Of a stretch of 64,000 nucleotides of DNA, positions 1 to 64,000 are shown piece after piece. The DNA is from Candidatus Thorarchaeota archaeon. GTDB taxonomy: Archaea > Asgardarchaeota > Thorarchaeia > Thorarchaeales > Thorarchaeaceae. The first letter of the stretch is position 1, and each line of letters starts with the position of its first letter. The notes beneath the pieces were generated by a model. That model saw only the letters and a program-made list of their open reading frames with translations, did not search any database and was not told where the DNA came from. Location of the stretch: contig CP070761.1 in assembly GCA_020348985.1 (NCBI GenBank), positions 862,324-926,323 of the forward strand, written 5' to 3'. The position numbers and the translations under genes were made by a program.

Positions 1-753
1 ATAGGTAGCGCCCTAAATTTCGGTAATCCGGAACGAATCGAGTCCTATGCACAATATGCAGAATCTGTTAGAGGAATCGGTCAGTTCTGTCACGACTTTG
101 AAGTACCAATAGGAGACCTAGCTCTCTCGATGTTCAATGAAGAAGAGATTGGAGGTCGTCTAGAGAGGATAAACCCGACTCCTCAGATCTTTATGGTCGG
201 CTCATTTGCTCATGGTGTGAGACCGGTTAGGCGAACACTATGTACTCCGCTAGCAAACATATTCCTCCTTGGAAACACTCACGGAGACCTCAACTGTACA
301 GAATTCCAACGAGTGCAAATGGGGAAAGTGGAGGGCCTTCCGCCTCGATACCGTCCGGAAGACGAAAAGAATGCGATGAAGGCGATTCTTGAGGCACACT
401 CTAGGAGATTGATTCGGGCGTGCAACAACGTGGGCCGCGGAGGCATTGCTGTGGCACTCTTGAAAATGGCTGTCAATAGCAGCTACGGCTTCAAAGTGGA
501 ATTCTTGGATCTTCCCGGCACAGCGAGAAGCCTCACTCAGGTGCTTTTCTCGGAAACATCTGCTAGATATCTTGCCGAGGTAACTGAAAGTAACCAAGAT
601 GAGTTTCTTGGAATAATGGAGAAGAATAAAGTACCCCACGATGAACTGGGCCTGACTGTTACTGAGCCTATTGCAAGATTCGGAAAGTTCAGCATTCCAG
701 TCAGTGAGGTGACAGACATATTCGAGAATGGTCTGCGAGCATTCGGCTCATGA
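1..753 (+). CDS. purL: Phosphoribosylformylglycinamidine synthase subunit PurL, C-terminal part (5' truncated by window edge)
   Basis: Frame 1 is open from base 1: IGSALNFGNPE...ESVRGIG...MFNE...INPTPQIFMVG...GGIAVAL...LFSETSARYLAEV. This is the AIRS/AIRS_C pattern of PurL. Confidence 0.85.
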   Translation: MGSALNFGNPERIESYAQYAESVRGIGQFCHDFEVPIGDLALSMFNEEEIGGRLERINPTPQIFMVGSFAHGVRPVRRTLCTPLANIFLLGNTHGDLNCTEFQRVQMGKVEGLPPRYRPEDEKNAMKAILEAHSRRLIRACNNVGRGGIAVALLKMAVNSSYGFKVEFLDLPGTARSLTQVLFSETSARYLAEVTESNQDEFLGIMEKNKVPHDELGLTVTEPIARFGKFSIPVSEVTDIFENGLRAFGS

Positions 754-811
754 GAAGAATGAGACTACCAAACACCAACTATAAGGGACCGTCATCGCAT
801 TTAGCCGGAAG

Positions 812-1966
812 TTGATTGGATTGAAAGGCAAGCTTCTCTATCCATATTCTGACTCACTTTTGCATTATGAGTTTCGAACAGACCACCCACTCAAGCCAGA
901 CAGACTAAGTCTTACGTACGAACTTTCGAGGCAGCTGGGATTGCTTGAGGACGTCCAAGTTATAGAGCCGATTCCTGCTACTAGAGAGGAGTTGGAGATG
1001 TTCCATTCTCCAGAATTCATTGATGCAGTAGAAGAAGCAGGAAGGACTTTGGAGCCTGCACCTTACTACGGCCTCGGAACAGCAGACAACCCCTTGTTTT
1101 CAGAAATCTATGACGCCGCGTCAAGATATGTCGGTGCGACTTTGGTGGGAGCAAAGGAAATGCTGAAGAATTCATCCAATGCTTTTTGCATCTCTGGAGG
1201 TCTGCATCATGCTCAACGCAGCAAGGCAAGTGGGTTCTGCGTGTTTAACGACATTGTCGCTGCCATCCTGCAATTCAGAGAGGCGAAGTCTTCGAGAGTC
1301 TTGTATGTTGACATTGATGCACACCATGGTGATGGGGTCCAGAATGCATTCTACAGGTCAAAGGATGTGATGACTATCTCATTACATCAAACTGGACGAA
1401 CTCTCTTTCCCGGCACTGGTGATATCTACGAAGCAGGTGAGGGAGAAGGATTTGGATACTCGGTCAATATCCCCCTACTTCCTGGTGCAGGAAGCCCTGA
1501 GCTTCTGAGAGTACTGGAAGAGGTTGTGCAGCCCCTATTTGCCGCGTATAGGCCGGATCTTCTTGTCACTCAGCTCGGCGTTGATGCTCACTTCTTGGAC
1601 CCACTGGCGAATCTGACGTTTACATCTCACGGATATGAAAGAGTTGTGAAATCCATGAAAGACCTAGCCAAGAAACACTGCAGTCACGGGTGGCTCGCTT
1701 TGGGAGGGGGAGGATATCATCCTGTCAACGTGGCACGCTTATGGTCATTGTTCTTGGCTGAGATTCTGGGAAAGAAAATCCCAAGGTCTCTGCCTGAGGA
1801 GTTTGTTAGGCTCTGTGAATCAAAAGGCTACTCGAATTTCCCTGAGAACATGAGAGATGAGGACGAAGTCATACAGGCATTCCTCCCAAGAGAGATGATT
1901 CAACTTGATCTTGATAGGGTCATTCGGAAGATCCAGGAGGACATCTTCCCATATCACGGAATGTAG
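812..1966 (+). CDS. acuC: Class I histone deacetylase family / acetoin utilization protein AcuC
   Basis: Motifs HPLKP, GGLHHA, SGFCVFND, DIDAHHGDGVQ, FPGTG, GVDAHFLDPL and GGGGY are all intact. Confidence 0.93.
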   Translation: MIGLKGKLLYPYSDSLLHYEFRTDHPLKPDRLSLTYELSRQLGLLEDVQVIEPIPATREELEMFHSPEFIDAVEEAGRTLEPAPYYGLGTADNPLFSEIYDAASRYVGATLVGAKEMLKNSSNAFCISGGLHHAQRSKASGFCVFNDIVAAILQFREAKSSRVLYVDIDAHHGDGVQNAFYRSKDVMTISLHQTGRTLFPGTGDIYEAGEGEGFGYSVNIPLLPGAGSPELLRVLEEVVQPLFAAYRPDLLVTQLGVDAHFLDPLANLTFTSHGYERVVKSMKDLAKKHCSHGWLALGGGGYHPVNVARLWSLFLAEILGKKIPRSLPEEFVRLCESKGYSNFPENMRDEDEVIQAFLPREMIQLDLDRVIRKIQEDIFPYHGM

Positions 1967-1973
1967 TTGAAGG

Positions 1974-2597
1974 TCACTGTGTTGTCGCAGAATCTAGCTG
2001 GAGATCTATCCACCTTCTTACTATCTTTGTGACAAGATCTGAAGCAGCGGCCATGATCACGGAATCAGCATCTTCTGAGAGAAGAGAGGAAGGATCTATC
2101 CCTGAACGAGCCATTCTAAGTAGGGGTGGATAACAGAGAAACCCCAATCCCTCAACAACAGTAGAGGAATCAGTCCCGGTAATGACTAGATCTGTGCCGA
2201 GCAGATCTAACGGTGATGCATCAGAATCGATACTAACCAGACTAAGCAGTGTCGATGCATCTGCGGTAATTAGAACGTCAGGTTCGACACATTCGTCAAA
2301 GAAAGTGCAAGTTGTCTTACTGAACTCAAGTGAGTAGAGCTCTCCGCTGTCACTGGCTTCAAAGCAGATTGTCAAGTGATAGAAGGACTGCCCTGCCCCC
2401 TCTAGATGAGTGTCAAACTCTTCCTCAGACATTTCATGAAGCCTACTAGCTTGCTCGACGTTCAGGTTGAGTGCGGCGCGTGCACCGTCAACAATAGGGC
2501 CTAGGTACTCAAGCAACATGAATTTGTCGCGAGTCACCTCAGACGAAATGAGCTTCAATGCCTCTCGCAGAGTGCGTCTTTGTTCATCTTCGGTCAA
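1974..2597 (-). CDS. Hypothetical protein with SCP2 (sterol carrier)-like domain
   Basis: LTICFEASDSGELYSLEFS...EPDVLITADASTLLSLV...PLDLLGTDLVITG fits the SCP2 pattern. Start moved to TTG 2597 because the longer ORF (to 2717) overlaps the divergent neighbour. Confidence 0.55.
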   Translation of the reverse strand: MTEDEQRRTLREALKLISSEVTRDKFMLLEYLGPIVDGARAALNLNVEQASRLHEMSEEEFDTHLEGAGQSFYHLTICFEASDSGELYSLEFSKTTCTFFDECVEPDVLITADASTLLSLVSIDSDASPLDLLGTDLVITGTDSSTVVEGLGFLCYPPLLRMARSGIDPSSLLSEDADSVIMAAASDLVTKIVRRWIDLQLDSATTQ

Positions 2598-2691
2598 GAG
2601 TCCTCTAGCTCCTAGGTTTGGTCTCACATATAGCCATAGTGCTGACGACATCATCACACAATAAATGATAAGGACTGCAATATGCTTGAAA

Positions 2692-3450
2692 ATGGGGCCA
2701 CAATTGACAATCGACATACATACTCATCTCGGAGCGGTCAGATCATCATATCAAGACGTGAATGAAGAGGATGTCTCCGAGCATGCAGACAATCTAGTTC
2801 AACGCATGGATGGATTTGGTATAACCAAGGCAGTCCTGACACCTCTCGAACCATGGATTTCAACGGACAAATACATGCAAGCTGCTGCCATCTACCCAGA
2901 CCGACTTCTTAGTGCATGCTCGATAATTCCCAGACCCATAGAATTCGCGAGGAAGGAGATTCACAGGTATTCAGATGAGGGATGTCGAGCTCTGGTATTG
3001 GATGAAAGATCGTACCATCCAGCAGACCCAGCGACCATGGCCTTGGTTGAAGAGGCCGTAGATAATCAGTTGGCCCTCTTTCTCCACAATCATGAGATGA
3101 CTGTAGACACTATTACCTTCATAGATCGCATTTCACAGATCCATGAAGACGGCAAGTTCGTTGTCTTGCACATGGGGAGCCTCTTTGGTTTTCATAACCT
3201 AATTCCCCTTATGCAAAGAGAGAACATTTGGCTTGAAACATCAGTGACTCTCATAAAGCTTGTAGAGTCACCATTGCGCGTTTTCCTAGATGCGCTTGTA
3301 CAGGATGTTGGTGTTCGCCGCCTCGTCTTTGGGTCGGACCATTTCACAGATTATGCGGACCTAATGGCCGCTCTAAATATGATGAATCTGAACATAGAAA
3401 CAAGCAAAGTGATCCGGGAGTTGAATGCTAAGCAAATCTTGGGCCTCTAG
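2692..3450 (+). CDS. Amidohydrolase_2 family TIM-barrel metallohydrolase
   Basis: IDIHTH (HxH), FLHN, VVLHMG and FGSDH motifs. ATG 2692 preferred to 2665. Confidence 0.85.
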   Translation: MGPQLTIDIHTHLGAVRSSYQDVNEEDVSEHADNLVQRMDGFGITKAVLTPLEPWISTDKYMQAAAIYPDRLLSACSIIPRPIEFARKEIHRYSDEGCRALVLDERSYHPADPATMALVEEAVDNQLALFLHNHEMTVDTITFIDRISQIHEDGKFVVLHMGSLFGFHNLIPLMQRENIWLETSVTLIKLVESPLRVFLDALVQDVGVRRLVFGSDHFTDYADLMAALNMMNLNIETSKVIRELNAKQILGL

Positions 3451-3462
3451 TCTTCTGACCAC

Positions 3463-3825
3463 TCAGGGAAGATTATATTCCGCAATCCGAGAGTTCAACA
3501 TGGACATGTGAACGAGCTCCTCGATATCGCCCTGATTAGGCAGACCAATTAGCCTAGACTGACCCACCAAGATTGTTGGCAATGCCAATATCTCTAGCTG
3601 TTCCACAAGTTCAGGTCGTTCATCTATGCGGGATTCTACAACCTCAACTGGACCCTCGTAACAAGATATGTCTGAAGCTACTTCTCGAGCTAGCTCTAAT
3701 GCCTTGCTACAGAATGCACAGGTTTTGCTCGTGAAGACAGTCACTGTCACCTTTGTGGATGGCGCCATTTGTCCGCTCTGCAAACTATACATGTCCGCAG
3801 AAGCTAGATTGTTTCGCTGAGTCAA
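3463..3825 (-). CDS. Small archaeal thioredoxin/glutaredoxin-like protein
   Basis: VFTSKTCAFC (CxxC), ALPT cis-Pro motif, RLIGLP. A perfect SD precedes the TTG start. Confidence 0.85.
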   Translation of the reverse strand: MTQRNNLASADMYSLQSGQMAPSTKVTVTVFTSKTCAFCSKALELAREVASDISCYEGPVEVVESRIDERPELVEQLEILALPTILVGQSRLIGLPNQGDIEELVHMSMLNSRIAEYNLP

Positions 3826-3827
3826 GA

Positions 3828-3838
3828 GATCACCTCCT
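3828..3838 (-). promoter_or_regulatory. Shine-Dalgarno site AGGAGGTGATC
   Basis: The + strand reads GATCACCTCCT, identical to the canonical 16S 3' end, 2 nt upstream of the TTG at 3825. Confidence 0.8.
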
Positions 3839-3858
3839 CCTTCTAAGGTAAACCTCCT

Positions 3859-4110
3859 TCATTCCGCAAAGACTGGAGGCTTGAGCCTTATGGCTTCTGT
3901 CACCGACTCTATTGCTCGTAGGGGAATAGCCTCCCATGAGAAGGGCTTACGACCAGCGTCCTGACGTTCAACAATGACGAGTGGACCTTGTGAGTCCTCG
4001 TACCAGACTTTCCTAACTCGTCCTATTGGGAATCCCCTAAAATCGCACACAACCTTGTTTTTCAAGAGATACTTCATCTTCTCGTCCTGCATGACTCCTC
4101 GCTCATGCAT
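3859..4110 (-). CDS. Stand-alone PRC-barrel protein
   Basis: LKNKVVCDFRGFPIGRVRKV...IPLRAIESVTEAIRLK matches the PRC-barrel pattern. Confidence 0.7.
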   Translation of the reverse strand: MHERGVMQDEKMKYLLKNKVVCDFRGFPIGRVRKVWYEDSQGPLVIVERQDAGRKPFSWEAIPLRAIESVTEAIRLKPPVFAE

Positions 4111-4187
4111 TGAGATGAGAACTCATTCATGAGGATGTGTACAATCCCCGCATTTTCGACGTAACACTTACTGTATGCCAGAATAGG

Positions 4188-4766
4188 CTATCTGGGTCTC
4201 ATTCGGTCATCGTATCCCCATTCTACGATCGTTTCTTCTTCACTTGTAATCAATGTCCCTGATACGCAATATCCTGCCGCCCCCATGATGAGGCCGAGGA
4301 TATTCATGGCTCCTCCCACAACGATGAATGTTCTCGAGTCACTCAATTGTGTGTAGGCGACATCAATCCAAGTAATACCATCCACCCGATCTAGGTTTAT
4401 TGTGTAGTTCCCATAGCCAAGTTCAATGATCGTCCTTTCTTCGTAGGTCATCGGTTGCACATCTTCAAGACGATCTGCAGAATTAAGAGTGATGTTGAAG
4501 ATACGTTCTTCCAACGTGTCATTGTCTACAATCCTAAGGTCAATATAGATAGTAGTATCATTGGAGGGTCTTGCGGCCATGACAATCTCAATCTGGTCAT
4601 AGAAGCCGGCTGACTCCCACATCTCAAACGCATATTCATCGCCGGTCGTGGCAATATAACCAAAGGCATGGTAGGGAGCGTTGAGAATGATGGCGCCTCC
4701 AATCAAAATTACGGCTGCGCCCCCAAAGTACAGAAATGCCTTCTTAGAGAACCAAGGACTGCCCAA
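4188..4766 (-). CDS. Hypothetical membrane protein (N- and C-terminal TM helices, beta-rich external domain)
   Basis: 192-aa ORF with two hydrophobic segments and several NxT sequons. Confidence 0.7.
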   Translation of the reverse strand: MGSPWFSKKAFLYFGGAAVILIGGAIILNAPYHAFGYIATTGDEYAFEMWESAGFYDQIEIVMAARPSNDTTIYIDLRIVDNDTLEERIFNITLNSADRLEDVQPMTYEERTIIELGYGNYTINLDRVDGITWIDVAYTQLSDSRTFIVVGGAMNILGLIMGAAGYCVSGTLITSEEETIVEWGYDDRMRPR

Positions 4767-4914
4767 CTCGATTCACCCTATGGTTCAAGAATCTGTTGTC
4801 TGTTTTATAGGTGTAACGAACAAGGCGGAAGCCCCTCATTTCTGACCTTAAATAGATCAGAATGAATAGAACGTTTGGTGGGATTGAGGAAACCGCTCCG
4901 CGGAGAGGGCTAGA

Positions 4915-6072
4915 ATGAATTCATCAGTGGGATTTGAGAATGGTCTTTGGAGACTAATCCCGAAGAATCACTTCGTTTCGATGTCTTTCTTCAGGGAGGA
5001 ACCACTAATCAACTGGGGCTACACGGAGTCGGTCCTGTTCACAGCCTATGATGTATGCCGCAGCTCGGATTTCTGGATTGACTCAGTGATTCGGTCAGGG
5101 AAGACACTCAAAGAAGCGATGACAGATCTTGGCTTTCCAAAGAAGACGTCTATGATGGCGGATACTGGTGTATTTGAAATGGAGGCGAAGAAGGCGGGAA
5201 TAGCCAGATCCCTCGGCATAGATGTGGATATCGCATTGACAAACGAGGAAATCTTTGAAGCCTACAGATTGTCAGGAGCTGACTACTTTGTCTCACCGGA
5301 CGAGATTATTCAGCCAACCGAATCATCTGAAGAAATGAATAAGAAGATCGAAGTCATCAAACACAACTTCACAGACTTGTTGGATGAATTTCCAGCTCGG
5401 AAGATTGTAGCAGTCATCCAGGGGACAAACAGAAGCACTATCACAATGATCTTTGACTTCTATCGGTCTCACGGCATTCGGCACTTTGCTATAGGGGGAC
5501 TCATACCTCTTTGGCGTCATGACAAAGAGCTCTTCAAGAAGACGTTGAACTATGTCAGGAAAATCACGAAGGGCAATTGGCTTCACGCTTTCGGGCTACC
5601 AATTCTGAGGCTCCTACCTTTCTATCTCCATAAAGTTGGGGTGGACAGTATTGACACGTCAATGCTACTCTATCTAAGTGCTAGGAGAAGGTACGTTGTC
5701 GGCTTCGAGATAGTACCTGTACGGCTCGTTGATTTCGCCTCCTGTGAATGCGTTGCTTGCAGTGTTCTATCACCGAAACTCCATCCACGTCGCTACGATT
5801 TCTTTATGAATCTCTATATCCAAAATATCGTAGAAGCCGCGAAGTACTCCGAGAATCCTGAACTCGCTAGGAAGAAGAAGGTAATAGCAAAGGAAAGTCA
5901 GATTACTGGCAGGAGAAGACAGACAGATCACAGAGTGGAATCCAAGACACCTCGGTGCCATCCACGGCTTGGAAGACTGCTGAAGAGGCGATTCAGGAGA
6001 ACACAGGACATCAACATGACGAATCAGGTGAGGGTGAGTACTCAAACAGATGCCAATTCTGAACCAATGTAG
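4915..6072 (+). CDS. tRNA-guanine transglycosylase (TGT)-fold protein, divergent short paralog
   Basis: MADTGVFE, SPDE, VIQG, AIGGL, HAFG, VDSIDTS and CECVAC Zn motif. Confidence 0.8.
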   Translation: MNSSVGFENGLWRLIPKNHFVSMSFFREEPLINWGYTESVLFTAYDVCRSSDFWIDSVIRSGKTLKEAMTDLGFPKKTSMMADTGVFEMEAKKAGIARSLGIDVDIALTNEEIFEAYRLSGADYFVSPDEIIQPTESSEEMNKKIEVIKHNFTDLLDEFPARKIVAVIQGTNRSTITMIFDFYRSHGIRHFAIGGLIPLWRHDKELFKKTLNYVRKITKGNWLHAFGLPILRLLPFYLHKVGVDSIDTSMLLYLSARRRYVVGFEIVPVRLVDFASCECVACSVLSPKLHPRRYDFFMNLYIQNIVEAAKYSENPELARKKKVIAKESQITGRRRQTDHRVESKTPRCHPRLGRLLKRRFRRTQDINMTNQVRVSTQTDANSEPM

Positions 6073-6147
6073 ACAAAACGTCGTTGACCATAAGGAATAA
6101 ATGTGGAGGACAATGGCATCTCGTCAGAACGACAGGAGCATCATCAA

Positions 6148-6552
6148 ATGTACTTTGAAATCGGTGTGGCGTTTTGGTCTGTTGTAGTGTTCCTTTTCCT
6201 GGTATTCTGGATTGTACAAGAGGGATCCCGTTGGCAAAAGAATAGACTCCTCGGAGTGTTTGCGAGATTCATTCAACATTCTGCAGGAAGGGCGTTCGTC
6301 CTATTCTTCCTTCTAACAATACTGATTATTCCAGCGTCACTCTCAGTAATGTCTGGCTTATGGTATGATGCTTGGCTGGCCGGCGGAGGCAACGCAGGGT
6401 TTACTAACACAGTTCCTGTTGTCACGACCTTCCTTCTGATGTTCCTACTGCTTTCAGGAATGATTCCTGTAATGTGGTCATCCTTCAGAACCTGGCGCCA
6501 AGCCGTCAGAAGTGCCAGAGAAGTCAGAGTTCAGACAACTGCCGAAATGTAG
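6148..6552 (+). CDS. Hypothetical 3-TM membrane protein
   Basis: Three hydrophobic stretches. CAGGAG SD-like site before ATG 6148. Confidence 0.65.
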   Translation: MYFEIGVAFWSVVVFLFLVFWIVQEGSRWQKNRLLGVFARFIQHSAGRAFVLFFLLTILIIPASLSVMSGLWYDAWLAGGGNAGFTNTVPVVTTFLLMFLLLSGMIPVMWSSFRTWRQAVRSAREVRVQTTAEM

Positions 6553-6611
6553 TCAAATCGATGAAGTTATGCGGGTGCAATCCGCATTTCAGTCCATACG
6601 TATTCCTAGGA

Positions 6612-7532
6612 ATGATCCTCGTGAAATCTGTCGAACTAGCCGAAGGCGTTCACGTAGCCATAGGTCCTCATTTCCCTCAATGTAACACGGTTGTGCTAGT
6701 TTCCGAAACTGTCACAGTTATCGATCCTGGATGTCCTTTGGAGACCTTGAGATTCACATTACGAAAGCTTGGCAAGGAAATCAACGACATCGACTATGTT
6801 GTGCTCAGCCACATACATCCAGACCACATCACGCATGCATCAAGAATAGAAAGAACGTCAAGATGCAGAATCGTGGCGAACGATATTACTGCACCTCTCT
6901 TCGATGAGAAAGAGGAGATGAAATGCTTTCTAGGATTTCACAAGGGAGAATTGGTCAGACCTCTTTGGGAGAACTTGGTCAATGAACGGATGTATGGCGC
7001 CCTTGATGAAGGCAGAACGAATTTCGTTGTTAAGGATCAGGAAGAGATCAGTCTCGGAGATCACACTCTAAGGATGGTGTACACTCCAGGCCATTTGCCG
7101 GATCACATGTGCATTGAGCTGGTTGAGTCGAATCTCTTGTATTCGGCAGACATTGATTGCACAGAGTTCGGTCCTTTCTACGGCCACTGGAATTCGTCAA
7201 TCACTGAGTTCAAGCAATCAATAGAATTCATTCTCTCCAGCAACTACGAAGGGCTGATAAGTGGACACCTTGGGCAACCGCTGTTACGGGAATTCAAAGA
7301 CCCTCTGAAATCTTTCCTTCGTCAATTTGACGTTCGCGAGGACTTAGTTTTGCTCGAGATCTCCGGAGGGGCAAGAACCCTGGGTGAAATCATGGCTCAT
7401 CCACTAATCTACCCGTCTCTGTCAAACCCGGTATTCCTCTATTTTGAGAAGTGGATGATTGAACATCATGTTCAGGAGCTGCTCAAAAAGGGAAAGGTCT
7501 GGCTAAAGAAAAATCAAATCCTACCCACCTAG
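6612..7532 (+). CDS. MBL-fold metallo-hydrolase with C-terminal winged-helix-like extension
   Basis: IDPG, SHIHPDH, TPGH, SAD and SGH motifs. Start at ATG 6612 or GTG 6621. Confidence 0.88.
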   Translation: MILVKSVELAEGVHVAIGPHFPQCNTVVLVSETVTVIDPGCPLETLRFTLRKLGKEINDIDYVVLSHIHPDHITHASRIERTSRCRIVANDITAPLFDEKEEMKCFLGFHKGELVRPLWENLVNERMYGALDEGRTNFVVKDQEEISLGDHTLRMVYTPGHLPDHMCIELVESNLLYSADIDCTEFGPFYGHWNSSITEFKQSIEFILSSNYEGLISGHLGQPLLREFKDPLKSFLRQFDVREDLVLLEISGGARTLGEIMAHPLIYPSLSNPVFLYFEKWMIEHHVQELLKKGKVWLKKNQILPT

Positions 7533-7596
7533 AAGTTCGAAATATCTTGTGCTATACTGAAAGATATATCTCCTTAACCATCGTTAATGCTATTGC

Positions 7597-9732
7597 TTGA
7601 GAGGGAGTATCTCAAAAGGTGGGAGCGCTACGACTTCAGGAAAACATGGTAAAGCAAACCGTTTGATTGACGAAAAGAGCCCATATCTTCTCCAGCATGC
7701 CTACAATCCAGTAGAATGGTATGCATGGGGAGATGAGGCATTCAACCTAGCAAAGAAGAAGGACAAACCAATATTCGTCTCAATCGGGTACAGCACTTGC
7801 CACTGGTGCCATGTAATGGAAACCGAGTCATTTGAGGACGACGAAGTTGCCAGACTAATGAACGAGGCTTTCGTCAACATAAAAGTGGACCGAGAAGAAA
7901 GACCTGACATCGACAAAGTGTACATGTCTGTCGCACAGATGATGACCGGAAGAGGTGGCTGGCCGCTTACGATTATCATGACACCTGACAAGATTCCGTT
8001 CTTCGCGGCCACATACATTCCCAAAGATGACCGATACGGACAGCTGGGGATGCTGAGCCTTGTTCCGAGGGTGCAGGAATTGTGGACATCACAGAGAGAA
8101 GAAATCGAATCCACTGGCGTACAAATAGCTGCTTCACTTGGGCAAGTCGAGCAATCTGGGGATAGCTCGGAACTCATTGTTGACGACCTGGCCCACGGTT
8201 TCAACTTCCTCTCAGACAGGTTCGATATTGAACGGGGTGGCTTTGGTTCCTCTCCGAAGTTCCCTACGCCTCACAATCTGATGTTCTTGCTGCGCCACTG
8301 GAAAAGGACTGGGGATGAGTACGCACTCCGAATGGTGGTCAAGACTCTCAAGGAGATGAGAAAGGGAGGAATATTCGATCAGGTTGGGTTTGGATTTCAC
8401 AGATACTCAACTGACGCATCGTGGCTGCTTCCTCACTTCGAAAAGATGCTCTATGACCAGGCCATGTTGATTATGGCGTATTCCGAAGCATATCACGCAA
8501 CGGGAGACAAGGAGCTGGGTAGGGTTGTTGAGGAAGTCGTCACCTATGTTGAACGTGATTTGATGAGTCCAGATGGTGCATTCTACTCTGCAGAGGATGC
8601 AGATAGTGAAGGTGTTGAGGGCAAGTTCTACGTCTGGACAGAGAAGGACATCAGAGAAGCACTGGAAGATGATGAATTCGAAGTGTTCAGGGAGGTATTC
8701 AATATCCGACCAACGGGGAACTTTCACGATGAAGCAACAGGTGAACAATCAGAGTCGAACATTCCCCACATCACTCGCTCACTCTCTGCTTCGGCAAAAT
8801 CACTAGGATACGAATTGGAGCGTGTTGAGGAATTGGTAGAGTCCTCCAGATTGGCGCTCCTAGCCCAACGTGAGAAGAGAGTGAGGCCACATCTCGACGA
8901 CAAGATTCTGACCGATTGGAACGGGTTGATGATTGCGGCTCTCGCCAAGGCTTCAAGAATCACAGGAGTTGAGAGATATCTCAGACTCGCTGAACGAAGC
9001 CTTGATTTTGTCCTATCGACGCTTCGTGAGGATGGGCGCCTCTCGCATAGATACAGAGAAGGAGAGTCGGACATTCTTGCTTTCCTTGACGATTATGCGT
9101 TTCTAATCTGGGGATTGCTGGAGCTTTACGAGACCACTTTCAATCTGGAGTATCTCAAACTTGCAGTTGCACTGAATGATGAGATGTTGGAACATTTTTG
9201 GGATCCAGAAGGAAAGGGGCTGTTCTTCTCAGGGAATCTTGCAGAGAAGCTAATTGCCCGGAACAAAGATGCATATGATGGAGCCATTCCTTCGGGAAAT
9301 TCCGTTGCCATGTTCAATCTGATTAGACTCGCAAGACTCCTGGGTAGAAACGAGTATGAAGACAGAGCATTGGAGATCAGTCGCACCTTTTCTGCAACGG
9401 TCAGACGGGCTCCAGGAGGATTTACGATGATGCTGCTAGCCGCAGATTTCGCAATTGGACCTTCGTATGAGATTGTGATTGCAGGTGATCCAGGGAGCGA
9501 GGACACACGACTGATGATATCGACGGTGCGATCAGTTTTCCTTCCAAACAAAGTTGTATTGCTGCGGACAGGAGGAGAACAATCGAGACACGTGACGGAG
9601 CTGGCCTCGTACACGAAGTTCCACGAGCAGGTAGATGGGAAGGCAACTGCGCATGTATGCATAGACTATAATTGTAAACTGCCGACCACTGATGCATCCC
9701 ACATGTTGAATCTTCTCGGAATCACTAGATGA
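7597..9732 (+). CDS. YyaL/SPATA20 family protein (thioredoxin-like + six-hairpin glycosidase-like, DUF255)
   Basis: [63 protein letters not shown]. Confidence 0.93.
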
Positions 9733-9847
9733 CAGCAACATGTGAGATTCAGATGATTCCATTGAAAGCGCCATCCACTAGGCTTATTTTGGAGGCGACG
9801 GCCGGACTTTAGGGGTCCCTCACTGGAACATCGGAGCAAATCACCGT

Positions 9848-12010
9848 ATGCTACTAATGAAAGGAAGCTTCATTGGTCTTACAATCTTTGCCCTGCTGGG
9901 CTTGATTACATCCGGCACATTGGTCACCTCGCCGGCAGTTTTCTTCGCAAAGACTCCTGCACAAAGTCTTGAGTTCTCTCAAGAGAACATCTACACCTTC
10001 TATCAAGGCGGCACTCTCGACTCAATTCAAGTGGTGAGATACGAAACTCTGTCAGACGCATTGGCCGCAGTCAATTCTGGCGATGCAGATCTGTTCGGAC
10101 ACCTGATAGAGCCTGAAGACTATGATCTAGTAGGGGGGTTTCCTGATCTCAATCTTCAGTGGGCACACGATACGAGAATAACGATGTTAGCCATCAATGC
10201 TGGATCTCATCTTCTCGGGAACTACCATTTGAGACGTGCAATAGCATTTGCAATTAACAAGACCGAATTGAGCTCAAACTCTATGAATGGAATTGTTGAC
10301 CCCGTGGACTTCCTGGTTCCTCTAAACAACGAGTTTTCCCCAGAGGAATCCGATGGAGGTCTCTTCTACGACTCCGACATTGGCCAAGCTCATGCTGAAC
10401 TTGCGGCAGCGGGGATGCTAGACGTGGACAGTGATGGTGTCGTAGAGGGTCCTGATGGCAGCGAATTCCAGTTCGGGCTGTGGTACCCCGAAGATGTTTC
10501 TGGATACAATGCGAGCGCTCAAGCTATCTCATCTGACCTTTTCAGTGTGGGAATAAACAATACTCTTGTTCCAATGAATTTCTCCACTCTTCAGAGTCAG
10601 ATTGGAAATCATACCCTGACGTATGACCTCGCATTGTATGAAGAAGAGCTTCCGAGGTACGGATTTGAGTGGGCTGCAACAACATTCGAATATGATCCCT
10701 GGCCCATTGATGGTAAGAATATAGCAAACGTGAACGATGAAGTTCTGAACTCGATAGCTACGGAATTCATTGCGTCTATTGACCTTGATGAAATCAAGTC
10801 AAACGCAAGAAATATGCTAGTCGCAGTGAGGGATAGGTGTCCCGTTATCCCGTTATTCGCCCACAGATGGCTTTCGGTTTACAATGATGTGAATTTCGAG
10901 GACTGGGTTGACGAAACAAACGGGGGGGCATTCAGTATCTGGAATCCAGTCAGCATCTCTGTGCGTCCTGGTGCCGAGAACGAACTGGTCGTTGCAGTCC
11001 TTTCGGACTTCTTCAATGACTTCTTCACATCTCTCAATCCCTTTGGATCGGGTACTGCTGTAGATCAAGACTGGCTTATCAAACAGTTCAATCCTTACAT
11101 GCTTGTCTACGATTCGCCACTTGCCACAATGCCCGATGGGACAGCAGTTCCGAGGCACGCAACTTCCTGGGAGATGCTCTTTCTCGGTCAAGTGTCAGAT
11201 CTAGCCGCACATCAAACACGCGCTCGTTTCTATTGCGACTCACAAGCCACTTGGACCGATGGCGTTCAGATGAACGCAGAAGACTACAGGTTTACCTATG
11301 AGTTCTATGCAAACAATTCCCTCGTAGAGAATCCAACGCTAATAGAAGAGGTCAAAGTAACTGGGGACTACATCGCAGGAGTCACATACAACACAAGAGA
11401 CATCTTCTCCTATCGAATTCTGGGTTCGCTGCCTATTCTTCCTCAACACATTTGGGAGGGTATGGACCCAGAGACCTGGTCTCCAACAGTACAGGACTCT
11501 TTGGGTTCAGGACCATTCACAATAACTGCATTCACCTCTAATTCCTCACTGACAATGTCCAGAAACAACCAATACTACCCAGAGGCAGACACGAGTCCGC
11601 CAACACTACTGGGTATCACAATCATTCCCGAGAATCCGATTCCAGCTGATAGTGTTGTGTTTCGTGTCTTCGTTGATGACAGGAGTAGAGTATCAAATGT
11701 GACTCTCGATTATGTGTATAGCATTGGACAAATAAACTTCACAGAATCGCAACTAATGATTTTAGGTGCCCAGGGTTACGAAGCAACAATCCCGGCAAGA
11801 GTAACTGCGAATGCAGTGACATACGAGATTACTGCTACAGATTTCTGGGGTAACAGCGCAGTGATAGCAGAAGGCTCCTACAGTAGACAAACAACAAGCG
11901 TGCCTGGCGGCCTTGAACAGCTGACACCTTATTTTGTTGGCATATCCCTTGTTCTGGCCGTTCTGGCAATCGTAGTAATGGTCGTAATCTATCGGGAATT
12001 AGGGTCATAA
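9848..12010 (+). CDS. Membrane-anchored ABC peptide-binding protein (family 5), circularly permuted, with C-terminal Ig-like domain
   Basis: LRRAIAFAINK, WTDG..MNAEDYRFT and GSGPF motifs, plus N-terminal signal and C-terminal TM. Confidence 0.85.
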   Translation: MLLMKGSFIGLTIFALLGLITSGTLVTSPAVFFAKTPAQSLEFSQENIYTFYQGGTLDSIQVVRYETLSDALAAVNSGDADLFGHLIEPEDYDLVGGFPDLNLQWAHDTRITMLAINAGSHLLGNYHLRRAIAFAINKTELSSNSMNGIVDPVDFLVPLNNEFSPEESDGGLFYDSDIGQAHAELAAAGMLDVDSDGVVEGPDGSEFQFGLWYPEDVSGYNASAQAISSDLFSVGINNTLVPMNFSTLQSQIGNHTLTYDLALYEEELPRYGFEWAATTFEYDPWPIDGKNIANVNDEVLNSIATEFIASIDLDEIKSNARNMLVAVRDRCPVIPLFAHRWLSVYNDVNFEDWVDETNGGAFSIWNPVSISVRPGAENELVVAVLSDFFNDFFTSLNPFGSGTAVDQDWLIKQFNPYMLVYDSPLATMPDGTAVPRHATSWEMLFLGQVSDLAAHQTRARFYCDSQATWTDGVQMNAEDYRFTYEFYANNSLVENPTLIEEVKVTGDYIAGVTYNTRDIFSYRILGSLPILPQHIWEGMDPETWSPTVQDSLGSGPFTITAFTSNSSLTMSRNNQYYPEADTSPPTLLGITIIPENPIPADSVVFRVFVDDRSRVSNVTLDYVYSIGQINFTESQLMILGAQGYEATIPARVTANAVTYEITATDFWGNSAVIAEGSYSRQTTSVPGGLEQLTPYFVGISLVLAVLAIVVMVVIYRELGS

Positions 12011-12011
12011 T

Positions 12012-13559
12012 CTATTGGGAAGGACGTCGCCTCACGACCATGATGACAAGAAGAACCAGTCCGACAACGCCAACTCCAGCAACCAAAAGCAAGGGTCCAT
12101 ACAAAGTAATTGGGTTTGAAGGCCAGATTGACTCAAGCTCGTTTCCTGCGGCCAACCAAGAGTCAGCGATACCAAGAAGATGGTTTGATATGATGTCCAG
12201 TTCAGCCGTGAATTGCTCAAGTGTTTCACCTAGTGGGTCTTCAGAAGAGCCAGCCTCCACAGTGGCATTGAACTCCTCTGCGATATCAAAAAACGTCCCG
12301 AATACTAACGAGTCACGTTCTGAAATGCCCCCTGGATTCACAAGGCTTCTATTGTCGGCCATTGCTACAAAGTGTGGCAATGCCTCTTCGCCAGCCGCGA
12401 TGAACTCAGACAAATCATAGTCCGGCATTAGAGTCTGAATTGATTCCAGTGCTGCTCTGTAAGAGAGATACTGAAGGGTCAACTGAGCCTCCAGACCGAT
12501 TCCAATGGCCACAAAGGCTATCGCAAGAAACTCTTCAGGATTCTCCCAGGACCAAAACTGGGACAAGTACTCTTCAAGTCCAGCAGATGTCATGTCGGAA
12601 CTTAGGGCACGAAATCCAGTCTCTCCGAAAGAGCCAATCAATGCGTCCGGGCTGTCGGGGGCGTAGGTCTGGGGATTGCCCAACAATCGGTCTCTTATGG
12701 CTGGTCCAAGTATGGAACCCACGTCCTCAGGTCCTTCTCCATTCTGTCGGATTTCCAGAGTTATGTAGTATCTGTTCGCCCAAGCACTATTCAATGCCGT
12801 ATAGGTTATCTCCGAGTAGTTGCCTCTTCCATCATCAGGATAGCCAAATTCTTCTCCAAATGAACCAACACCAGGGTCGGATATGTAGGCGATTCCTAAT
12901 GTTTTGTTGTAACCCACCACAACTACGCCGTGTCCGCCTCCCGTGATTCCTTGTTCTCTGAGAATATCATAGTCGTCAGCCGGTAGCCAAGCAGGGTCGA
13001 CGCTAATCACAAGTGGATATCCATTGTCGATCGATTCTTCTATCAAGCTAAAGGCATCGTTCTCTCCGTCAAGCAAGCCTACATTTACTCCCCAGGATTC
13101 GTATACGTCTATGACGTTCCCGATGCCAGGAGAATCACTGGACAGATACAGGGTGAGATTCAGGCCATAGAGTTGCGACAGTAGAAGTGTTGATCCAAGC
13201 TGGTCATAAAGTGCACCCGGAAGCATAGTCAACGTCTCTTGGTAGTTGAAGTAGGCCCATGAGAACCCTATCGTTGATGCCGCGAAGACGTCATGAAGGT
13301 CCAAAGGAACACCGGCATGTTGAACCACCATAGAAGTTGCGGCCCATGCGCAGAACCCGTTAATCTCTTGCCATACGTATGGAACATCCTGAAGGACAAT
13401 GGCACCGTCAGCTGCGATGGAATTGGTCGTTGATCCTACGCTAGCAGCTGAAGAGGTTGTCGACAAGGGTCTCGGCGAGACCACCAATATCATGAACAGA
13501 ATTGCGGCAACTCTGAGAGACCTCAATGTGCTTCTTGTCCCTTGTCTTGTCAACATCAT
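12012..13559 (-). CDS. Secreted, C-terminally anchored C39-like cysteine peptidase
   Basis: VPYVWQEINGFCAWAA (Gln/Cys), GHGVVVVGY (His), ISDPG (Asp). Signal peptide and a C-terminal TM followed by RRR. Confidence 0.85.
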   Translation of the reverse strand: MMLTRQGTRSTLRSLRVAAILFMILVVSPRPLSTTSSAASVGSTTNSIAADGAIVLQDVPYVWQEINGFCAWAATSMVVQHAGVPLDLHDVFAASTIGFSWAYFNYQETLTMLPGALYDQLGSTLLLSQLYGLNLTLYLSSDSPGIGNVIDVYESWGVNVGLLDGENDAFSLIEESIDNGYPLVISVDPAWLPADDYDILREQGITGGGHGVVVVGYNKTLGIAYISDPGVGSFGEEFGYPDDGRGNYSEITYTALNSAWANRYYITLEIRQNGEGPEDVGSILGPAIRDRLLGNPQTYAPDSPDALIGSFGETGFRALSSDMTSAGLEEYLSQFWSWENPEEFLAIAFVAIGIGLEAQLTLQYLSYRAALESIQTLMPDYDLSEFIAAGEEALPHFVAMADNRSLVNPGGISERDSLVFGTFFDIAEEFNATVEAGSSEDPLGETLEQFTAELDIISNHLLGIADSWLAAGNELESIWPSNPITLYGPLLLVAGVGVVGLVLLVIMVVRRRPSQ

Positions 13560-13582
13560 ATAGAACTGTCGATGGAGGCGTG

Positions 13583-13607
13583 GACCGTCCAGTCATACTG
13601 GACGGTC
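13583..13607. repeat. Perfect 11-bp inverted repeat GACCGTCCAGT-cat-ACTGGACGGTC
   Basis: Read directly, in the 57-nt gap between the DUF3160 and C39 peptidase genes. Confidence 0.9.
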
Positions 13608-13616
13608 ACTTTCAGG

Positions 13617-15860
13617 CTAATGAAGGTCGAATCTTGACGAATCTGCTACCTCAATGGCAAGAGCGCCATTACCCAAACTGGCAACGAAGCTGCTCGTCCA
13701 CTCAGGCATTGCCGGCTCCGACCCTTCTTCCAATATAGCCTGCCAAGCCTCGTCTGTTAGTCTATCACTCATGGGTTGCGCAAACTCGTAGTAGGAAAAT
13801 GTGCCGCCTCTTGTCAAGACGACTTCACCATTTATGAGGACGGCTACATAGATGAGCATCGGGTAACCGACCGCCTCCTCAAGTACTGTTCCAGAGTTAG
13901 CATCAGTATGGACATCCGCGATGACTGCCATACTATCGTCGGCATCTGAAGTAATCTGCTCATCATTAGGCATGGTTACAATCTCACTAAGGATCATTCC
14001 ACTGTTCTCAATCAAGCCAACCTCTGTTTCATTGAGTGATTGGCCAGTTAGTTCCTTTATGGAGATCTCACGCAGTGACTCCAGAAAATGAAGCAGAGTT
14101 GCGAGTCTGAGTGCAATGACTTCTGAGAGGAGAGATCTCTCATCAAGACCGTCAATCATCATACTGCACAAGGATGCCAATCTTCCATAGACATGGGGCA
14201 CAGGTTCCACGTAACCCTGACCTGGAGAGGGTGGAACAGACGTCTCGTAAGTGTAGGACTGTTTTGCATATAGAATGGTGTCGTGACGCAGTTCGGCCCA
14301 TGAACCTAGGGCGGTCATTAACTGCTTGTCAACCCAGGCCTCACTTTGCATGAATAACGGGTAGCCTTCTCCAGGATCACTTAGAAGAGGGAGCAAACTA
14401 TAGAGCCAAAGATAGTAGAGATTTTTGGTCCATTCGGCGACCGTGATGTTTTCAACCATATCCCAAAGCATTTCCATTTGCTCAACATAGTTGGGATAGT
14501 GTTTCTGATCGTCCAGAAGCTCCCAAGCCCTATCGGAGCCGAGAGCAGCCATTACATCAAGTCCTTTTGGCATCATTCTTCCCCCAACATGCTCGAAGAC
14601 TAGTTGACCCAGAATGTAGCTGTCAGGAATGAAGCGCTGACCCATGAATCGAAGTCCCTTGGTTTTGTTGAGACCTTCTCCTGCGGCAAGACTCGTTGAC
14701 AGAATCGTTGGATCTCTTAATAGGACTGCAGCCTCAATGAATTCAGAGAGAAGCTGATCATTGTCCAATGCAGTGAGCACAACTTCTGTCCCATATATAT
14801 CGGCAATGAGATTCAAATACTCAGTCGGTAGCAAGTCGTCGGCATCTCCGACAAAGAAGACAGTGGGTTGATAGACTGCCTCCCACACTTCATAACCAGT
14901 GACTCCTGGCGGAAGAGTATCTATCTCGTCTTGAAGTGCCAACGTAACTAGTATTGCCTGTGCGGTCTCGTCAAATCCCTTTGGATTAGGTGACAGGATA
15001 CCATCCGGGATGAGACGGAACACAATCCGTCCGTACCACATCAGAGCCTTGAAGTATCTTTCCAAGAGCTCGCTTCTCGTGTAGTGACCTCTCGGCACGT
15101 ACTGGCTGAAATCTTCGTCATAGCCCATGAACCATTCATTGGATATTCCAGCATGAGCGTCAATCAAGGAGATTACTTCATCGACGAGCTCAATCACTTC
15201 TGAGGGGATTGTGGCATCATCATCTAGCAGTTTCAGAGTAACCGAAAAGTATGCCACATTTCGAAGAGCTGCATCACTCCATCGTCCTTCTGGGGCGCCT
15301 AGGTACTGCTCATAGGATGATTCCAGCATGGAAACCGTAAGATTCCCAATGAGATCCCAGAATGAATACACCTCAACTTCTCGCAATGCAAGATCATACA
15401 ACACATGAAACGCATGCAATACCGCATCTGACGACACGAATGATGGGAACAGACTGTCATTGTTGTCTTCAAGGATTTCGTGAATCTGCTTGAACTGGAA
15501 CTGCGGCACTGCAGCAAATCCGTTTTGCTCAATCAGTGTTATCACCGAGGTTCCTAACGCAGGATAAGAAGCGAGATTGACTACGTTCGATAGCCCAGGG
15601 GATACTGAGTATTCAGGAGCATTGGGGGTGATATCCTCATCATACGGAACGAAGTCTGCAAAACTGGTTGGCACAATCGTGTCTATGGTATAGAATGGAA
15701 CGTTCGGGTGACCATCAGGGATAATCCCTGGTGGGAAGCCACCAAGAAGAAAAAGGCTCATCACCAGACTGGTAGCAAGAATCCCAGAGATTAGTCCACT
15801 CGCAACCATTTTGCTCTTCGTTTGTGTATCAATTGTCTTGATTATCCGGTGCGGCATCAT
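13617..15860 (-). CDS. DUF3160 domain protein, N-terminally anchored
   Basis: DFSQYVPRGHYT, WAELRHDTILYAKQSY, GYVEP, IADVH, SYYEF, RLTDEAW. Start trimmed from 15974. Confidence 0.88.
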   Translation of the reverse strand: MMPHRIIKTIDTQTKSKMVASGLISGILATSLVMSLFLLGGFPPGIIPDGHPNVPFYTIDTIVPTSFADFVPYDEDITPNAPEYSVSPGLSNVVNLASYPALGTSVITLIEQNGFAAVPQFQFKQIHEILEDNNDSLFPSFVSSDAVLHAFHVLYDLALREVEVYSFWDLIGNLTVSMLESSYEQYLGAPEGRWSDAALRNVAYFSVTLKLLDDDATIPSEVIELVDEVISLIDAHAGISNEWFMGYDEDFSQYVPRGHYTRSELLERYFKALMWYGRIVFRLIPDGILSPNPKGFDETAQAILVTLALQDEIDTLPPGVTGYEVWEAVYQPTVFFVGDADDLLPTEYLNLIADIYGTEVVLTALDNDQLLSEFIEAAVLLRDPTILSTSLAAGEGLNKTKGLRFMGQRFIPDSYILGQLVFEHVGGRMMPKGLDVMAALGSDRAWELLDDQKHYPNYVEQMEMLWDMVENITVAEWTKNLYYLWLYSLLPLLSDPGEGYPLFMQSEAWVDKQLMTALGSWAELRHDTILYAKQSYTYETSVPPSPGQGYVEPVPHVYGRLASLCSMMIDGLDERSLLSEVIALRLATLLHFLESLREISIKELTGQSLNETEVGLIENSGMILSEIVTMPNDEQITSDADDSMAVIADVHTDANSGTVLEEAVGYPMLIYVAVLINGEVVLTRGGTFSYYEFAQPMSDRLTDEAWQAILEEGSEPAMPEWTSSFVASLGNGALAIEVADSSRFDLH

Positions 15861-15891
15861 ACTTTCAGAAGAGTACAGATTGTACTTAGTA

Positions 15892-15958
15892 CCATAGTTT
15901 AGAACGACCAAGGCGGAATTGGCCAGGCGATTGAGGGCGGCTGTCCATAGATTAGAAC
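15892..15958. promoter_or_regulatory. Direct repeat CCATAG(T/A)TTAGAAC x2, candidate operator
   Basis: Copies at 15892-15905 and 15945-15958, 13/14 identical and 53 bp apart, in a divergent intergenic region. Confidence 0.55.
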
Positions 15959-16038
15959 AGGCAACTCTGGGCAACAGTTTACAGCGAAGGATAATGTTAA
16001 TTGGTCGGGCAAATGGTCACAGCGTGGGGAGACTCGAC

Positions 16039-16491
16039 TTGTCCCAGAGCTCAGATGACGAAGATCTTGAACCAGCCCTCAGAGGCACCACCCTACGCGT
16101 ATACTGGTTCATGCTCCAAGAGGGAAATCCGGTCGGTGTTCGTCAGGTTCAGAGAGCGCTCGGCATGTCAAGCCCCTCAGTAGCGAGTCATCATCTGTCC
16201 AAGCTCGAATCACTTGAGTTAGTGGAGAAAGGACCTGACAATTCCTACGAGCTAAAGAGAATTGTGAAGGTAGGAGTCCTCAAGAACTTCGTCACATTTC
16301 GGGGAGTGATGCTCCCTAGGTATGCATTCTTTGCTGTGTTTTTCACTGCATTTACAACGGCATATCTTGTCATTGCATCTATGACCTCAGTTACTTTGTT
16401 TGACCGGTACGTTGCAATGGCTGTGGGTATAGCGGGCGCCGTTTTTGGTTGGCTTGAGACCTATCGACTATGGAAGCTGAAATTCGCCTAA
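16039..16491 (+). CDS. Membrane-anchored winged-helix transcriptional regulator
   Basis: LRGTTLRVYW...GVRQVQRALGMSSPSVASHHLSKL (wHTH) followed by two TM helices. TTG 16039 is the probable start. Confidence 0.8.
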   Translation: MSQSSDDEDLEPALRGTTLRVYWFMLQEGNPVGVRQVQRALGMSSPSVASHHLSKLESLELVEKGPDNSYELKRIVKVGVLKNFVTFRGVMLPRYAFFAVFFTAFTTAYLVIASMTSVTLFDRYVAMAVGIAGAVFGWLETYRLWKLKFA

Positions 16492-16569
16492 TGCGGCCTT
16501 TGGAGGATAGGACCTGGAGAGCAATCTTTATTCGCATTATAGCCTGACGCTTTCGAAGCCAGAGGTAGA

Positions 16570-17655
16570 ATGATGAACTACCACCTAGTCTTGACAAGGA
16601 GATGCAATCTGAACTGCTCCTATTGTCGAGGCGGCGAGGAAGATGGCCCTAATTCCGATATTCAGTACTCGTTGGATGATCTCAAACGGTTTCTACAGAC
16701 GGACCGTAATTTGCAGATTATGTTCTACGGTGGTGAGCCCACCCTCCGCATTCCGCTCATGCTAGACATTATGGGCCGGTTTGACGGCGCAAGGTTCATG
16801 CTACAGACAAACGCACTACTCCTGAACAAGATTCCGTTTGACCATGTGAAGAAGTTTCATTCAATTCTAGTATCGATTGACGGTCCAAGAGGAACAACGG
16901 ATGGATACAGATCTGCCGGCGTCTATGATAGAGTTGTAGGAAACGTACGATGGCTTAGGTCAAACGGATTCGAAGGTGACATTATTGCACGGATGGCGAT
17001 ATCAGAGCAAAGCGATGTCTATCGAGATGTGAGGCACCTCTTGGATCTGACGGACCCGTCTTTCGATCATGTCCATTGGCAGCTAAACGTTGTGTGGGAT
17101 GCAGAGGACAACTGGACCGATTTCGATGGTTGGATTCGCACAGTCTACAAACCGGGGATAGAAAGGCTAGCCAGAGAATGGGTTGAAAGGATGGAATTTG
17201 GAATAGTCGAAGGGATTGTCCCCTTCTTGCCCATTATGCATGGTCTTCTGACAGGAGAAAGCTCAGGTCTCAGGTGTGGGTCTGGGATTGACACTTTCGC
17301 GATCCATGTAGATGGACGAATAGGAGTGTGCCCAATATCACCGGATTGGGACTTTTCCATTGTAGGTGACATTTGGGAATCCAGTCCTGCAGATCTGAAG
17401 GACACGATGTCAGTGGATGAGCCGTGTCCGAGCTGCGGCGAATTCGAATTATGCGGAGGTAGGTGTCTCTTTGCCAACAAGGAAAGACTCTGGGGAGAGG
17501 AGGGCTTCAAGAAAGTCTGCGGAACTGTGGAGCACCTCATAGGTCGCTTGAGGAGTAAGGTTCCTAAGGTCCAGAGCTTCATTGACGATGGGCGCATTTC
17601 TCTTCAAGACTTCAGCTACCCAGAATTCAATAACGGCTGCGAGATTGTGCCATAG
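16570..17655 (+). CDS. Radical SAM/SPASM protein, TIGR04084-type archaeal family
   Basis: CNLNCSYC, FYGGEP, QTN, SIDG, CGSG...CP...CxxC..CGGRC, and terminal NGCEIVP. Confidence 0.9.
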   Translation: MMNYHLVLTRRCNLNCSYCRGGEEDGPNSDIQYSLDDLKRFLQTDRNLQIMFYGGEPTLRIPLMLDIMGRFDGARFMLQTNALLLNKIPFDHVKKFHSILVSIDGPRGTTDGYRSAGVYDRVVGNVRWLRSNGFEGDIIARMAISEQSDVYRDVRHLLDLTDPSFDHVHWQLNVVWDAEDNWTDFDGWIRTVYKPGIERLAREWVERMEFGIVEGIVPFLPIMHGLLTGESSGLRCGSGIDTFAIHVDGRIGVCPISPDWDFSIVGDIWESSPADLKDTMSVDEPCPSCGEFELCGGRCLFANKERLWGEEGFKKVCGTVEHLIGRLRSKVPKVQSFIDDGRISLQDFSYPEFNNGCEIVP

Positions 17656-17669
17656 TAAGGATAAGTCTT

Positions 17670-18224
17670 CTAGAGGTCTTCTTCTTCAACAACCTCAGGT
17701 TCTCGTAGGTCCTTCATCATGACGATGATCTCTTCCTTATTTCGCTTCAAACGTTTGGTCTCAACGTATCCTAGTCTCTGGAAGAAAGTTCCCTGATACT
17801 CAATGTATCCGTAGACCTCAATCTCAACGCAAGTTGCATTCATGTGCTCAAGTAGATTTTCAGCATATTCAACCATTAGCGTTCCTATGCTCCTCTTACG
17901 AAACTTCGATCTGACAGCAAGTCTTTCGATGACCCCTACGGTTCCACTCATGCTAACCCTCATAGTTCCTACAACAAGTTCGCCAACGAGAGCCACGTAG
18001 ATGTTGCCCATCTGGATGTGTCTCGAAATCTTCCCAAGTCCTTCATCTAGTGCGGCCGGAGTCCTAGAGAGCCTTTTCTTGACTGGTTTGTAGGCTTCGG
18101 CAATGATGGACTTGACTAGGTCCACCTCTCCGAGCTCTGCTCTCCTAATTGTGACTTCGGCGTAATTGTAAATTGGGTGAACCCCCTGAATCGCACTTCT
18201 CCAGTGTATGTCGCAAATCATCAT
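17670..18224 (-). CDS. GNAT N-acetyltransferase
   Basis: IERLAVRSKFRKRSIGTLM (motif A) and FFQRLGY. The true start is probably somewhat downstream. Confidence 0.85.
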   Translation of the reverse strand: MMICDIHWRSAIQGVHPIYNYAEVTIRRAELGEVDLVKSIIAEAYKPVKKRLSRTPAALDEGLGKISRHIQMGNIYVALVGELVVGTMRVSMSGTVGVIERLAVRSKFRKRSIGTLMVEYAENLLEHMNATCVEIEVYGYIEYQGTFFQRLGYVETKRLKRNKEEIIVMMKDLREPEVVEEEDL

Positions 18225-18387
18225 AAATGATTTGGGCGCGGCACAAGTGGGCAGTTCAGGTCATCGATGTTTGGTAGATGGCACTCTCGTAGCCAGAATC
18301 CATGGCCAAGAAAGCCGTAAGTACGACTAGCCAACACTTATGTCTGTGTCTGCAAAACACATTGTTGTTTACCGAGGAGGTAGGCCT

Positions 18388-18537
18388 ATGGGAGAAGAAG
18401 AAAATGATGATGAAGTTGTAGATTCTCAGAAGATGAGCTCACGTGACAAGAAAGAGCTTCAAGAAGGGCTCTGCGTCAATTGTGCAATTGTGTCTGTGGT
18501 TCTCTCATTCCTGCTTACGCTTCTTATGGTTCTTTGA
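18388..18537 (+). CDS. Small tail-anchored membrane protein (49 aa)
   Basis: Strong SD GAGGAGG at 18374-18380. Acidic N-terminus, CxxC, hydrophobic C-terminus. Confidence 0.6.
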   Translation: MGEEENDDEVVDSQKMSSRDKKELQEGLCVNCAIVSVVLSFLLTLLMVL

Positions 18538-18721
18538 CATAGGGAGACTTGTGCCCCGAGTGCTGTTCCACCTTTAATACTTGAAACAGAGGAAGAGAAA
18601 GCAAGACAGGCACAATCAAGAAAGAGAAGGGAGGAGGGTCTTTAGAAGCGAGATTTGGGACCCATTGAATGGTAGTTGCATTATCCAATCAGAGTGTACC
18701 ACTTCTAGGTGGTTATGGTCA

Positions 18722-21700
18722 TCAATTTGATTGATCCAGTCCTTTAGCGATTTCATCAATAGTTGTTGGGAGCATCGCGATGTCTTCTCCAAGACCTTGA
18801 ATTTCTAGATATGATTTTGTGCTTCCCAGAGTTCCAGTAATGAAGAGTCTTAGCGCTAACTTCTTCTTTGTGTATTTTCCTTCAGCAAAACCTCTTACGA
18901 TTCCTCTGAAAACACCTTCATCTATTGTTCTACTTGAATCTATGATGCGGAAGTTTCTTGCTGGAAGAAGAGTCAATGCTTTTGAGAACAAAACCTCAGG
19001 ATCCTGATTCAATTCCCGCTTTTCCTTAGTGGCTGCCATCTCATTTAACAAGAATTCAAATTCCGTCAGAGATGATTCGAGTGGAGTAAGTAAGTCACAT
19101 ACTGAACGAATGACATAGGGTTCGACAGGAATTACCTGGGTTTGATTCTGATGATCAATATATGACACTGTAGTGAGAATCTGACCTTCAACGCAGTCCT
19201 TCGTTGGAGTTAGATTGAATTGAGGAGACCTAAAACCGCCTGGTTCTATTCGTGCTATCTTTTTCAATCGCTCTCCTGACAGTTCCATGCAGTCTTCGGG
19301 GTATGCGACGATAGTCACTATGACATTATTGATTACGCTCTTTGTGTCGTTTTTCACTTTCACTTTGTACTCAAATTCATCGCCTACTATCTCTGCACCT
19401 CTGAGTACTTCAACTCGGCCAATCGAGGGTGGTTCAATTTCTGCTACTGGTGTTACTTTGGGTTTGCCTTTTAGTCGAACACGTGAAAGAATAACCAAGA
19501 CTGCCACTATACCGACACCGCCTGCGGCAACAAGAGTCATTGTAACGTCTGCACCATCTCCAGTAAATCCAGTAGCGGACCACACAGTAGTTTCAACATT
19601 ACATGTAAACTCAGTTATACCATGGACTTCTTCGCTTGTGACTTGTCTAGTCGTATATCGATACGCTCGGCCATCATTGCGATCCGTGAATAGTGACTTG
19701 TTTGAGTCAGTGAAAGACATCCACCATGAGCCATTTCGTTCAATTACGATTTGATAACTAGTACATGGAGAATTATCATAATCAAATGAGACTGAAAGAG
19801 TGAAAGTAACTTCTTGTCCATTTGCCACTGCTTCAGAACTTGCCTGAATATCAATGACTAATCTATCCCAGATAACCGAAACAAACTGACTATTCTGATC
19901 TACTTGGGTTATCCCTTGAGTGTTTCCAGAGCATGCAACAGAATCAAAGGTGTTGGCCGTGACACTTGTCTCAATATCAGTGAAATTCCAATGACCACCA
20001 CTTCCAGAATAGCTTGCACTAATCGAGTTTATCATGACTATGCCATCAATTACAGGTGACATATCATACTCATAGTAAATCTGAACACTAAGCCATGCTT
20101 GGTCATTTATGTTAAGATGTGAATACTCTACCCAATACCCTTGCACTTGGATCCGATCGGAAATGTATGTATCTTGATAGGCGGTATAAAGTAGATCAGT
20201 TCCTGAGAATCCATCACCTTCTCCAACTACTATGATTGTGAGTATGTTTTCACCAACTTGATCATCAGCATATCCTGTGATGTCAAAATTACCATCCGCA
20301 AATGAAGGGTCAGTCCAAGGGCCAACACTATTCCCATAATCTGTCATTGAAACCCATACATCTGTTTCATTGTCTGATGGAAAGTTGTCACCTGAACCAA
20401 AGTAGACTAGTGTTCCAGTAACATAGAATATGCTGTTCAGGTCACCTCTATCTGTTGGTCCCACGTCATCATCAATTGTCAAACTAAGAATGTCAAGACG
20501 GGTTTCAATATCCCAATTGCTCTCATAAAAATCGGAATCGAACTCACTTGAAGTGTCGTTGACAAACTGCTTCACATCAATGTCCATGATATCAGGATGG
20601 CTCCAGCTAATCTTGACATGCCATGTAATATCGATTGAATTGACGGACTTGACATATGAACTCCAAGTTGCCAAGGTAAGAGATCCTGAGCCATTGAAAA
20701 TCGAGAATTGATTTGTGTCCTCATCGAATATGAGTGTCCAGTAGTTAGTAGTTCTACTATTATCAAATAGGAGAAGTATCACTTTGTCGATGTCTGAATA
20801 ACCATCTGGGTCACTCACATTGGTCGTTATGAAATAGTAATGGTATTTGGCATAGAGATAGGTTGTATCGTCAGGATTTATCAGGACAGGAGATACATCA
20901 TTCACAGGATTTTGGTTCGGAATTTGAGTCCAAACGACTTGTTCAACATTGGTAACGAACATAGTAAGACCGTATGTACTCTCACTAACTCCAGCACCAG
21001 TAGTGTTTGCCCTGTATGTATATGTTACATCTGAACCAGTGTCGTTGAAGAGGGTCTTGTTAGCATCAGTAAAAACTTGCCAATCACTGACGTTTCTATG
21101 AAATTGAATCGTATAGGTCGTACATGGTAGATTGTCATAGTCGTATACGACTGTCAAAACGAAATTGACTTGAACACCGTTATTTGGTGTTTCATCGTCC
21201 GCTTGAATATCTATGACAAGTCTATCCCAAATGATGTTTGTTGATTGACCATTTACATTGACAACTGTTATTCCATAAGTACTGTCAAGAGCCCCAGTGG
21301 AGTTCACGAAATAACCAAGTCGACCTATGATGTCATATGATCCTGTCACCAGTTCAAAATGATCTGTCTGCCATGTCATAGCAGAATTATTCATGTAGAG
21401 TGTGTCACCGCTCGTAAGAAGAGTATTGTCATATTCAAGTTCAGCTGTCACACTAATTGTAGCAGATGACCAGATATCTATTCGATTATCATTCGCCGAA
21501 GTAGACAGGATCCTAATTCGGTCCCAAATACAGAATGTATACCAATCTCCTGTGTAACTAGCTATTGCTGTGATTCCATGCGAGTCCCCAGACGGGCTAC
21601 CTGGATCGTAGGCACGTCTGCCAACAGTATCGTACTGGAATGTTGTATCGTTCCACGCGAAAACGCCGTCAAAGCTGGTATTATCGAAATTATATCTGGC

Positions 21701-23251
21701 AGTCACAACGATACCGGATGCGTTCTCATTGACACTGATTCGTTGGTTAGTCGGTCCAGTGATGGTCACATTCAGAGAATCCCAAATAACATAGTTCGCA
21801 CCATCAAAACCAATTACAGAAATGTAGTAGACGGGATCGGTGACGGATATGACACGATAACCTCTTTTTCCAACGGTCGTATATAGGAACGTTGTATGAT
21901 TCAATGTTAGTGTGCCCGAAAACTGTGTCCAATCTGATTCATAGTAGGCAAATACTGTAATACCTGATGCATTTTGATTGACGTTAATTCGATGGTCAGG
22001 TATTGTTATATTGCATGACAAAGAGTCCCAGGTTTGCGTAATTGATTGACCATTCTGGTCAACCGCTCCAGCCAGACTATGAGAACCTCCAGAAAATGTG
22101 ACTGAATTGTATGTAAAAGCTTGAGCGGTCGCTTTCGTGTCCACAATTATCCAACCAGAGTAACTAGCCCAGTAGGTTGCGCTAACTCCATTTACGGTAA
22201 CTGTGCCAGTCGTCACCAAGGAATCATCATAATCATAGTAAATGATCAGCAATTGCTTGGCGGGAACATTGATGTCTATTCTTGATGAGTTTAGTTGACT
22301 GTATGATTGAACTTGAACACGGTCTGCAATATAGGAATCAGATGGTGAAAGAGTATAGTATAGATCTGAACCTCCAAAACCAGCTCCTTCTTCAACTATT
22401 TTGACAGTGTACCAGTCTAGGCCTACTTGATCATCAGCATAGCAAGTAATATCGAAAGCTCCTGATGGAATGATTGTATCACTCCATGGTCCTAGAACAC
22501 TTCCATATTGTGGTGCTGAAACCCATGCATCAATTTGATTTGAAGGAGGATTCAAAGTGGATCCACGATAAGTAGTTGTCCCAGTAATGTGGAAAACCTC
22601 ATCAAGATCTCCCCGGTCAACTGTTCCGCCATCGTCACTAGTCACACTTGGAATAACAGAATAATCGAGGCGTGTTTCAATGTCCCAATTCACTTCATAC
22701 CAATCAGCATCAGAAGTTGCGTTATAATCATAGACGTACTGGTAAACATCAACATCTGCTGAAGCGAGATGGTACCAATCTATTCGTAATACGAAAGTTG
22801 CATCGATATCATTTCCAGATCTAGTTGCGCTGCAAGAACCAGTTTGTAGTGCAATGTTCCCTGAACTTCCGACCTCTGAGAAAGTGTTAAGGTTTTCATC
22901 ATATTTGACCTTCCAATACTCAGTAATTCGATTATTATCATATAGAGATAGTTCGATATACTCTATTGCTTGGTAGCCATCTGGGACTGATACATAAGCT
23001 GTAATCTGATAGTCTCTCAATTGAGCATACATATTATCAGTGTCATCTGGGTTTTGCAATACTGGAGCCTGGTCATTAACTGGATTAAATGAAAGCTCAT
23101 GATGTTTTTCTGGACAAATTCCTGTTATTGGTACCTCCATTGCCCTCTCGATTACATTTGACACGTTTATTAACGACATTATGATGGTGAAGCAAACTAT
23201 AGAAGTTATCAGAATAAGAACTCGGTTCTTTGGTCCAAACATGTAACCCAT
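18722..23251 (-). CDS. Large repeat-containing cell-surface glycoprotein with TM helix and cytoplasmic appendage-like domain
   Basis: 1509 aa. N-terminal hydrophobic segment, duplicated NPVND.P.L.NPDDT modules, (I/T)WD(R/S) repeats, many NxS/T sequons, TM at about 19484-19546, ~230-aa cytoplasmic domain. Confidence 0.85.
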   Translation of the reverse strand: MGYMFGPKNRVLILITSIVCFTIIMSLINVSNVIERAMEVPITGICPEKHHELSFNPVNDQAPVLQNPDDTDNMYAQLRDYQITAYVSVPDGYQAIEYIELSLYDNNRITEYWKVKYDENLNTFSEVGSSGNIALQTGSCSATRSGNDIDATFVLRIDWYHLASADVDVYQYVYDYNATSDADWYEVNWDIETRLDYSVIPSVTSDDGGTVDRGDLDEVFHITGTTTYRGSTLNPPSNQIDAWVSAPQYGSVLGPWSDTIIPSGAFDITCYADDQVGLDWYTVKIVEEGAGFGGSDLYYTLSPSDSYIADRVQVQSYSQLNSSRIDINVPAKQLLIIYYDYDDSLVTTGTVTVNGVSATYWASYSGWIIVDTKATAQAFTYNSVTFSGGSHSLAGAVDQNGQSITQTWDSLSCNITIPDHRINVNQNASGITVFAYYESDWTQFSGTLTLNHTTFLYTTVGKRGYRVISVTDPVYYISVIGFDGANYVIWDSLNVTITGPTNQRISVNENASGIVVTARYNFDNTSFDGVFAWNDTTFQYDTVGRRAYDPGSPSGDSHGITAIASYTGDWYTFCIWDRIRILSTSANDNRIDIWSSATISVTAELEYDNTLLTSGDTLYMNNSAMTWQTDHFELVTGSYDIIGRLGYFVNSTGALDSTYGITVVNVNGQSTNIIWDRLVIDIQADDETPNNGVQVNFVLTVVYDYDNLPCTTYTIQFHRNVSDWQVFTDANKTLFNDTGSDVTYTYRANTTGAGVSESTYGLTMFVTNVEQVVWTQIPNQNPVNDVSPVLINPDDTTYLYAKYHYYFITTNVSDPDGYSDIDKVILLLFDNSRTTNYWTLIFDEDTNQFSIFNGSGSLTLATWSSYVKSVNSIDITWHVKISWSHPDIMDIDVKQFVNDTSSEFDSDFYESNWDIETRLDILSLTIDDDVGPTDRGDLNSIFYVTGTLVYFGSGDNFPSDNETDVWVSMTDYGNSVGPWTDPSFADGNFDITGYADDQVGENILTIIVVGEGDGFSGTDLLYTAYQDTYISDRIQVQGYWVEYSHLNINDQAWLSVQIYYEYDMSPVIDGIVMINSISASYSGSGGHWNFTDIETSVTANTFDSVACSGNTQGITQVDQNSQFVSVIWDRLVIDIQASSEAVANGQEVTFTLSVSFDYDNSPCTSYQIVIERNGSWWMSFTDSNKSLFTDRNDGRAYRYTTRQVTSEEVHGITEFTCNVETTVWSATGFTGDGADVTMTLVAAGGVGIVAVLVILSRVRLKGKPKVTPVAEIEPPSIGRVEVLRGAEIVGDEFEYKVKVKNDTKSVINNVIVTIVAYPEDCMELSGERLKKIARIEPGGFRSPQFNLTPTKDCVEGQILTTVSYIDHQNQTQVIPVEPYVIRSVCDLLTPLESSLTEFEFLLNEMAATKEKRELNQDPEVLFSKALTLLPARNFRIIDSSRTIDEGVFRGIVRGFAEGKYTKKKLALRLFITGTLGSTKSYLEIQGLGEDIAMLPTTIDEIAKGLDQSN

Positions 23252-23629
23252 ATCCCCCTTTCCAAGATCTGAATAGGATTAACATCTTCGGGTTGCTATG
23301 TAGGAATTACCAAAATCCAGGTACAATTCTCTGACACTTTTGGCAAACCCGTTTCACATTTCATGATTGGTCTGCGATATAAGTCTGCGGACAATCGCCA
23401 TTGTCGCAATCAATTCTATTGAAAAGATACGTTCTTGAGTGTAGCTGCTGTAATTCTGCAATCTTCGATTCTCATCACAGGGACAATTGTTGGTGCTGGC
23501 ACCTCCCACCAAGAGATCTGCTTGGCATCCTTACCAAGAGCAGATGTGCTAGCAAACATCCTCATGTTGTTGTCATTGGTCCTCAAAGCGCTGATTGGAT
23601 AAGCCTCCGAACCTGTCCAAGAGTCCAAT

Positions 23630-23660
23630 CAAAGAATAAGAGAGGGGGCTAGGTGCCCCC
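23630..23660 (-). terminator. Hairpin + pyrimidine tract terminator
   Basis: GGGGGC-N5-GCCCCC stem just after the stop at 23665, followed on the - strand by TCTCTTATTCTTT. Confidence 0.5.
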
Positions 23661-23664
23661 ACAG

Positions 23665-25068
23665 CTAATCCTCTTCTTCGTCCTCTTCTTCACCAAGGCG
23701 TCTAGCACGGCCAAGTCGGCGGCTATCATCGACACGTAGTCGACGAGAATCAGGAGGCGCAATTGCATCGGATGGTTCTCTTTCACCTTTTGGCTCGTAC
23801 TCCTCAGGAGCTTCAGAGGCCCTCAGGATTTCTTCATCCACTTCTCCTTCTTCGAAGACCTCACCCTCATCTCTTGCCCTCTCGACGATTCGTTCAACTC
23901 GTTCTACGCGAAGATAGTAGATCATTGTGAACATGGCCATGAGTGGGAATGCGAGGAGTTTTGCGATGTCCCTAAACAAGAAAGTGGCGAAGTTGACTTC
24001 TGCTGTCCAGAATCCAGGGAAGAACCAGCCGCCAATGGCTGAGCCGGATCCTGAGGCAGCGATTATGCTGTCGACAAAGAAGAATCCACTGGCCAGGAAG
24101 AATGTTATCAGAGGTCCTAGGTCTCTTGTTCGAGCTTTAGATTCCTCAACTTCTTCGGTTACGGTTCTTCCAATACCACTCATTGCATAAACCAGGAAGA
24201 ACAAAGACATGGCAATGTCAACAGCTTCCATCGAGGGAGCCGATGATCTCCTCATCACATTGAACAAGAAGTAGCCCGAGTAAATGGAAATGAACAAGGT
24301 TAGAAGACTGATATTGATTGCAGCTCCTTTGGTCGCATACCTGAAGTAGGAGAGAAGTGAAATCAGGGCAAAGAGCCCCAACAGCCCAAATGCTCCTAAC
24401 AGGAAGGGGAAGTGCAAAGAGACATTGTCCTGGAATTCTGGGAACACAGGGCCCAATAGAGCACTGATTCCGAACATATCTCCTGGGATTACAACTAGGG
24501 CAACTACTGCTTCAGCTGCTATGATGCCAATCCCGATAATCAGTATGATGAAGGCGAGAATGCCTGTGCCAATACCTCCCTTCTTCGGTTCAGCAATTGT
24601 CGCAATCCGCAGACTAGTCCTTGATGATAGGTAGCCTTGGAATCCAATCCACCCCACCCAACAGAATGCTGCGAATATGAAGAGAATAGCTTCTCCGAGG
24701 AATATCGACATCCACACAGAAATTGCAAACGAGACCGCTAGCCAGGCCACACCCTTCATCTCAGTCACACGACCTCGGCCTCGCCTTGTAATCCAAAGCC
24801 GATCTAGCCTCAGAGCGAGCAGCAATGTCCCGATCATGAAGTAGATTGTGCCCGTCGCACCGAGATATGCGAAAGTGGTTATCAGAATCGTCTCAATCGT
24901 TGTTCCAATCACCCATGTTTGAGACAGTAGGAACGAAACGAAGAATGACAAGAAAACTGTCATGACAAAAATGATCAGATAGGCCACGTAGCGCCTCGTT
25001 TTGAAGAACACTTTCAGGCCTTCAACAATGCCAGAAAGAATAGGAATACCCAAAACATCATCCTCCAA
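23665..25068 (-). CDS. Hypothetical polytopic membrane protein (about 11 TM) with acidic tail
   Basis: 467-aa hydrophobic ORF with an E/D/R-rich C-terminus. Confidence 0.8.
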   Translation of the reverse strand: MEDDVLGIPILSGIVEGLKVFFKTRRYVAYLIIFVMTVFLSFFVSFLLSQTWVIGTTIETILITTFAYLGATGTIYFMIGTLLLALRLDRLWITRRGRGRVTEMKGVAWLAVSFAISVWMSIFLGEAILFIFAAFCWVGWIGFQGYLSSRTSLRIATIAEPKKGGIGTGILAFIILIIGIGIIAAEAVVALVVIPGDMFGISALLGPVFPEFQDNVSLHFPFLLGAFGLLGLFALISLLSYFRYATKGAAINISLLTLFISIYSGYFLFNVMRRSSAPSMEAVDIAMSLFFLVYAMSGIGRTVTEEVEESKARTRDLGPLITFFLASGFFFVDSIIAASGSGSAIGGWFFPGFWTAEVNFATFLFRDIAKLLAFPLMAMFTMIYYLRVERVERIVERARDEGEVFEEGEVDEEILRASEAPEEYEPKGEREPSDAIAPPDSRRLRVDDSRRLGRARRLGEEEDEEED

Positions 25069-25246
25069 TTCTGCATCTCCGAAGTACTTGGTTCGATTTA
25101 AGCTTTGCAGAGGTTCTGCTCACGACAAGAAGATGGTCTTCAGAAACCCTTCTGCTCATGTGAACACTTCGGTCAAACGCAAACTGAATTGAAAGCAATG
25201 GATTTCCACATAAGTTAGCTTTAATAGCGCTCAAAACGAATCCTTA

Positions 25247-25352
25247 GTGTGGCCGGGTGGCTGACAGGGTCTTGTTTTCGTAACATGCCCTCATTACAAA
25301 CAACTCCCCCCCTCCTACCACAGCCTTGTCGGCACTGGCCACACCTCTTTTC
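25247..25352 (+). ncRNA. Candidate ~100-nt structured small RNA
   Basis: The 5' and 3' ends pair (GTGTGGCC/GGCCACAC, extended by G-U-containing pairs). TTTAATA lies at 25220-25226 upstream and a T tract downstream. Confidence 0.45.
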
Positions 25353-25463
25353 CGTTCAAATCCAAATACAGCATGTCGGCACATGAGTCCACGTTGACCG
25401 CATTCCTTTTCTATGGTTTTGCTCGGAATTTAAGGTGTGTGGAAACTTGGAGCGTGAGAGCGA

Positions 25464-26237
25464 ATGTCATCAGCGCAAGTTCAGATTGTCACCCAAGGAC
25501 TGTCCAAGAATTTCGGGCCTATTGAAGCTTTGAAGAATCTCGATCTAGAGGTGAAAAAGGGGAGCACCTTCGGATTCCTCGGACCAAATGGAGCGGGCAA
25601 GACAACTACAGTAAGAATACTCTCAGGACTGCTGAGGCCCAGCTCAGGAAATGCAGCTGTCTGTGGATTCGATGTCCTGACGCAGCAAGATGAGATAAAG
25701 GGCGCAACAGGACTGCTCCCTGAGACACCGGGGCTCTACTCCAAACTATCTGCAGTCGAGTTTCTAGAGTTCATTGGTGCTCTCAACGATCTGACTGGAG
25801 AGATTGTCAACAAGAGAATCGACCAACTGCTCGCTCTTCTTGGTCTTGAAGGACGTCAGAATGATCTTCTGGAAAGCTATAGCTCAGGGATGAAGCAGAA
25901 GGTTCTGGTAGCTTCAACGATTCTCCACGATCCGACTCTGGTGTTTCTCGATGAACCAACATCAAGGTTGGATCCATCTGCAAGTGCCCTTGTAAAGGAA
26001 ATCATCCTCGCTCTCGCCAAGGAGACCGAAACTACGTTCTTTATTTGCACTCACATGACAGACTTTGCTGAAGATGTCTGCGACATCATAGGCATTCTAA
26101 ACGAGGGCGTTCTGTCAGCCTTGGGTTCTCCCAACGAGATAATCGATCAAGTAGGTGCCAATGACCTTGAGGACGCCTACCTCAAGATAGTCGGTGGTGA
26201 AGTTGACCGCGAGAAGCTTCTCACTTGGAGGCAGTGA
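25464..26237 (+). CDS. ABC-2 type transporter ATP-binding protein
   Basis: GPNGAGKT, YSSGMKQK, VFLDEPT, CTH. Confidence 0.93.
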   Translation: MSSAQVQIVTQGLSKNFGPIEALKNLDLEVKKGSTFGFLGPNGAGKTTTVRILSGLLRPSSGNAAVCGFDVLTQQDEIKGATGLLPETPGLYSKLSAVEFLEFIGALNDLTGEIVNKRIDQLLALLGLEGRQNDLLESYSSGMKQKVLVASTILHDPTLVFLDEPTSRLDPSASALVKEIILALAKETETTFFICTHMTDFAEDVCDIIGILNEGVLSALGSPNEIIDQVGANDLEDAYLKIVGGEVDREKLLTWRQ

Positions 26238-26326
26238 TCGAGGACCGGGAGATGCAAACGCTCTAAGAATGTGATACAAACACGGATATTCCGAATACCG
26301 TGCATATGCTTTGAGGTTCACCCCGG

Positions 26327-26659
26327 ATGACAGATTGTCTGCCACCAGCAAATACGTCGTGTGGGAGATGCGGATGTGTGATCTTCTATACCGGGGAGGA
26401 TTGTGTTCTTTGTCCTCTAGCAAGTGACATTCTCAGAAACACCGCCTCCAGTCTGGGGGTCTCTAGTCAGTCGTTCTGCGAGGTGGACGTCGATGCCGAT
26501 GCTGGATTGGCTATTGACTCCTCTTTGGTTGCGATTCCCTCGATGAGAATCTGCGACAGACAATTGAATGGACTTCCCGATGAAGCATCGATACGAGATG
26601 CATTGGTTCGCGCCATGATTCTGCAGCCATGTTTCATTGATGATTCTGTACGTTCTTGA
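26327..26659 (+). CDS. Thioredoxin-like protein, Cys-rich
   Basis: IFYTGEDCVLCP (CxxC), EVDVD, AIPS cis-Pro, LNGLP. Confidence 0.7.
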   Translation: MTDCLPPANTSCGRCGCVIFYTGEDCVLCPLASDILRNTASSLGVSSQSFCEVDVDADAGLAIDSSLVAIPSMRICDRQLNGLPDEASIRDALVRAMILQPCFIDDSVRS

Positions 26660-26728
26660 GATTAGTACTTGAACCGAAAGAAAGAAGGCCAGCAAGAAAT
26701 TACCGCACAAACTGTTGCGGTGTTGTGT

Positions 26729-27640
26729 GTGGATTCCATTGATAGAGGAATAGCCCTCGATCTAAGCAGGGATTGTAGGACTTCCCTACAGAAGCTTTCA
26801 CTCAAGTATAACATAAGCTCGAACGCCATCAAAAAACGGATTGACAAACTTCTCGAGATTGGAGTAATTGAGAAATTCTTGGTCAGGTTGAGTCGGGCGA
26901 TGGCAGACACAGAGATGCTATTTGCGATAGTGTACACGGACAAGTCAGTAGATGATGACACATTCGCTGAGAGAGTCTTTGAACATCCACAAGTTGCTAG
27001 CGTACATTACGATTCTTTTGGTTCCTGCATAGTGCACGCAGAGTATTCCGGAGCAAAAGAACTTGGTGAATTGGGAGTGTTTCTCCGTGGACTAGAAAGC
27101 GTCACAGATGTAGAGTTACACACTTTGCCAATTGCCAGAGGTAGCAAGGTCGAACTCAAGAACCTACAGATGCGAGTGCTTGTCCCGCTACTCGACAATC
27201 CACGAATGTCCGTCACTGACATTGCCCAGGCTACAGGTTTGACAGCTCGAAGAGTTCGTCGGACGATCCAAGAGCTGTCTGATGGTGGAGGTGTTGAGTT
27301 CACGGTGGCTCTGACTTTCCCTGCCGCAGACACGACTTATCTCGCCTTTCGAATGACCTGGGATTCGAAGATAATAAGTCCGGAGCAGATAGATTCAATC
27401 ATAAAGAAGCAGTTTCCAAACGACTACTATCGGTCAGTGTATTCGGCCATTGAGCCGATAATCTGGTGTGACTTTATCGTTGGACATGCCCGTGATGCTG
27501 AAACCATTACAGCAAAGCTAAGGAAGATTCCGTCTGCAACTGTAGAGAATACCATCATCGTCTACCCGCCAAAGAAGCGGCGGAACATCAGAGAATTGAA
27601 GCTCCGTAAGATGCTTTCAGATGCAGGATATCTCCATTAG
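26729..27640 (+). CDS. Tandem (double) Lrp/AsnC family transcriptional regulator
   Basis: Two wHTH units: DCRTSLQKLS...IKKRIDKL and NPRMSVTDIA...VRRTIQEL, each followed by a RAM-like domain. GTG start at 26729. Confidence 0.85.
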   Translation: MDSIDRGIALDLSRDCRTSLQKLSLKYNISSNAIKKRIDKLLEIGVIEKFLVRLSRAMADTEMLFAIVYTDKSVDDDTFAERVFEHPQVASVHYDSFGSCIVHAEYSGAKELGELGVFLRGLESVTDVELHTLPIARGSKVELKNLQMRVLVPLLDNPRMSVTDIAQATGLTARRVRRTIQELSDGGGVEFTVALTFPAADTTYLAFRMTWDSKIISPEQIDSIIKKQFPNDYYRSVYSAIEPIIWCDFIVGHARDAETITAKLRKIPSATVENTIIVYPPKKRRNIRELKLRKMLSDAGYLH

Positions 27641-29021
27641 AAGTTAGACCTGAGCTATTGATAGATTGTGACCTCGAAGGGCAGGTCACCTTTATCTTCT
27701 CAGTTCTCGAGACTCGGTTTCCAGATGAATCGGTTGCAGACACTATGAAGTCATATATGCCATCGGGCAAGTCAAATGCTACTCTGCCAAACGTACTGTT
27801 CGCCCAGAATACAGGGTTCTCGACTCTGAAGAAAGAAATCTGGATGCCTTTGCCAACGATAGCGATGTCGACATCAGAAATCCAGCTGCCGTCATCTATG
27901 ACTTCAGCTAGAAACGCAGTTCCCTCACGAGTCACAATCGTCCTCATGTTTTCAATTCTAGGGCAAACAGTATCTGAAAGACTGTGTGCAAACACTTCAA
28001 TCTCCTGTCCGACAGGAATGCTATCAAGCAATATGAATACCCTTCCATTCTCTCGGGAAATGACATACTTATCAGAGAGCCGACCCCCATCCGCAATCGC
28101 AAACTCAGTCCAGTGACGGGGTATCTCAATACGATATGTCAGCGCAACGCCAAACGAGAAGTCATCATCCAGTTCTGTCCGGAAGGATATGCTGTGCTTA
28201 CTCCTCCTACTTGATGTAATCCTCAACGAGTCTCTTTCGAGTTGGTACGCTAGGGCCTCACCCCAGCTCGTGTACCAGGTATCCTTTCTCACGGCAATCT
28301 GCTTTAGCATTTCAAAGAATTCAGATCGTTCTGCAGGAGTGAACCACTTGGAGTGTCCATAACACTTGTATGCGGCGTAATCATCGCCTGCACGCGCAAC
28401 CATTTCTTCGAATGTGGTGATGAGCCGATTCATGTTCTTGCCCTTTACACCATCGACTGATGGGAAAGAATGCACTGCGTGCCCAGGATTCTCAATAGGC
28501 CAAGTTCCTCGGTTTGAAGCCGATTCATATTGAATTCCACGCGCCAGTCTGAAGAACTCAAGTGCCTGCTCCTGAGCTGCATCATTCTGTGATCCGTAGG
28601 GATACGCAAATACAATCGGTGTGAATCCGAACACTCGCTCGATATCACTGATGCTTTGACGAAGCAAGTATTCTCTATAGGACTGGTTCAGTTGAGCATG
28701 ATGGAGATGCTCTCTAGAGTGGGACTGAATGTCGTGGCCCCGGAACAACATGTCAAGTCCCCACAGCTGTGCGACATCTATTTGACTCGTCACTGCAAAC
28801 GTTGTGTGTTTGAATCCGAGGTCATCTTCAAGAAACGAGAAAGCTAAGTCATCACCCCCATCATCCCAAGAGAACATGAAAGCGAACTGCCTTCCTCCGC
28901 GGAAAACCTCGACTTCTGGGCTTGATGCTTCGGTCATTGATTCATCAATGCTGAAAGCAAAGAAGGAATCGAGGAGCAGGAACATTACACCAATGATCAC
29001 GACGACCGTCTTTCTTCTCAA
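27588..29021 (-). CDS. Secreted polysaccharide deacetylase (CE4/NodB) with C-terminal beta domains
   Basis: FSWDDG, HDIQSHSREH, FAYPYG and a signal peptide. Confidence 0.88.
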   Translation of the reverse strand: MRRKTVVVIIGVMFLLLDSFFAFSIDESMTEASSPEVEVFRGGRQFAFMFSWDDGGDDLAFSFLEDDLGFKHTTFAVTSQIDVAQLWGLDMLFRGHDIQSHSREHLHHAQLNQSYREYLLRQSISDIERVFGFTPIVFAYPYGSQNDAAQEQALEFFRLARGIQYESASNRGTWPIENPGHAVHSFPSVDGVKGKNMNRLITTFEEMVARAGDDYAAYKCYGHSKWFTPAERSEFFEMLKQIAVRKDTWYTSWGEALAYQLERDSLRITSSRRSKHSISFRTELDDDFSFGVALTYRIEIPRHWTEFAIADGGRLSDKYVISRENGRVFILLDSIPVGQEIEVFAHSLSDTVCPRIENMRTIVTREGTAFLAEVIDDGSWISDVDIAIVGKGIQISFFRVENPVFWANSTFGRVAFDLPDGIYDFIVSATDSSGNRVSRTEKIKVTCPSRSQSINSSGLTSNGDILHLKASYGASIL

Positions 29022-29328
29022 TAGAGTCTCCTTCTACTATTCTGCAGACTTCCGTTGTAGCAGCATATGGCCGAGTGCCTATCCTGCATTACGGTCTGCT
29101 CTGCAATTTTGACGACAAGCAAAGATGTATGATCTATTGCATCAGATCTTATCGTCAAGAGATAATCCGAATTCAAAAGATAATAGTCAAGGGTTTGAAC
29201 ACACTCGTTCAATCAATTGGACACTATTGTTCTGACAATTAGAACGATTCAAGCAATTGATTTTGCCCTATGCTCGCAAAGCTTTTCCGGTTGGAGCCTT
29301 AACTGGTTTCTAAGGTGGGATAGCAGAA

Positions 29329-30495
29329 TTGAGCAGCTCCTTGGTTGACCGCGAATCCACAGTTGATCTGCTGAAGGACCTAGTGAAGATAGATTCTGTA
29401 AATCCGTCCCTTGTCAAAGGTGCGGCGGGGGAAGCAGAAATCGCTGAGTTCCTTTCGGACTACATGCAGGGACTGGGTCTGAGAACCGCTGTCGAGGAAG
29501 TGGACACAGGCAGACCTAATGTAGTGGGCGTCTTGGAGGGGGAGGAACAAGGACCTTCACTGCTTCTTAATGGGCACACAGACACTGTTGGCGTGGATTA
29601 CATGGATGTTGACCCATTTAATCCAGTGATAAGAGACGGCAAGCTGTACGGTCGAGGCGCCTTTGATATGAAAGGGGGTCTTGCTTCTATTGTGGCTGCC
29701 ACAAAGGCTGTTGTGGAGTCCGATAGAAAGCTAAGGGGCAATCTCGTGATATCTGCAGTCTGCGATGAAGAATACGCGTCAATAGGTACAGAGAGACTCA
29801 TGAATGATATTCTACCTGACGCCGCAATTATAGGAGAACCGACGGAACTCGACATTCTGGTTGCTCACAAGGGATTCTCATGGGTTGAGATTGTGACAAG
29901 AGGGTTTGCCGCCCATGGTAGCCAGCATGAAAAGGGAATCGATGCTATAGCAATGATGGGACGAGTTCTTGTAGAGTTGGAGAAACTACAAGGAGGCCTT
30001 GCTAGGAAGACACATGAGAAAGTGGGTCATCCGACACTCCACGCTTCAATTATAGAAGGCGGAAGTGAGCTAAGTACATATCCCGATTGTTGCGTGCTCA
30101 AAATCGAATGGAGGACTGTGCCTGGCGAAGATGAGTCAACGATTAGAAATGAGATTGAGTCAGTGCTTTCGGGACTTGCAAGCAGGGATGGCAACTTCAA
30201 AGCAGACTATGAGATTATTCTCTCCAGAGGACCAATGGAAGTCTCAGAGAATGAATCAATCTGTCAGAGCCTTGCAAACGTGATTCTTGAAGTAACTGGA
30301 CGTGTACCAGAATACATTGGTAGACCTTTCTGGCTCGACACAGAAATCATCTGGAGGAAAGGAGTGCCTGCAGTAGCATTTGGTCCAAGTGGTGACGGGG
30401 CTCATGCAGCGGTAGAGTATGTCAATGTTGAATCTGTGATTACCGCGGCACGTGTGCTAGAGAGATTTGCACATAGCTACTTAGGATCCATTTAG
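29329..30495 (+). CDS. M20A ArgE/DapE family deacylase
   Basis: LNGHTDTV, GRGAFDMKGG, DEE, GEPT, AHAAVE. Confidence 0.92.
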   Translation: MSSSLVDRESTVDLLKDLVKIDSVNPSLVKGAAGEAEIAEFLSDYMQGLGLRTAVEEVDTGRPNVVGVLEGEEQGPSLLLNGHTDTVGVDYMDVDPFNPVIRDGKLYGRGAFDMKGGLASIVAATKAVVESDRKLRGNLVISAVCDEEYASIGTERLMNDILPDAAIIGEPTELDILVAHKGFSWVEIVTRGFAAHGSQHEKGIDAIAMMGRVLVELEKLQGGLARKTHEKVGHPTLHASIIEGGSELSTYPDCCVLKIEWRTVPGEDESTIRNEIESVLSGLASRDGNFKADYEIILSRGPMEVSENESICQSLANVILEVTGRVPEYIGRPFWLDTEIIWRKGVPAVAFGPSGDGAHAAVEYVNVESVITAARVLERFAHSYLGSI

Positions 30496-31557
30496 TTGTG
30501 GAAGAGAGAGAAAAAGATGGATGTGATGGATTTGGCAGAAGACAACGTAAGAGTACTGTTCATCTGGGATGCACGCGCAGAACTACGCGACTTCCTGCAA
30601 GCGGGACTGGCCGACTTGGAAAACGTGGAACTCGTGTTTCCAGACGAGACTGATGATGAGACTCTCGTAAAGCTCGCGCCGGATGCGGACATCATGATTG
30701 GCTGGAGACCCTCCAGAGATCTCCTGAGCGCCGCCAAGAAGATGACTCTTTTTGTAAATCCAGGTGCCGGAGTTCAGCACCACATTGAGGTCTTTAGAGA
30801 GATCAACCAAGAGCAGAGCGTTGTCCTGGTCAACGGCCATGGCAACTCCTACTTCACTGCTCAGCATGCCGTGGCGTTGCTCCTCACACTGACAAACAAG
30901 ATTGTGTCTCACCATGAATGGATGAGAAACGGAAAGTGGCGTACAGGAGATTCTGACGCAAGCTCGATTCCTCTCAGGTATAGGAAAGTGGGCCTCCTGG
31001 GATACGGAGCAGTCAACAGACAAGTTCATCGGTTCCTCCAAGGTTTCGATTTGGATTTTCATGTCCTCAAAAGAAGTTGGGAGACTCAACCACGGACACA
31101 GCCCACGAACTACAGGAAATACGAGCCTGCTCAGATTCACGAGTTCTTGAAGGACATAGATACATTGATTGTCGCTGTTCCTCAAACGCCAGAAACGATA
31201 GGACTGATAGGTCGAGAAGAGCTTGAGCTGCTGGGAGAGGATGGTCTCATCGTCAATATGGCCCGGGGAGTAGTGGTTGATGAGCAGGGTCTGTTCAACG
31301 TTCTGAAAGAAAAAGCCATTGCTGGTGCTGCTATTGACGTCTGGTACGAATACAGACCAGAGCCTGATGCCGAAGGCCGGAAGTTCCCTTACAACTATCC
31401 GTTTCACGAGCTTGACAATGTCATCCTTTCTCCACACAGAGGTGCCTCTCCTTTCAGAGACCTAGAAAGGTGGAATGAAGTCACAGAGAACATAAGGCGC
31501 TTTGCAGTCGGAAGAACAGACTTTCTAAACGTGGTTGATCTTGACCGCGGGTACTGA
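30496..31557 (+). CDS. D-isomer specific 2-hydroxyacid dehydrogenase
   Basis: GLLGYGAV, NMARG, IDVW, SPHRGA. Confidence 0.9.
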   Translation: MWKREKKMDVMDLAEDNVRVLFIWDARAELRDFLQAGLADLENVELVFPDETDDETLVKLAPDADIMIGWRPSRDLLSAAKKMTLFVNPGAGVQHHIEVFREINQEQSVVLVNGHGNSYFTAQHAVALLLTLTNKIVSHHEWMRNGKWRTGDSDASSIPLRYRKVGLLGYGAVNRQVHRFLQGFDLDFHVLKRSWETQPRTQPTNYRKYEPAQIHEFLKDIDTLIVAVPQTPETIGLIGREELELLGEDGLIVNMARGVVVDEQGLFNVLKEKAIAGAAIDVWYEYRPEPDAEGRKFPYNYPFHELDNVILSPHRGASPFRDLERWNEVTENIRRFAVGRTDFLNVVDLDRGY

Positions 31558-31873
31558 CCAACCGAATTCCTATGTGCACAGGACCACACAAGGAGACTCA
31601 ATTACTTGTTGTCATGAGTTCTCTCATCCGAGTCTGGCTCTTGAGGAGCAAGAGCAAGGGAGAAATCCCAGCCGACCCAGTTGTCGAGGAAGCTCGGCCA
31701 CCGTTCCAGGCCCAATCATTGCGTTGTCTCCGTTTGTCCTGATGACTGAGGTCGGCACTGTTTCTTCTTACTTCCAAAACCAATATCTTCATTCATATGT
31801 CGGGATTCTCTCAGGTGGAATTGGAAAGGATACCATTTCTGACTGCAGTCAGAGCAATCCGAAATGAGGTCAA

Positions 31874-33490
31874 GTGCTGATGGAAGGCGTAGACAACAAT
31901 GAAACAGCAGTTGAATCTGGAGAGGAAAGAAGGAACTTCTCGTTGAGCTTCTTGAGCGATCGACATATTTTGGCTCCGTGGATTCTGCTTGCACTCACCG
32001 GAACAACTGTGACCATTCTTTCCATTTATCATGTCCAGTCAGTTATGGCCTCATGGGGAATATTCGGGTTCTCATTTGACGATTCTTGGATACATGTTCA
32101 ATATGCGAGAACCATCTTCGAGGGTCGTGCATGGGAATACGCATGGGGAATCCCTAGCACAGGAAGCTCTGGCCCTCTTTGGTCTATCATACTAAGCCCA
32201 ATCTTCCTCTTCGGAACTAGTCACGACAGTGTGGTCACGTCAGTGCTCTTCATTAGCAGCATTCTCTACATATTGAATACAATTGTAGTTGGAGAGATTG
32301 TAAGACAACATACAGGAAAGTGGGAGTTTGGGGTCCTGGCCCAGGTCGTCTTTGTCTTGATTCCTCGAAATGCGGGACTCATGCTCTCCGGAATGGAAAC
32401 TCCTCTAGGAATGTTAACACTATTTCTTGCCTTGTTGCTCCTGAACAAGAAAGAGTGGAAGTATGACATTGCACTTGGGATTGTCGTCGGATTCGCATAC
32501 CTATGCCGTCCGGAATTCGTACTAGTAGCTGCAATCGCGTTCCCGACCAGAATGGTACTGACTTTGAAGCGGGAGGGTCTTCAGAAGAGACGAATACTGA
32601 CTCTCTTCTCGATGTTTGTCGTTGCAGCTTTGGTGGTTTTACCCTGGGTTCTTCATTGTCTGAATACAACGGGTTTACCACTTCCGGATTCATATTACTC
32701 AAAGATGCGATGGGGAGTCTCCGACGATGGAATTAACCTCTGGAACATCTACTGGTATGAGTTCTGGCTACGAACAGAGCCATACTTGATTCTGGGTTTT
32801 ACTGGGGGCTTTATCCTAGCGCTCAAAGGGAGGCCCTACGAGTTCCTTCTCTCAGTTGCGCTCTTCGCGCTCTACCGACTCACCATGCCAGGGATGTCTC
32901 TTCTATTCGCCGCTCGCTATCTCGTCCCACTGTTTGACATTCTGGGTGTCGCTTTCGTTTCTGGACTTGCAATTGCGCTTCAGAGATTCCTTCGAGACAA
33001 GGGCTCAAAAAAGCCGCTTCGTCCATCAGAAAAGACCCTGCTGTCCTTAGTCCTAATCAGCATCCTATTCGTTCCTTCACTGATGCAATACAATCACTTT
33101 GTCACTGTTCACGCAAATCAGGCAAGCAATATAGAGGAGATGCAGGTCACACTATCGCTTTGGATTCGAGAGAACGTACCAGTCAACTCAACTATTGCGA
33201 CCTATGATGTCGGCGCGTTGGGATACTTCGCTGAAGGAGTAGTTCTTGATTTGTATGGACTTGTGACTCCTTTGATACTTCACAATCTAACACATCCCTT
33301 TGATCAGGCCGGACATCTTAGAGAAATCAACTGCACTTACGTGATGTTCTATGTAGAGTGGTTCAACTACATACGATCAGGCATCGTGTATCACGGCGGA
33401 GACACCTCTATTCTTTTCCAAGTACACTTGGATGACAATGTGGTTTGTGGCACAGACAACATGGCTGTTTACGAGATTGCCTGGAGCTGA
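31874..33490 (+). CDS. GT-C fold polytopic glycosyltransferase-like membrane protein
   Basis: DDSWIH.QYAR after TM1, SGMET, RPE, RYLVP, DVGALGY, DLYGL. Confidence 0.7.
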   Translation: MLMEGVDNNETAVESGEERRNFSLSFLSDRHILAPWILLALTGTTVTILSIYHVQSVMASWGIFGFSFDDSWIHVQYARTIFEGRAWEYAWGIPSTGSSGPLWSIILSPIFLFGTSHDSVVTSVLFISSILYILNTIVVGEIVRQHTGKWEFGVLAQVVFVLIPRNAGLMLSGMETPLGMLTLFLALLLLNKKEWKYDIALGIVVGFAYLCRPEFVLVAAIAFPTRMVLTLKREGLQKRRILTLFSMFVVAALVVLPWVLHCLNTTGLPLPDSYYSKMRWGVSDDGINLWNIYWYEFWLRTEPYLILGFTGGFILALKGRPYEFLLSVALFALYRLTMPGMSLLFAARYLVPLFDILGVAFVSGLAIALQRFLRDKGSKKPLRPSEKTLLSLVLISILFVPSLMQYNHFVTVHANQASNIEEMQVTLSLWIRENVPVNSTIATYDVGALGYFAEGVVLDLYGLVTPLILHNLTHPFDQAGHLREINCTYVMFYVEWFNYIRSGIVYHGGDTSILFQVHLDDNVVCGTDNMAVYEIAWS

Positions 33491-33630
33491 ACTTCAACGA
33501 GACAGCATTGATTGGAAGAGCGAGGGAGGTCACCCAAACAGAAGTCAGCCACTCGAATTTGTAACTACACGTATATTGTGGAGTTCAATTCAGTATCTGA
33601 TTGGTGGATTGAATGGTTTGATTTAGGGAA

Positions 33631-35217
33631 CTAGATGCCTGCAGCTTGTCCATCCTTCCTTAGATCCGATCCAGCAATCCATGCATCTCCGAGTCGGAGT
33701 ATCGCCTGACCTCCACCAAATCCGGATTTCTTCTCGTCAATTAGATGATGACCCCGCGAACCAAGACTATCAAACAGCGCGATAGGAGCCCTGCTCTCCA
33801 CTGCAACTTGATTGGTCACTTGGTCGTGATTGAATCTCGGATGGTCTAGTGCTTGTTGGGGCCACATGTCACAGTCTACAATGTTGCTGACAAACTGGGC
33901 ATGTGCTTGTGCCTGATGTGCTCCACCCATTATCCCAAAGACACCATGGAACTCACCCTCACTGTATAGTGCACCAGGGATTATTGTGTGAAATGGCAAC
34001 TTGTTGGGTCCGTAGCAATTTGGATGACTAGGATCCAGAGAGAAGAGATTCCCACGGTTCTGAAGCTTGATTCCGTATCCTTCGACAACCAAACCGGAAC
34101 CGATTCCCATATAGAGGCTGTTGATGAACGACACAGCATTCCCTTCACTGTCTGCAGTAGCTAGGTACACAGTTCCGTGCCCTGTTTGAATGCCAGGTTC
34201 AGTATTATCCATGGATGAATACAACTCAATAGATGCTGAACGCCCTTTCGAGTAGTCCTTTGAAAGCAAGCTTTCCATCGTGACCCTCATGTGATCTGGG
34301 TCTGCGTTGTGCGCATGTAGATCAGCATATGCCAACTTCTTCGCTTCAATCATGATATGATATCTGTCCGCGTCAAACGGACTATACTTGCCGAACTCAA
34401 ACTCCTCCATGATGTTCAGCATAATAAGGGCTGCAAAACCCTGACCATTGGGAGGGTGCTCAAAAACCTCTAGTCCACGATAGTCGGTGCTGATTGGTTC
34501 AGTCTCCACGGTCTCGTGCCTAGCCAAATCCTCTGGTGTCACAAACCCACCATGCTCTTGAATCGTCTTTGAGACCGCATCTGCAGTCTCTCCCTCATAG
34601 AAGAAGGATACTCCCTCTTCTGTCACCATCTCGAAAACATTGGCGAGGTCCGGATTGCGCATGGTTTCACCAGCAACAGGTGGCCTGCCATCGATAGTGT
34701 AGGTGTCCTTTGCCGCGTTGTTAATCAAGACTCTGAGAACATGTGGCCACGAGTCAGCAATAAGGGGAGAAACGGGGAAGCCTTCTCTAGCATAGTGAAT
34801 GGACGGAGAGAGAACCTCCTTGAGTTCGAGATTGCCATACTTTCTCACAAGGAAATCCCACAAGTGCATGGCACCCGGCACAGTAACGGGAGCGCCACCT
34901 CGCACAGGCATATCAGTCCAGCCCTTCTCCAGCAAATCATCAATGGTGGCAAGCGATCCTGACCGACCAGATCCGTTGAATGACAGCGGCTTCTTCCTCC
35001 CCGAGAGATGAAGGAGGGCAAATGCATCACCACCACACCCAGTGCTAAATGGTTCCACTACGTCCAGGACAGCAGCAACTGCTACGGCAGCATCAATGGC
35101 ATTGCCACCGTTTCGCAGAATCTCGATACCTGCTTGTGTTGCCAAAGGCTGAGACGATGCAACCATGCCATCCTTTGCGATGACATCAGAACGTCCAGTT
35201 GGTCGACGCCAGAACAT
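33631..35217 (-). CDS. ggt: Gamma-glutamyltransferase / glutathione hydrolase
   Basis: GGNAIDAAVA, GCGGDAF, VPGA, HGTVY (nucleophile Thr), FHTIIP, GIMGG. Confidence 0.93.
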   Translation of the reverse strand: MFWRRPTGRSDVIAKDGMVASSQPLATQAGIEILRNGGNAIDAAVAVAAVLDVVEPFSTGCGGDAFALLHLSGRKKPLSFNGSGRSGSLATIDDLLEKGWTDMPVRGGAPVTVPGAMHLWDFLVRKYGNLELKEVLSPSIHYAREGFPVSPLIADSWPHVLRVLINNAAKDTYTIDGRPPVAGETMRNPDLANVFEMVTEEGVSFFYEGETADAVSKTIQEHGGFVTPEDLARHETVETEPISTDYRGLEVFEHPPNGQGFAALIMLNIMEEFEFGKYSPFDADRYHIMIEAKKLAYADLHAHNADPDHMRVTMESLLSKDYSKGRSASIELYSSMDNTEPGIQTGHGTVYLATADSEGNAVSFINSLYMGIGSGLVVEGYGIKLQNRGNLFSLDPSHPNCYGPNKLPFHTIIPGALYSEGEFHGVFGIMGGAHQAQAHAQFVSNIVDCDMWPQQALDHPRFNHDQVTNQVAVESRAPIALFDSLGSRGHHLIDEKKSGFGGGQAILRLGDAWIAGSDLRKDGQAAGI

Positions 35218-35348
35218 GACTGTTCACTCAGTGATGCAAGTCGAGGCAATTCCGCAATAAAGCGCTTTTGCTGAGAGTCAGCTGAAATAGTTGTCGCAGA
35301 GAGAGCAAAGGATAAAGGAGGTCTTGTGTATATTAGACTTGAGAGATA

Positions 35349-35828
35349 ATGGCGGCAATGGAAAGAGAAAACCAGAACCAAATACAAGATGACACCATAG
35401 TTGAAGCGACTATAGAACAGCTTAGAAAGGGCGTGGAAAAGGTGCTGGTGCACTACACTGAGAGAATCGAAGGCCGTTCTCGAGAAGAGAAGGAACCTGG
35501 TAGCGAGATACTCATCGGTGACACAATCATCTTTGAAGAAGAGATCGACTTTTCGCCGGCTCAGATTGTGGCAATTAAGGTCTGGAATGATGTTTGGTTT
35601 CTAATTAGCACATCAGAGCATCCACCAGGAGGCTATCCTACCACCAAGGATGCTGTCAAAGCGGGGCAAGCAGAAGAGAAGAAGCTGAGAGTGCTTGTGG
35701 ATTACCTCACTGGCAACTTGGCAAAGGAGCTTCGCGAAGACGCAAGAGATTGGAAGCCGGATATGAGAGGCGAGGCAAAAGAAATACTGAAGATGGTCAA
35801 GAACGGCAGAGAGAGATGGGAACATTAG
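35349..35828 (+). CDS. Hypothetical protein
   Basis: 159-aa ORF with soluble-protein composition filling the gap between oppositely oriented genes. Confidence 0.7.
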   Translation: MAAMERENQNQIQDDTIVEATIEQLRKGVEKVLVHYTERIEGRSREEKEPGSEILIGDTIIFEEEIDFSPAQIVAIKVWNDVWFLISTSEHPPGGYPTTKDAVKAGQAEEKKLRVLVDYLTGNLAKELREDARDWKPDMRGEAKEILKMVKNGRERWEH

Positions 35829-35834
35829 TCCAGA

Positions 35835-36980
35835 CTAAGTCCAATCCTTTAGGAATCCGAAGAGCCTAGAGATCTTCATAGCGTGTGCGAAGATTAGGAG
35901 CATATCTTCGTCTTCTTCATCGGGCATATCTTCCAATAGGTCACCCTTCAATCCTCGTGTGAGCCATCCGATGGCTTTCGAGCTTCTCTCCTCGGAGATC
36001 TTGTCAAGATGGTAAGAAATCTCAGATAGCCCTGCGAATGATATTTCAAACTCACGGAGCACGCCAATAAGACAGTGAAGGCGAATGCTTGCATTCTCCA
36101 GTGTTCCTGCGGCGAGAACATCGACTATCTTCTGGCGGGTCTCTAGAATCAGATTATCTACCTCGAACTCAACAGACTGCTTGTTCATAACAGACTCAGA
36201 GCTCTCTCTGAGTCTTTCTATCAATGAATCAATGCTCACCAAGATTGGAGCCAAGAGTGTATCCGACAACTTCGAGAAGCCTGATCTGGTCAGCTTCATT
36301 CCAACAGCTGATTTGTCTATGTCCAGACTGCTGCCACCGTCAAAGATAACATGTGAGTCTTCATGAGGCGAAAGTCTGTCGCTCAAGAGAATGGAAAGCA
36401 GGTCACGACCACAGGAGTTGCAGACAGCAGCACCAATCAAGACACGCTCCATTCTTTCGAAGAGTCTCATGACTGCCTCTTTGTCGTCAACCCGCCGCAT
36501 GTTTATTCTGCCGTCTTGAAGGACGGTAATACTCATCTCTCCTACATCCGCACGCCCATAGCCCAGATCACGACTGCACTTGACAAGATCAAAATGAGGT
36601 TTCAAGCAATCCATCAATTCACACAGGATCCTGGGATCAAAAACGCCAAAGAGTATTGGTTCTCCAGTCTTCACTCCATTGAAGACCCGCAGTTCAGCCA
36701 TCACTTTCTCATCAGTGTCCTTGCATGGACGGGTGAACAACACTCCTCCTTCAGGCTGTTCGGGAGCAAGCTTTGCTCTTCGGCTAGGGGCCCTGCTGCA
36801 AATGGACTTTAGCTCTGCCTTTAGACTGGCGAATCCGTTCAATCTGAGAAGTGGACATGCTTCGATTTCACATTCGCCAAAGACAATCGCACGCCCGAAG
36901 CTCGCACAATTTGGAAGTCCGCAAAGTCCACAATCGACCTTCGGAGTTGCCTTCCAAGTTCGAGTCCAGATGCTACTCAT
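35835..36980 (-). CDS. (Fe-S)-binding protein with N-terminal CdhE-type [4Fe-4S] domain
   Basis: PKVDCGLCGLPNCASF...CPLL, with further Cys in RPC, KCS and CNSC. Confidence 0.75.
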   Translation of the reverse strand: MSSIWTRTWKATPKVDCGLCGLPNCASFGRAIVFGECEIEACPLLRLNGFASLKAELKSICSRAPSRRAKLAPEQPEGGVLFTRPCKDTDEKVMAELRVFNGVKTGEPILFGVFDPRILCELMDCLKPHFDLVKCSRDLGYGRADVGEMSITVLQDGRINMRRVDDKEAVMRLFERMERVLIGAAVCNSCGRDLLSILLSDRLSPHEDSHVIFDGGSSLDIDKSAVGMKLTRSGFSKLSDTLLAPILVSIDSLIERLRESSESVMNKQSVEFEVDNLILETRQKIVDVLAAGTLENASIRLHCLIGVLREFEISFAGLSEISYHLDKISEERSSKAIGWLTRGLKGDLLEDMPDEEDEDMLLIFAHAMKISRLFGFLKDWT

Positions 36981-37093
36981 TCAGAACGTCCTCTTCTGAA
37001 TGGACTCCAGTTGCCTCGCAGTTTAAGATTCCGATGTATGCCATCCGTGTACGTCAATTTTATTAGTTAACTGAAGACCCGCCAACTAGAACG

Positions 37094-37699
37094 GTGCTAC
37101 GCATGGAGAGAGCCCGCAAAGCGATGAAATGGGATAAAAGGTCCGAACATGTCAAGTTAGTCTTTATGCTTGGCATAGTAATCGGAGCCACGCTTGGCGG
37201 ATATGGTTTGTTCATGGTTGCGATGGGGACTACCAGTCCGCTCGTCGTTGTTACGAGTGAGTCGATGGTTCCCACACTGGAAAAGGGCGACATGTTGGTG
37301 CTACAGGCAAAACCACCAGACCAGATCTTCGTTGGAGACATCATTGTTTTTCAGGATACTGAGTGGCACACTGACGGGCCCGTTGTACATCGCGTGATTT
37401 CCGTTACGGTGGAGAATGGCACGTATTCTTACGAGACCAAAGGAGATGCCAACACACATCAGGATCCCGACAACAGGAGATACGATGAGGTAATTGGAGT
37501 TGTCATCTTCAGAGTACCATTTATCGGTCATGTAAGCTTGTTTTTGAGAACAACAGAGGGAATCATCTTCATGGTCATCCTCTTTGTTGTGATTCTTGTA
37601 TTACCCGAATTTGTTTGTAAGGACGATGAGACCACCTCAGAAGAGGAGGGAGACCCACCCTCTCCCGAGGTAGTAGTTTCTGACTCAGGCCAGTCATGA
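37094..37699 (+). CDS. Signal peptidase I, S26B (SEC11-type)
   Basis: SESMVPTL..GD, VVHRV, TKGDAN..D, VPFIG. Confidence 0.92.
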   Translation: MLRMERARKAMKWDKRSEHVKLVFMLGIVIGATLGGYGLFMVAMGTTSPLVVVTSESMVPTLEKGDMLVLQAKPPDQIFVGDIIVFQDTEWHTDGPVVHRVISVTVENGTYSYETKGDANTHQDPDNRRYDEVIGVVIFRVPFIGHVSLFLRTTEGIIFMVILFVVILVLPEFVCKDDETTSEEEGDPPSPEVVVSDSGQS

Positions 37700-38239
37700 A
37701 GAACCATAGAATTGAAGCGGTGTGAGTCCGAAAATCCCAGCGACCAGATTGCCTGGGAATGTGGCGATACCTGTGTTATACGCGGCAACGGCATCATTGT
37801 AGTCTAACTTTGCCTGAGTGATTCTATTCTCTGTGCCAGTGATCTCGTCAAAGAGCCCAATGTAAAGTGTACTTGCGTAAAGAGTCGGGTAATTCTCCTG
37901 AATTGCCACAAACAGCGTATTGAGTGCCAAGTTCAGTTGCGAAGAAACATTCGCCTGTTCGCTCGGACTCCCGTTAAGATTCAACCACTGCGTCCTAAGT
38001 GATGTTATCAGTGCAAGCGTTTCTTGCTCGAATTCTGTGTAATTCTCAACAGTCGTGACGAGCTGTGGAATCAAGTCGATCTTCCGTTCATACTGGACAG
38101 CAATCGCATTCCACTTGTTTTCCACATCTACCTTGAGCGTGACTAAGTTGTTGTAGGTCAAGATGATCGAGACACCTATTCCTCCACCTACGATAACAAG
38201 CCCCACAAGGACCAAGCATAGGACATTTCTTTGTGCCAT
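37694..38239 (-). CDS. lemA: LemA family protein
   Basis: YNNLV...W..I...YERKIDLIPQLV, ENYPTL, TENRI...YNDAV..YN....FP. Confidence 0.92.
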   Translation of the reverse strand: MAQRNVLCLVLVGLVIVGGGIGVSIILTYNNLVTLKVDVENKWNAIAVQYERKIDLIPQLVTTVENYTEFEQETLALITSLRTQWLNLNGSPSEQANVSSQLNLALNTLFVAIQENYPTLYASTLYIGLFDEITGTENRITQAKLDYNDAVAAYNTGIATFPGNLVAGIFGLTPLQFYGSS

Positions 38240-38251
38240 GTTTCCTCCCTC

Positions 38252-39109
38252 TCAGCCGTAACTAGTGTAACCTCCACCTGATGTCTTTCCGCCGCCACTC
38301 CTTACTCTGCCAGCTCCTGAAATCACAACCGTTCCGCCAAACGCAATCACAATAGCATAGAACAGCGTGGCCAGAGAGTTGTCCAACCACCACGCAAAGA
38401 GCGTCAATGTACCTATCATGACAAGCGGGATGATGCAATTGCCTCCTCTGACCACAGTGTAGTTTGCCCACGAGAAGACGAACGACAGGAACACACCGAT
38501 GACCGCCCCGGCTATGAGCGGATTTGCGTATGCCCAAGCCTGAAGTGCAGCAAGACCTATGGGATCTCCTTGTCCACTTACGACACTTGGGTCATCCATA
38601 AACTCGTAATAGAGAGCCAGAATTCCTTCATAGAGGCCCTCGTAGATGTACCCCCAGTCAATCCATGCAGTTACGTTGTCTCTGGCAATTCTACCAGCTT
38701 CAGCATCCGTGATAGCACCCTCCAACCCTCTTCCCACTTCGATTCTGAATTCGTATGCAAAATGCGTACTGTTGAGGTCTTCATAGTACAGGGTCAAGAG
38801 TAGACCATTGTTTACATCAGCCTTTCCTATTCCCCAATCATTGAAAAGAAGGTAGGAATAGCGATTGATATCATAACCCTCTAAATCTGATGTAGTAACA
38901 ATGAAGATCTCTACGGTAGTTTCTTCCTCGATTGCCTGACACAAGTCTTCGAGATCCATGTCCTCTTCAATAGTCAAGATAAGGGCCCAATCGTTAATCA
39001 TGTATCCTGTATAGGATGGAAGGGCCGGAGTTGGTCCAGACAGTGCGAAAACAACCGTACAAGCCAGCACAAGTACAAGTAGCACTCTTGCAGGTTTGCT
39101 GGTGGACAT
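38252..39109 (-). CDS. TPM domain membrane protein
   Basis: WGIGK..NNGLLL, RIEVGRGLEGAITD, Gly-rich tail GGGKTSGGG. Adjacent to lemA. Confidence 0.9.
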   Translation of the reverse strand: MSTSKPARVLLVLVLACTVVFALSGPTPALPSYTGYMINDWALILTIEEDMDLEDLCQAIEEETTVEIFIVTTSDLEGYDINRYSYLLFNDWGIGKADVNNGLLLTLYYEDLNSTHFAYEFRIEVGRGLEGAITDAEAGRIARDNVTAWIDWGYIYEGLYEGILALYYEFMDDPSVVSGQGDPIGLAALQAWAYANPLIAGAVIGVFLSFVFSWANYTVVRGGNCIIPLVMIGTLTLFAWWLDNSLATLFYAIVIAFGGTVVISGAGRVRSGGGKTSGGGYTSYG

Positions 39110-39153
39110 CGCGTTTCCTCCTGAGACTGGGTCACCTATATTGTTTCTGAAAT

Positions 39154-39966
39154 CTACGCTTGACCAAGGAGCTTTAGCATTGTAGCTTCATCAAGAAGAC
39201 CGAGCTTCTCTGCGAGGGATTCCACTGCCACATATGCAGGTGAGTCTGTGTCAAGGTCAAAGACCGGTTTTCCAAGATAATTGAGTCTGGACAAAGAATC
39301 ATCATTGGGAATCATGCCGAGAAGAGTCAATCCCTGCTCTTCGAGCATTGAACGTACTTCTTCTTCCATGCCGTCTGGGAATCTGTTTCCTACTACAACA
39401 ACCTGTTTGAAGTCGATGTGAACCTCTTTTGCCAGGTCCCTGATTCTGATAGCAGCTTCGTAGGCTGCTCTTGAGGGGTCGATAACGACTACCAGCACAT
39501 CGACATTCCTATCGGTCCTTCTACTAAGATGCTCCAAGCCTGCACTCATATCCATCAGCGTGACTTCATAGTTCCGAGTCAACGTGTCAAGAATTTGGGT
39601 GAGAAGTCTATTGACGTAGCAGTAGCAGCCTTCTCCTTCAGTTCTGCCCATAGCCAAGAAGTCGAATCGGTCGTCTTCGATTAACGATTCGAATACTTCA
39701 GCCTCAAGAATGTCTTGCTTGGTGGCCGCAGCCGGCACTGATCCTTCATCAATGTCCTTCCTCAGAGTGGTGGCTACTTTACCCACCGTTGAGTTGACTT
39801 CAACCCCAATTGCCCTTGGCAAGTTCATGACCGGGTCGGCGTCAACGACAAGCAACGAACGTTTCGTCTTCTCGACAACTGCACGTGTCAAGAGGGCCGA
39901 TAGTGTGGTCTTTCCGACTCCGCCTTTTCCGGAGACGGATATCACGAGATGCTCTCTCATTGTCAC
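39154..39966 (-). CDS. cooC: CooC/AcsF nickel-insertion ATPase
   Basis: GKGGVGKTT, DADP, EGCYC, AGLEHLSR. Last gene of the cdh operon. Confidence 0.92.
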   Translation of the reverse strand: MTMREHLVISVSGKGGVGKTTLSALLTRAVVEKTKRSLLVVDADPVMNLPRAIGVEVNSTVGKVATTLRKDIDEGSVPAAATKQDILEAEVFESLIEDDRFDFLAMGRTEGEGCYCYVNRLLTQILDTLTRNYEVTLMDMSAGLEHLSRRTDRNVDVLVVVIDPSRAAYEAAIRIRDLAKEVHIDFKQVVVVGNRFPDGMEEEVRSMLEEQGLTLLGMIPNDDSLSRLNYLGKPVFDLDTDSPAYVAVESLAEKLGLLDEATMLKLLGQA

Positions 39967-40015
39967 CTTCTCTTCGTGTCACTGTAAAGAAAGCCTTTTC
40001 CAAATAGGAACTAGA

Positions 40016-41431
40016 CTACTCTTCGCGCCACTTTGCCTCTTGCAAGTATTTCGGAATCCCGCTAGAGTCCTGAGGACCGACCTTAACGGTCCATCCAGTG
40101 GTCTCCTCAGTCTCGCCACTGATTCTTGCGGCCATACCTGGACTGATCAGAATCTTGTGATTGACCTTCTCCGCGACTCCGTACTCTTCCATAGACTCAG
40201 CGATTTTTTCGGCTGTGAGTTTACGGCCTGCAACCGCAGACTGAACGCTCATTCCCTCTGTATCGACAACAACGAGCCATGCGTCAACATTGCCTTGCTT
40301 TATGTCGCTTTCAACTGTGAAGTATGTCAATGCGAAGTTTGTCGTGTACATCACGGGAGAGTCAGGACCTGCACTGCCGAATTTCATTAGGCCTGCTTCT
40401 ACTGCTACAGGCTTGACTGGATCAGTGTAGAGGTTGCTTCTCAAGAAGGTCTGGGGAAGATTCGTCCACATGTCAATGCTGTGAGTGACAATGATGTCTG
40501 AATATCTGATTATCATCGCAGACCCCGCAAGAACCTCATTCCATTTTGTGAGCTCAGGAGCTTCGCCTTCACGATGGCCCGCCCAAACTGTGATAGGAGC
40601 AGCAAGCAAAGGATAACCGAAGAGCTCGTTGTCATCGACAGTGGCAGCTCTTCGAAGCTGTGTGAAGTTGTCAACAGTCGTGCCCATTCCGGCCTGAAAC
40701 ACACTGCCCGGATCCATTACAATGTCTTCTATCCCCATCGCACGCAGAGTTGAAACGAGAGTAGCTAGGTTGTCCAAGCTCCCTGGCGCATAGGCTACAA
40801 CAGGAAGATTGTGCTTCAGAGCTAGTTCGCCAACAGTCTCCCAGCTATCAGGAGTTGCCGCGTAAAGCAGCGGTCGCTTGTCTGCAGTAGCATTTGCCGC
40901 GGCCGAAAGCATAGCTGGGTCAAGAGAACACAGAATGATGGGCCAGTCGGTGGTCTCTTCCAGAAGCTTAGCCGCCTTCGAGAAAGTTGCAGGGTCCTTT
41001 GAAACACCACGTAGAGCTATGCCGTCCAATCTGAGATCCTGGCCGATGTAGACATAGGTCCAGTCTTCTATTTCCTTAACTCTCTTCTTGAATTCATCTG
41101 GACTCAGATTGTCGGCAACGTCCAAGAATATCGAAGTGGGATTCGAGTACCTCAGGTCATGTCTGTAAAGGACAAGCTTGCCACCAATTGCCGCAGCCTT
41201 TTCTCCTCGACCTATCGTTATCTCTCTAACCGGAGGACGAATCAGTTCTTGGAGATCGGCTAGCTTCTTTGCGTACTTATCCTCTCGAAACAGTGGATAG
41301 CAAAGATCCACTTTGATCGTGTATTCTGCAAGCTTGGTGGCAAAAGCCATGCAGTTGGCTTCACCACACTCCTGACAATTGGTACCGGGGAGGAGCGGAT
41401 AGATGTCAAGCGGTCCTGCTAGTTTCGCCAT
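40016..41431 (-). CDS. cdhE: ACDS complex gamma subunit (corrinoid Fe-S protein large subunit)
   Basis: LLPGTNCQECGEANCMAFA, YTDPVKPVAVE, TTNFALTYFTVESD, VGPQDSS. Confidence 0.96.
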   Translation of the reverse strand: MAKLAGPLDIYPLLPGTNCQECGEANCMAFATKLAEYTIKVDLCYPLFREDKYAKKLADLQELIRPPVREITIGRGEKAAAIGGKLVLYRHDLRYSNPTSIFLDVADNLSPDEFKKRVKEIEDWTYVYIGQDLRLDGIALRGVSKDPATFSKAAKLLEETTDWPIILCSLDPAMLSAAANATADKRPLLYAATPDSWETVGELALKHNLPVVAYAPGSLDNLATLVSTLRAMGIEDIVMDPGSVFQAGMGTTVDNFTQLRRAATVDDNELFGYPLLAAPITVWAGHREGEAPELTKWNEVLAGSAMIIRYSDIIVTHSIDMWTNLPQTFLRSNLYTDPVKPVAVEAGLMKFGSAGPDSPVMYTTNFALTYFTVESDIKQGNVDAWLVVVDTEGMSVQSAVAGRKLTAEKIAESMEEYGVAEKVNHKILISPGMAARISGETEETTGWTVKVGPQDSSGIPKYLQEAKWREE

Positions 41432-42628
41432 TCATGCTCCCTCCGGGATGGTTACTGTTGTCCAGTCAGCGTAATCCTCAGGTTTCACATCGCGTCTTTC
41501 CATCAACCAGTCAATCAAGTCATGCAGTGTCTTAATTGCGGCAGGATGCATCATCATGAATAGGTCATTTCCAGCCAACAGAAGTGCAAGCGCAGTGACG
41601 CTTTCCCAGATCGGTCCTCTGAGCTCTCTCGGGCCGAGCTCCGGATTCTTTAGCCAAGCTTCTCTCGCAGCCCATGCGTTTGTTGTTCCGGAGCTTATTG
41701 GGTATTGCAGCTCCGAATCACCCAAGAGGCCCGCCAGCCTCATCCTCTGCATCATTGTGAAAGCGTACTCGAGACCATAGCCAAGCGCAGCAGTTGTTGG
41801 ATCAATAACAATCTGCTCGGGTTTGAGCCATTCTATCAATCGTCGATTTAGCTCCTTCTGCTGATTAATGTCCAACGACGTCCATGAGAGAACAACCTGA
41901 TCGTGTCTCTTGGCAGCCTCTGCAACTGGTTCATAAACGTCAACAGTGGCCGAACAAAGCAAGGTCCGCTCTCCTTCCGCTACCTCTGCAGCCTTGGCAA
42001 GAACAGGACCATCCTTCTCAGGATCTCCAGCCGACCCAACTAGAATCGGAACTCTGACGGCTTGAAGCACTTCCTCAACAGTCTTGGCAGCCTCATTAGG
42101 CGAAGTATCCTTTATCTGCCTGTCTGTACTTATCAGATGGACCGTGATTACATCGGCTCCGAACTTGTCGACGCAGAGCTTTGCCCATTCCGCTGGATCG
42201 TGCATAACCTCCTTGTAGTGTGCCTTGACCACGCTTGCCAGAGAGATCGGCATGTCAAAGACATCAGCCGCAATGATTGGACGATTCTTTGGAGGGGCCT
42301 GGAAGAGATCCCAAGCTGGAGCTGTGTGACCCCCTATCGTTATACTGTTGCTCCGAGATCCTCCCTCTCCCTTCGTTGCACCGATAGTGATCTCATGGAT
42401 TGTGCCCGTGTATTGTGGAAGCTTGGCTTGGAACTTGGTAGGAATCAAGGAGGTAGGTCTCGATGGCAACGCTGCTCTTGCTGCAGCTTGTGCCAACTGA
42501 CGAACCATCGGACGCAGGGCTACCTTTAGCTCGTCAACCTCTATGGTGACGTTTTCCAGCTCCAACTCAACGAACTCGCCCAGGAGCTCATCGAGTGGGT
42601 TGCTACGTCCTTCGTCCTGCTCAGTCAT
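41432..42628 (-). CDS. cdhD: ACDS complex delta subunit (corrinoid Fe-S protein small subunit)
   Basis: DVFDM, DPAEWAK, DINQQKELN, DPTTAALGYGLEY, NAWAAREAW. Confidence 0.96.
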   Translation of the reverse strand: MTEQDEGRSNPLDELLGEFVELELENVTIEVDELKVALRPMVRQLAQAAARAALPSRPTSLIPTKFQAKLPQYTGTIHEITIGATKGEGGSRSNSITIGGHTAPAWDLFQAPPKNRPIIAADVFDMPISLASVVKAHYKEVMHDPAEWAKLCVDKFGADVITVHLISTDRQIKDTSPNEAAKTVEEVLQAVRVPILVGSAGDPEKDGPVLAKAAEVAEGERTLLCSATVDVYEPVAEAAKRHDQVVLSWTSLDINQQKELNRRLIEWLKPEQIVIDPTTAALGYGLEYAFTMMQRMRLAGLLGDSELQYPISSGTTNAWAAREAWLKNPELGPRELRGPIWESVTALALLLAGNDLFMMMHPAAIKTLHDLIDWLMERRDVKPEDYADWTTVTIPEGA

Positions 42629-44028
42629 TTCTTTTTGTCACCTTTTCCGATCCTCTTGATAATGACCCTTTCAGCGAATATCTTTGCATTCTTGAAGATG
42701 ATCTCAATTCCTCCGCCAACACCTGGCAGTGCAGCCGTGAATTCGCCAGGAACTGCGACATAATCTTCAGCCGCACCAACGACGGCAGGTAATGCTTCTT
42801 CTTCTTCAACCTCAACCCAACGCTCAGCGACAGGGTGATTATTCTCCCTTAGGAAAGCCTTGAGCTCGTCGATGGAAGATACATCCTTCTCTGTCGGAAT
42901 CTTGTCTCTAACTGATTCGGGTATGAAGTCATAGACTCGTTCCTTGATTGTATCAGGAACCCAGACAATTCGATCCCAACCGCCGTCAACCTGAAGGAAG
43001 CGTGGAGACCGCATGTATTCAACTGCAATCCCATGGAAGCCGGGTATCTGACGACCTCCGGCTGTGGAATCTGCCATGCTGGAGAACGGAAGACCGTTTA
43101 CAGTTTCTCCTTTGTAGTCTCTATGGACAACTCCAAGTCCGTCAACTTCAGGAATCACGAATGCGATTGCTTCGAAGCATCCGCAACTTGTGTGTGGCTT
43201 ATCAAAGGCACTGTAAAGCGCTACAGAGGTCACTTTGCCAAGTGACTTCTCCGCATAGGCCTGATTTACGCCCGTATACTCTCCAGTGAACTCGTCGATT
43301 GTATCGCCTTTCGGAATCGAATATAGCGGTCCCTTGGGATCAACGCGAGCAGCCGCTCGGCCGTCAAACCAGCTAATTGCGCCACAGTTTGCGTAGCGCT
43401 GGGGGGTTATTGTGCAAACGTGTGTTGGTGCAAATGATTGGCAGAGTGAGCATCCGTAGAATGTATCGACATCAGCATCGCTGAGACCCCTGGCTCGTTC
43501 GTCTCGGGCATTGTATCTTGCGACCGCCTCATCGTAGCGACTCGCAATCTCATCAGGGTCTGTGATGAAGGTGATCTGAATCTTCTCTATGATATTCATC
43601 TCACTTTTGAAGAGTCGGATGAGAACCTTGCCAAGATGCTCCAGAGTGTCGAAGCCTTTCTGAAACGATTTCTTGTTGAGCCGGATCCAAATGTCATAAC
43701 GCTGGTTCAGGTGCATCATACCCTCAACGAAGTTGACATACTCGTGGATTCGCCTCTCGATCACACCTTCAAGGTCTGGTTCGATTTGACTACCGGCTAC
43801 TTCAATGAAGATTCCAAAGGGATGAAAACTCCCTTCCTCCATGTCCTTCAGGTCAGGTCCTATAATCATGACCTTTTCGTCTTCGACTTCTCCTTCTTCT
43901 CGTGCAAGGGCAAGCTCGAACTTCTTCTCCATCTTCGGACCTCCGAGCTCGACATACATGTCTTTGCCTCTTACCCTCTCTCCTTCGTATACAACTCCAA
44001 CGTCAACGGGGATATCTTCGAATGACAT
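42625..44028 (-). CDS. cdhC: Acetyl-CoA synthase, ACDS beta subunit
   Basis: YEGERVR, ERRIH, CSLCQSFAPTHVC, HTSCGCFE (A-cluster ligands). Confidence 0.97.
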   Translation of the reverse strand: MSFEDIPVDVGVVYEGERVRGKDMYVELGGPKMEKKFELALAREEGEVEDEKVMIIGPDLKDMEEGSFHPFGIFIEVAGSQIEPDLEGVIERRIHEYVNFVEGMMHLNQRYDIWIRLNKKSFQKGFDTLEHLGKVLIRLFKSEMNIIEKIQITFITDPDEIASRYDEAVARYNARDERARGLSDADVDTFYGCSLCQSFAPTHVCTITPQRYANCGAISWFDGRAAARVDPKGPLYSIPKGDTIDEFTGEYTGVNQAYAEKSLGKVTSVALYSAFDKPHTSCGCFEAIAFVIPEVDGLGVVHRDYKGETVNGLPFSSMADSTAGGRQIPGFHGIAVEYMRSPRFLQVDGGWDRIVWVPDTIKERVYDFIPESVRDKIPTEKDVSSIDELKAFLRENNHPVAERWVEVEEEEALPAVVGAAEDYVAVPGEFTAALPGVGGGIEIIFKNAKIFAERVIIKRIGKGDKKK

Positions 44029-44574
44029 CTACTTTCCTCCTCCGACCATTTTTAGTATTTCATCTAGTTCATCATGCCAACGGTTCTCTTTCATGTTTGG
44101 GAACGACCATTTTGCATGTGGCTGATAATGCCTGCCAAGTGTTATCGCTGTCATGTGATCTCCGAAGTTCATCACAGCTGAGAGTAATGTCCACTGCATA
44201 TAGTATGGTATGCCATAGACCAGAATGAGATCAAATGGGCCGTTTCCCTTGGGTCCAGTCCATTCAGGGTCTTGCAGGTAGAATGCAAGCTCCATTGCTC
44301 CCATTCTGGAGACTTCGTCAAAGCCCTTCTCGAGAAACGCCTTGATTGCATTTCCGGTGGCTATGATGGGTATCTTCGCTGCCTTCGAGAACTCTATTGC
44401 ATAGTCAACCATTGTGCCCTTTCGATGCTTCTGCGTTAAAGCCTCGGATCCGATGACCAACACGGGCTTCTTTGCCTTCTTGATGTCTCTTTCAATCTGG
44501 GCAGCCTTCGTAATCGCCTTGGCACTGTCAGGTCCACAGATTTCTCCAGTCTGCCATGGTATTGCACGCATCAT
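44029..44574 (-). CDS. cdhB: ACDS epsilon subunit
   Basis: PWQTGEICGP, IKKAKKPVLVIG, DPEWTG, YQPHAKWSFPN. Lies between cdhA and cdhC. Confidence 0.93.
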   Translation of the reverse strand: MMRAIPWQTGEICGPDSAKAITKAAQIERDIKKAKKPVLVIGSEALTQKHRKGTMVDYAIEFSKAAKIPIIATGNAIKAFLEKGFDEVSRMGAMELAFYLQDPEWTGPKGNGPFDLILVYGIPYYMQWTLLSAVMNFGDHMTAITLGRHYQPHAKWSFPNMKENRWHDELDEILKMVGGGK

Positions 44575-44576
44575 AT

Positions 44577-46922
44577 TCAGTCCGCACCTCCTGACATAAT
44601 CATACGCTTGAGAAGCGTCGGGTCAGGTATTCTACGCTCTTCCCAATCGTTCTCTTTCATTTGACCCAGAATCTTGTCTTTTAGAGTGATTGGAATATCA
44701 GAGTCACGTCTGATGTACGTCCAGACGTCATCAGGGAAATAGCCGTAATACTTCTCATGGACATCGATGTAGTGACTTAGCTTAATTGAGCGGCCTTTGC
44801 TTGTGTCATTGGGCCTCAAACAGAGCTTTGCCGTCAAGACATTGCATTCTTCCACAGTCTCAGCTGCGTAGAAGAGATGCTCAGGACCAGGCGCGACCGA
44901 AACACGGTCTCCTGTACGGGCATCCCACACAAGCCAGTCTTTCTCCTTGTCAGCTCTTCCCATAAGCATTCGACGGTACTTCGAGCCATGGGGTCCCACG
45001 ATAACTGGGACTCCGAGTCTCCAGAAGCCAGCTGCAATCGAAGCCGCTTTCTGTGACATTGCACCCCAAGAGATTCCTACTGCACCAACTCTGTTGTAGA
45101 TGTAGTCAGCAATCTCTTCGTAGTTGCCTCTAAGATTCCGCTTGGCAAAGATGGCTGCGATCTTGATGGCCGCTCCAGCAATGTGTGAGTTGGAGACACA
45201 AGACCCCACATTGACGACCATTCCGGCGTCGAACTCTCCATCACGCCTCTCGTAGATCGATTTACCTGCCTCATCCAGGACTTGTCCTGCACTCATAGCT
45301 GCACATCCTGAGGCGACTATGATGTACCTTCTACTGGCGAACTCCTCCATCATGTGGTGTACATCTTCACCACCGCCAGGGTAGTTTGCACAGCCAACAT
45401 GAGCAATGACTCCAGGTATCTCACCGAACACAATCGGTTGTCCAACTCGGCGGATTTCTGTGTCCTGAATAGCACCTCTTCCTGTTCTAACCATGAACTT
45501 CTCCTTGTCACATGATGGTTCAGCGGCCTTGACCATCCAACTATGTAGCAGATAGTCGTTAGGACAGGCAGACTCACATCGTGCACACCCAATGCAGTTG
45601 TGATAGATTTCCTCCAGAGGAGCGAAGTTACCTTGTTGAGCCGCTAAGACTGCCTCTTGGACTGGTTGGTCATTAGGACAGGCACGAACGCACTCCATGC
45701 ATTTCTTGCAATCCGCTGCCATCTTCTTGATCTTCGCCTTGCTGGGCAGGATTCCTTTCTTCTTGCGCTTGGGTTTGAGAGCGATGGCAACCTTGGCTGC
45801 AATCTCACCGACCTTCTTGTGGTCGCTCATGTAGACACCAGGTATCTTACCTGAAACAAGATCGTCAATTATCTCATCCACAGGATCATCTGACCTGTCA
45901 GGTAAGCCCATCACAGCCTTGTCACTTGTCGAAATGACTGCGGCCTTGACTTTCTGTGCTTCCTCTACGACGTTTGTGCGGACGCACTGCTCGTCAACGA
46001 TGATGACATCGGCTTTTCCGCTCCTGATGAATCTCAGTTGCCATGAAATCGGGCCAACGACCTTGGCATTGGGGTCTCTCCGAGTGATATCCCAGGCAGT
46101 GCAACAGATTCCACCGACTTCGATCTCATTACCGAGTTTCTTCTCAGTGATGTAGTCAGTAACAGCAGCGGCAGGAACGATATTGTGTCCGATGCACAGA
46201 ACAGTTGCCTTCTCAGGATCCAAATTACCGAAGCCGGCTTCAACAAGCGGCGCCTCTGGATCAGCCTGCGGGAAGTCTAACGTCGATATCTGAGCGAGGT
46301 CACCTATCTCGAGAGCTAGATGATCTGTCATTCCTGCGTGGAATACTTTACTCTCAAAATCCATCCAGTGTCCTTCTTGACCGGTTGCAGTCGCAGACAG
46401 AAGATGGGCCAGCTGACTCTCTGCGTAATCAAGAACTGCACTTGCATCTTCCAGCGTTCTCGGCCTCATTCCTGTTATCAAACGCGTAATCGGAGCATGG
46501 ATCTCAGTGCCAGGGCCTTGAATCAGTGGGGCCCTTGGACCATATTCGTCGATAAGATGGTCAACCAAATGTCTCGCATGTGCAAGATGTGCCGAGGTTC
46601 CAATGTTGGCAGCAGCTAATACAATCCTAGACTGTTGAGCCTGCATATTGATCCCACACGCACCCTTCTTGTTGCCTGTTAGGTCGCATTTTCCAAAGGT
46701 ACACAAGCAACACACCTGACAGTATGGCATGTAGGAGGGCTGGTACCTTGACAACAACTTGTGATCCCATGATCTGAGTGTTGTAGGTCCAGGCATTGGA
46801 GTCGGACCCATAGGTTCGTCCCAATCGTCATCAACTAGTTCGCCAATACTAATCTCAAGGCCTCTGAATCTGCCAAGACCGGTGGTTGCTTCATCACTTT
46901 TGATTCGCACTCTCTTCTTCAT
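44577..46922 (-). CDS. cdhA: CO dehydrogenase, ACDS alpha subunit
   Basis: EPMGPTP, CCLCTFGKC, GICCTA, DEQC, CKKCMECVRACP, CIGCARCESACP, GCANYP, GSCVSN. ATG 46922 is more likely than 47015. Confidence 0.97.
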   Translation of the reverse strand: MKKRVRIKSDEATTGLGRFRGLEISIGELVDDDWDEPMGPTPMPGPTTLRSWDHKLLSRYQPSYMPYCQVCCLCTFGKCDLTGNKKGACGINMQAQQSRIVLAAANIGTSAHLAHARHLVDHLIDEYGPRAPLIQGPGTEIHAPITRLITGMRPRTLEDASAVLDYAESQLAHLLSATATGQEGHWMDFESKVFHAGMTDHLALEIGDLAQISTLDFPQADPEAPLVEAGFGNLDPEKATVLCIGHNIVPAAAVTDYITEKKLGNEIEVGGICCTAWDITRRDPNAKVVGPISWQLRFIRSGKADVIIVDEQCVRTNVVEEAQKVKAAVISTSDKAVMGLPDRSDDPVDEIIDDLVSGKIPGVYMSDHKKVGEIAAKVAIALKPKRKKKGILPSKAKIKKMAADCKKCMECVRACPNDQPVQEAVLAAQQGNFAPLEEIYHNCIGCARCESACPNDYLLHSWMVKAAEPSCDKEKFMVRTGRGAIQDTEIRRVGQPIVFGEIPGVIAHVGCANYPGGGEDVHHMMEEFASRRYIIVASGCAAMSAGQVLDEAGKSIYERRDGEFDAGMVVNVGSCVSNSHIAGAAIKIAAIFAKRNLRGNYEEIADYIYNRVGAVGISWGAMSQKAASIAAGFWRLGVPVIVGPHGSKYRRMLMGRADKEKDWLVWDARTGDRVSVAPGPEHLFYAAETVEECNVLTAKLCLRPNDTSKGRSIKLSHYIDVHEKYYGYFPDDVWTYIRRDSDIPITLKDKILGQMKENDWEERRIPDPTLLKRMIMSGGAD

Positions 46923-47125
46923 TTTCTTGTGCAATCCCCGTGGATGATGGTCGCGTCGGTTACAGCGCGCCATAAATGGTTTGTGAACCGTCAAGAACGA
47001 CCATGAAGTCAGCATATTAAGTTACAGTTCGTAACCCAAAGTGAGAAAAATGAGCTCCATGTCATGTTTGTACGAATGATAAGCTATGGAATGTAAGGAA
47101 TATGCAACCGCGCAAAGTCGTCGTT

Positions 47126-47920
47126 TCAGCGCAGGTTACTACGCAGGTGATCCTTAATCTTCCGCAACTCTGACATTCCCGGTGATTCGGGATTAAGATC
47201 AATCGGGGCCACGCCTTTACGGTCTGCTTCTTTTATGGTCTCGTCCTGAGGGATAATGCCAAGGAGAGGAACACCTTCTTCATCCACTCGACGACGAATC
47301 ATCTCCTCATCTTCATACGTGGCCACCTTGTTGCCTATCGCCAAGATGCGTCCAACATCAATATCTTCTGCCAGTTTCCGAATCTTTGCGAGTATGTCAA
47401 GTGACCTTCGCCCAGGTTCTGCAACAACTAAGAGTGCATCCATGCCTCTAGTCGTACCACGTCCCAGATTCTCAACGCCTGCATCCATATCCATGACGAA
47501 GGCTTCATCGGTTCCCAATATCAGATGTCGCATTAGTTGCTTGAGTAGAGTTGCGGATGGACACATGCAGCCAGAGTCACCTATGTCCACGGTCCCAGCA
47601 ACTAGAAGACTAACATTGTCTGGACCTGAAACGGCGAACTTCTCGGCCAAATCGTCCACAATCGGATTCATCTTGAAGTACATCTTGTATGATTGCGCCG
47701 GATCAATCTCCAGACGTTCCTTAAGCAGCTCCTCATTTTCAGTAAGTGGAACAATCTGTGCGGCGACCTCTTCGGAGATTCCAAGTGCTGACCAAAGGGT
47801 ATAGCTAGGATCAGCATCTACTGCGAGAATTCTAAGACCGTCTTGACCTAATAGCCTTGCAAGCGTCCCTGCAACAGTTGTCTTTCCGACGCCACCTTTG
47901 CCCGCAACTGCAATCTTCAT
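47126..47920 (-). CDS. cooC: Second CooC nickel-insertion ATPase
   Basis: MKIAVAGKGGVGKTT, DADP, SGCMCP, DMDAGVENLGRG. Confidence 0.92.
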   Translation of the reverse strand: MKIAVAGKGGVGKTTVAGTLARLLGQDGLRILAVDADPSYTLWSALGISEEVAAQIVPLTENEELLKERLEIDPAQSYKMYFKMNPIVDDLAEKFAVSGPDNVSLLVAGTVDIGDSGCMCPSATLLKQLMRHLILGTDEAFVMDMDAGVENLGRGTTRGMDALLVVAEPGRRSLDILAKIRKLAEDIDVGRILAIGNKVATYEDEEMIRRRVDEEGVPLLGIIPQDETIKEADRKGVAPIDLNPESPGMSELRKIKDHLRSNLR

Positions 47921-47946
47921 GATTTCATCCTCTTCCTCGTTCTGTG

Positions 47947-49230
47947 TTAATCTCTTACCCTAACGGCATGCAGAAGTCTTCTGAGAACCTCGGTTTCCGA
48001 CAACTGGCCGTTTCCATCTTTGTGGAATGGAATAAGCTGAATGGGTTCTTGATCAACACGCAACATTGTCTCTTCTGTTAGGACCATGTTGGAACCCGCA
48101 GGAATGAACACGGTCGCTCGAGAGGGTGTGAGACCGTCAGGAGGTCCGATGTAGATAAGAGGCAAGCTGGACATACAGGCTCCTAGCTCTCCAGGTAGCG
48201 TCGCAACTATGTCAGATCCGACCACAAGCGCGGCATCGAATCTCTCCCCCAGCAGCAGACTATGCATATTCTGTCCTTCACTATTCGAGGCGCTCCCAGT
48301 CGAGTAGTCGACGGCTGATGGGAATCCCGTTGATCCATTCAACGTTTGCATTGCACCAATCGTGTTCGTATCGGAAGCGACCGGCATAGCATGGGCAGCT
48401 CGACCGTTCTTACGAATGGATTCGATCAACTCCTTTAGTGCCATCAAGTTCTCTGAAGCATAACCAGAAGCGAATAGGCCGCTTCCGTAGAAGAAGACTG
48501 TACTATCTGAGTTCTTGAGCTTATTTGTGAGACTGATGAGTTCGACAGCTGGAATTCCTGCGACCTCTTCTACAATCGATGATGTTCCGGTCAGCTCACC
48601 ACTTATTGCTCTCATTATGTCAGCATCGGAACCGAATGGAATCACCAGCCGATGATTTGCTATCTTCATAGTCTCGGTCTCACGAACATCTACAACCACG
48701 ACTGCTCTGCTTTCAACTCCCTCAGGTATTCTTTCACCTTTGGGAAGTACGGAGAACCTGCTTACGTGTCTGTGACTCGACTCTGTGGGGTTTGAGCCCC
48801 AGTATATCACGACTTCAGCATTGTTTCTAGCATCATCCAAAGTGTAGTCGATGTTCATATCATGCAGCTCGCTAGAGAAAGCTCGAAGAGCTCCGAGACT
48901 TGCTTGTGTATCGAAGAACGCCTTGCAACTTGCAGCAATGTCAAGACCCACCTTGATAGCATCATTAGTGGATCGTGTCCAGCCATAGACCAAAGGCCGC
49001 TTTGCTTCCCTTAGGATTTTGGCCGCTGCCGCCACAGCCTCATCCAAAGAAGCTGAAACAGACTTGCCACTCTTCCTGATAGAGGATTTCGATTCATTTC
49101 TCTTGAGGGCCACTTCCAAGCACTCATGACCGAGACGACAGAGTCCAAGTGACTTCAATTCGCCCTCTTTATACTCGGCCTTGACATCATCACAGAGAAG
49201 CGAACAACCGTCACATACAAGATCCTTCAC
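47947..49230 (-). CDS. fwdB: Formylmethanofuran dehydrogenase subunit B homolog with degenerate active site (FhcB-like)
   Basis: CDGCSLLCDD..CRLG, AKRPLVYGW, VIYWGSNP...RHVSR are present. The canonical ASVCHG and RGHYN motifs are replaced by ASLGAL and ASDTN. Confidence 0.85.
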   Translation of the reverse strand: MKDLVCDGCSLLCDDVKAEYKEGELKSLGLCRLGHECLEVALKRNESKSSIRKSGKSVSASLDEAVAAAAKILREAKRPLVYGWTRSTNDAIKVGLDIAASCKAFFDTQASLGALRAFSSELHDMNIDYTLDDARNNAEVVIYWGSNPTESSHRHVSRFSVLPKGERIPEGVESRAVVVVDVRETETMKIANHRLVIPFGSDADIMRAISGELTGTSSIVEEVAGIPAVELISLTNKLKNSDSTVFFYGSGLFASGYASENLMALKELIESIRKNGRAAHAMPVASDTNTIGAMQTLNGSTGFPSAVDYSTGSASNSEGQNMHSLLLGERFDAALVVGSDIVATLPGELGACMSSLPLIYIGPPDGLTPSRATVFIPAGSNMVLTEETMLRVDQEPIQLIPFHKDGNGQLSETEVLRRLLHAVRVRD

Positions 49231-49239
49231 TCGATCACC

Positions 49240-49713
49240 TCACCAAATCTCGATAGCGTCGGTGCAACAGTACTGCTCACATACTCTACAATTGAGACGG
49301 TCCGGTGGGAATCTGCGGCATTTTTGGAGATTGATTATCTTCGATATGCCATTTTCCACACGAAAGACGGTCTCTTCGGTCATTGCAGCCTTTCCAAGAC
49401 TTGTCGGCGGTTCGGCTGCAACATCAACTGGACACACTACAACACAGTTTCCGCAGCCTGTGCATTTCTCTTCATCAAGCTTGATACCAGTTTCTTCGGC
49501 CGTTAGCATGGGAGCGACAAGTTCTCTCAGTTTTGCAAGATTCTCCTCGAAACCCGATTCAAGCAAGGGAGGACAGTCATCTGGTTGGACGTCTCCTAGG
49601 GCTAGCTTCGTCGCAAAGGCCATGCAGGTCTTGGGCTCACATAGTCTGCAGTTTGTCTTTGGAAGCAGATTGTAAAGCTCCATCGGGTTTAGTTTCACGT
49701 TCTTTTTCACCAT
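49240..49713 (-). CDS. fwdG: FwdG/FmdG-type ferredoxin with N-terminal Fe-S domain
   Basis: LLPKTNCRLC...CMAFA...CPPL, CTGCGNCVVVCP, CRR...CRVCEQYC. Directly upstream of fwdB. Confidence 0.8.
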   Translation of the reverse strand: MVKKNVKLNPMELYNLLPKTNCRLCEPKTCMAFATKLALGDVQPDDCPPLLESGFEENLAKLRELVAPMLTAEETGIKLDEEKCTGCGNCVVVCPVDVAAEPPTSLGKAAMTEETVFRVENGISKIINLQKCRRFPPDRLNCRVCEQYCCTDAIEIW

Positions 49714-49868
49714 GGAAGCCTGTTCTTAGGCGTTTCGAGCGGTTTTGTGACCTTTACAGCTATTCCACAAGAATTATCCGGTATAGTCAAGACCGCTTCA
49801 TGTCCACATTGGCAAAGTAATATCAACATCTAGATAGGGACACGTCGAGTGTCTAGCATCGAAAACCG

Positions 49869-52340
49869 GTGAAAAATGTGAGTCCTAGCAAGAAAGGCAA
49901 GAAGAAGGCGCTTACCGACAAGACAGCTCTCTTCATTTGCCGCTGCGGCTCGAACATTTCTGGTGTAATTGATGTTGATTCTCTTCGTGACGAATATGAA
50001 GCCAAAGGAATCCCAATAGTCATCGTGGATGATCATCTTTGCTCTGAGCAGGGCGTTCAGACTTTCGTTGACGCTATCAAGAAGAGCAAGGCCGAGAAAG
50101 TTGTCATGGCAGGATGTTCTCCACTGTTACACTGGGACTTGTTTTCTGAAGCTATGGCAGAAGCGGGGCTTGATGCAGGCCATCTTCAAATCGCGAACAT
50201 CCGCGAGCAAGGAAGCTGGGTGCATTGGGATAAACCAAAGACGGCTACTTCGAAGGCCTCCGCAATCATCGACACAAGCATCTCACAGGTACAGGATTCT
50301 GAACCAATTGCCAAGCATTCTGTTCCTGTGACTCAACGAGTTTTGGTAGTCGGAGGGGGAGTTGCAGGACTCACATCAGCCCTCACAATGGCGGATGCTG
50401 GAATCGAGACTGTGATTGTTGAGAGGGAAGGATTCCTAGGAGGCCACATGGCGAAATGGGACAAGCTCTTCCCTACTTCAGATTGCAGCATTTGTATCCT
50501 GGGCCCCGTGATGACACGTGTCGCTCGCCATCCGTTGATTCGAGTGATTACCAGGGCTGAACTTGAGTATGTTCGAGGCTCAGTTGGGAGCTACATAGCA
50601 TCGATAAAGCAGCATGCTCGCTATGTCGATCTGGAAACATGCACCGGGTGTAACAAGTGTATCGAGGTCTGCCCAGTTGATGTCCCAGATGAATACAACT
50701 ATGGTCTTGGAAAGAGAAAGGCCATGGTCCGTCCGTCGAGTGATACTGTCCCTCTTGCACCCTACATAGACATGGAGAATTGCATAGGTTGCCAAAGCTG
50801 CTCTGGCGTCTGCGAGCCGAAAGCCCTGAGATACGACGATGAAGATAACCATGAGACCATTGAGTTCGGCGCGATTGTTGTAGCTACGGGATTCAAGGCA
50901 TTTGATGCGTCTCTGGTGGAGGAGTTTGGCTATGGTGAGAATCCGGATGTGGTCACCTCTCTCGAGTTTGAAAGAATGGCTAATCCAGAAGGACCGACAG
51001 GTGGCAGGATAGTAAGTCCATCGACAGGTAAACCCCCAAAGCAAGTCGTGTTTGTGGAATGCGTTGGCAGTCGATCGGAGAGATTCAACAGACCGTATTG
51101 CAGCCGAGTTTGCTGTACAGCATCTGTCAAAGAAACACTGCAATTGAAAGAACAGATACCTGACAGTGAAGTCTACGTCTTCTACACGGACATGAGAGTG
51201 TTCGGGAAGGGATACGAAGAACTGTATGAAAGAGCATCCAATGACCATGGCGTCCGATTCGTTCGAGGAGCAGTAGGTGACATCATCCTTGATCCAGTAT
51301 CAGGGAAGACCACGATTAGAGGAGAGGACACACTTCTTGGGAGGATGATTGATGTTGAGGCGGACCTTGTAGTATTGATGGTGGGCATGGAACCAGATCA
51401 CAGCAATGCGTACCTTTCGAAGCTGCTCCGGATTCCACTTGATGAAAATGGATTCTTCCTTGAGGACCATCCGAAGCTCAGGCCGAGTAGTACATCTTCT
51501 AAAGGCATTGTAATCGCTGGAACTGCGCAAGGTCCGAAGGACATCGCAGACGCTGTTGCTCATGCCGGGCTCGCATCATCAAGAGTTTTGACTCTGTTAT
51601 CTCGCGGAGATGTTATCACTGACGCGTGCGTTCCATCATTCGATTCTGAGCTATGCATTGGATGCAAGCTCTGTGAACAGAACTGCTCTCCAAACGCAAT
51701 CAGAGTCAGAGACAGCGTGGCTGAGATAAACACTGCTGCCTGTAAGGCCTGTGGTGCTTGTGTTGCTGCTTGTCCCTCGGGTGCATTGGACCTGCCGTGT
51801 CTCACGAACGAGCAACTACTGAAGGCCACAAGGACTGCAGTTGAGCGAAATCCGTTAAGGCCCGCTATAGTGGGGTATCTTTGCAGATGGTGCGCCTATA
51901 GCGCTGCGGACAAAGCTGGCATATCTAGGACCACGTACCCTGCCAACATCATTCCAATCTTAGTACCGTGCACAGGCCGCCTGAATTCGCAGACAGTCCT
52001 TACGGCATTTGCTGAGGGTGCTGATGGTGTTGCAGTAATAGGATGTTACGAACAGGATTGTCATTACAGATCGGGGGCAAAGAATGCCCGAGAGAGAATG
52101 GAGAACCTCAGAAGTGTCATCATGGAAGCAGGTATTGACGGTCGAAGACTGTACTTCGGAAGTGTATCTGCATCAGAGGGAAGCCACTACGCTGACCATG
52201 TTAGACGGTTCGTGAGTCTGGTTAAGAAACTTGGACCTCTTGGTTCTGAGTTGAGTGAGGAAACAGTAGCATTGTATGGAAAAGAGCCTGATGTTGCCAT
52301 CACCTCCAATCCTCACGGCGAAGGAGGAGAGGGGGATTAG
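49869..52340 (+). CDS. hdrA: Heterodisulfide reductase subunit A fused to MvhD
   Basis: CRCGSNI, GCSP, GGGVAG, DCSICI, inserted 2x[4Fe-4S], LEFER, CVGSR..YCSRVCC...K, C-terminal ferredoxin, then MvhD motifs LCRWCAY, VPCTGR, GC...CHY. Confidence 0.95.
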   Translation: MKNVSPSKKGKKKALTDKTALFICRCGSNISGVIDVDSLRDEYEAKGIPIVIVDDHLCSEQGVQTFVDAIKKSKAEKVVMAGCSPLLHWDLFSEAMAEAGLDAGHLQIANIREQGSWVHWDKPKTATSKASAIIDTSISQVQDSEPIAKHSVPVTQRVLVVGGGVAGLTSALTMADAGIETVIVEREGFLGGHMAKWDKLFPTSDCSICILGPVMTRVARHPLIRVITRAELEYVRGSVGSYIASIKQHARYVDLETCTGCNKCIEVCPVDVPDEYNYGLGKRKAMVRPSSDTVPLAPYIDMENCIGCQSCSGVCEPKALRYDDEDNHETIEFGAIVVATGFKAFDASLVEEFGYGENPDVVTSLEFERMANPEGPTGGRIVSPSTGKPPKQVVFVECVGSRSERFNRPYCSRVCCTASVKETLQLKEQIPDSEVYVFYTDMRVFGKGYEELYERASNDHGVRFVRGAVGDIILDPVSGKTTIRGEDTLLGRMIDVEADLVVLMVGMEPDHSNAYLSKLLRIPLDENGFFLEDHPKLRPSSTSSKGIVIAGTAQGPKDIADAVAHAGLASSRVLTLLSRGDVITDACVPSFDSELCIGCKLCEQNCSPNAIRVRDSVAEINTAACKACGACVAACPSGALDLPCLTNEQLLKATRTAVERNPLRPAIVGYLCRWCAYSAADKAGISRTTYPANIIPILVPCTGRLNSQTVLTAFAEGADGVAVIGCYEQDCHYRSGAKNARERMENLRSVIMEAGIDGRRLYFGSVSASEGSHYADHVRRFVSLVKKLGPLGSELSEETVALYGKEPDVAITSNPHGEGGEGD

Positions 52341-52344
52341 TCCA

Positions 52345-53700
52345 ATGGAGAGACAAGATGTCTCCGTAGGCGAGAGACCTGTGGTTTCCATGGACGTAAC
52401 TGAAGCAAAAGTACGCTTGGAATGGAATACGTCTCTTCTGCTGCGAAGACTTGATTATGATATCGACAAGTGTGTTGGTTGCAGTCTATGTCTTCCCTGT
52501 CCGTGGGAGGCAATTACTCTGGGACCGGTTGCTGAGACCGCGGCCGGACGTATTGAGGGGGCTCCTCTTGTGATGGTGGATCCAGACATCTGTACTTTCT
52601 GCGGTCTGTGTGATTCGGCCTGCGTGTTCAAGGCCTTTGATGCTTCATATGAGGGCGAGTCTGCGATCAATGAGTTCGTTAGGATTGATGGGGTCCATGT
52701 TGTTGACAATGAGAAGTGTGCTCCGTGTCTCCTTTGTGCTAAAGTCTGTCCAACTGGAGCTCTTGAGGTTGACGTGAAGGTCGATCATAAGAAGGACCTT
52801 GTAGTCTACAGGGGCGACGTCTCGGCTGAAGGTACAATCAAGATCGATGAGGACAAATGCTCCTATTGTGGACTGTGTGAGATTCTGTGTCCCGAGGCCA
52901 TCAAGATATTCTGGTCAGAGTCAGCCGAACCACCAGATTTCAGACCTGCCGTTGGGATTCGCGTCGTAGAGGAGGAATGTGACTACTGCGGTCTGTGCGA
53001 AGGTATCTGTCCCGATGACGCGATCAAAGTTGAATGCACAAAATCGAGTTCGAGGAAAATAACTGAGCCCAAGATAAGTGGGGAGCTTCGTCACGATGAC
53101 GAGAAGTGTGTGAAATGTTCTCTCTGTGCAGGCGTTTGTCCCTATGATGCAATCAAGGTGGAGAAGCCCTTCTCAGGCGAAGTGAAAGTCCAGCATCTTG
53201 AACGATGTGATCCCACAGGATGTGTCAATTGCTTCAACATTTGTCCTGTCAAAGCAATCTACCCCACGGGCACCGAAAGTAAGTTGGAGGTACTCGACGG
53301 AAACTGCATCTACTGCGGCGCCTGTGAAAACGCATGCCCAGACGAAGTCCTCGTAGTGTCAAGAAGTGGATACAAACTAGACGAACTTGAAAGAGCAAGA
53401 GAGTGGGAGAAAGCCAGGAAGCACTTCTTTGATGCAGTTGTTGGCATCGAAAAGACACCTAGCGGCCTCTTCGAGCGAGACTTGAACGTAGTTGAAGCAA
53501 GGCAACGACCTCAGGACGTTGCTATTGACGATGAGTGGGACACAGAGGATGGTGTTAGAGCCGCAGCCAAGAACCTAGTTGGCTCAGTAAGCCGACTGCT
53601 GAGTCGGGACCCCAGCCTTCAGATGCATTTGGAAAGAGGCAGAACTGAAAAGGTCATTGAGAAGATCAAGGAGCAGAGTAAAGGCTCTCCAAAGAAGTGA
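52345..53700 (+). CDS. fwdF: FwdF-type polyferredoxin (8 x [4Fe-4S])
   Basis: Eight CxxCxxCxxxC-type motifs. Start at ATG 52345, right after the hdrA stop. Confidence 0.85.
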   Translation: MERQDVSVGERPVVSMDVTEAKVRLEWNTSLLLRRLDYDIDKCVGCSLCLPCPWEAITLGPVAETAAGRIEGAPLVMVDPDICTFCGLCDSACVFKAFDASYEGESAINEFVRIDGVHVVDNEKCAPCLLCAKVCPTGALEVDVKVDHKKDLVVYRGDVSAEGTIKIDEDKCSYCGLCEILCPEAIKIFWSESAEPPDFRPAVGIRVVEEECDYCGLCEGICPDDAIKVECTKSSSRKITEPKISGELRHDDEKCVKCSLCAGVCPYDAIKVEKPFSGEVKVQHLERCDPTGCVNCFNICPVKAIYPTGTESKLEVLDGNCIYCGACENACPDEVLVVSRSGYKLDELERAREWEKARKHFFDAVVGIEKTPSGLFERDLNVVEARQRPQDVAIDDEWDTEDGVRAAAKNLVGSVSRLLSRDPSLQMHLERGRTEKVIEKIKEQSKGSPKK

Positions 53701-54064
53701 CTTCTTCGCTGCTCCGGGAAACAGATACCGGCAGCCCGTGAAGCTGGGCAATGCCTTCATCTCCGTTTACGCGGGCCAAGTGCAAAGACCAGGGCCCTCG
53801 TGGCATGGTCGCGAGGCCTTCTTTCGTTCTCTCACTTTGAAAAGCTTGAACATTGATTCTCTTTGAACTAGTCTTGATTGAGACAACATCCCCATCTTTC
53901 AGACCAATTCTCTGAAAATCGCTCCTGTTAAGCCAGACAAGTGCGGCTGCCATTCGATAGCTCTCAGACGCTGTGTTAGCTACGGACTTGATATCTGCCT
54001 CAAATGAGTGCACGATTACCAGCTTGAGCTGGACTTCTGGAAAGAGGAAGTCGCCCAGGGACAT
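53666..54064 (-). CDS. fwdD: Formylmethanofuran dehydrogenase subunit D homolog, degenerate
   Basis: Y..AAA.VWLN..D...IGLKDGDVVSI...MPRGPW...PVSV...EEV fits the FwdD/molybdopterin-dinucleotide-binding fold. Confidence 0.75.
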   Translation of the reverse strand: MSLGDFLFPEVQLKLVIVHSFEADIKSVANTASESYRMAAALVWLNRSDFQRIGLKDGDVVSIKTSSKRINVQAFQSERTKEGLATMPRGPWSLHLARVNGDEGIAQLHGLPVSVSRSSEEVTSLESLYSAP

Positions 54065-54193
54065 TCTCTAAGCCTCACGAAAAACTTGACTTGGCATAGC
54101 CAGTGGGTCCCTTCATGAATCTTTTGTCATGAACCTTGTTTTGAAATGGTCCTATGAAAAGAAAAAAAGGCAGTCCGCCCTATCCCATTTCGA

Positions 54194-54841
54194 TTGATGA
54201 TGGCAGACGACATTCTAGAATACTGGATGAGTCTCGCTCGAGAACTAGCATCAAGATTCAACGTAGAAGAATTCGATACAAGTTCAGCATTCTGGAGTTG
54301 GGACAATTTCAAAGACGATATTCGCACACTGAAAGGAAGATTGGGAGTTGGCAATGATTTCATTGATTTCCTTGGATACCACGTAGATTTCGAATCAGGT
54401 GAAACAACTGATACGTTGGCGGGCATTCCGGGAAGGACCTCCAAGCTTGTCCCATTTCTTTACTACTATAGCAAGGCAAAGGATGTCGGCATTGCAGACG
54501 AATGGGAGAAGTTCTCAGCACTGAAAGGTTCGTGGGCCTGTAGACATTCATTTGATGAACAAGATCTTGAGACTCTGAGAAGGAAGTACGTTGAGGACAA
54601 AGAAAAGCTATTCGAGACTCTTGAGAAGCTCGGCGGAGAAAGGGCTGGTCACGGTGATGATGCCTATGTTGTATCATTTCTGCCAATGGTGAAAGTGCTT
54701 CTTGTATTTGAGGAGGAGGATGAGGAGTTCCCTGCGACCGCAAGACTGCTGTTCGACAAGAATTCGATTTTCTATGAACCACACGAAATGCTGGGTTCAA
54801 TCGGGTGGATGATGGCTAGCAGAGTTGCGATTACAGGTTGA
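54194..54841 (+). CDS. DUF3786 domain protein
   Basis: FLG, LYYY, W..F..L.G, GDDAY..SFLP, EEDEEFPATARLLFD. Confidence 0.8.
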   Translation: MMMADDILEYWMSLARELASRFNVEEFDTSSAFWSWDNFKDDIRTLKGRLGVGNDFIDFLGYHVDFESGETTDTLAGIPGRTSKLVPFLYYYSKAKDVGIADEWEKFSALKGSWACRHSFDEQDLETLRRKYVEDKEKLFETLEKLGGERAGHGDDAYVVSFLPMVKVLLVFEEEDEEFPATARLLFDKNSIFYEPHEMLGSIGWMMASRVAITG

Positions 54842-54912
54842 ATGAGATGGGACAGTAGGGAATACTTTTATCGTACATAGGTCAATACAACCATCTACGG
54901 GAGATTCCCACA

Positions 54913-55137
54913 ATGGTCGTTGTCAATGTTCTAATCCAGGTGGAGGCAGGGAAAGTCTGGGAAGCTTGTAAAGCTATTGAATCGATCGATGGTGTAATGC
55001 GAGCTAACGTCGTGACTGGCCCCTATGATGTGATAGCTTATGCGGAGCTACCGTCCACAGAGGATGTGCGACGCTTGATGCAAAGCGTCCATGATGTAGA
55101 TGGTGTGTCCCGCACAGAAACCTGCATCGCAATCTAG
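54913..55137 (+). CDS. Stand-alone Lrp/AsnC ligand-binding (RAM) domain protein
   Basis: VTGPYDVIA...DGVSRTETCI. Confidence 0.9.
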   Translation: MVVVNVLIQVEAGKVWEACKAIESIDGVMRANVVTGPYDVIAYAELPSTEDVRRLMQSVHDVDGVSRTETCIAI

Positions 55138-55151
55138 TGTGCGCATGAGTT

Positions 55152-55176
55152 CAGGCATTCTGTCGCAGAGTGCCTG
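55152..55176 (+). terminator. 11-bp RNA hairpin downstream of the RAM-domain gene
   Basis: CAGGCATTCTG-tcg-CAGAGTGCCTG (one U-G pair), followed by TTCGTTTC. Confidence 0.5.
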
Positions 55177-55332
55177 TTCGTTTCATTGGTGGACAGGCTT
55201 TCAGTATCTTCCGTGGTCTTTTCACGATTGACTCAACCACGAGCTCTTCCTGAGAATAGGCCGTCTACGATGCACTTATCAGAAGCACACAAGGGCGGAA
55301 TTCCAACATCGCAACCGGACTGTGAAGCCTAG

Positions 55333-56697
55333 ATGGAACATGGACCTGACATCATTGACGCCGCCCCCACGCTTGACGTATCCAAAATCGGGGTCCTATC
55401 TGTGCTGACTGCTCTTGGCAGGCTGGGAAGGTCTCTGACAATCATTGTGCTCCCGTTGTTTGCACTTGAGATTGGATATGATGAAGCATTTTATGGTCTC
55501 ATGGTAGCAGCTGCTGGCTATGTTCAGGCTGCAGCCCTGTTCCCTGCAGGCACGTTCAGTGACAGAAGAGGCAGAGGTCTGGCAATCCTCTTGGGAAGCA
55601 TCATCAGTGGCATTGGTCTTGTTTTGATTCCCTTCACATCTGACCCGATTCTCATCATTGGTCTATATGCTCTCACGGGATTGGGAGGAGGCTTCACAAG
55701 TACTTCGATAGATTCGTTGATTGCTGACCATACCAGAAGCGGCGGTGAGAGAACGAAATCATATGGATATACAATCACTGTTGCCACGCTTGCCGCGATA
55801 GTTGGACCATTCATGGGCGGCTACATCCTAGACCCTGTCGCATTTCCAGGAATAGATAATGCGATGGTACGATATGCCATCATATTCACCTTCATGGGAG
55901 TCATAATGTTTGCAGCTGGCATCATTGGTTTCACCACTGATCGATGGCTGAAGAACAACACTGACGACTCAAAGCAAATCGAAGCCAAAGAAGAAGGCAC
56001 AGAAACGTTCACCGCAGAGAACGACGCAAAGACTGCGCTTCTCTTTGGAGCCAGTCAGGGAATGATGGGCTTTGCGTCAGGTATGGTGATACCCTACTTG
56101 ATCCCTTGGATATACGCCGCATTCAACCCCGACCCCGTTGTGCTGGGCAGCATACCAGCCATCGCCAATCTAACGCTTGCCTCCGGAACGCTCTTTGTAG
56201 GATTAGGTAGTGAACGAATTGGAAAGCTTAGGATAATCTTCCTTCTTTACCTCCTATCGCCGGTGTTCATGTTGGGAATCGTCTACTCATGGTCTCTGGA
56301 GACTATTCTGAATGGACTAGGTATAGCTGCACCTGCGTTCTTTGTGATGATAGTCTTCTACATTGCGAGAAACGCTGTCGCTAACATGGCAAGACCAGCA
56401 TATTCGTCGTTGTTTATGGGAGAAATTAGTGTGGCCAGGAGAGCACGTTCACTTGCTTTGACCAGAATCAGCTGGACATTTCTAAGACAATCTGGCACAC
56501 TAGTAACAGCGGTCATTCTCGCACTGTCTGTTGACATCGTGACTTTCGGTCTTGTGTTGTTCCCAATAGCGATGGTTGTCTACCCTCTTTGTGTAATCCC
56601 GATGTACTTTGCAGTCAAGAGAAATGAAAGAGTCAGGCAAACACAACAAGAATCGTTGCGCCAAGTGAATCGTGATAGAAGCGAAGCTCATATATAG
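55333..56697 (+). CDS. MFS transporter
   Basis: About 12 TM helices, with GTFSDRRGR and SERIGK motif A loops. Confidence 0.92.
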   Translation: MEHGPDIIDAAPTLDVSKIGVLSVLTALGRLGRSLTIIVLPLFALEIGYDEAFYGLMVAAAGYVQAAALFPAGTFSDRRGRGLAILLGSIISGIGLVLIPFTSDPILIIGLYALTGLGGGFTSTSIDSLIADHTRSGGERTKSYGYTITVATLAAIVGPFMGGYILDPVAFPGIDNAMVRYAIIFTFMGVIMFAAGIIGFTTDRWLKNNTDDSKQIEAKEEGTETFTAENDAKTALLFGASQGMMGFASGMVIPYLIPWIYAAFNPDPVVLGSIPAIANLTLASGTLFVGLGSERIGKLRIIFLLYLLSPVFMLGIVYSWSLETILNGLGIAAPAFFVMIVFYIARNAVANMARPAYSSLFMGEISVARRARSLALTRISWTFLRQSGTLVTAVILALSVDIVTFGLVLFPIAMVVYPLCVIPMYFAVKRNERVRQTQQESLRQVNRDRSEAHI

Positions 56698-56760
56698 GAC
56701 CTCAAGTGGCGCTGCTCAGAACTGAACCGAGCACCAAGTCGGCTTCATGATTTAAAGTAG

Positions 56761-57957
56761 GTGAGGACTGTGAGAGACCCAGTATCGTGGATGCGAGAGG
56801 ACTACGAGAAACTTGTTGAGCAGAACTTCGATTGGAAGATCCGAGAACTGCAGGGCCCAAGCACACCAAGGGCTAAGGTCGACGGGAAAGACGTGATAAT
56901 GCTCTGCAGCAACAACTACCTGAATCTGTCCAATCATGAAAGGCTCAAGGAGGCTGCGCTTAAAGCCATCAAATCTCACGGTGTAGGCTCAGGTTCCGTC
57001 CGTGCGATTGCAGGGACAATGGACCTGCATCTTGAGCTTGAAAGAAGACTTGCTAAGTTCAAAGGAGCAGAAGCTGCGCTAACTTACAGTGCGGGATTCA
57101 CATGTAACGAAGGATTGATTCCACAACTTGTGGATAAAGGCGATGCAATTGTATCTGATGAATTGAACCATGGATCAATTATCGACGGTGTAAGACTAAC
57201 AAAAGCGACCCGATTCGTATACAGACACAACGACATGGATGATTTGGAGCGAGTGTTGGAGGAGGCAGAGAAAGAGAATCCTGGAAAGATACTCATCATC
57301 ACCGACGGAGTTTTCTCGATGGACGGAGATATCGCTCCCCTCGACCAAATTGTGAAGAAAGGGAAGAAACACGGTGCAATGATCTATGTTGACGATGCTC
57401 ACGGAGAAGCAGTTCTCGGCAAAGGTGGTAGGGGTATCGTCTCACACTTTGAGCTCACTCACAACGACGTCCACTTTGAGATGGGTACTTTCTCAAAAGC
57501 ATTCGGCGTGATGGGTGGTCACGTATCTGGCAGCGAAGACATGGTCAAGTATGCATTGAACAAGAGCAGATCATGGTTGCTAAGCGCATCACATCCTCCA
57601 GCAACTGCTGCTGCGTGCATTGCTGCGATTGATGTCCTTGAAACTGAACCAGAGCACGTTAAGAGACTCTGGGATAATCGTGAGTACTTCGTGAAGGGTC
57701 TCAAACAGATGGGATATGATACCGGCAATAGTCAGACGCCAATCGTGCCTGCCATGACTGGAGAAAGCTCGAAGGCAGTAGAGCTAAGCAACGGCCTAAT
57801 GGACGAAGGTATCCTCGCCTTGCCAATTGTGTTCCCAATGGTCGCTCGCGACAAAGCTCGTATAAGAAACATGCTGAACTCCGGATTGACCAAGGAACAC
57901 CTAGACACCTCTCTTGAAGCTTATGAGAGGATTGGGAAGAAACTCGGAATCATCTAG
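56761..57957 (+). CDS. kbl: Glycine C-acetyltransferase (2-amino-3-ketobutyrate CoA ligase)
   Basis: CSNNYL, GSVRAIAGT, SDELNHGSIIDG, TDGVFSMDGD, DDAH, GTFSKA. Confidence 0.88.
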   Translation: MRTVRDPVSWMREDYEKLVEQNFDWKIRELQGPSTPRAKVDGKDVIMLCSNNYLNLSNHERLKEAALKAIKSHGVGSGSVRAIAGTMDLHLELERRLAKFKGAEAALTYSAGFTCNEGLIPQLVDKGDAIVSDELNHGSIIDGVRLTKATRFVYRHNDMDDLERVLEEAEKENPGKILIITDGVFSMDGDIAPLDQIVKKGKKHGAMIYVDDAHGEAVLGKGGRGIVSHFELTHNDVHFEMGTFSKAFGVMGGHVSGSEDMVKYALNKSRSWLLSASHPPATAAACIAAIDVLETEPEHVKRLWDNREYFVKGLKQMGYDTGNSQTPIVPAMTGESSKAVELSNGLMDEGILALPIVFPMVARDKARIRNMLNSGLTKEHLDTSLEAYERIGKKLGII

Positions 57958-57972
57958 TTCTAGAGAAAGTGA

Positions 57973-58001
57973 GCCCTGCTCTATCGGTAGGGCACTCTTT
58001 T
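57973..58001 (+). terminator. Hairpin + T tract after kbl
   Basis: GCCCTGC-N7-GTAGGGC followed by ACTCTTTT. Confidence 0.45.
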
Positions 58002-58068
58002 GGTTTACATCCTCATGCTGGACTTCCCTTGGCAAACGGTTAAGTCATCTCGAAGAGTAGTTCTGTGT

Positions 58069-58305
58069 ATGTCTGGAGCTCACAGCGATGCGACTTTGCG
58101 AAGCATATTGAAGGAAGCGGCTGAGGAAGGTACTCGAGTCAGATTCTATGGTGCAAACATGATCATATTGGCCGAAGGTTTTGTAGCCTTTGTTGGAAAC
58201 GGTATCGTTGGAATCAAACACCACTCTAAAGAGAAAGCAGATGAGTTCGTTTCGCTAGCGGCTATAGTCAAGGTACAGTATCTGGCGGAGTACAGTCACT
58301 ACTAG
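58069..58305 (+). CDS. Small hypothetical protein, possible Sm/Hfq-like fold
   Basis: 78 aa with an N-terminal helix then five short beta-type segments. A TTAAG box lies about 25 nt before ATG 58069. Confidence 0.55.
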   Translation: MSGAHSDATLRSILKEAAEEGTRVRFYGANMIILAEGFVAFVGNGIVGIKHHSKEKADEFVSLAAIVKVQYLAEYSHY

Positions 58306-58327
58306 TCCGGGTCTTCGTCAAGGGTAC

Positions 58328-59497
58328 TCATGGAGCTGCAATCCCAAGCGTGCCGAATACGAGAAGCATATAGAGCATCATCACGAAGACCGCAATCATA
58401 GCGATAGATTCTAGAGCATTCACCTTTGCATCATCGGTTATCATTACACGCAGGATGAAGAGCGATGGAAATGCAAAGAACAACAGTACAATGGAGAAAA
58501 GTCCTATTGTAATACTTCCGCCGAGCAACCCTGCAATAATCAGCGTATAGCCAAAAACCACGAAGAATACCTGTACGATCCCTCCAAACGCATTGGAAAG
58601 AGCAACCTCAATCTTACGCTTGATATGACTACTAGCGACTATGATGTACTCAGGCGTACCGGCGAATATCACGAGCAACAGCGCCGCATGAATGAAGTTC
58701 AACCCAATTGTCTCTGTGGCATATTCTGCAAAGCTCGCCAATGCTTCACCGCCTAGCAAAGCTCCAGCTGAAGCTGCTATCAGGAATATTCCAAGACTGC
58801 GCCTAGTGATGTGTTCATGATGAATATCCTTTGAATGCAACAAAGACTCAGACTCAGGGTCATACCTTCCAAAGTACTTGGTTATGCGATAGAGGTAGGC
58901 AATGAAAACTCCAAGGAGACAGAATCCAAACACTAGTAACTCATCTCCTGTGAAAGCGGGCGGCGGTATCACACCTAGAGTAAACACATAGAGCATGAGC
59001 ATCGAGAGACCTACTGCGAGGCTAATGACTGACCCCATAGATAGCAGATCCGAACCGACCTCGTTGATTGCATCCGGTAGTCTGAAATTCCCTCGAGTAT
59101 CCTTCGGAAGTAGGAGTGTGTAGATGGCGAATACCAATGAGTTGACAAAGATTGTGGCCAGGGCCAAGGTCCATGCCAAGTCATAGTTGCCCGCGAGCAT
59201 AAGGAATGTCAAAACTGAAAGCTCTGGGATTGTGCTTGCAAGTGAAGCGTAGATACCGCTTACGTAGTCAGTCAGGTGAAGGTTCTGCGATATGCCCTCC
59301 ACTGCCAGTACGAATGCTTCACACGAACCTGCGATTAGGATGATTCCTCCGAGAGCATCCACTATGGCAACAGTGTCATGTCCGAGGTGAATCCCGATGA
59401 TTTCAAGCACAAATACTGACAGAATCACGAGAAGACCAGCTATGTAGGCGATCATCCAGGGCCTTAGTTTCATTGAGATGCCACCAATCATGCTCAC
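58328..59497 (-). CDS. Ca2+/cation antiporter (CaCA) family
   Basis: Alpha-repeat motifs ASLASTIPE and FAGTPE...SNAFG, about 11 TM helices. Confidence 0.85.
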   Translation of the reverse strand: MSMIGGISMKLRPWMIAYIAGLLVILSVFVLEIIGIHLGHDTVAIVDALGGIILIAGSCEAFVLAVEGISQNLHLTDYVSGIYASLASTIPELSVLTFLMLAGNYDLAWTLALATIFVNSLVFAIYTLLLPKDTRGNFRLPDAINEVGSDLLSMGSVISLAVGLSMLMLYVFTLGVIPPPAFTGDELLVFGFCLLGVFIAYLYRITKYFGRYDPESESLLHSKDIHHEHITRRSLGIFLIAASAGALLGGEALASFAEYATETIGLNFIHAALLLVIFAGTPEYIIVASSHIKRKIEVALSNAFGGIVQVFFVVFGYTLIIAGLLGGSITIGLFSIVLLFFAFPSLFILRVMITDDAKVNALESIAMIAVFVMMLYMLLVFGTLGIAAP

Positions 59498-59628
59498 TTA
59501 CTTAACCGGCACATAAATCCCACTGGTTTGGACGGCTGTGACGCACCATTATCAAGTCTTGACGAATGTAACGGAAAGCCATAATACTGAAGGGAATCGA
59601 AAGAAACCACTAAGGAGCCAAACAGCAG

Positions 59629-60156
59629 ATGACAAACTATCTACATGACCTACCTGCCGGCCCTAGTCCGCCGAGCGAGATATTTGTAGTTGTGGAGATG
59701 ACAAAAGCAAGCAAGAACAAATACGAATACGACTGGAAGCTCAACGTCTTCACTCTGAATAGGGTGTTGTATACCTTCGCGCCATTTGATTACGGTTTCG
59801 TACCTCAGACTCTCGATGATGACGGAGATCCTCTCGACGTTGTGCTACTAATCAATGAACCAACATTCACTTCATGCATCGTCCACGCGAGGCCTATAGG
59901 GATAATGGAAATGGACGATGCAGGTAAGATTGATGACAAGATTATTGCAGTCTCTGTGAACGAACCCTTCTACCGAGATGTAAAGACCATCATTGATCTT
60001 CCAAGAAGCCAGATGGACGAATTGAAACATTTCTACGCTACTTACAAGATTCAAGAAGGCGGCCATGTAGAGATTAAGCGATTCCAAGAACTGGGGGAGG
60101 CTCTGAAGACCATCAATAAGTGCATTGAAGACTACAAGAAGTCAGTGAAGAAGTAG
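59629..60156 (+). CDS. ppa: Family I inorganic pyrophosphatase
   Basis: KNKYEYD, YGFVPQTL.DDGDPLDV, DDKII, FYATYK. Confidence 0.95.
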   Translation: MTNYLHDLPAGPSPPSEIFVVVEMTKASKNKYEYDWKLNVFTLNRVLYTFAPFDYGFVPQTLDDDGDPLDVVLLINEPTFTSCIVHARPIGIMEMDDAGKIDDKIIAVSVNEPFYRDVKTIIDLPRSQMDELKHFYATYKIQEGGHVEIKRFQELGEALKTINKCIEDYKKSVKK

Positions 60157-60203
60157 TGATAACCAAAACCATCAAAACCAGGCCCGATGTGTTTTGACAT
60201 TAC

Positions 60204-60875
60204 TTGGATGGACACGGAATGGTGACAAGAATACCTTGTGCTGCGATTATCTTCGACTTTGATGGCACACTTGCCGACAGCATGCCGTTCCTTGAGAAGA
60301 TAGGCGTCAAGGTGATGATGAAGTACTATGGCGTATCAAAGAATGAAGCAACCTCAAGATATCGGGCGACAACTGGTTTGCCATATGAGCATCAGGTTAG
60401 AGACAACTTCCAAGGCAACCCTGTAAACGATGAGGCGGTCGAAGAGTTTGAGAAGCTTAAGATTGACAAGATATACGAACAAGTGCTGTTTCCTGATGCA
60501 ATTGACACGGTCAACCGGATTGTTGCGAAGAGTATTCCTGTCTTCGTGTCCTCATCGACCTTTCAGGCAACAATAACCGAGTACTTTCGAAGACGGGGCA
60601 TTCTTGAGCTCTTCGCGGGAATTTTCGGCTACAGACCAGGTTTCGAGAAAGGAGCAGACCACTTCAGATACGCTCAGAGCAACCATGGGGTTGACCTTAG
60701 CCGCACAGTGTTTGTTGGTGATTCGCTAAAAGACTATCAAAGGACTCTTGGATACTGCCAGTTCATAGCATTGGAGGGAATGTTCTCTGAAAAAGAGTTT
60801 CGTGAAGCAGGCCACGATGGGATCGTTGTATCTGCCTTGGGAGAAATCCCCGACCTTGTCGTTGCAGTGGAGTGA
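60204..60875 (+). CDS. HAD family hydrolase
   Basis: FDFDGTL, VSSS, K, VGDS..D. Confidence 0.9.
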   Translation: MDGHGMVTRIPCAAIIFDFDGTLADSMPFLEKIGVKVMMKYYGVSKNEATSRYRATTGLPYEHQVRDNFQGNPVNDEAVEEFEKLKIDKIYEQVLFPDAIDTVNRIVAKSIPVFVSSSTFQATITEYFRRRGILELFAGIFGYRPGFEKGADHFRYAQSNHGVDLSRTVFVGDSLKDYQRTLGYCQFIALEGMFSEKEFREAGHDGIVVSALGEIPDLVVAVE

Positions 60876-60889
60876 GCCCCATTCCTCAG

Positions 60890-61861
60890 TTATGAATGAG
60901 CTCTAACTTCCTTGGCCGATCCTTGACCTTTTACCTTGCTCATCCTCTGCAAGACCTCTCTAATGTGTTCATGGTATTCTTCCGGGACAACAACCAGCTT
61001 TTCAGGTGGCAGGTTCTCAAGTATGTCCAGAATGCCTTCTAGAGTGTTCTTCTTCATTTGAATGCACACGGCACGTTCATAGGCGGGGATGATTGTCTTC
61101 TCCGGGTGAGCGGCCTGAAGTTGTTCAACGAGACCGAGCTCGGTTGCAATGATGAAAGTATCATGGGGAGAGTTAGCGACAGTCTGAGCCATCATTCCTG
61201 TTGAACCTACCATGTCCGCTGCATCCAGGACATCAGGATCACACTCTGGATGAGCAATGGTGATCGCATTTGGATACTCCTCTTTCAGGAGTACAAGCTG
61301 CGCTACATCAAACTGGCGATGAACGTAGCAATGGCCTCTTGTATCGATGTCTATCACTTCTACATCGGTCTTATTGCGAACATAGTCTGCAAGATTGGCA
61401 TCGGGGCCAAAGAGAACCGTGCTTGCACCAGTTGCTTCAACCACTTCCACAGCGCTTCCCGATGTGCAGATGTAATCGGCCTCAGTCTTTGCTTCAGCAG
61501 TTGTGTTGACGTAAAGAACCACTGGGGCGCCCGGGTACTTCTCTTTCATAGATCTGATCTTTTCTGCTGAAACGTATGCAGCCAACGGGCAAAGGGCTTT
61601 TGGTGCAGGGATATACACAGGTATGTCTTCAGCGAGGATAGATGCCATTTCAGCCATGAATTTGACTCCAGCAAAGATGATCATATCATAGCCAGTTCCT
61701 TCCCCGCTCTTCCTAGCCAGCTGAAGTGAGTCGCCCACAAAATCCGCGATTTCTTGAATGTCAATAGTCTGATAATTGTGTGCAAGAATCAATGCATTGC
61801 GCTCTCTCTTCAACTCGAGAACACGCTTCTGAACGTCACTCAGCTCTCGGCTCACTTCCAA
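60890..61861 (-). CDS. nadA: Quinolinate synthase
   Basis: LAHNYQ, GDSL, GVKFMAE, CPLA, YVNT, CTS, CYVH, HPEC, GST, C..MK. Confidence 0.96.
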   Translation of the reverse strand: MEVSRELSDVQKRVLELKRERNALILAHNYQTIDIQEIADFVGDSLQLARKSGEGTGYDMIIFAGVKFMAEMASILAEDIPVYIPAPKALCPLAAYVSAEKIRSMKEKYPGAPVVLYVNTTAEAKTEADYICTSGSAVEVVEATGASTVLFGPDANLADYVRNKTDVEVIDIDTRGHCYVHRQFDVAQLVLLKEEYPNAITIAHPECDPDVLDAADMVGSTGMMAQTVANSPHDTFIIATELGLVEQLQAAHPEKTIIPAYERAVCIQMKKNTLEGILDILENLPPEKLVVVPEEYHEHIREVLQRMSKVKGQGSAKEVRAHS

Positions 61862-62174
61862 ACACCACTCTTTGGAGAGTCAGTATAGGTTTTAACCAAA
61901 TCTCAATCGGCAAAGCCTGACCAATAGGATGACATTCTTCAACATTTGTCTTTTCATCGAACGCACCGCACAGTATTCTTGACGCAAGTCAGTTTGATTT
62001 ATGAGGGGAGACTGTTTCATCGTAGAGCCTGCCAGAAACGAGACTGTTACCCTTGACATCATCGAGACCTGATCAAAAAAGATTGACCGCGGACGGATTC
62101 ATCAAGAAGAGAACATCTTTGAGTAATGGTAAACACAGCCCTTACAAGGTCACTAGCAAAAAGAAGTGATAGGA

Positions 62175-64000
62175 ATGCCCATTGACAAGAAGAAGATACC
62201 TCAGTCAAAGATCAAAATAATAGGCGACTTCATTTCTTGGGCAGCAGAATGTGCAGAGTCTGTGGCAAATGGGAATAGACCTGAAATAGGCAAGGGGCTT
62301 TTCGGCGAGAGTGGAGAGCTCATTGTCTACGAGATTCTAAGACATTTCGAAGTTGATGCTTCCTCACTTTCATATGCGCTGGAAGTAGATGAGAGACTCG
62401 CTGAGGTCTTCAGAGACATCCTTGCCAGGATTTCGACCGAGGACTATCTCGACTGTGCTACACTTTGCATGTATGGATTCATAATTGGAAACTACACTGA
62501 TGAGGATTTTCGCTACGTCTACAGGTATTCGCTAGGACGTCTGAAAGACAGGAAGCTCGTGGAAGACTGGCTAAGAAAAGCCCTCGTATTCCTTGCCGCA
62601 TGCAAATATGAGTCTGAGAGAGAGATTCTTGCAGAAGTTCGCGAATTGATCAGGTATCTCGGTGCCCCATTGCCAAACCCCCGAACGTATTTGGAAACCT
62701 GCAATGAACTTGGAATTGACATCGAGCAAATGCTAGTCCAAGAAGACTATCGTCTTGTTGACACAATCAGACGTCATACGAAATACCTAGAAGAAGCTAC
62801 TGGCAGCAAAACCTACCTTGAAATCTGGACCCAGTCTTCTGAGTGGCTGCCTGACGCTCTCTCATCAAGAATCCTTAGAATGTACAGAGAGCGGGCATAC
62901 CGCGAGGTCCAGTCAGAGATTCCAGAAACGACACCTGCGAAGCAAGCATTCGACCTCGTGAAGAAACACTTCAAGGAGATAGGTTTCCAGAGCGATAAGG
63001 ACGCAGTTCTACCTATCAGATTGCAGGAGCTTCCAACCTCCCCGCCCCCGGAAGCTATTGATCCATCCGTCTTCGAAATGATACCGCAGAAGCTGAGGAT
63101 TAATCTCCTACCTTCTATGGCGTACTATACGGCCACAAAGAGAATTGAAATCATCTTCCTGGGAGGCCCTCGTATTGGTAGGAGCAGTGTACTAATCAAA
63201 ACCGACACGGGAGGAATCTTACTTGATTATGGACTGTCGGTTGCAAACCAAAAGATTCCAGAGTGGGCCCCAGAACTGGAGATGATTGATACCGTCATTG
63301 TATCACACGCCCATCTGGATCATGTTGGTGGTCTGCCGGTACTTTACGACACATACTCGGGGAAATGGTGCTCAACTGGGATGACTGGTGCCATTACCAA
63401 GGTCCTCCTAGATGACGCAATCAGTATAGGTACTCCGGCGCCACCAAGAAGTAGAGACCGGACGGACCTCATCTCACGACTCAATCAATCTAATGTGGAC
63501 AAAGTGACGAAAAACCACGTGAAGCTTGAAATAGGGAAGAGCAGTGAGGTGGGACCGGGGATTGTTGTAACGCCGATTGACGCATGCCACATACCTGGAA
63601 GTACCTCATTGCTCATTGACATAGAGGGCAAGAAGATTCTCTACACTGGGGATTTCAACATAGACAGTTCTGTGCTGTTCCAAGGGGCAAGTCTGCCAAC
63701 TGATATTGATGTCGTCATGTTTGATGGAACCTACTGGGCACGTGAAGACTTCGACCGTGCCCAAGTGACAAGAACGATTCAAGACGTCATAGAAAACCAC
63801 GGGCCAGTGGTCATTCCAAGCTTTGCTGTTGGCCGGTCACAGGAAATCTTGATGATTCTTGAGGGCCTTGGTATAACAAGGACGCGCAACGTGATGGTTG
63901 CAGGTATGGCCGAACGTGTAACGAAGCTTGCCGGCATCAACGGCAGATGGTCAGGAATGAAGAAGAACAAGGTTGTCCTTGAGAAGGATGATGTTCTGGT
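62175..64000 (+). CDS. Beta-CASP/MBL ribonuclease (CPSF-like) with ~320-aa N-terminal extension; 3' truncated by window edge
   Basis: Not in the ORF track because it has no stop. Manual translation from ATG 62175 gives MPIDKKK...FLGGPRIGRSS..LLDYG..SHAHLDH..CHIPG..YTGDF..DGTY..IPSFAVGRSQE. Confidence 0.88.
   Translation, partial: MPIDKKKIPQSKIKIIGDFISWAAECAESVANGNRPEIGKGLFGESGELIVYEILRHFEVDASSLSYALEVDERLAEVFRDILARISTEDYLDCATLCMYGFIIGNYTDEDFRYVYRYSLGRLKDRKLVEDWLRKALVFLAACKYESEREILAEVRELIRYLGAPLPNPRTYLETCNELGIDIEQMLVQEDYRLVDTIRRHTKYLEEATGSKTYLEIWTQSSEWLPDALSSRILRMYRERAYREVQSEIPETTPAKQAFDLVKKHFKEIGFQSDKDAVLPIRLQELPTSPPPEAIDPSVFEMIPQKLRINLLPSMAYYTATKRIEIIFLGGPRIGRSSVLIKTDTGGILLDYGLSVANQKIPEWAPELEMIDTVIVSHAHLDHVGGLPVLYDTYSGKWCSTGMTGAITKVLLDDAISIGTPAPPRSRDRTDLISRLNQSNVDKVTKNHVKLEIGKSSEVGPGIVVTPIDACHIPGSTSLLIDIEGKKILYTGDFNIDSSVLFQGASLPTDIDVVMFDGTYWAREDFDRAQVTRTIQDVIENHGPVVIPSFAVGRSQEILMILEGLGITRTRNVMVAGMAERVTKLAGINGRWSGMKKNKVVLEKDDVL

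Follow-up and report, generated by a model that had tools for sequence, protein, structure and literature searches.

The window analyzed here is a 64,000-nucleotide stretch of the genome of a Candidatus Thorarchaeota archaeon (GCA_020348985.1, CP070761.1:862324-926323). Between its positions 47,947 and 54,064 lies a module of five Fwd- and Hdr-like genes. On the minus strand are genes for a 427-aa FwdB paralog (FwdB*; 47947..49230), in which Cys/His/Arg have become Gly/Ala/Ala while the N-terminal [4Fe-4S] cysteines are kept, and for a 157-aa iron-sulfur protein (FeSG; 49240..49713). These diverge from plus-strand genes encoding an 823-aa HdrA-MvhD fusion of the HdrA2 class (49869..52340) and a FwdF/FmdF-like polyferredoxin with a C-terminal extension of about 95 aa (52276..53700). 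The 155-bp region between the two divergent sets (49714..49868) presumably holds their promoters. A possible alternative start of the polyferredoxin, seen in translation, is the ATG at 52345, directly past the hdrA stop. The gene for a 132-aa FwdD paralog with a MopB domain IV fold and altered motifs (FwdD*; 53666..54064, minus strand) converges on the polyferredoxin gene, sharing 35 nt with its 3' end. Beyond it, a plus-strand DUF3786 gene (54194..54841) forms a flank of the module that is conserved in Thorarchaeota. These predicted coordinates and strands agree with an earlier sequence-only reading, which had described fwdG-fwdB as divergent from hdrA-mvhD-fwdF, with fwdD converging.

On the other side, FeSG and fwdB* head a run of genes on one strand with short gaps. 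A gene for a CooC-like P-loop ATPase (47126..47920, minus), with CbiA and NifH-like matches, lies between fwdB* and cdhA; by family, it is probably the nickel-insertion accessory of CODH. The genes for the subunits of the archaeal CO dehydrogenase/acetyl-CoA synthase (ACDS), cdhA (44577-47015), cdhB (44029-44574), cdhC (42625-44028), cdhD (41432-42628), and cdhE (40016-41431), follow on the same strand and occupy 40016..47015, with no gap exceeding 110 nt.

Iron-sulfur and flavin proteins of the module

The 13 cysteines of FeSG make up three cluster motifs. Residues 8 to 80 match the N-terminal Fe-S domain of CoFeSP/CdhE (PF04060), residues 76 to 157 match the 2x[4Fe-4S] ferredoxin FwdG (9sfi_U, 5e-11; 5t5i_G, 4e-8), and there are RnfB-type matches as well (TIGR01944; 8ahx_B). 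Because a PF04060-type N-terminal half, CdhE/RnfB-like, stands beside the FwdG-like half, the protein is more than a plain FwdG; the earlier name "FwdG" thus holds for one half and omits the other domain and the third cluster. FeSG is the most conserved gene in the cluster, and its 82 to 90% identity across Thorarchaeota suggests several constrained interfaces.

In HdrA-MvhD, residues 12 to 658 align with solved HdrA (8RVU, 608 bits; 5ODC, 602 bits) and residues 664 to 791 with MvhD (FlpD Pfam match, 1.3e-40). The protein therefore has the HdrA2-class feature of both domains on a single chain with FAD and Fe-S motifs, and the HdrA2 model NF040770 was its best match by a wide margin, at 896.7 bits under a curated cutoff of 1100. 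The polyferredoxin matches FwdF across its core (5T5I_F, 1e-43; 7BKB_K, 2e-43) and scored 223 bits against NF042909 (FwdF/FmdF), under the equivalog cutoff of 375. The sequence-only reading had regarded all Fe-S cysteine motifs as intact, and so they are: four cysteines in FwdB*, three clusters in FeSG, eight four-Cys [4Fe-4S] motifs in the polyferredoxin, and the full set in HdrA-MvhD. The flavin-adjacent LEFER and CCTASVK of HdrA, also reported as intact, align to LELER and CCMYIMK of solved HdrA.

Loss of catalytic residues and constraint on FwdB* and FwdD*

FwdB* aligns over its full length with Methanothermobacter wolfeii FwdB (5T5I_B, E 6e-57). In the alignment, Cys118-His119 of the latter (ASVCHGP; numbering as in PMC6926001) correspond to ASLGALR and Arg288 (PMRGHYN) to PVASDTN. 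All family members share the four cysteines of the N-terminal cluster (C6, C9, C13, and C31). A Cys, Sec, Ser, or Asp at the metal site would have spoken for a surviving center; the position aligned with Cys118 is Gly in more than 90% of the family, which has no conserved substitute. The Pfam search found no Molybdopterin domain (PF00384) in FwdB*, and its score against TIGR03129 (FwdB/FmdB) was 308.5 bits, under the curated cutoff of 327.8, compared with 541 bits for the genome's canonical FwdB. FwdD* matches PF01568 (44.8 bits) and has a conserved N terminus, M-(A/S)LGDFLFP, but it carries HSFE.D where canonical FwdD has TGRT..QG, the Asn of GP[WY]AN is changed, and P.[FY]K has His in place of its Lys. 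With the Cys ligand, His, and Arg gone, FwdB*/FwdD* would be unable to reduce CO2 or oxidize formate. An AlphaFold2 model of FwdB* nevertheless has the full MopB/FwdB fold (pLDDT, 85.6), with TM scores of 0.86 to 0.88 against solved FwdB (5T5M_B, 8RJA_B, 7BKB_H); NuoG and FhcB were the next structural matches.

The sequence-only reading had called the complex pterin-less, with cofactor and catalytic motifs lost from both subunits. The loss of the CO2/formate chemistry stands, while for the cofactor the motif evidence is mixed: we infer that the pterin is gone, but dinucleotide-binding-type motifs (WGxxP..HRH, DxRxT, GxG, GT..R.D) are kept in FwdB*. These leave room for a bound pterin and residual chemistry, which counts against the interpretation that we prefer below. 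In arsenite oxidase, a pterin site functions without a protein ligand. By analogy, FwdB*/FwdD* could have kept a pyranopterin dinucleotide, either metal-free or carrying W/Mo, and would use it as a redox center or to catalyze something other than the interconversion of CO2 and formate. Consistent with such a site are the family-invariant WGxxP.ES.HRH, D181-x-R183-x-T185, G249-x-G251, D340, and R391-x-D393, the invariant Fe-S cluster beside the former site, the retention of an FwdD* partner with conserved motifs of its own, same-clade relatives that keep the Cys (triads CHS, CHA, CQA, and CQV), and a MoeA gene in the genome. We nevertheless consider a retained pterin improbable, given the Gly at the ligand position, the unmatched PF00384, the changed FwdD motifs, the deletion in most members of a loop of about 22 residues behind the former Arg site, and the rapid evolution of FwdB* described below. 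Moreover, unrelated FwdB lineages that have also degenerated still carry WGxxP..HPRH and GT.yR.D, motifs that may therefore be structural.

Decay can be set aside. Admittedly, no other genes in the cluster evolve as fast as fwdB* and fwdD* (40 to 52% identity versus 58 to 90% for their neighbors), and for the same genome pairs dN was 0.53 to 0.60 for FwdB* versus 0.15 to 0.23 for canonical FwdB, about threefold higher. However, the degenerate family comprises more than 100 sequence clusters with intact frames, the frames are open in about 40 species, an alignment of 30 FwdB* sequences has 49 invariant columns, pN is about half of a saturated pS, and the fold is predicted confidently. Together these in practice rule out decaying pseudogenes, to which we assign almost no probability, and they fit a relaxed but real constraint on FwdB*.

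Loss and gene order are shared rather than private to this genome, a distinction that the sequence-only reading had put forward for checking. The order DUF3786, fwdD*, polyferredoxin, hdrA-mvhD, followed divergently by FeSG, fwdB*, cooC, and cdhABCDE, is kept in about 40 Thorarchaeota species and also in a second Asgard family (f12; L083). The module is rearranged but still adjoins cdh in a Thermoproteota metagenome-assembled genome (MAG; L063) and in Asgard family f16 (L084). It occurs without adjacent cdh in Baldrarchaeia (L068) and in a Methanosarcinaceae-related MAG (L087), the latter with thioredoxin and FTR-like genes inserted. In the Thermoproteota and Methanosarcinaceae-related MAGs and in other Asgard lineages, the core module keeps the Cys and is sometimes accompanied by hdrBC, which lies within the cluster at L067 and L084, or by a fwdA-like gene. 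Arg288 is absent throughout the FwdB2-like clade that accompanies the module in other archaea, and Thorarchaeota FwdB* is the far end of a series. The earlier formula that the CO2-reducing end was removed and the wire kept describes the lost residues and intact wire correctly, but it is too local for a clade that lacks Arg288 as a whole.

Genomic context and relation to known complexes

Profile searches of the window (genome coordinates 862324-926323) gave no match for fwdA, fwdC, hdrB, [NiFe] hydrogenase, or PF00384, in line with the sequence-only reading; HdrBC, an electron-donor module, and a catalytic FmdABCD are absent from both cluster and window. The whole-genome search proposed at that stage located much of this elsewhere: an intact fwdD-B-A operon 1.9 Mb from the module, fwdC, ftr, [NiFe] hydrogenases, and seven HdrB homologs, none adjoining the module. 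CofH was not found in the genome search, making F420H2 doubtful as an electron donor. The module is not this genome's Fwd. The suggestion that it would change how Wood-Ljungdahl CO2 fixation is inferred from fwd annotations is weakened by these intact genes and by the canonical FwdB found in 32/41 relatives.

One option raised earlier was an archaeal Fhc-like complex that hydrolyzes formyl-methanofuran or exchanges formate. A dead B subunit is indeed the hallmark of bacterial Fhc (PMC6926001), and FhcB (6S6Y_F) is a weak structural match to the FwdB* model (TMq, 0.65). However, FwdA/FhcA, FwdC/FhcC, and Ftr genes were present in 0 of about 40 loci, the genome's sole strong FwdA belongs to the canonical operon, FwdB* retains an Fe-S domain and a FwdD partner, both missing from FhcB (PMC6926001), and the Fe-S/flavin wire would have no role in a hydrolase. 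We regard this option as highly implausible.

Fhc (PMC6926001) and Elp-Hdr (PMC12350162) are precedents for a MopB relic that has lost its cofactor and acts as a scaffold. FhcB (6S6Y), ElpA (8RVU), which sits inside an Hdr complex, and NuoG of complex I are such relics of molybdo/tungstopterin enzymes. In ElpA, the MopB domain is missing altogether. Unlike FhcB or ElpA, FwdB* retains the full fold, the Fe-S cluster, the FwdD partner, and several nucleotide-binding-type motifs; the loss of its cofactor is putative. Another likeness is the Methanosarcina fwdG2B2D2 set (PMC2838876), which combines a FwdG-like protein bearing PF04060 with FwdB- and FwdD-like proteins, without fwdA or fwdC, and is constitutively expressed in Methanosarcina acetivorans (PMC2838876). 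Methanosarcina FwdB2 falls in the FwdB* clade of the tree, although it keeps the Cys (triad CQV) where Thorarchaeota FwdB* has Gly. At L087, a set of this type is divergent from hdrA-mvhD-polyferredoxin exactly as in Thorarchaeota, with thioredoxin and FTR-beta-like genes in place of cdh.

The HdrA-MvhD end resembles M. acetivorans HdrA2 (MA2868), a fusion whose operon also encodes an acetate-induced polyferredoxin (MA2867) and has no hdrBC next to it; that system, tied to acetate metabolism, takes CODH/ACS-derived electrons via ferredoxin with distantly encoded HdrB2C2 (PMC5296606). Here, by contrast, the hdrA-mvhD and polyferredoxin pair faces away from FeSG-fwdB*-(cooC-cdh) and runs toward fwdD*. 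CoM-S-S-CoB is an unlikely acceptor, since the Thorarchaeota host is not a methanogen. On this precedent, the module could be a free-standing, ferredoxin-dependent HdrA2-type oxidoreductase with distant HdrBC-like partners and soluble ferredoxin, in which RnfB-like FeSG would be the ferredoxin dock, cdh adjacency would reflect Wood-Ljungdahl coregulation, and FwdB*/FwdD* would be a largely vestigial scaffold. The seven HdrB homologs, the RnfB-type matches, the cdh-free modules (L068, L087), and the in-cluster hdrBC (L067, L084) all speak for this arrangement. We judge it somewhat unlikely for Thorarchaeota, where cdhA adjacency is strict, co-occurrence holds at genus level, FeSG-fwdB* runs on one strand toward cooC-cdhABCDE, and FeSG is so highly conserved.

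Proposed assembly and link to ACDS

The module encodes homologs of HdrA, MvhD, FmdF/FwdF, FwdG, FwdB, and FwdD of the methanogen Fdh-Hdr-Fmd and Mvh/Vhu-Hdr-Fwd supercomplexes (7BKB, 9SFI, 9SW6), in which these subunits together conduct electrons from the bifurcating FAD to the site of CO2 reduction; Asgard/Bathyarchaeales FmdF is the reported source of Methanomicrobiales FmdF (PMC13580544, PMC13518236). Solved homologs of the partners share single complexes (FwdF, 5T5I_F and 7BKB_K; FwdG, 9sfi_U and 5t5i_G; HdrA/MvhD, 8RVU, 5ODC, and 7BKB), and by this homology a complex is predicted here. Unlike those supercomplexes, the cluster lacks FwdA/C, HdrBC, and a donor module (Mvh, Fdh, Elp), its terminal catalytic site is destroyed, and it is linked to ACDS.

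Our preferred reading, to which we give a probability of about 0.45, is that the Thorarchaeota-wide module derives from an archaeal Hdr-Fmd-type electron-bifurcating CO2-reducing complex and exchanges low-potential electrons with ACDS around a dead FwdBD scaffold. HdrA-MvhD would bind the polyferredoxin, which would pass electrons through FeSG to the cluster of the FwdB*/FwdD* pair, persisting as an Fe-S-bearing scaffold or adaptor. The low-potential end would supply electrons for CO2 reduction to CO or take them up from CO oxidation, with either direction conceivable, and HdrBC-type partners would be provided in trans, as in Methanosarcina HdrA2B2C2.

Electron exchange with ACDS appears the most likely role because the genes form one block with cooC-cdhABCDE and, in the family sample, occur only where cdhA does. 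All 13 fwdB* genomes have cdhA (13/13), and none of the genomes without a cdhA match carries fwdB* (0/19); because the genes are neighbors, MAGs that lack both do not count as independent evidence. Within its own family, fwdB* is restricted to genera g1, g3, g6, g8, and g15, all with cdhA, while canonical fwdB also occurs in g5, g7, g9, g10, g14, and g16, where cdhA was not found. The putative ACDS link suggested by the sequence-only reading thus gains from invariant adjacency, an apparently co-operonic FeSG-fwdB*-cooC-cdhABCDE, and genus-level co-occurrence. The cdh-free modules imply that ACDS is not a universal partner. Against the preferred reading, in M. acetivorans, CODH/ACS passes electrons to HdrA2B2C2 in vitro without needing the polyferredoxin (PMC5296606), and bifurcation does not close on paper, as genes for a mid-potential donor and a high-potential acceptor are absent from the Thorarchaeota cluster.

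A stronger version, which we consider unlikely, is that a flavin-based bifurcating HdrA2 complex docks physically on ACDS, with the RnfB/CdhE-like FeSG and FwdB*/FwdD*, as a cofactor-less adaptor, making the contact. If so, low-potential electrons from bifurcation would go straight into the reduction of CO2 to CO, or electrons from CO would be confurcated, in either case with no free ferredoxin. As the terminal CO2 reductase of the ancestral Hdr-Fmd complex, a tungstopterin site would then have given way to the Ni-Fe C-cluster.

Architecture of a second Fwd set beside the ACDS genes

Using ORF listings and family scans, we found that the genes of the module lie on two divergent arms. The minus-strand arm forms one apparent operon. 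It is headed by FeSG (49240-49713), which encodes a 157-aa Fe-S protein, and continues 9 nt downstream with the gene for FwdB*, a 427-aa FwdB-like paralog (47947-49230). After a 26-nt gap comes a CooC-like ATPase gene, cooC (47126-47920), followed by cdhA, cdhB, cdhC, cdhD, and cdhE (47015 down to 40016, gaps ≤110 nt), which encode the archaeal CO dehydrogenase/acetyl-CoA synthase (ACDS). Across a 155-bp spacer, the plus strand encodes an 823-aa HdrA-MvhD fusion (49869-52340) and then a 474-aa polyferredoxin (52276-53700). The gene for FwdD*, a 132-aa FwdD-like paralog (53666-54064, minus strand), converges with the polyferredoxin gene and is followed by one for a DUF3786 protein (54194-54841, plus strand). 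Taken at its longest, the polyferredoxin ORF shares 64 nt with hdrA-mvhD; translation may instead begin at an ATG at 52345, just past the hdrA stop. In at least 24 Thorarchaeota loci (among L023-L062), the module is flanked by the DUF3786 protein; the window copy contains no Cys motif, and a literature search yielded nothing on the family.

The sequence-only reading held that the Fe-S and flavin motifs were intact, and this was true of every protein concerned. FwdB* has all four cysteines of its N-terminal cluster. The protein previously called FwdG is a fusion: residues 76 to 157 match FwdG (9sfi_U, 5e-11; 5t5i_G, 4e-8), residues 8 to 80 match RnfB and the Fe-S domain at the N terminus of CdhE, the large subunit of the corrinoid Fe-S protein, and its 13 cysteines make up three cluster motifs. 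In the polyferredoxin there are eight cluster motifs, and its matches are to FwdF/FmdF (5T5I_F, 1e-43; 7BKB_K, 2e-43). Alignment to solved HdrA and MvhD covers the entire HdrA-MvhD fusion and shows every cluster motif conserved, along with the sequence contexts of the flavin-site Glu and Lys; among the family models HdrA2 scores best, at 896.7 bits under a cutoff of 1100.

The catalytic motifs of FwdB and FwdD, in turn, proved to be lost, as first described. FwdB* aligns end to end with Methanothermobacter wolfeii FwdB (5T5I_B; E = 6e-57), whose catalytic residues are Cys118, His119, and Arg288 (PMC6926001). In FwdB*, Gly-Ala replaces Cys118-His119 and Ala replaces Arg288, and the family alignment revealed no conserved replacement metal ligand among its seven cysteines. 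FwdD* retains the PF01568 fold in the family scan, with TGRT..QG changed to HSFE.D, the Asn of GP[WY]AN to Leu, and the Lys of P.[FY]K to His. It has also gained a conserved N-terminal M-(A/S)LGDFLFP.

The absence of fwdA, fwdC, hdrB, and [NiFe] hydrogenase genes from the window was likewise upheld, and a search of the closed 3.16-Mb genome located such genes elsewhere. An intact fwdD-fwdB-fwdA operon lies at ~2.79 Mb (FwdB, 541 bits, with SSVCHGP and PMRGHFN; FwdA, 677 bits), and fwdC and ftr lie at 1.78 Mb. Seven HdrB homologs, two [NiFe] hydrogenase loci, another molybdopterin oxidoreductase, and MoeA are also encoded outside the window. The window module is a second, non-catalytic Fwd set of this genome.

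Conservation of the degenerate subunits and the pterin question

Degeneration of FwdB* is not unique to this genome. More than 100 related clusters (90% identity), which carry Thorarchaeota or other Asgard labels and are 40 to 70% identical, share it, and the Pfam Molybdopterin match is missing in nearly all of them. When 113 relatives were aligned together with controls, most of the relatives by far had Gly in place of the Cys and none had Arg at the Arg position; the Fe-S cysteines were retained. A scan of species-representative genomes recovered 40 loci, all labelled Thorarchaeota or Promethearchaeota, with a near-invariant order: DUF3786, fwdD*, polyferredoxin, and hdrA-mvhD, divergent from FeSG, fwdB*, cooC, and cdhA-E. 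Both the loss and the synteny are thus conserved. One locus (L061, CP070658.1) that resembles a truncated cluster is a scaffold with 100-N gaps.

Identity to the window across the 40-locus scan was 82 to 90% for FeSG, 75 to 84% for cdhA, 72 to 79% for cooC, 62 to 70% for HdrA-MvhD, and 58 to 71% for the polyferredoxin, falling to 41 to 52% for FwdD* and 40 to 49% for FwdB*. In six genome pairs, dN was 0.53 to 0.72 for FwdB* versus 0.15 to 0.55 for canonical FwdB (within-family pairs, 0.53 to 0.60 versus 0.15 to 0.23); synonymous sites were saturated (pS, 0.75 to 0.84), so rates are given as pN and relative to canonical FwdB. Taken together, the identity spread and the dN values argue that the two dead subunits evolve about three times faster than the catalytic paralog, yet are clearly maintained. 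We rejected the view that fwdB* and fwdD* are pseudogenes.

The earlier claim that cofactor motifs were lost along with catalytic ones stood only in part. The three altered FwdD* motifs belong to domain IV, and the family scan gave no PF00384 match in FwdB*. However, WGxxP.ES.HRH, DxRxT, GxG, D340, and R391-x-D393 are invariant in the FwdB* family. These motifs would fit a pair that still binds a pterin, as would the invariant Fe-S cluster adjoining the former pterin site and the persistence of a FwdD partner with conserved motifs of its own. Yet the metal ligand, His, and Arg of the catalytic site are gone, most FwdB* members have lost a 22-residue loop, and both subunits evolve fast. Moreover, some MGD-type motifs persist even in unrelated degenerate FwdB lineages, so two of those in FwdB* may be structural. 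Judged from sequence, retention of the cofactor seems unlikely.

A confident AlphaFold2 model of FwdB* (pLDDT, 85.6; 30-sequence alignment) had solved FwdB as its top structural match (TM, 0.86 to 0.88), with NuoG of complex I and FhcB ranking next. There are precedents for MopB scaffolds that lack a cofactor: FhcB (PMC6926001), ElpA in an Hdr complex (PMC12350162), and NuoG.

Distribution, relatives, and a proposed role

In the taxonomic family to which the window belongs, only genera g1, g3, g6, g8, and g15 gave FwdB* model scores over 470 bits. We found cdhA in g1, g3, g6, g8, g13, and g15 and in 0 of 10 other genera; canonical FwdB occurs also in genera where cdhA was not found. Of genomes with FwdB*, 13 of 13 had cdhA; of genomes that both searches sampled and that lacked a cdhA match, 0 of 19 had FwdB*. 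The genus-level pattern is independent, but co-absence in MAGs is not, because fwdB* and the cdh genes are neighbors.

A search of 1.8 billion representatives, combined with a tree, nested FwdB* among non-canonical FwdB paralogs that make up a large archaeal clade. Arg288 is absent in almost all of this clade, whereas the Cys is kept in many; residues at the three catalytic positions read CHS, CHA, CQA, or CQV. A protein joining PF04060 to a ferredoxin, as FeSG does, is their constant neighbor. A contig labelled Thermoproteota/Korarchaeota (L063) carries cdhDCBA, fwdD', polyferredoxin, and hdrA-mvhD, divergent from FeSG and fwdB' (CHS); an assignment to Bathyarchaeia was discarded given those labels. 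Asgard family f12 (L083) shows the Thorarchaeota order, and a 574-aa protein without a Pfam family (L083:13803-15527, plus strand) lies between its hdrA-mvhD and polyferredoxin. Asgard f16 and a Logan contig have ftr and, farther on, FeSG, fwdB' (CHA), hdrA-mvhD, polyferredoxin, fwdD', hdrC, hdrB, cooC, and cdhA. In Baldrarchaeia (L068), hdrBC, fwdD', a fwdA-like gene, polyferredoxin, and hdrA-mvhD diverge from FeSG and fwdB' (CQA). A Methanosarcinaceae-related MAG (L087) has polyferredoxin and hdrA-mvhD divergent from thioredoxin, FTR-beta-like, FeSG, fwdB' (CQV), and fwdD' genes. Some loci carry FeSG-fwdB'-fwdD' alone, the arrangement listed as fwdG2B2D2 for Methanosarcina. These lineage-specific contexts indicate that the five-gene core is old and widespread, with ACDS, HdrBC, a FwdA-like protein, or thioredoxin/FTR as lineage-specific additions and Thorarchaeota and f12 as the most degenerate form.

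FwdA-like amidohydrolases beside FeSG-fwdB' in Baldrarchaeia (L068:2185-3735) and another Asgard family (L086:7784-9118) are 27 to 30% identical to canonical FwdA; these sets may represent a second, divergent, possibly catalytic Fwd-type enzyme. The thioredoxin and ferredoxin:thioredoxin-reductase beta-like gene between hdrA-mvhD and FeSG-fwdB'-fwdD' (L087:5727-6442) raises the possibility of a protein disulfide as the module's high-potential acceptor in that lineage.

Homology to solved Fwd and Hdr-Fmd complexes makes one joint assembly the most economical interpretation: the polyferredoxin and FeSG would link HdrA-MvhD to the cluster of FwdB*, giving one Fe-S wire, with FwdB*/FwdD* as scaffold or adaptor. 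Since it is genetically coupled to cooC-cdhABCDE, the wire would serve ACDS. The formylmethanofuran and CO2/CO couples have similarly low potentials, which fits such a role. So does HdrA2B2C2 of Methanosarcina acetivorans, which receives CODH/ACS-derived electrons via ferredoxin and provides a precedent for HdrBC supplied in trans (PMC5296606). The leading alternative is a ferredoxin oxidoreductase of HdrA2 type that stands on its own and is merely co-regulated with ACDS. Complex prediction for CdhA and FeSG gave no verdict between contact and separation (ipSAE, 0.00 in both runs). An archaeal Fhc-like enzyme, proposed in the sequence-only reading, fails because its partner genes are missing from the cluster and the Fe-S domain and FwdD are retained.

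In Methanosarcina, hdrA2-polyferredoxin and fwdG2B2D2 are annotated with function unresolved (PMC5296606, PMC2838876), and FmdF polyferredoxins of groups 3 to 6, outside classical methanogens, are explicitly uncharacterized. Our literature searches returned no description of the joined module, its ACDS linkage, or the Cys-less Asgard form. The module would be a case from nature of a bifurcating Hdr-Fmd machine whose wire outlasted the inactivation of its catalytic head. It is mostly through annotation that Asgard archaea are regarded as Wood-Ljungdahl acetogens or organotrophs, and it is not settled how they acquire electrons of sufficiently negative potential to reduce CO2; the module is a conserved, ACDS-linked candidate for this step. 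JGI labels the FwdB-like proteins "formylmethanofuran dehydrogenase subunit B." They cannot perform that chemistry, so copy counts overstate catalytic Fwd in Asgard, Korarchaeota-labelled, and Methanosarcina genomes. Bench work on the question is feasible, since relatives of the Methanosarcinaceae also have the core and M. acetivorans, which is genetically tractable, has its parts (hdrA2-pfd and fwdG2B2D2).

Other features of the genome

A search of the closed genome returned no CofH (FO synthase) match, which makes self-made F420 doubtful despite one FrhB/FdhB-family protein (1531643-1532089). HdrA paralogs are many, some with in-frame TGA. Two of them, at G000:C1:2640177-2641511 and 5908-7230 (both minus strand), have a single such codon each and are possible selenocysteine HdrA genes, which reportedly occur in Asgard selenoproteomes. 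Directly divergent from the canonical fwdD-B-A operon is a pyruvate-dehydrogenase-type E1 alpha/beta and E2 set (L012:9735-13153, ~2.793 Mb), unusual in a strictly anaerobic Wood-Ljungdahl archaeon.

Follow-up and report, generated by a model that had tools for sequence, protein, structure and literature searches.

A conserved protein that appears to be a catalytically stripped ortholog of the FwdB2 subunit, with its [4Fe-4S] motif retained, is encoded at positions 47947–49230 (minus strand) of the window, the 64,000-nucleotide stretch of Thorarchaeota DNA analysed here. Sequence comparisons confirmed that this FwdB-like gene is real and conserved. FwdB/FmdB (5T5I_B, 8RJA_B, 7BKB_H; TIGR03129) is the CO2-reducing subunit of formylmethanofuran dehydrogenase, and the Thorarchaeota ('Thor') protein is best explained as a full-length FwdB-fold protein that would no longer be able to reduce CO2: both the W/Mo ligand and the catalytic His and Arg are missing from it, and its domain-III pterin-site signature is incomplete. 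We consider it more likely (probability roughly 0.6) to be an electron relay or scaffold within a Fwd-derived HdrA/polyferredoxin module than an enzyme. A literature search found no published description of this Asgard FwdB-like family; a survey of MopB evolution reported FwdB matches in 83 Asgard MAGs and named Cys-less members in passing (PMC10100899).

The ORF begins with a GTG start codon and continues for 427 aa with no internal stop. A phmmer search against PDB sequences matched all five solved FwdB/FmdB chains and nothing else of note, with M. wolfeii FwdB (5t5i_B) at E 1e-56 (ORF residues 2–424 against 5–426), and end-to-end matches to 8rja_B (3e-49) and 7bkb_H (4e-33); identity to FwdB/FmdB is ~30%. 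In the alignment to 5t5i_B, DTQASLGALRA (48912–48880) lies against DNTASVCHGPS of FwdB ('aslGAlra' against 'asvCHgps'), placing Gly113 (codon GGA, 48892–48894, minus strand) at the position of the W/Mo-ligating Cys118, and Ala114 at that of His119. Likewise PVASDTNTIG (48355–48384, minus strand) lies against PMRGHYNVTG, with R-G-H replaced by A-S-D (Arg288 to Ala, His290 to Asp). On this alignment the canonical motifs are substituted rather than shifted. A preliminary description of this DNA, made from the sequence alone, had proposed just such a loss of the metal-ligand Cys-His pair and the RGH motif, placing the motifs correctly to within a few bases, and had also described a full-length ORF with its cluster cysteines intact; C6, C9, C13 and C31 (CxxCxxxC...C) are indeed present in the uninterrupted frame, and are 100% conserved in 19 tabulated family representatives. 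It was right, too, in dismissing a hidden selenocysteine: the codon at the Cys position is GGA and there is no in-frame TGA in the ORF, which is therefore not a selenocysteine variant. The protein scored 308.5 bits against TIGR03129 (NCBIfam), under the cut-off of 327.8, and a Pfam scan matched it to no family, PF00384 included. A contig from run X3, an independent sediment metagenome of another study, is identical over 48725–48917, the Gly codon included, which shows that the Gly in place of Cys did not arise through misassembly. Contigs from run X1 showed sequence identity across nearly all of the stretch compared, and those from X3 across part of it. Matches to contigs from X4 and X11 were limited to a conserved ferredoxin segment.

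The same substitutions recur throughout a large family. A search of 5.8 billion proteins recovered more than 100 clusters at 38–70% identity to the FwdB-like protein, with source names of Thorarchaeota, Promethearchaeota and other Asgard taxa, and canonical FwdBs only at ~30% identity. Among 103 full-length members the Cys position is occupied by Gly (94%), otherwise by Ala or Ser and never by Cys, and neither Arg nor His occurs at the R-G-H positions; because the same states recur in all these homologs, the substitutions are not due to chance. Ninety-five columns are at least 90% conserved in these members, and conservation extends to the residues that took the place of the canonical ones (Gly113 94%, Glu139 95%, Arg273 93%, Gly362 100%), while the loop equivalent to FwdB 306–322 is deleted in 58% of members. 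The paralog family spans two GTDB families of Asgard archaea (f1 and f12), and every checked genome that carries it also has a canonical FwdB (SVCHG, PMRGH). The host genome itself, a single contig of 3.16 Mb, contains a canonical fwdD-fwdB-fwdA locus whose FwdB scores 541 bits against TIGR03129 and has SVCHG and PMRGHFNV. Between the closest pair of genomes, the FwdB-like gene had a dN/dS of 0.15, similar to the 0.19 of the FwdD-like gene nearby, compared with 0.024, 0.05 and 0.029 for the neighbouring FeS-FwdG, CooC and polyferredoxin genes, respectively. Over the same 28 genome pairs, mean identity was 73% for canonical FwdB and 51% for the paralog, whose rate of evolution is roughly double that of its canonical counterpart within those genomes. 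The dN/dS of 0.15, taken with the lower identity, therefore indicates a gene that purifying selection maintains, with constraint loosened in the way that an end to catalysis would lead one to expect. The earlier characterisation as a maintained pseudoenzyme is thus supported as regards CO2 reduction.

The gene for an FeS-FwdG fusion (49240–49713, minus strand; 157 aa) stops 9 nt before the start codon of the FwdB-like gene and is syntenic at 18/18 loci; it combines an N-terminal CFeSP/CdhE-type FeS domain (PF04060) with a C-terminal FwdG-like 2x[4Fe-4S] ferredoxin (9sfi_U 5e-11, 5t5i_G 4e-8, 4djd_C 1e-6). Downstream of the FwdB-like gene at every locus, and directly after it at most of the 18, is a CooC-type P-loop ATPase gene (CODH nickel insertion; 47126–47920, minus strand). 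The ACDS/CODH-ACS operon (40016–47015, minus strand) follows, comprising cdhA (44577–47015), cdhB (44029–44574), cdhC (42625–44028), cdhD (41432–42628) and cdhE (40016–41431), all on the minus strand. Divergent from the FeS-FwdG/FwdB-like pair, and also syntenic, are genes for an HdrA fused to MvhD (49869–52340, plus strand; 823 aa; HdrA part complete, 5odc_A 1.7e-179, MvhD chains 1e-28 to 9e-32) and for an FwdF/FmdF-type polyferredoxin (52276–53700, plus strand; 474 aa; 5t5i_F 1.1e-43, 7bkb_K 1.9e-43). A 132-aa FwdD-like protein, corresponding to MopB domain IV, is encoded at 53666–54064 (minus strand) by a gene that converges on the polyferredoxin gene, overlaps with it, and has as its conserved neighbour a DUF3786 protein gene (54194–54841, plus strand).

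This gene order is the same in 18 genomes of the two families f1 and f12: on one side are FeS-FwdG, FwdB-like and CooC genes, then CdhA-B-C-D-E wherever the contig reaches, and on the other are the divergent HdrA-MvhD and polyferredoxin genes, followed by a convergent FwdD-like gene. The distance to the cdh genes varies, with 2–5 kb of other genes between CooC and CdhA in the f12 genomes, and one genome (G118) having the module and CooC with no cdh gene within 7.5 kb downstream. FwdA and FwdC are absent from the cluster at the 18 loci, and are present in the genome as single copies outside it (C1:2789389–2791080 and C1:1782004–1782819, respectively); Ftr and the fhcBADC-type genes FhcA, FhcD and FhcC are also absent from the cluster. 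The partners that are present correspond by homology to redox subunits seen in solved Hdr-Fwd supercomplexes (FwdF, FwdG, HdrA, MvhD), in which wiring through FmdF is established (PMC13580544), and FwdD-, FwdF- and FwdG-type proteins alongside HdrA-MvhD are features shared with those supercomplexes.

To place the family among its relatives, 150 sequences obtained by exhaustive HMMER search of 50%-identity representatives were combined with the FhcBs of three true fhcBADC operons (on Paraburkholderia, Azospirillum and Thiodictyon replicons) and three FdhF outgroups, and rooted trees were made by FastTree and IQ-TREE. The trees have three parts: a grade of canonical FwdBs, an archaeal assemblage called 'group 2' (support 96), and a bacterial clade (99) into which the FhcBs fall. 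The Thor family (support 100) is nested in group 2, beside sequences that bear Cys-His (99). This nearest clade consists of uncharacterised FwdBs from Asgard archaea and Thermoproteota (for example P0107, P0110 and P0123; loci L053, L071 and L072). Group 2 and the Thor family have in common a TGCSLLCDD-type N-terminus, an FeS-FwdG fusion partner and a D2-type FwdD; unlike the Thor family, group 2 proteins keep Cys-His or Cys-Gln, although Arg288 is already absent from them. In Asgard family f7 the operon reads FwdD2, FwdA homolog, FeS-FwdG, FwdB2, and the FwdA homolog in some group 2 operons (L053) is a further difference from the Thor cluster. Families f21 and f15, however, have the same module as the Thor family beside their cdh genes—HdrA-MvhD, polyferredoxin, FwdD2, FeS-FwdG and FwdB2—with Cys-His intact. 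Thirteen positions that are changed in the Thor family (C121G, H122x, G123x, A146G, D147E, H160S, N280R, G292x, H293E/D, D369G, P384x, G389I/M and E391x, in the numbering of the host genome's own canonical FwdB) are all kept in group 2, the f15 and f21 FwdB2s included, and several of the replacement residues are at least 93% conserved. From these sequences, the FwdB-like protein of Thorarchaeota is in all probability orthologous to FwdB2 of the Asgard group 2 Fwd-type module, and the changes at 13 positions look as though the metal and pterin site of an orthologous subunit had been remodelled in concert.

Several other readings of the FwdB-like gene deserve consideration. Its evolution, faster than that of its neighbours and of canonical FwdB, and the missing loop in 58% of members might be expected of a decaying, functionless copy, but more than 100 clusters from two families preserve an unbroken frame, synteny is fixed, dN/dS is 0.15, the FeS cysteines are invariant and 95 columns are highly conserved; on these conservation data the pseudogene reading was rejected, and we give it almost no credence. 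Scarcely more credible is the idea that the protein represents FhcB in archaea, or a stage on the evolutionary path to FhcB, and acts as scaffold of a formyl-methanofuran hydrolase/formyltransferase complex. The preliminary description had placed the protein between FwdB and FhcB. FhcB of M. extorquens (6S6Y_B) and of fhcBADC operons is derived from FwdB, is described as a scaffold and has, like the Thor protein, lost Cys118, His119 and Arg288 (PMC6926001), and TIGR03129 spans both. The combination of a missing Cys with four FeS cysteines, taken earlier as a sign of an intermediate, is nevertheless common across the superfamily: it occurs in most of 156 representatives at 50% identity, and in the operon-proven FhcBs of Paraburkholderia, Azospirillum and Thiodictyon as in the Thor protein. 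M. extorquens FhcB, in which the FeS domain is wholly missing (PMC6926001), is the exception. Moreover, the Thor family lies within archaeal group 2, apart from the bacterial clade of FhcBs, and forcing the two together cost 111 lnL units (AU p = 4.9e-5). The profile of the family matched FwdB at an E-value of 4e-148, compared with 1.6e-12 for M. extorquens FhcB (6s6y_B). A comparison of predicted structure, which the preliminary description had suggested along with a phylogeny, gave the same result: the AF2 model (pLDDT 95) has the FwdB fold, matching FwdB/FmdB structures (TM 0.91–0.94, rmsd 2.2–2.5 Å) better than FhcB 6S6Y (TMq 0.67–0.68). The separate clades, the AU rejection and the weaker profile and structural matches to FhcB together indicate that the catalytic residues were lost in the Thor family independently of the Fhc lineage. 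Gene context agrees, and with the AU test and the tree nesting led to rejection of the FhcB-lineage reading: in aerobic methylotrophs the partners of FhcB are FhcA, FhcC and FhcD, there is no FwdD-type fourth domain, and the nucleotide-type (pterin) motifs have disappeared (PMC6926001), whereas the Thor protein has no such partners, no Ftr in its cluster and no second FwdA or FwdC in its genome, and remains full-length, with the domain-II motifs and a partner of FwdD type.

Those domain-II motifs bear on a rather less improbable alternative, which we nonetheless regard as unlikely, namely that the FwdB-like protein is a (metallo)pterin protein of altered chemistry, binding one or both guanine dinucleotide cofactors for a reaction other than CO2 reduction or as a redox centre. 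Metal would then be held without a protein ligand, as in arsenite oxidase, a MopB enzyme that works in this way (PMC10100899), or with an exogenous one. In the Thor family the domain-II motifs (WGxNP 0.89, DxRxT..D 0.95, FxGxG 1.00) and N295/G298 (0.97) are kept at the levels of active enzymes, compared with 0.11–0.33 for the same motifs in operon-proven FhcBs; the FwdD-like capping domain is retained; and the conservation of Gly113, Glu139, Arg273 and Gly362 suggests a remodelled site over simple decay. Domain III, on the other hand, is degenerate by comparison with FwdB/FmdB. D369 is Gly in 100% of Thor family members, and P384, G389 and E391 are lost (0.09); these positions belong to a segment that every other group conserves, further Cys-less groups among them, and that the Thor family alone has lost. 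His119, Arg288 and His290 are gone together with the Cys/Sec ligand, the evolutionary rate has about doubled, and PF00384 no longer matches, though it does match Cys-bearing group-2 relatives. A TGR-type motif is absent from the FwdD-like protein, and was rejected as a marker of cofactor loss, being absent also from FwdD2 of Cys-bearing group-2 operons. Less probable again, and in our view doubtful, is that the protein acts with CooC as an accessory or assembly factor of CODH/ACS, in cluster delivery or maturation, rather than as a subunit of an Hdr complex. The FwdB-like gene lies upstream of CooC at 18/18 loci, even in G118 where cdhA is not adjacent, and Thor-type CdhA is present in 17/17 of the f1 genomes in which the paralog was found. 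This co-occurrence may simply reflect adjacency, however, and the nearest Cys-His relatives belong to the same HdrA/polyferredoxin/FwdD/FwdG module with no CooC beside FwdB2; all other genes of the module, moreover, encode Fwd/Hdr-type electron-transfer proteins, and a maturation factor with a MopB fold would be, to our knowledge, without precedent.

The relay or scaffold reading accords with these partners. The FwdB-like and FwdD-like proteins together would attach iron-sulfur wires of FwdG and FwdF type to HdrA-MvhD, the putative flavin-based bifurcation unit of the module, and the N-terminal [4Fe-4S] of the FwdB-like protein would add one cluster to the wire; for this protein we infer complex formation, electron relay and the absence of metal. 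The electrons might end, more speculatively, at a diffusible ferredoxin or at the neighbouring CODH/ACS. One tentative extension, which we think improbable, is that the Thor module forms an undescribed electron-bifurcating supercomplex in which an emptied Fwd core wires electrons from HdrA into CODH/ACS. Low-potential electrons would then serve the reduction of CO2 to CO instead of the synthesis of formyl-methanofuran, and the dead FwdB/FwdD core would be a docking and relay piece among HdrA-MvhD, the FwdF-type polyferredoxin and FeS-FwdG.

The association with CdhA can be read in more than one way. Genomes of family f1 that have canonical FwdB and no CdhA also have no paralog, a co-occurrence that could stem from a single deletion removing both adjacent genes. 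In other Asgard families, canonical fwd and hdrA genes are also found near cdhA, suggesting an old Wood-Ljungdahl supercluster from which the adjacency to cdh genes may come. Given these two caveats, and a module without adjacent cdhA in G118, direct wiring into CODH/ACS is therefore put forward as a hypothesis and not as a result.

Subunits with a MopB fold and no catalytic role have been described elsewhere. NuoG/Nqo3 of complex I has a MopB fold without the Cys ligand and is a structural part of an electron-transfer complex. Precedents for dead MopB scaffold subunits include FhcB (PMC6926001) and, in HdrA2 clusters (type II HdrA clusters) of Methanosarcinales and ANME, an FdhA-like Molybdop protein of MopB fold that lacks the Cys ligand and is proposed to be a structural subunit (PMC12054007). 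By analogy, Molybdop and NuoG/Nqo3 appear to be the closest functional counterparts of the Thor protein, although they belong to another MopB lineage (FdhA/FdhG-like), have HdrBC and FdhB as partners, occur in another host group and have no described link to CODH/ACS. A ligand-less MopB fold maintained under selection amid electron-transfer genes is what characterises such non-catalytic scaffold subunits, and the same combination in the Thor family would place it with them. With FwdB/FmdB it shares end-to-end homology, fold, the CxxCxxxC...C motif and the domain-II nucleotide-type motifs, and it differs in its missing ligand and active-site residues, its sub-threshold TIGR03129 score, the failure of PF00384 to match, a cluster that has neither FwdA nor FwdC, and an approximately twofold rate of evolution. 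It would be one more non-catalytic MopB subunit.

Two versions of the module seem to exist within one phylum, one apparently without CO2 reduction in Thorarchaeota and one that looks active in sister lineages. They make a natural before-and-after pair in which roles of Hdr-Fwd wiring beyond the feeding of a tungsten site may be sought. In routine annotation such genes carry the name "formylmethanofuran dehydrogenase subunit B", so that a metabolic reconstruction would miscount them as a second Fwd. Eukaryotes have no closer known relatives than the Asgard archaea, and the way in which these archaea deal with low-potential electrons in the Wood-Ljungdahl pathway is relevant to models of their syntrophic, hydrogen-dependent lifestyle.

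The group 2 FwdB subfamily, archaeal homologs within which the Thorarchaeota family of the FwdB-like paralog is nested, retains the Cys-His pair and lacks Arg288 (motif PM[SAIV]GH), and a fusion of an FeS domain with FwdG is its constant companion (loci L052, L053, L071, L072 and L078). In the Asgard family f7 (L053:6929-10719) the group 2 operon additionally encodes a homolog of FwdA with N-A-H as its first metal motif, as against H-S-H in canonical FwdA. In two other Asgard families, f15 and f21, the group 2 module adjoins cdh genes, without FwdA or FwdC.

Layout around the module of the FwdB-like paralog varied among related genomes. In family f12 (loci L045-L051), CooC and cdhA were separated by 2-5 kb of unrelated genes, one for an amidohydrolase and one for a methyltransferase-like membrane protein, and a 574-aa ORF without Pfam match sat between HdrA and the polyferredoxin; in genome G118, cdhA was located on a different contig from locus L044 (G118:C126). 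A DUF3786 gene adjoining the FwdD-like gene (window 54194-54841, + strand) was conserved in 12 related loci (56-62% identity). The ACDS operon is closed by a MinD/CooC-like gene, directly followed by LemA-family and TPM-domain genes (37694-39109, − strand); a few kb downstream of the operon lies the gene for a 381-aa protein (35835-36980, − strand) with an N-terminal PF04060 FeS domain, the rest of its body giving no match. The genome has approximately eight HdrA-like loci, two of which, both outside the window, carried a single in-frame TGA (C1:2640177-2641511 and C1:5908-7230) and may encode selenocysteine-containing HdrA paralogs.

Loss of Cys118 did not entail loss of the cluster motif in FhcB: CxxCxxxC...C was retained, despite the lost cysteine, in the FhcB proteins of Paraburkholderia, Azospirillum and Thiodictyon replicons that carry a true fhcBADC operon (L054:4845-6323, L055:4980-6332 and L056:4968-6266). 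M. extorquens FhcB, unlike these three, has no FeS domain, and is therefore atypical of the family.
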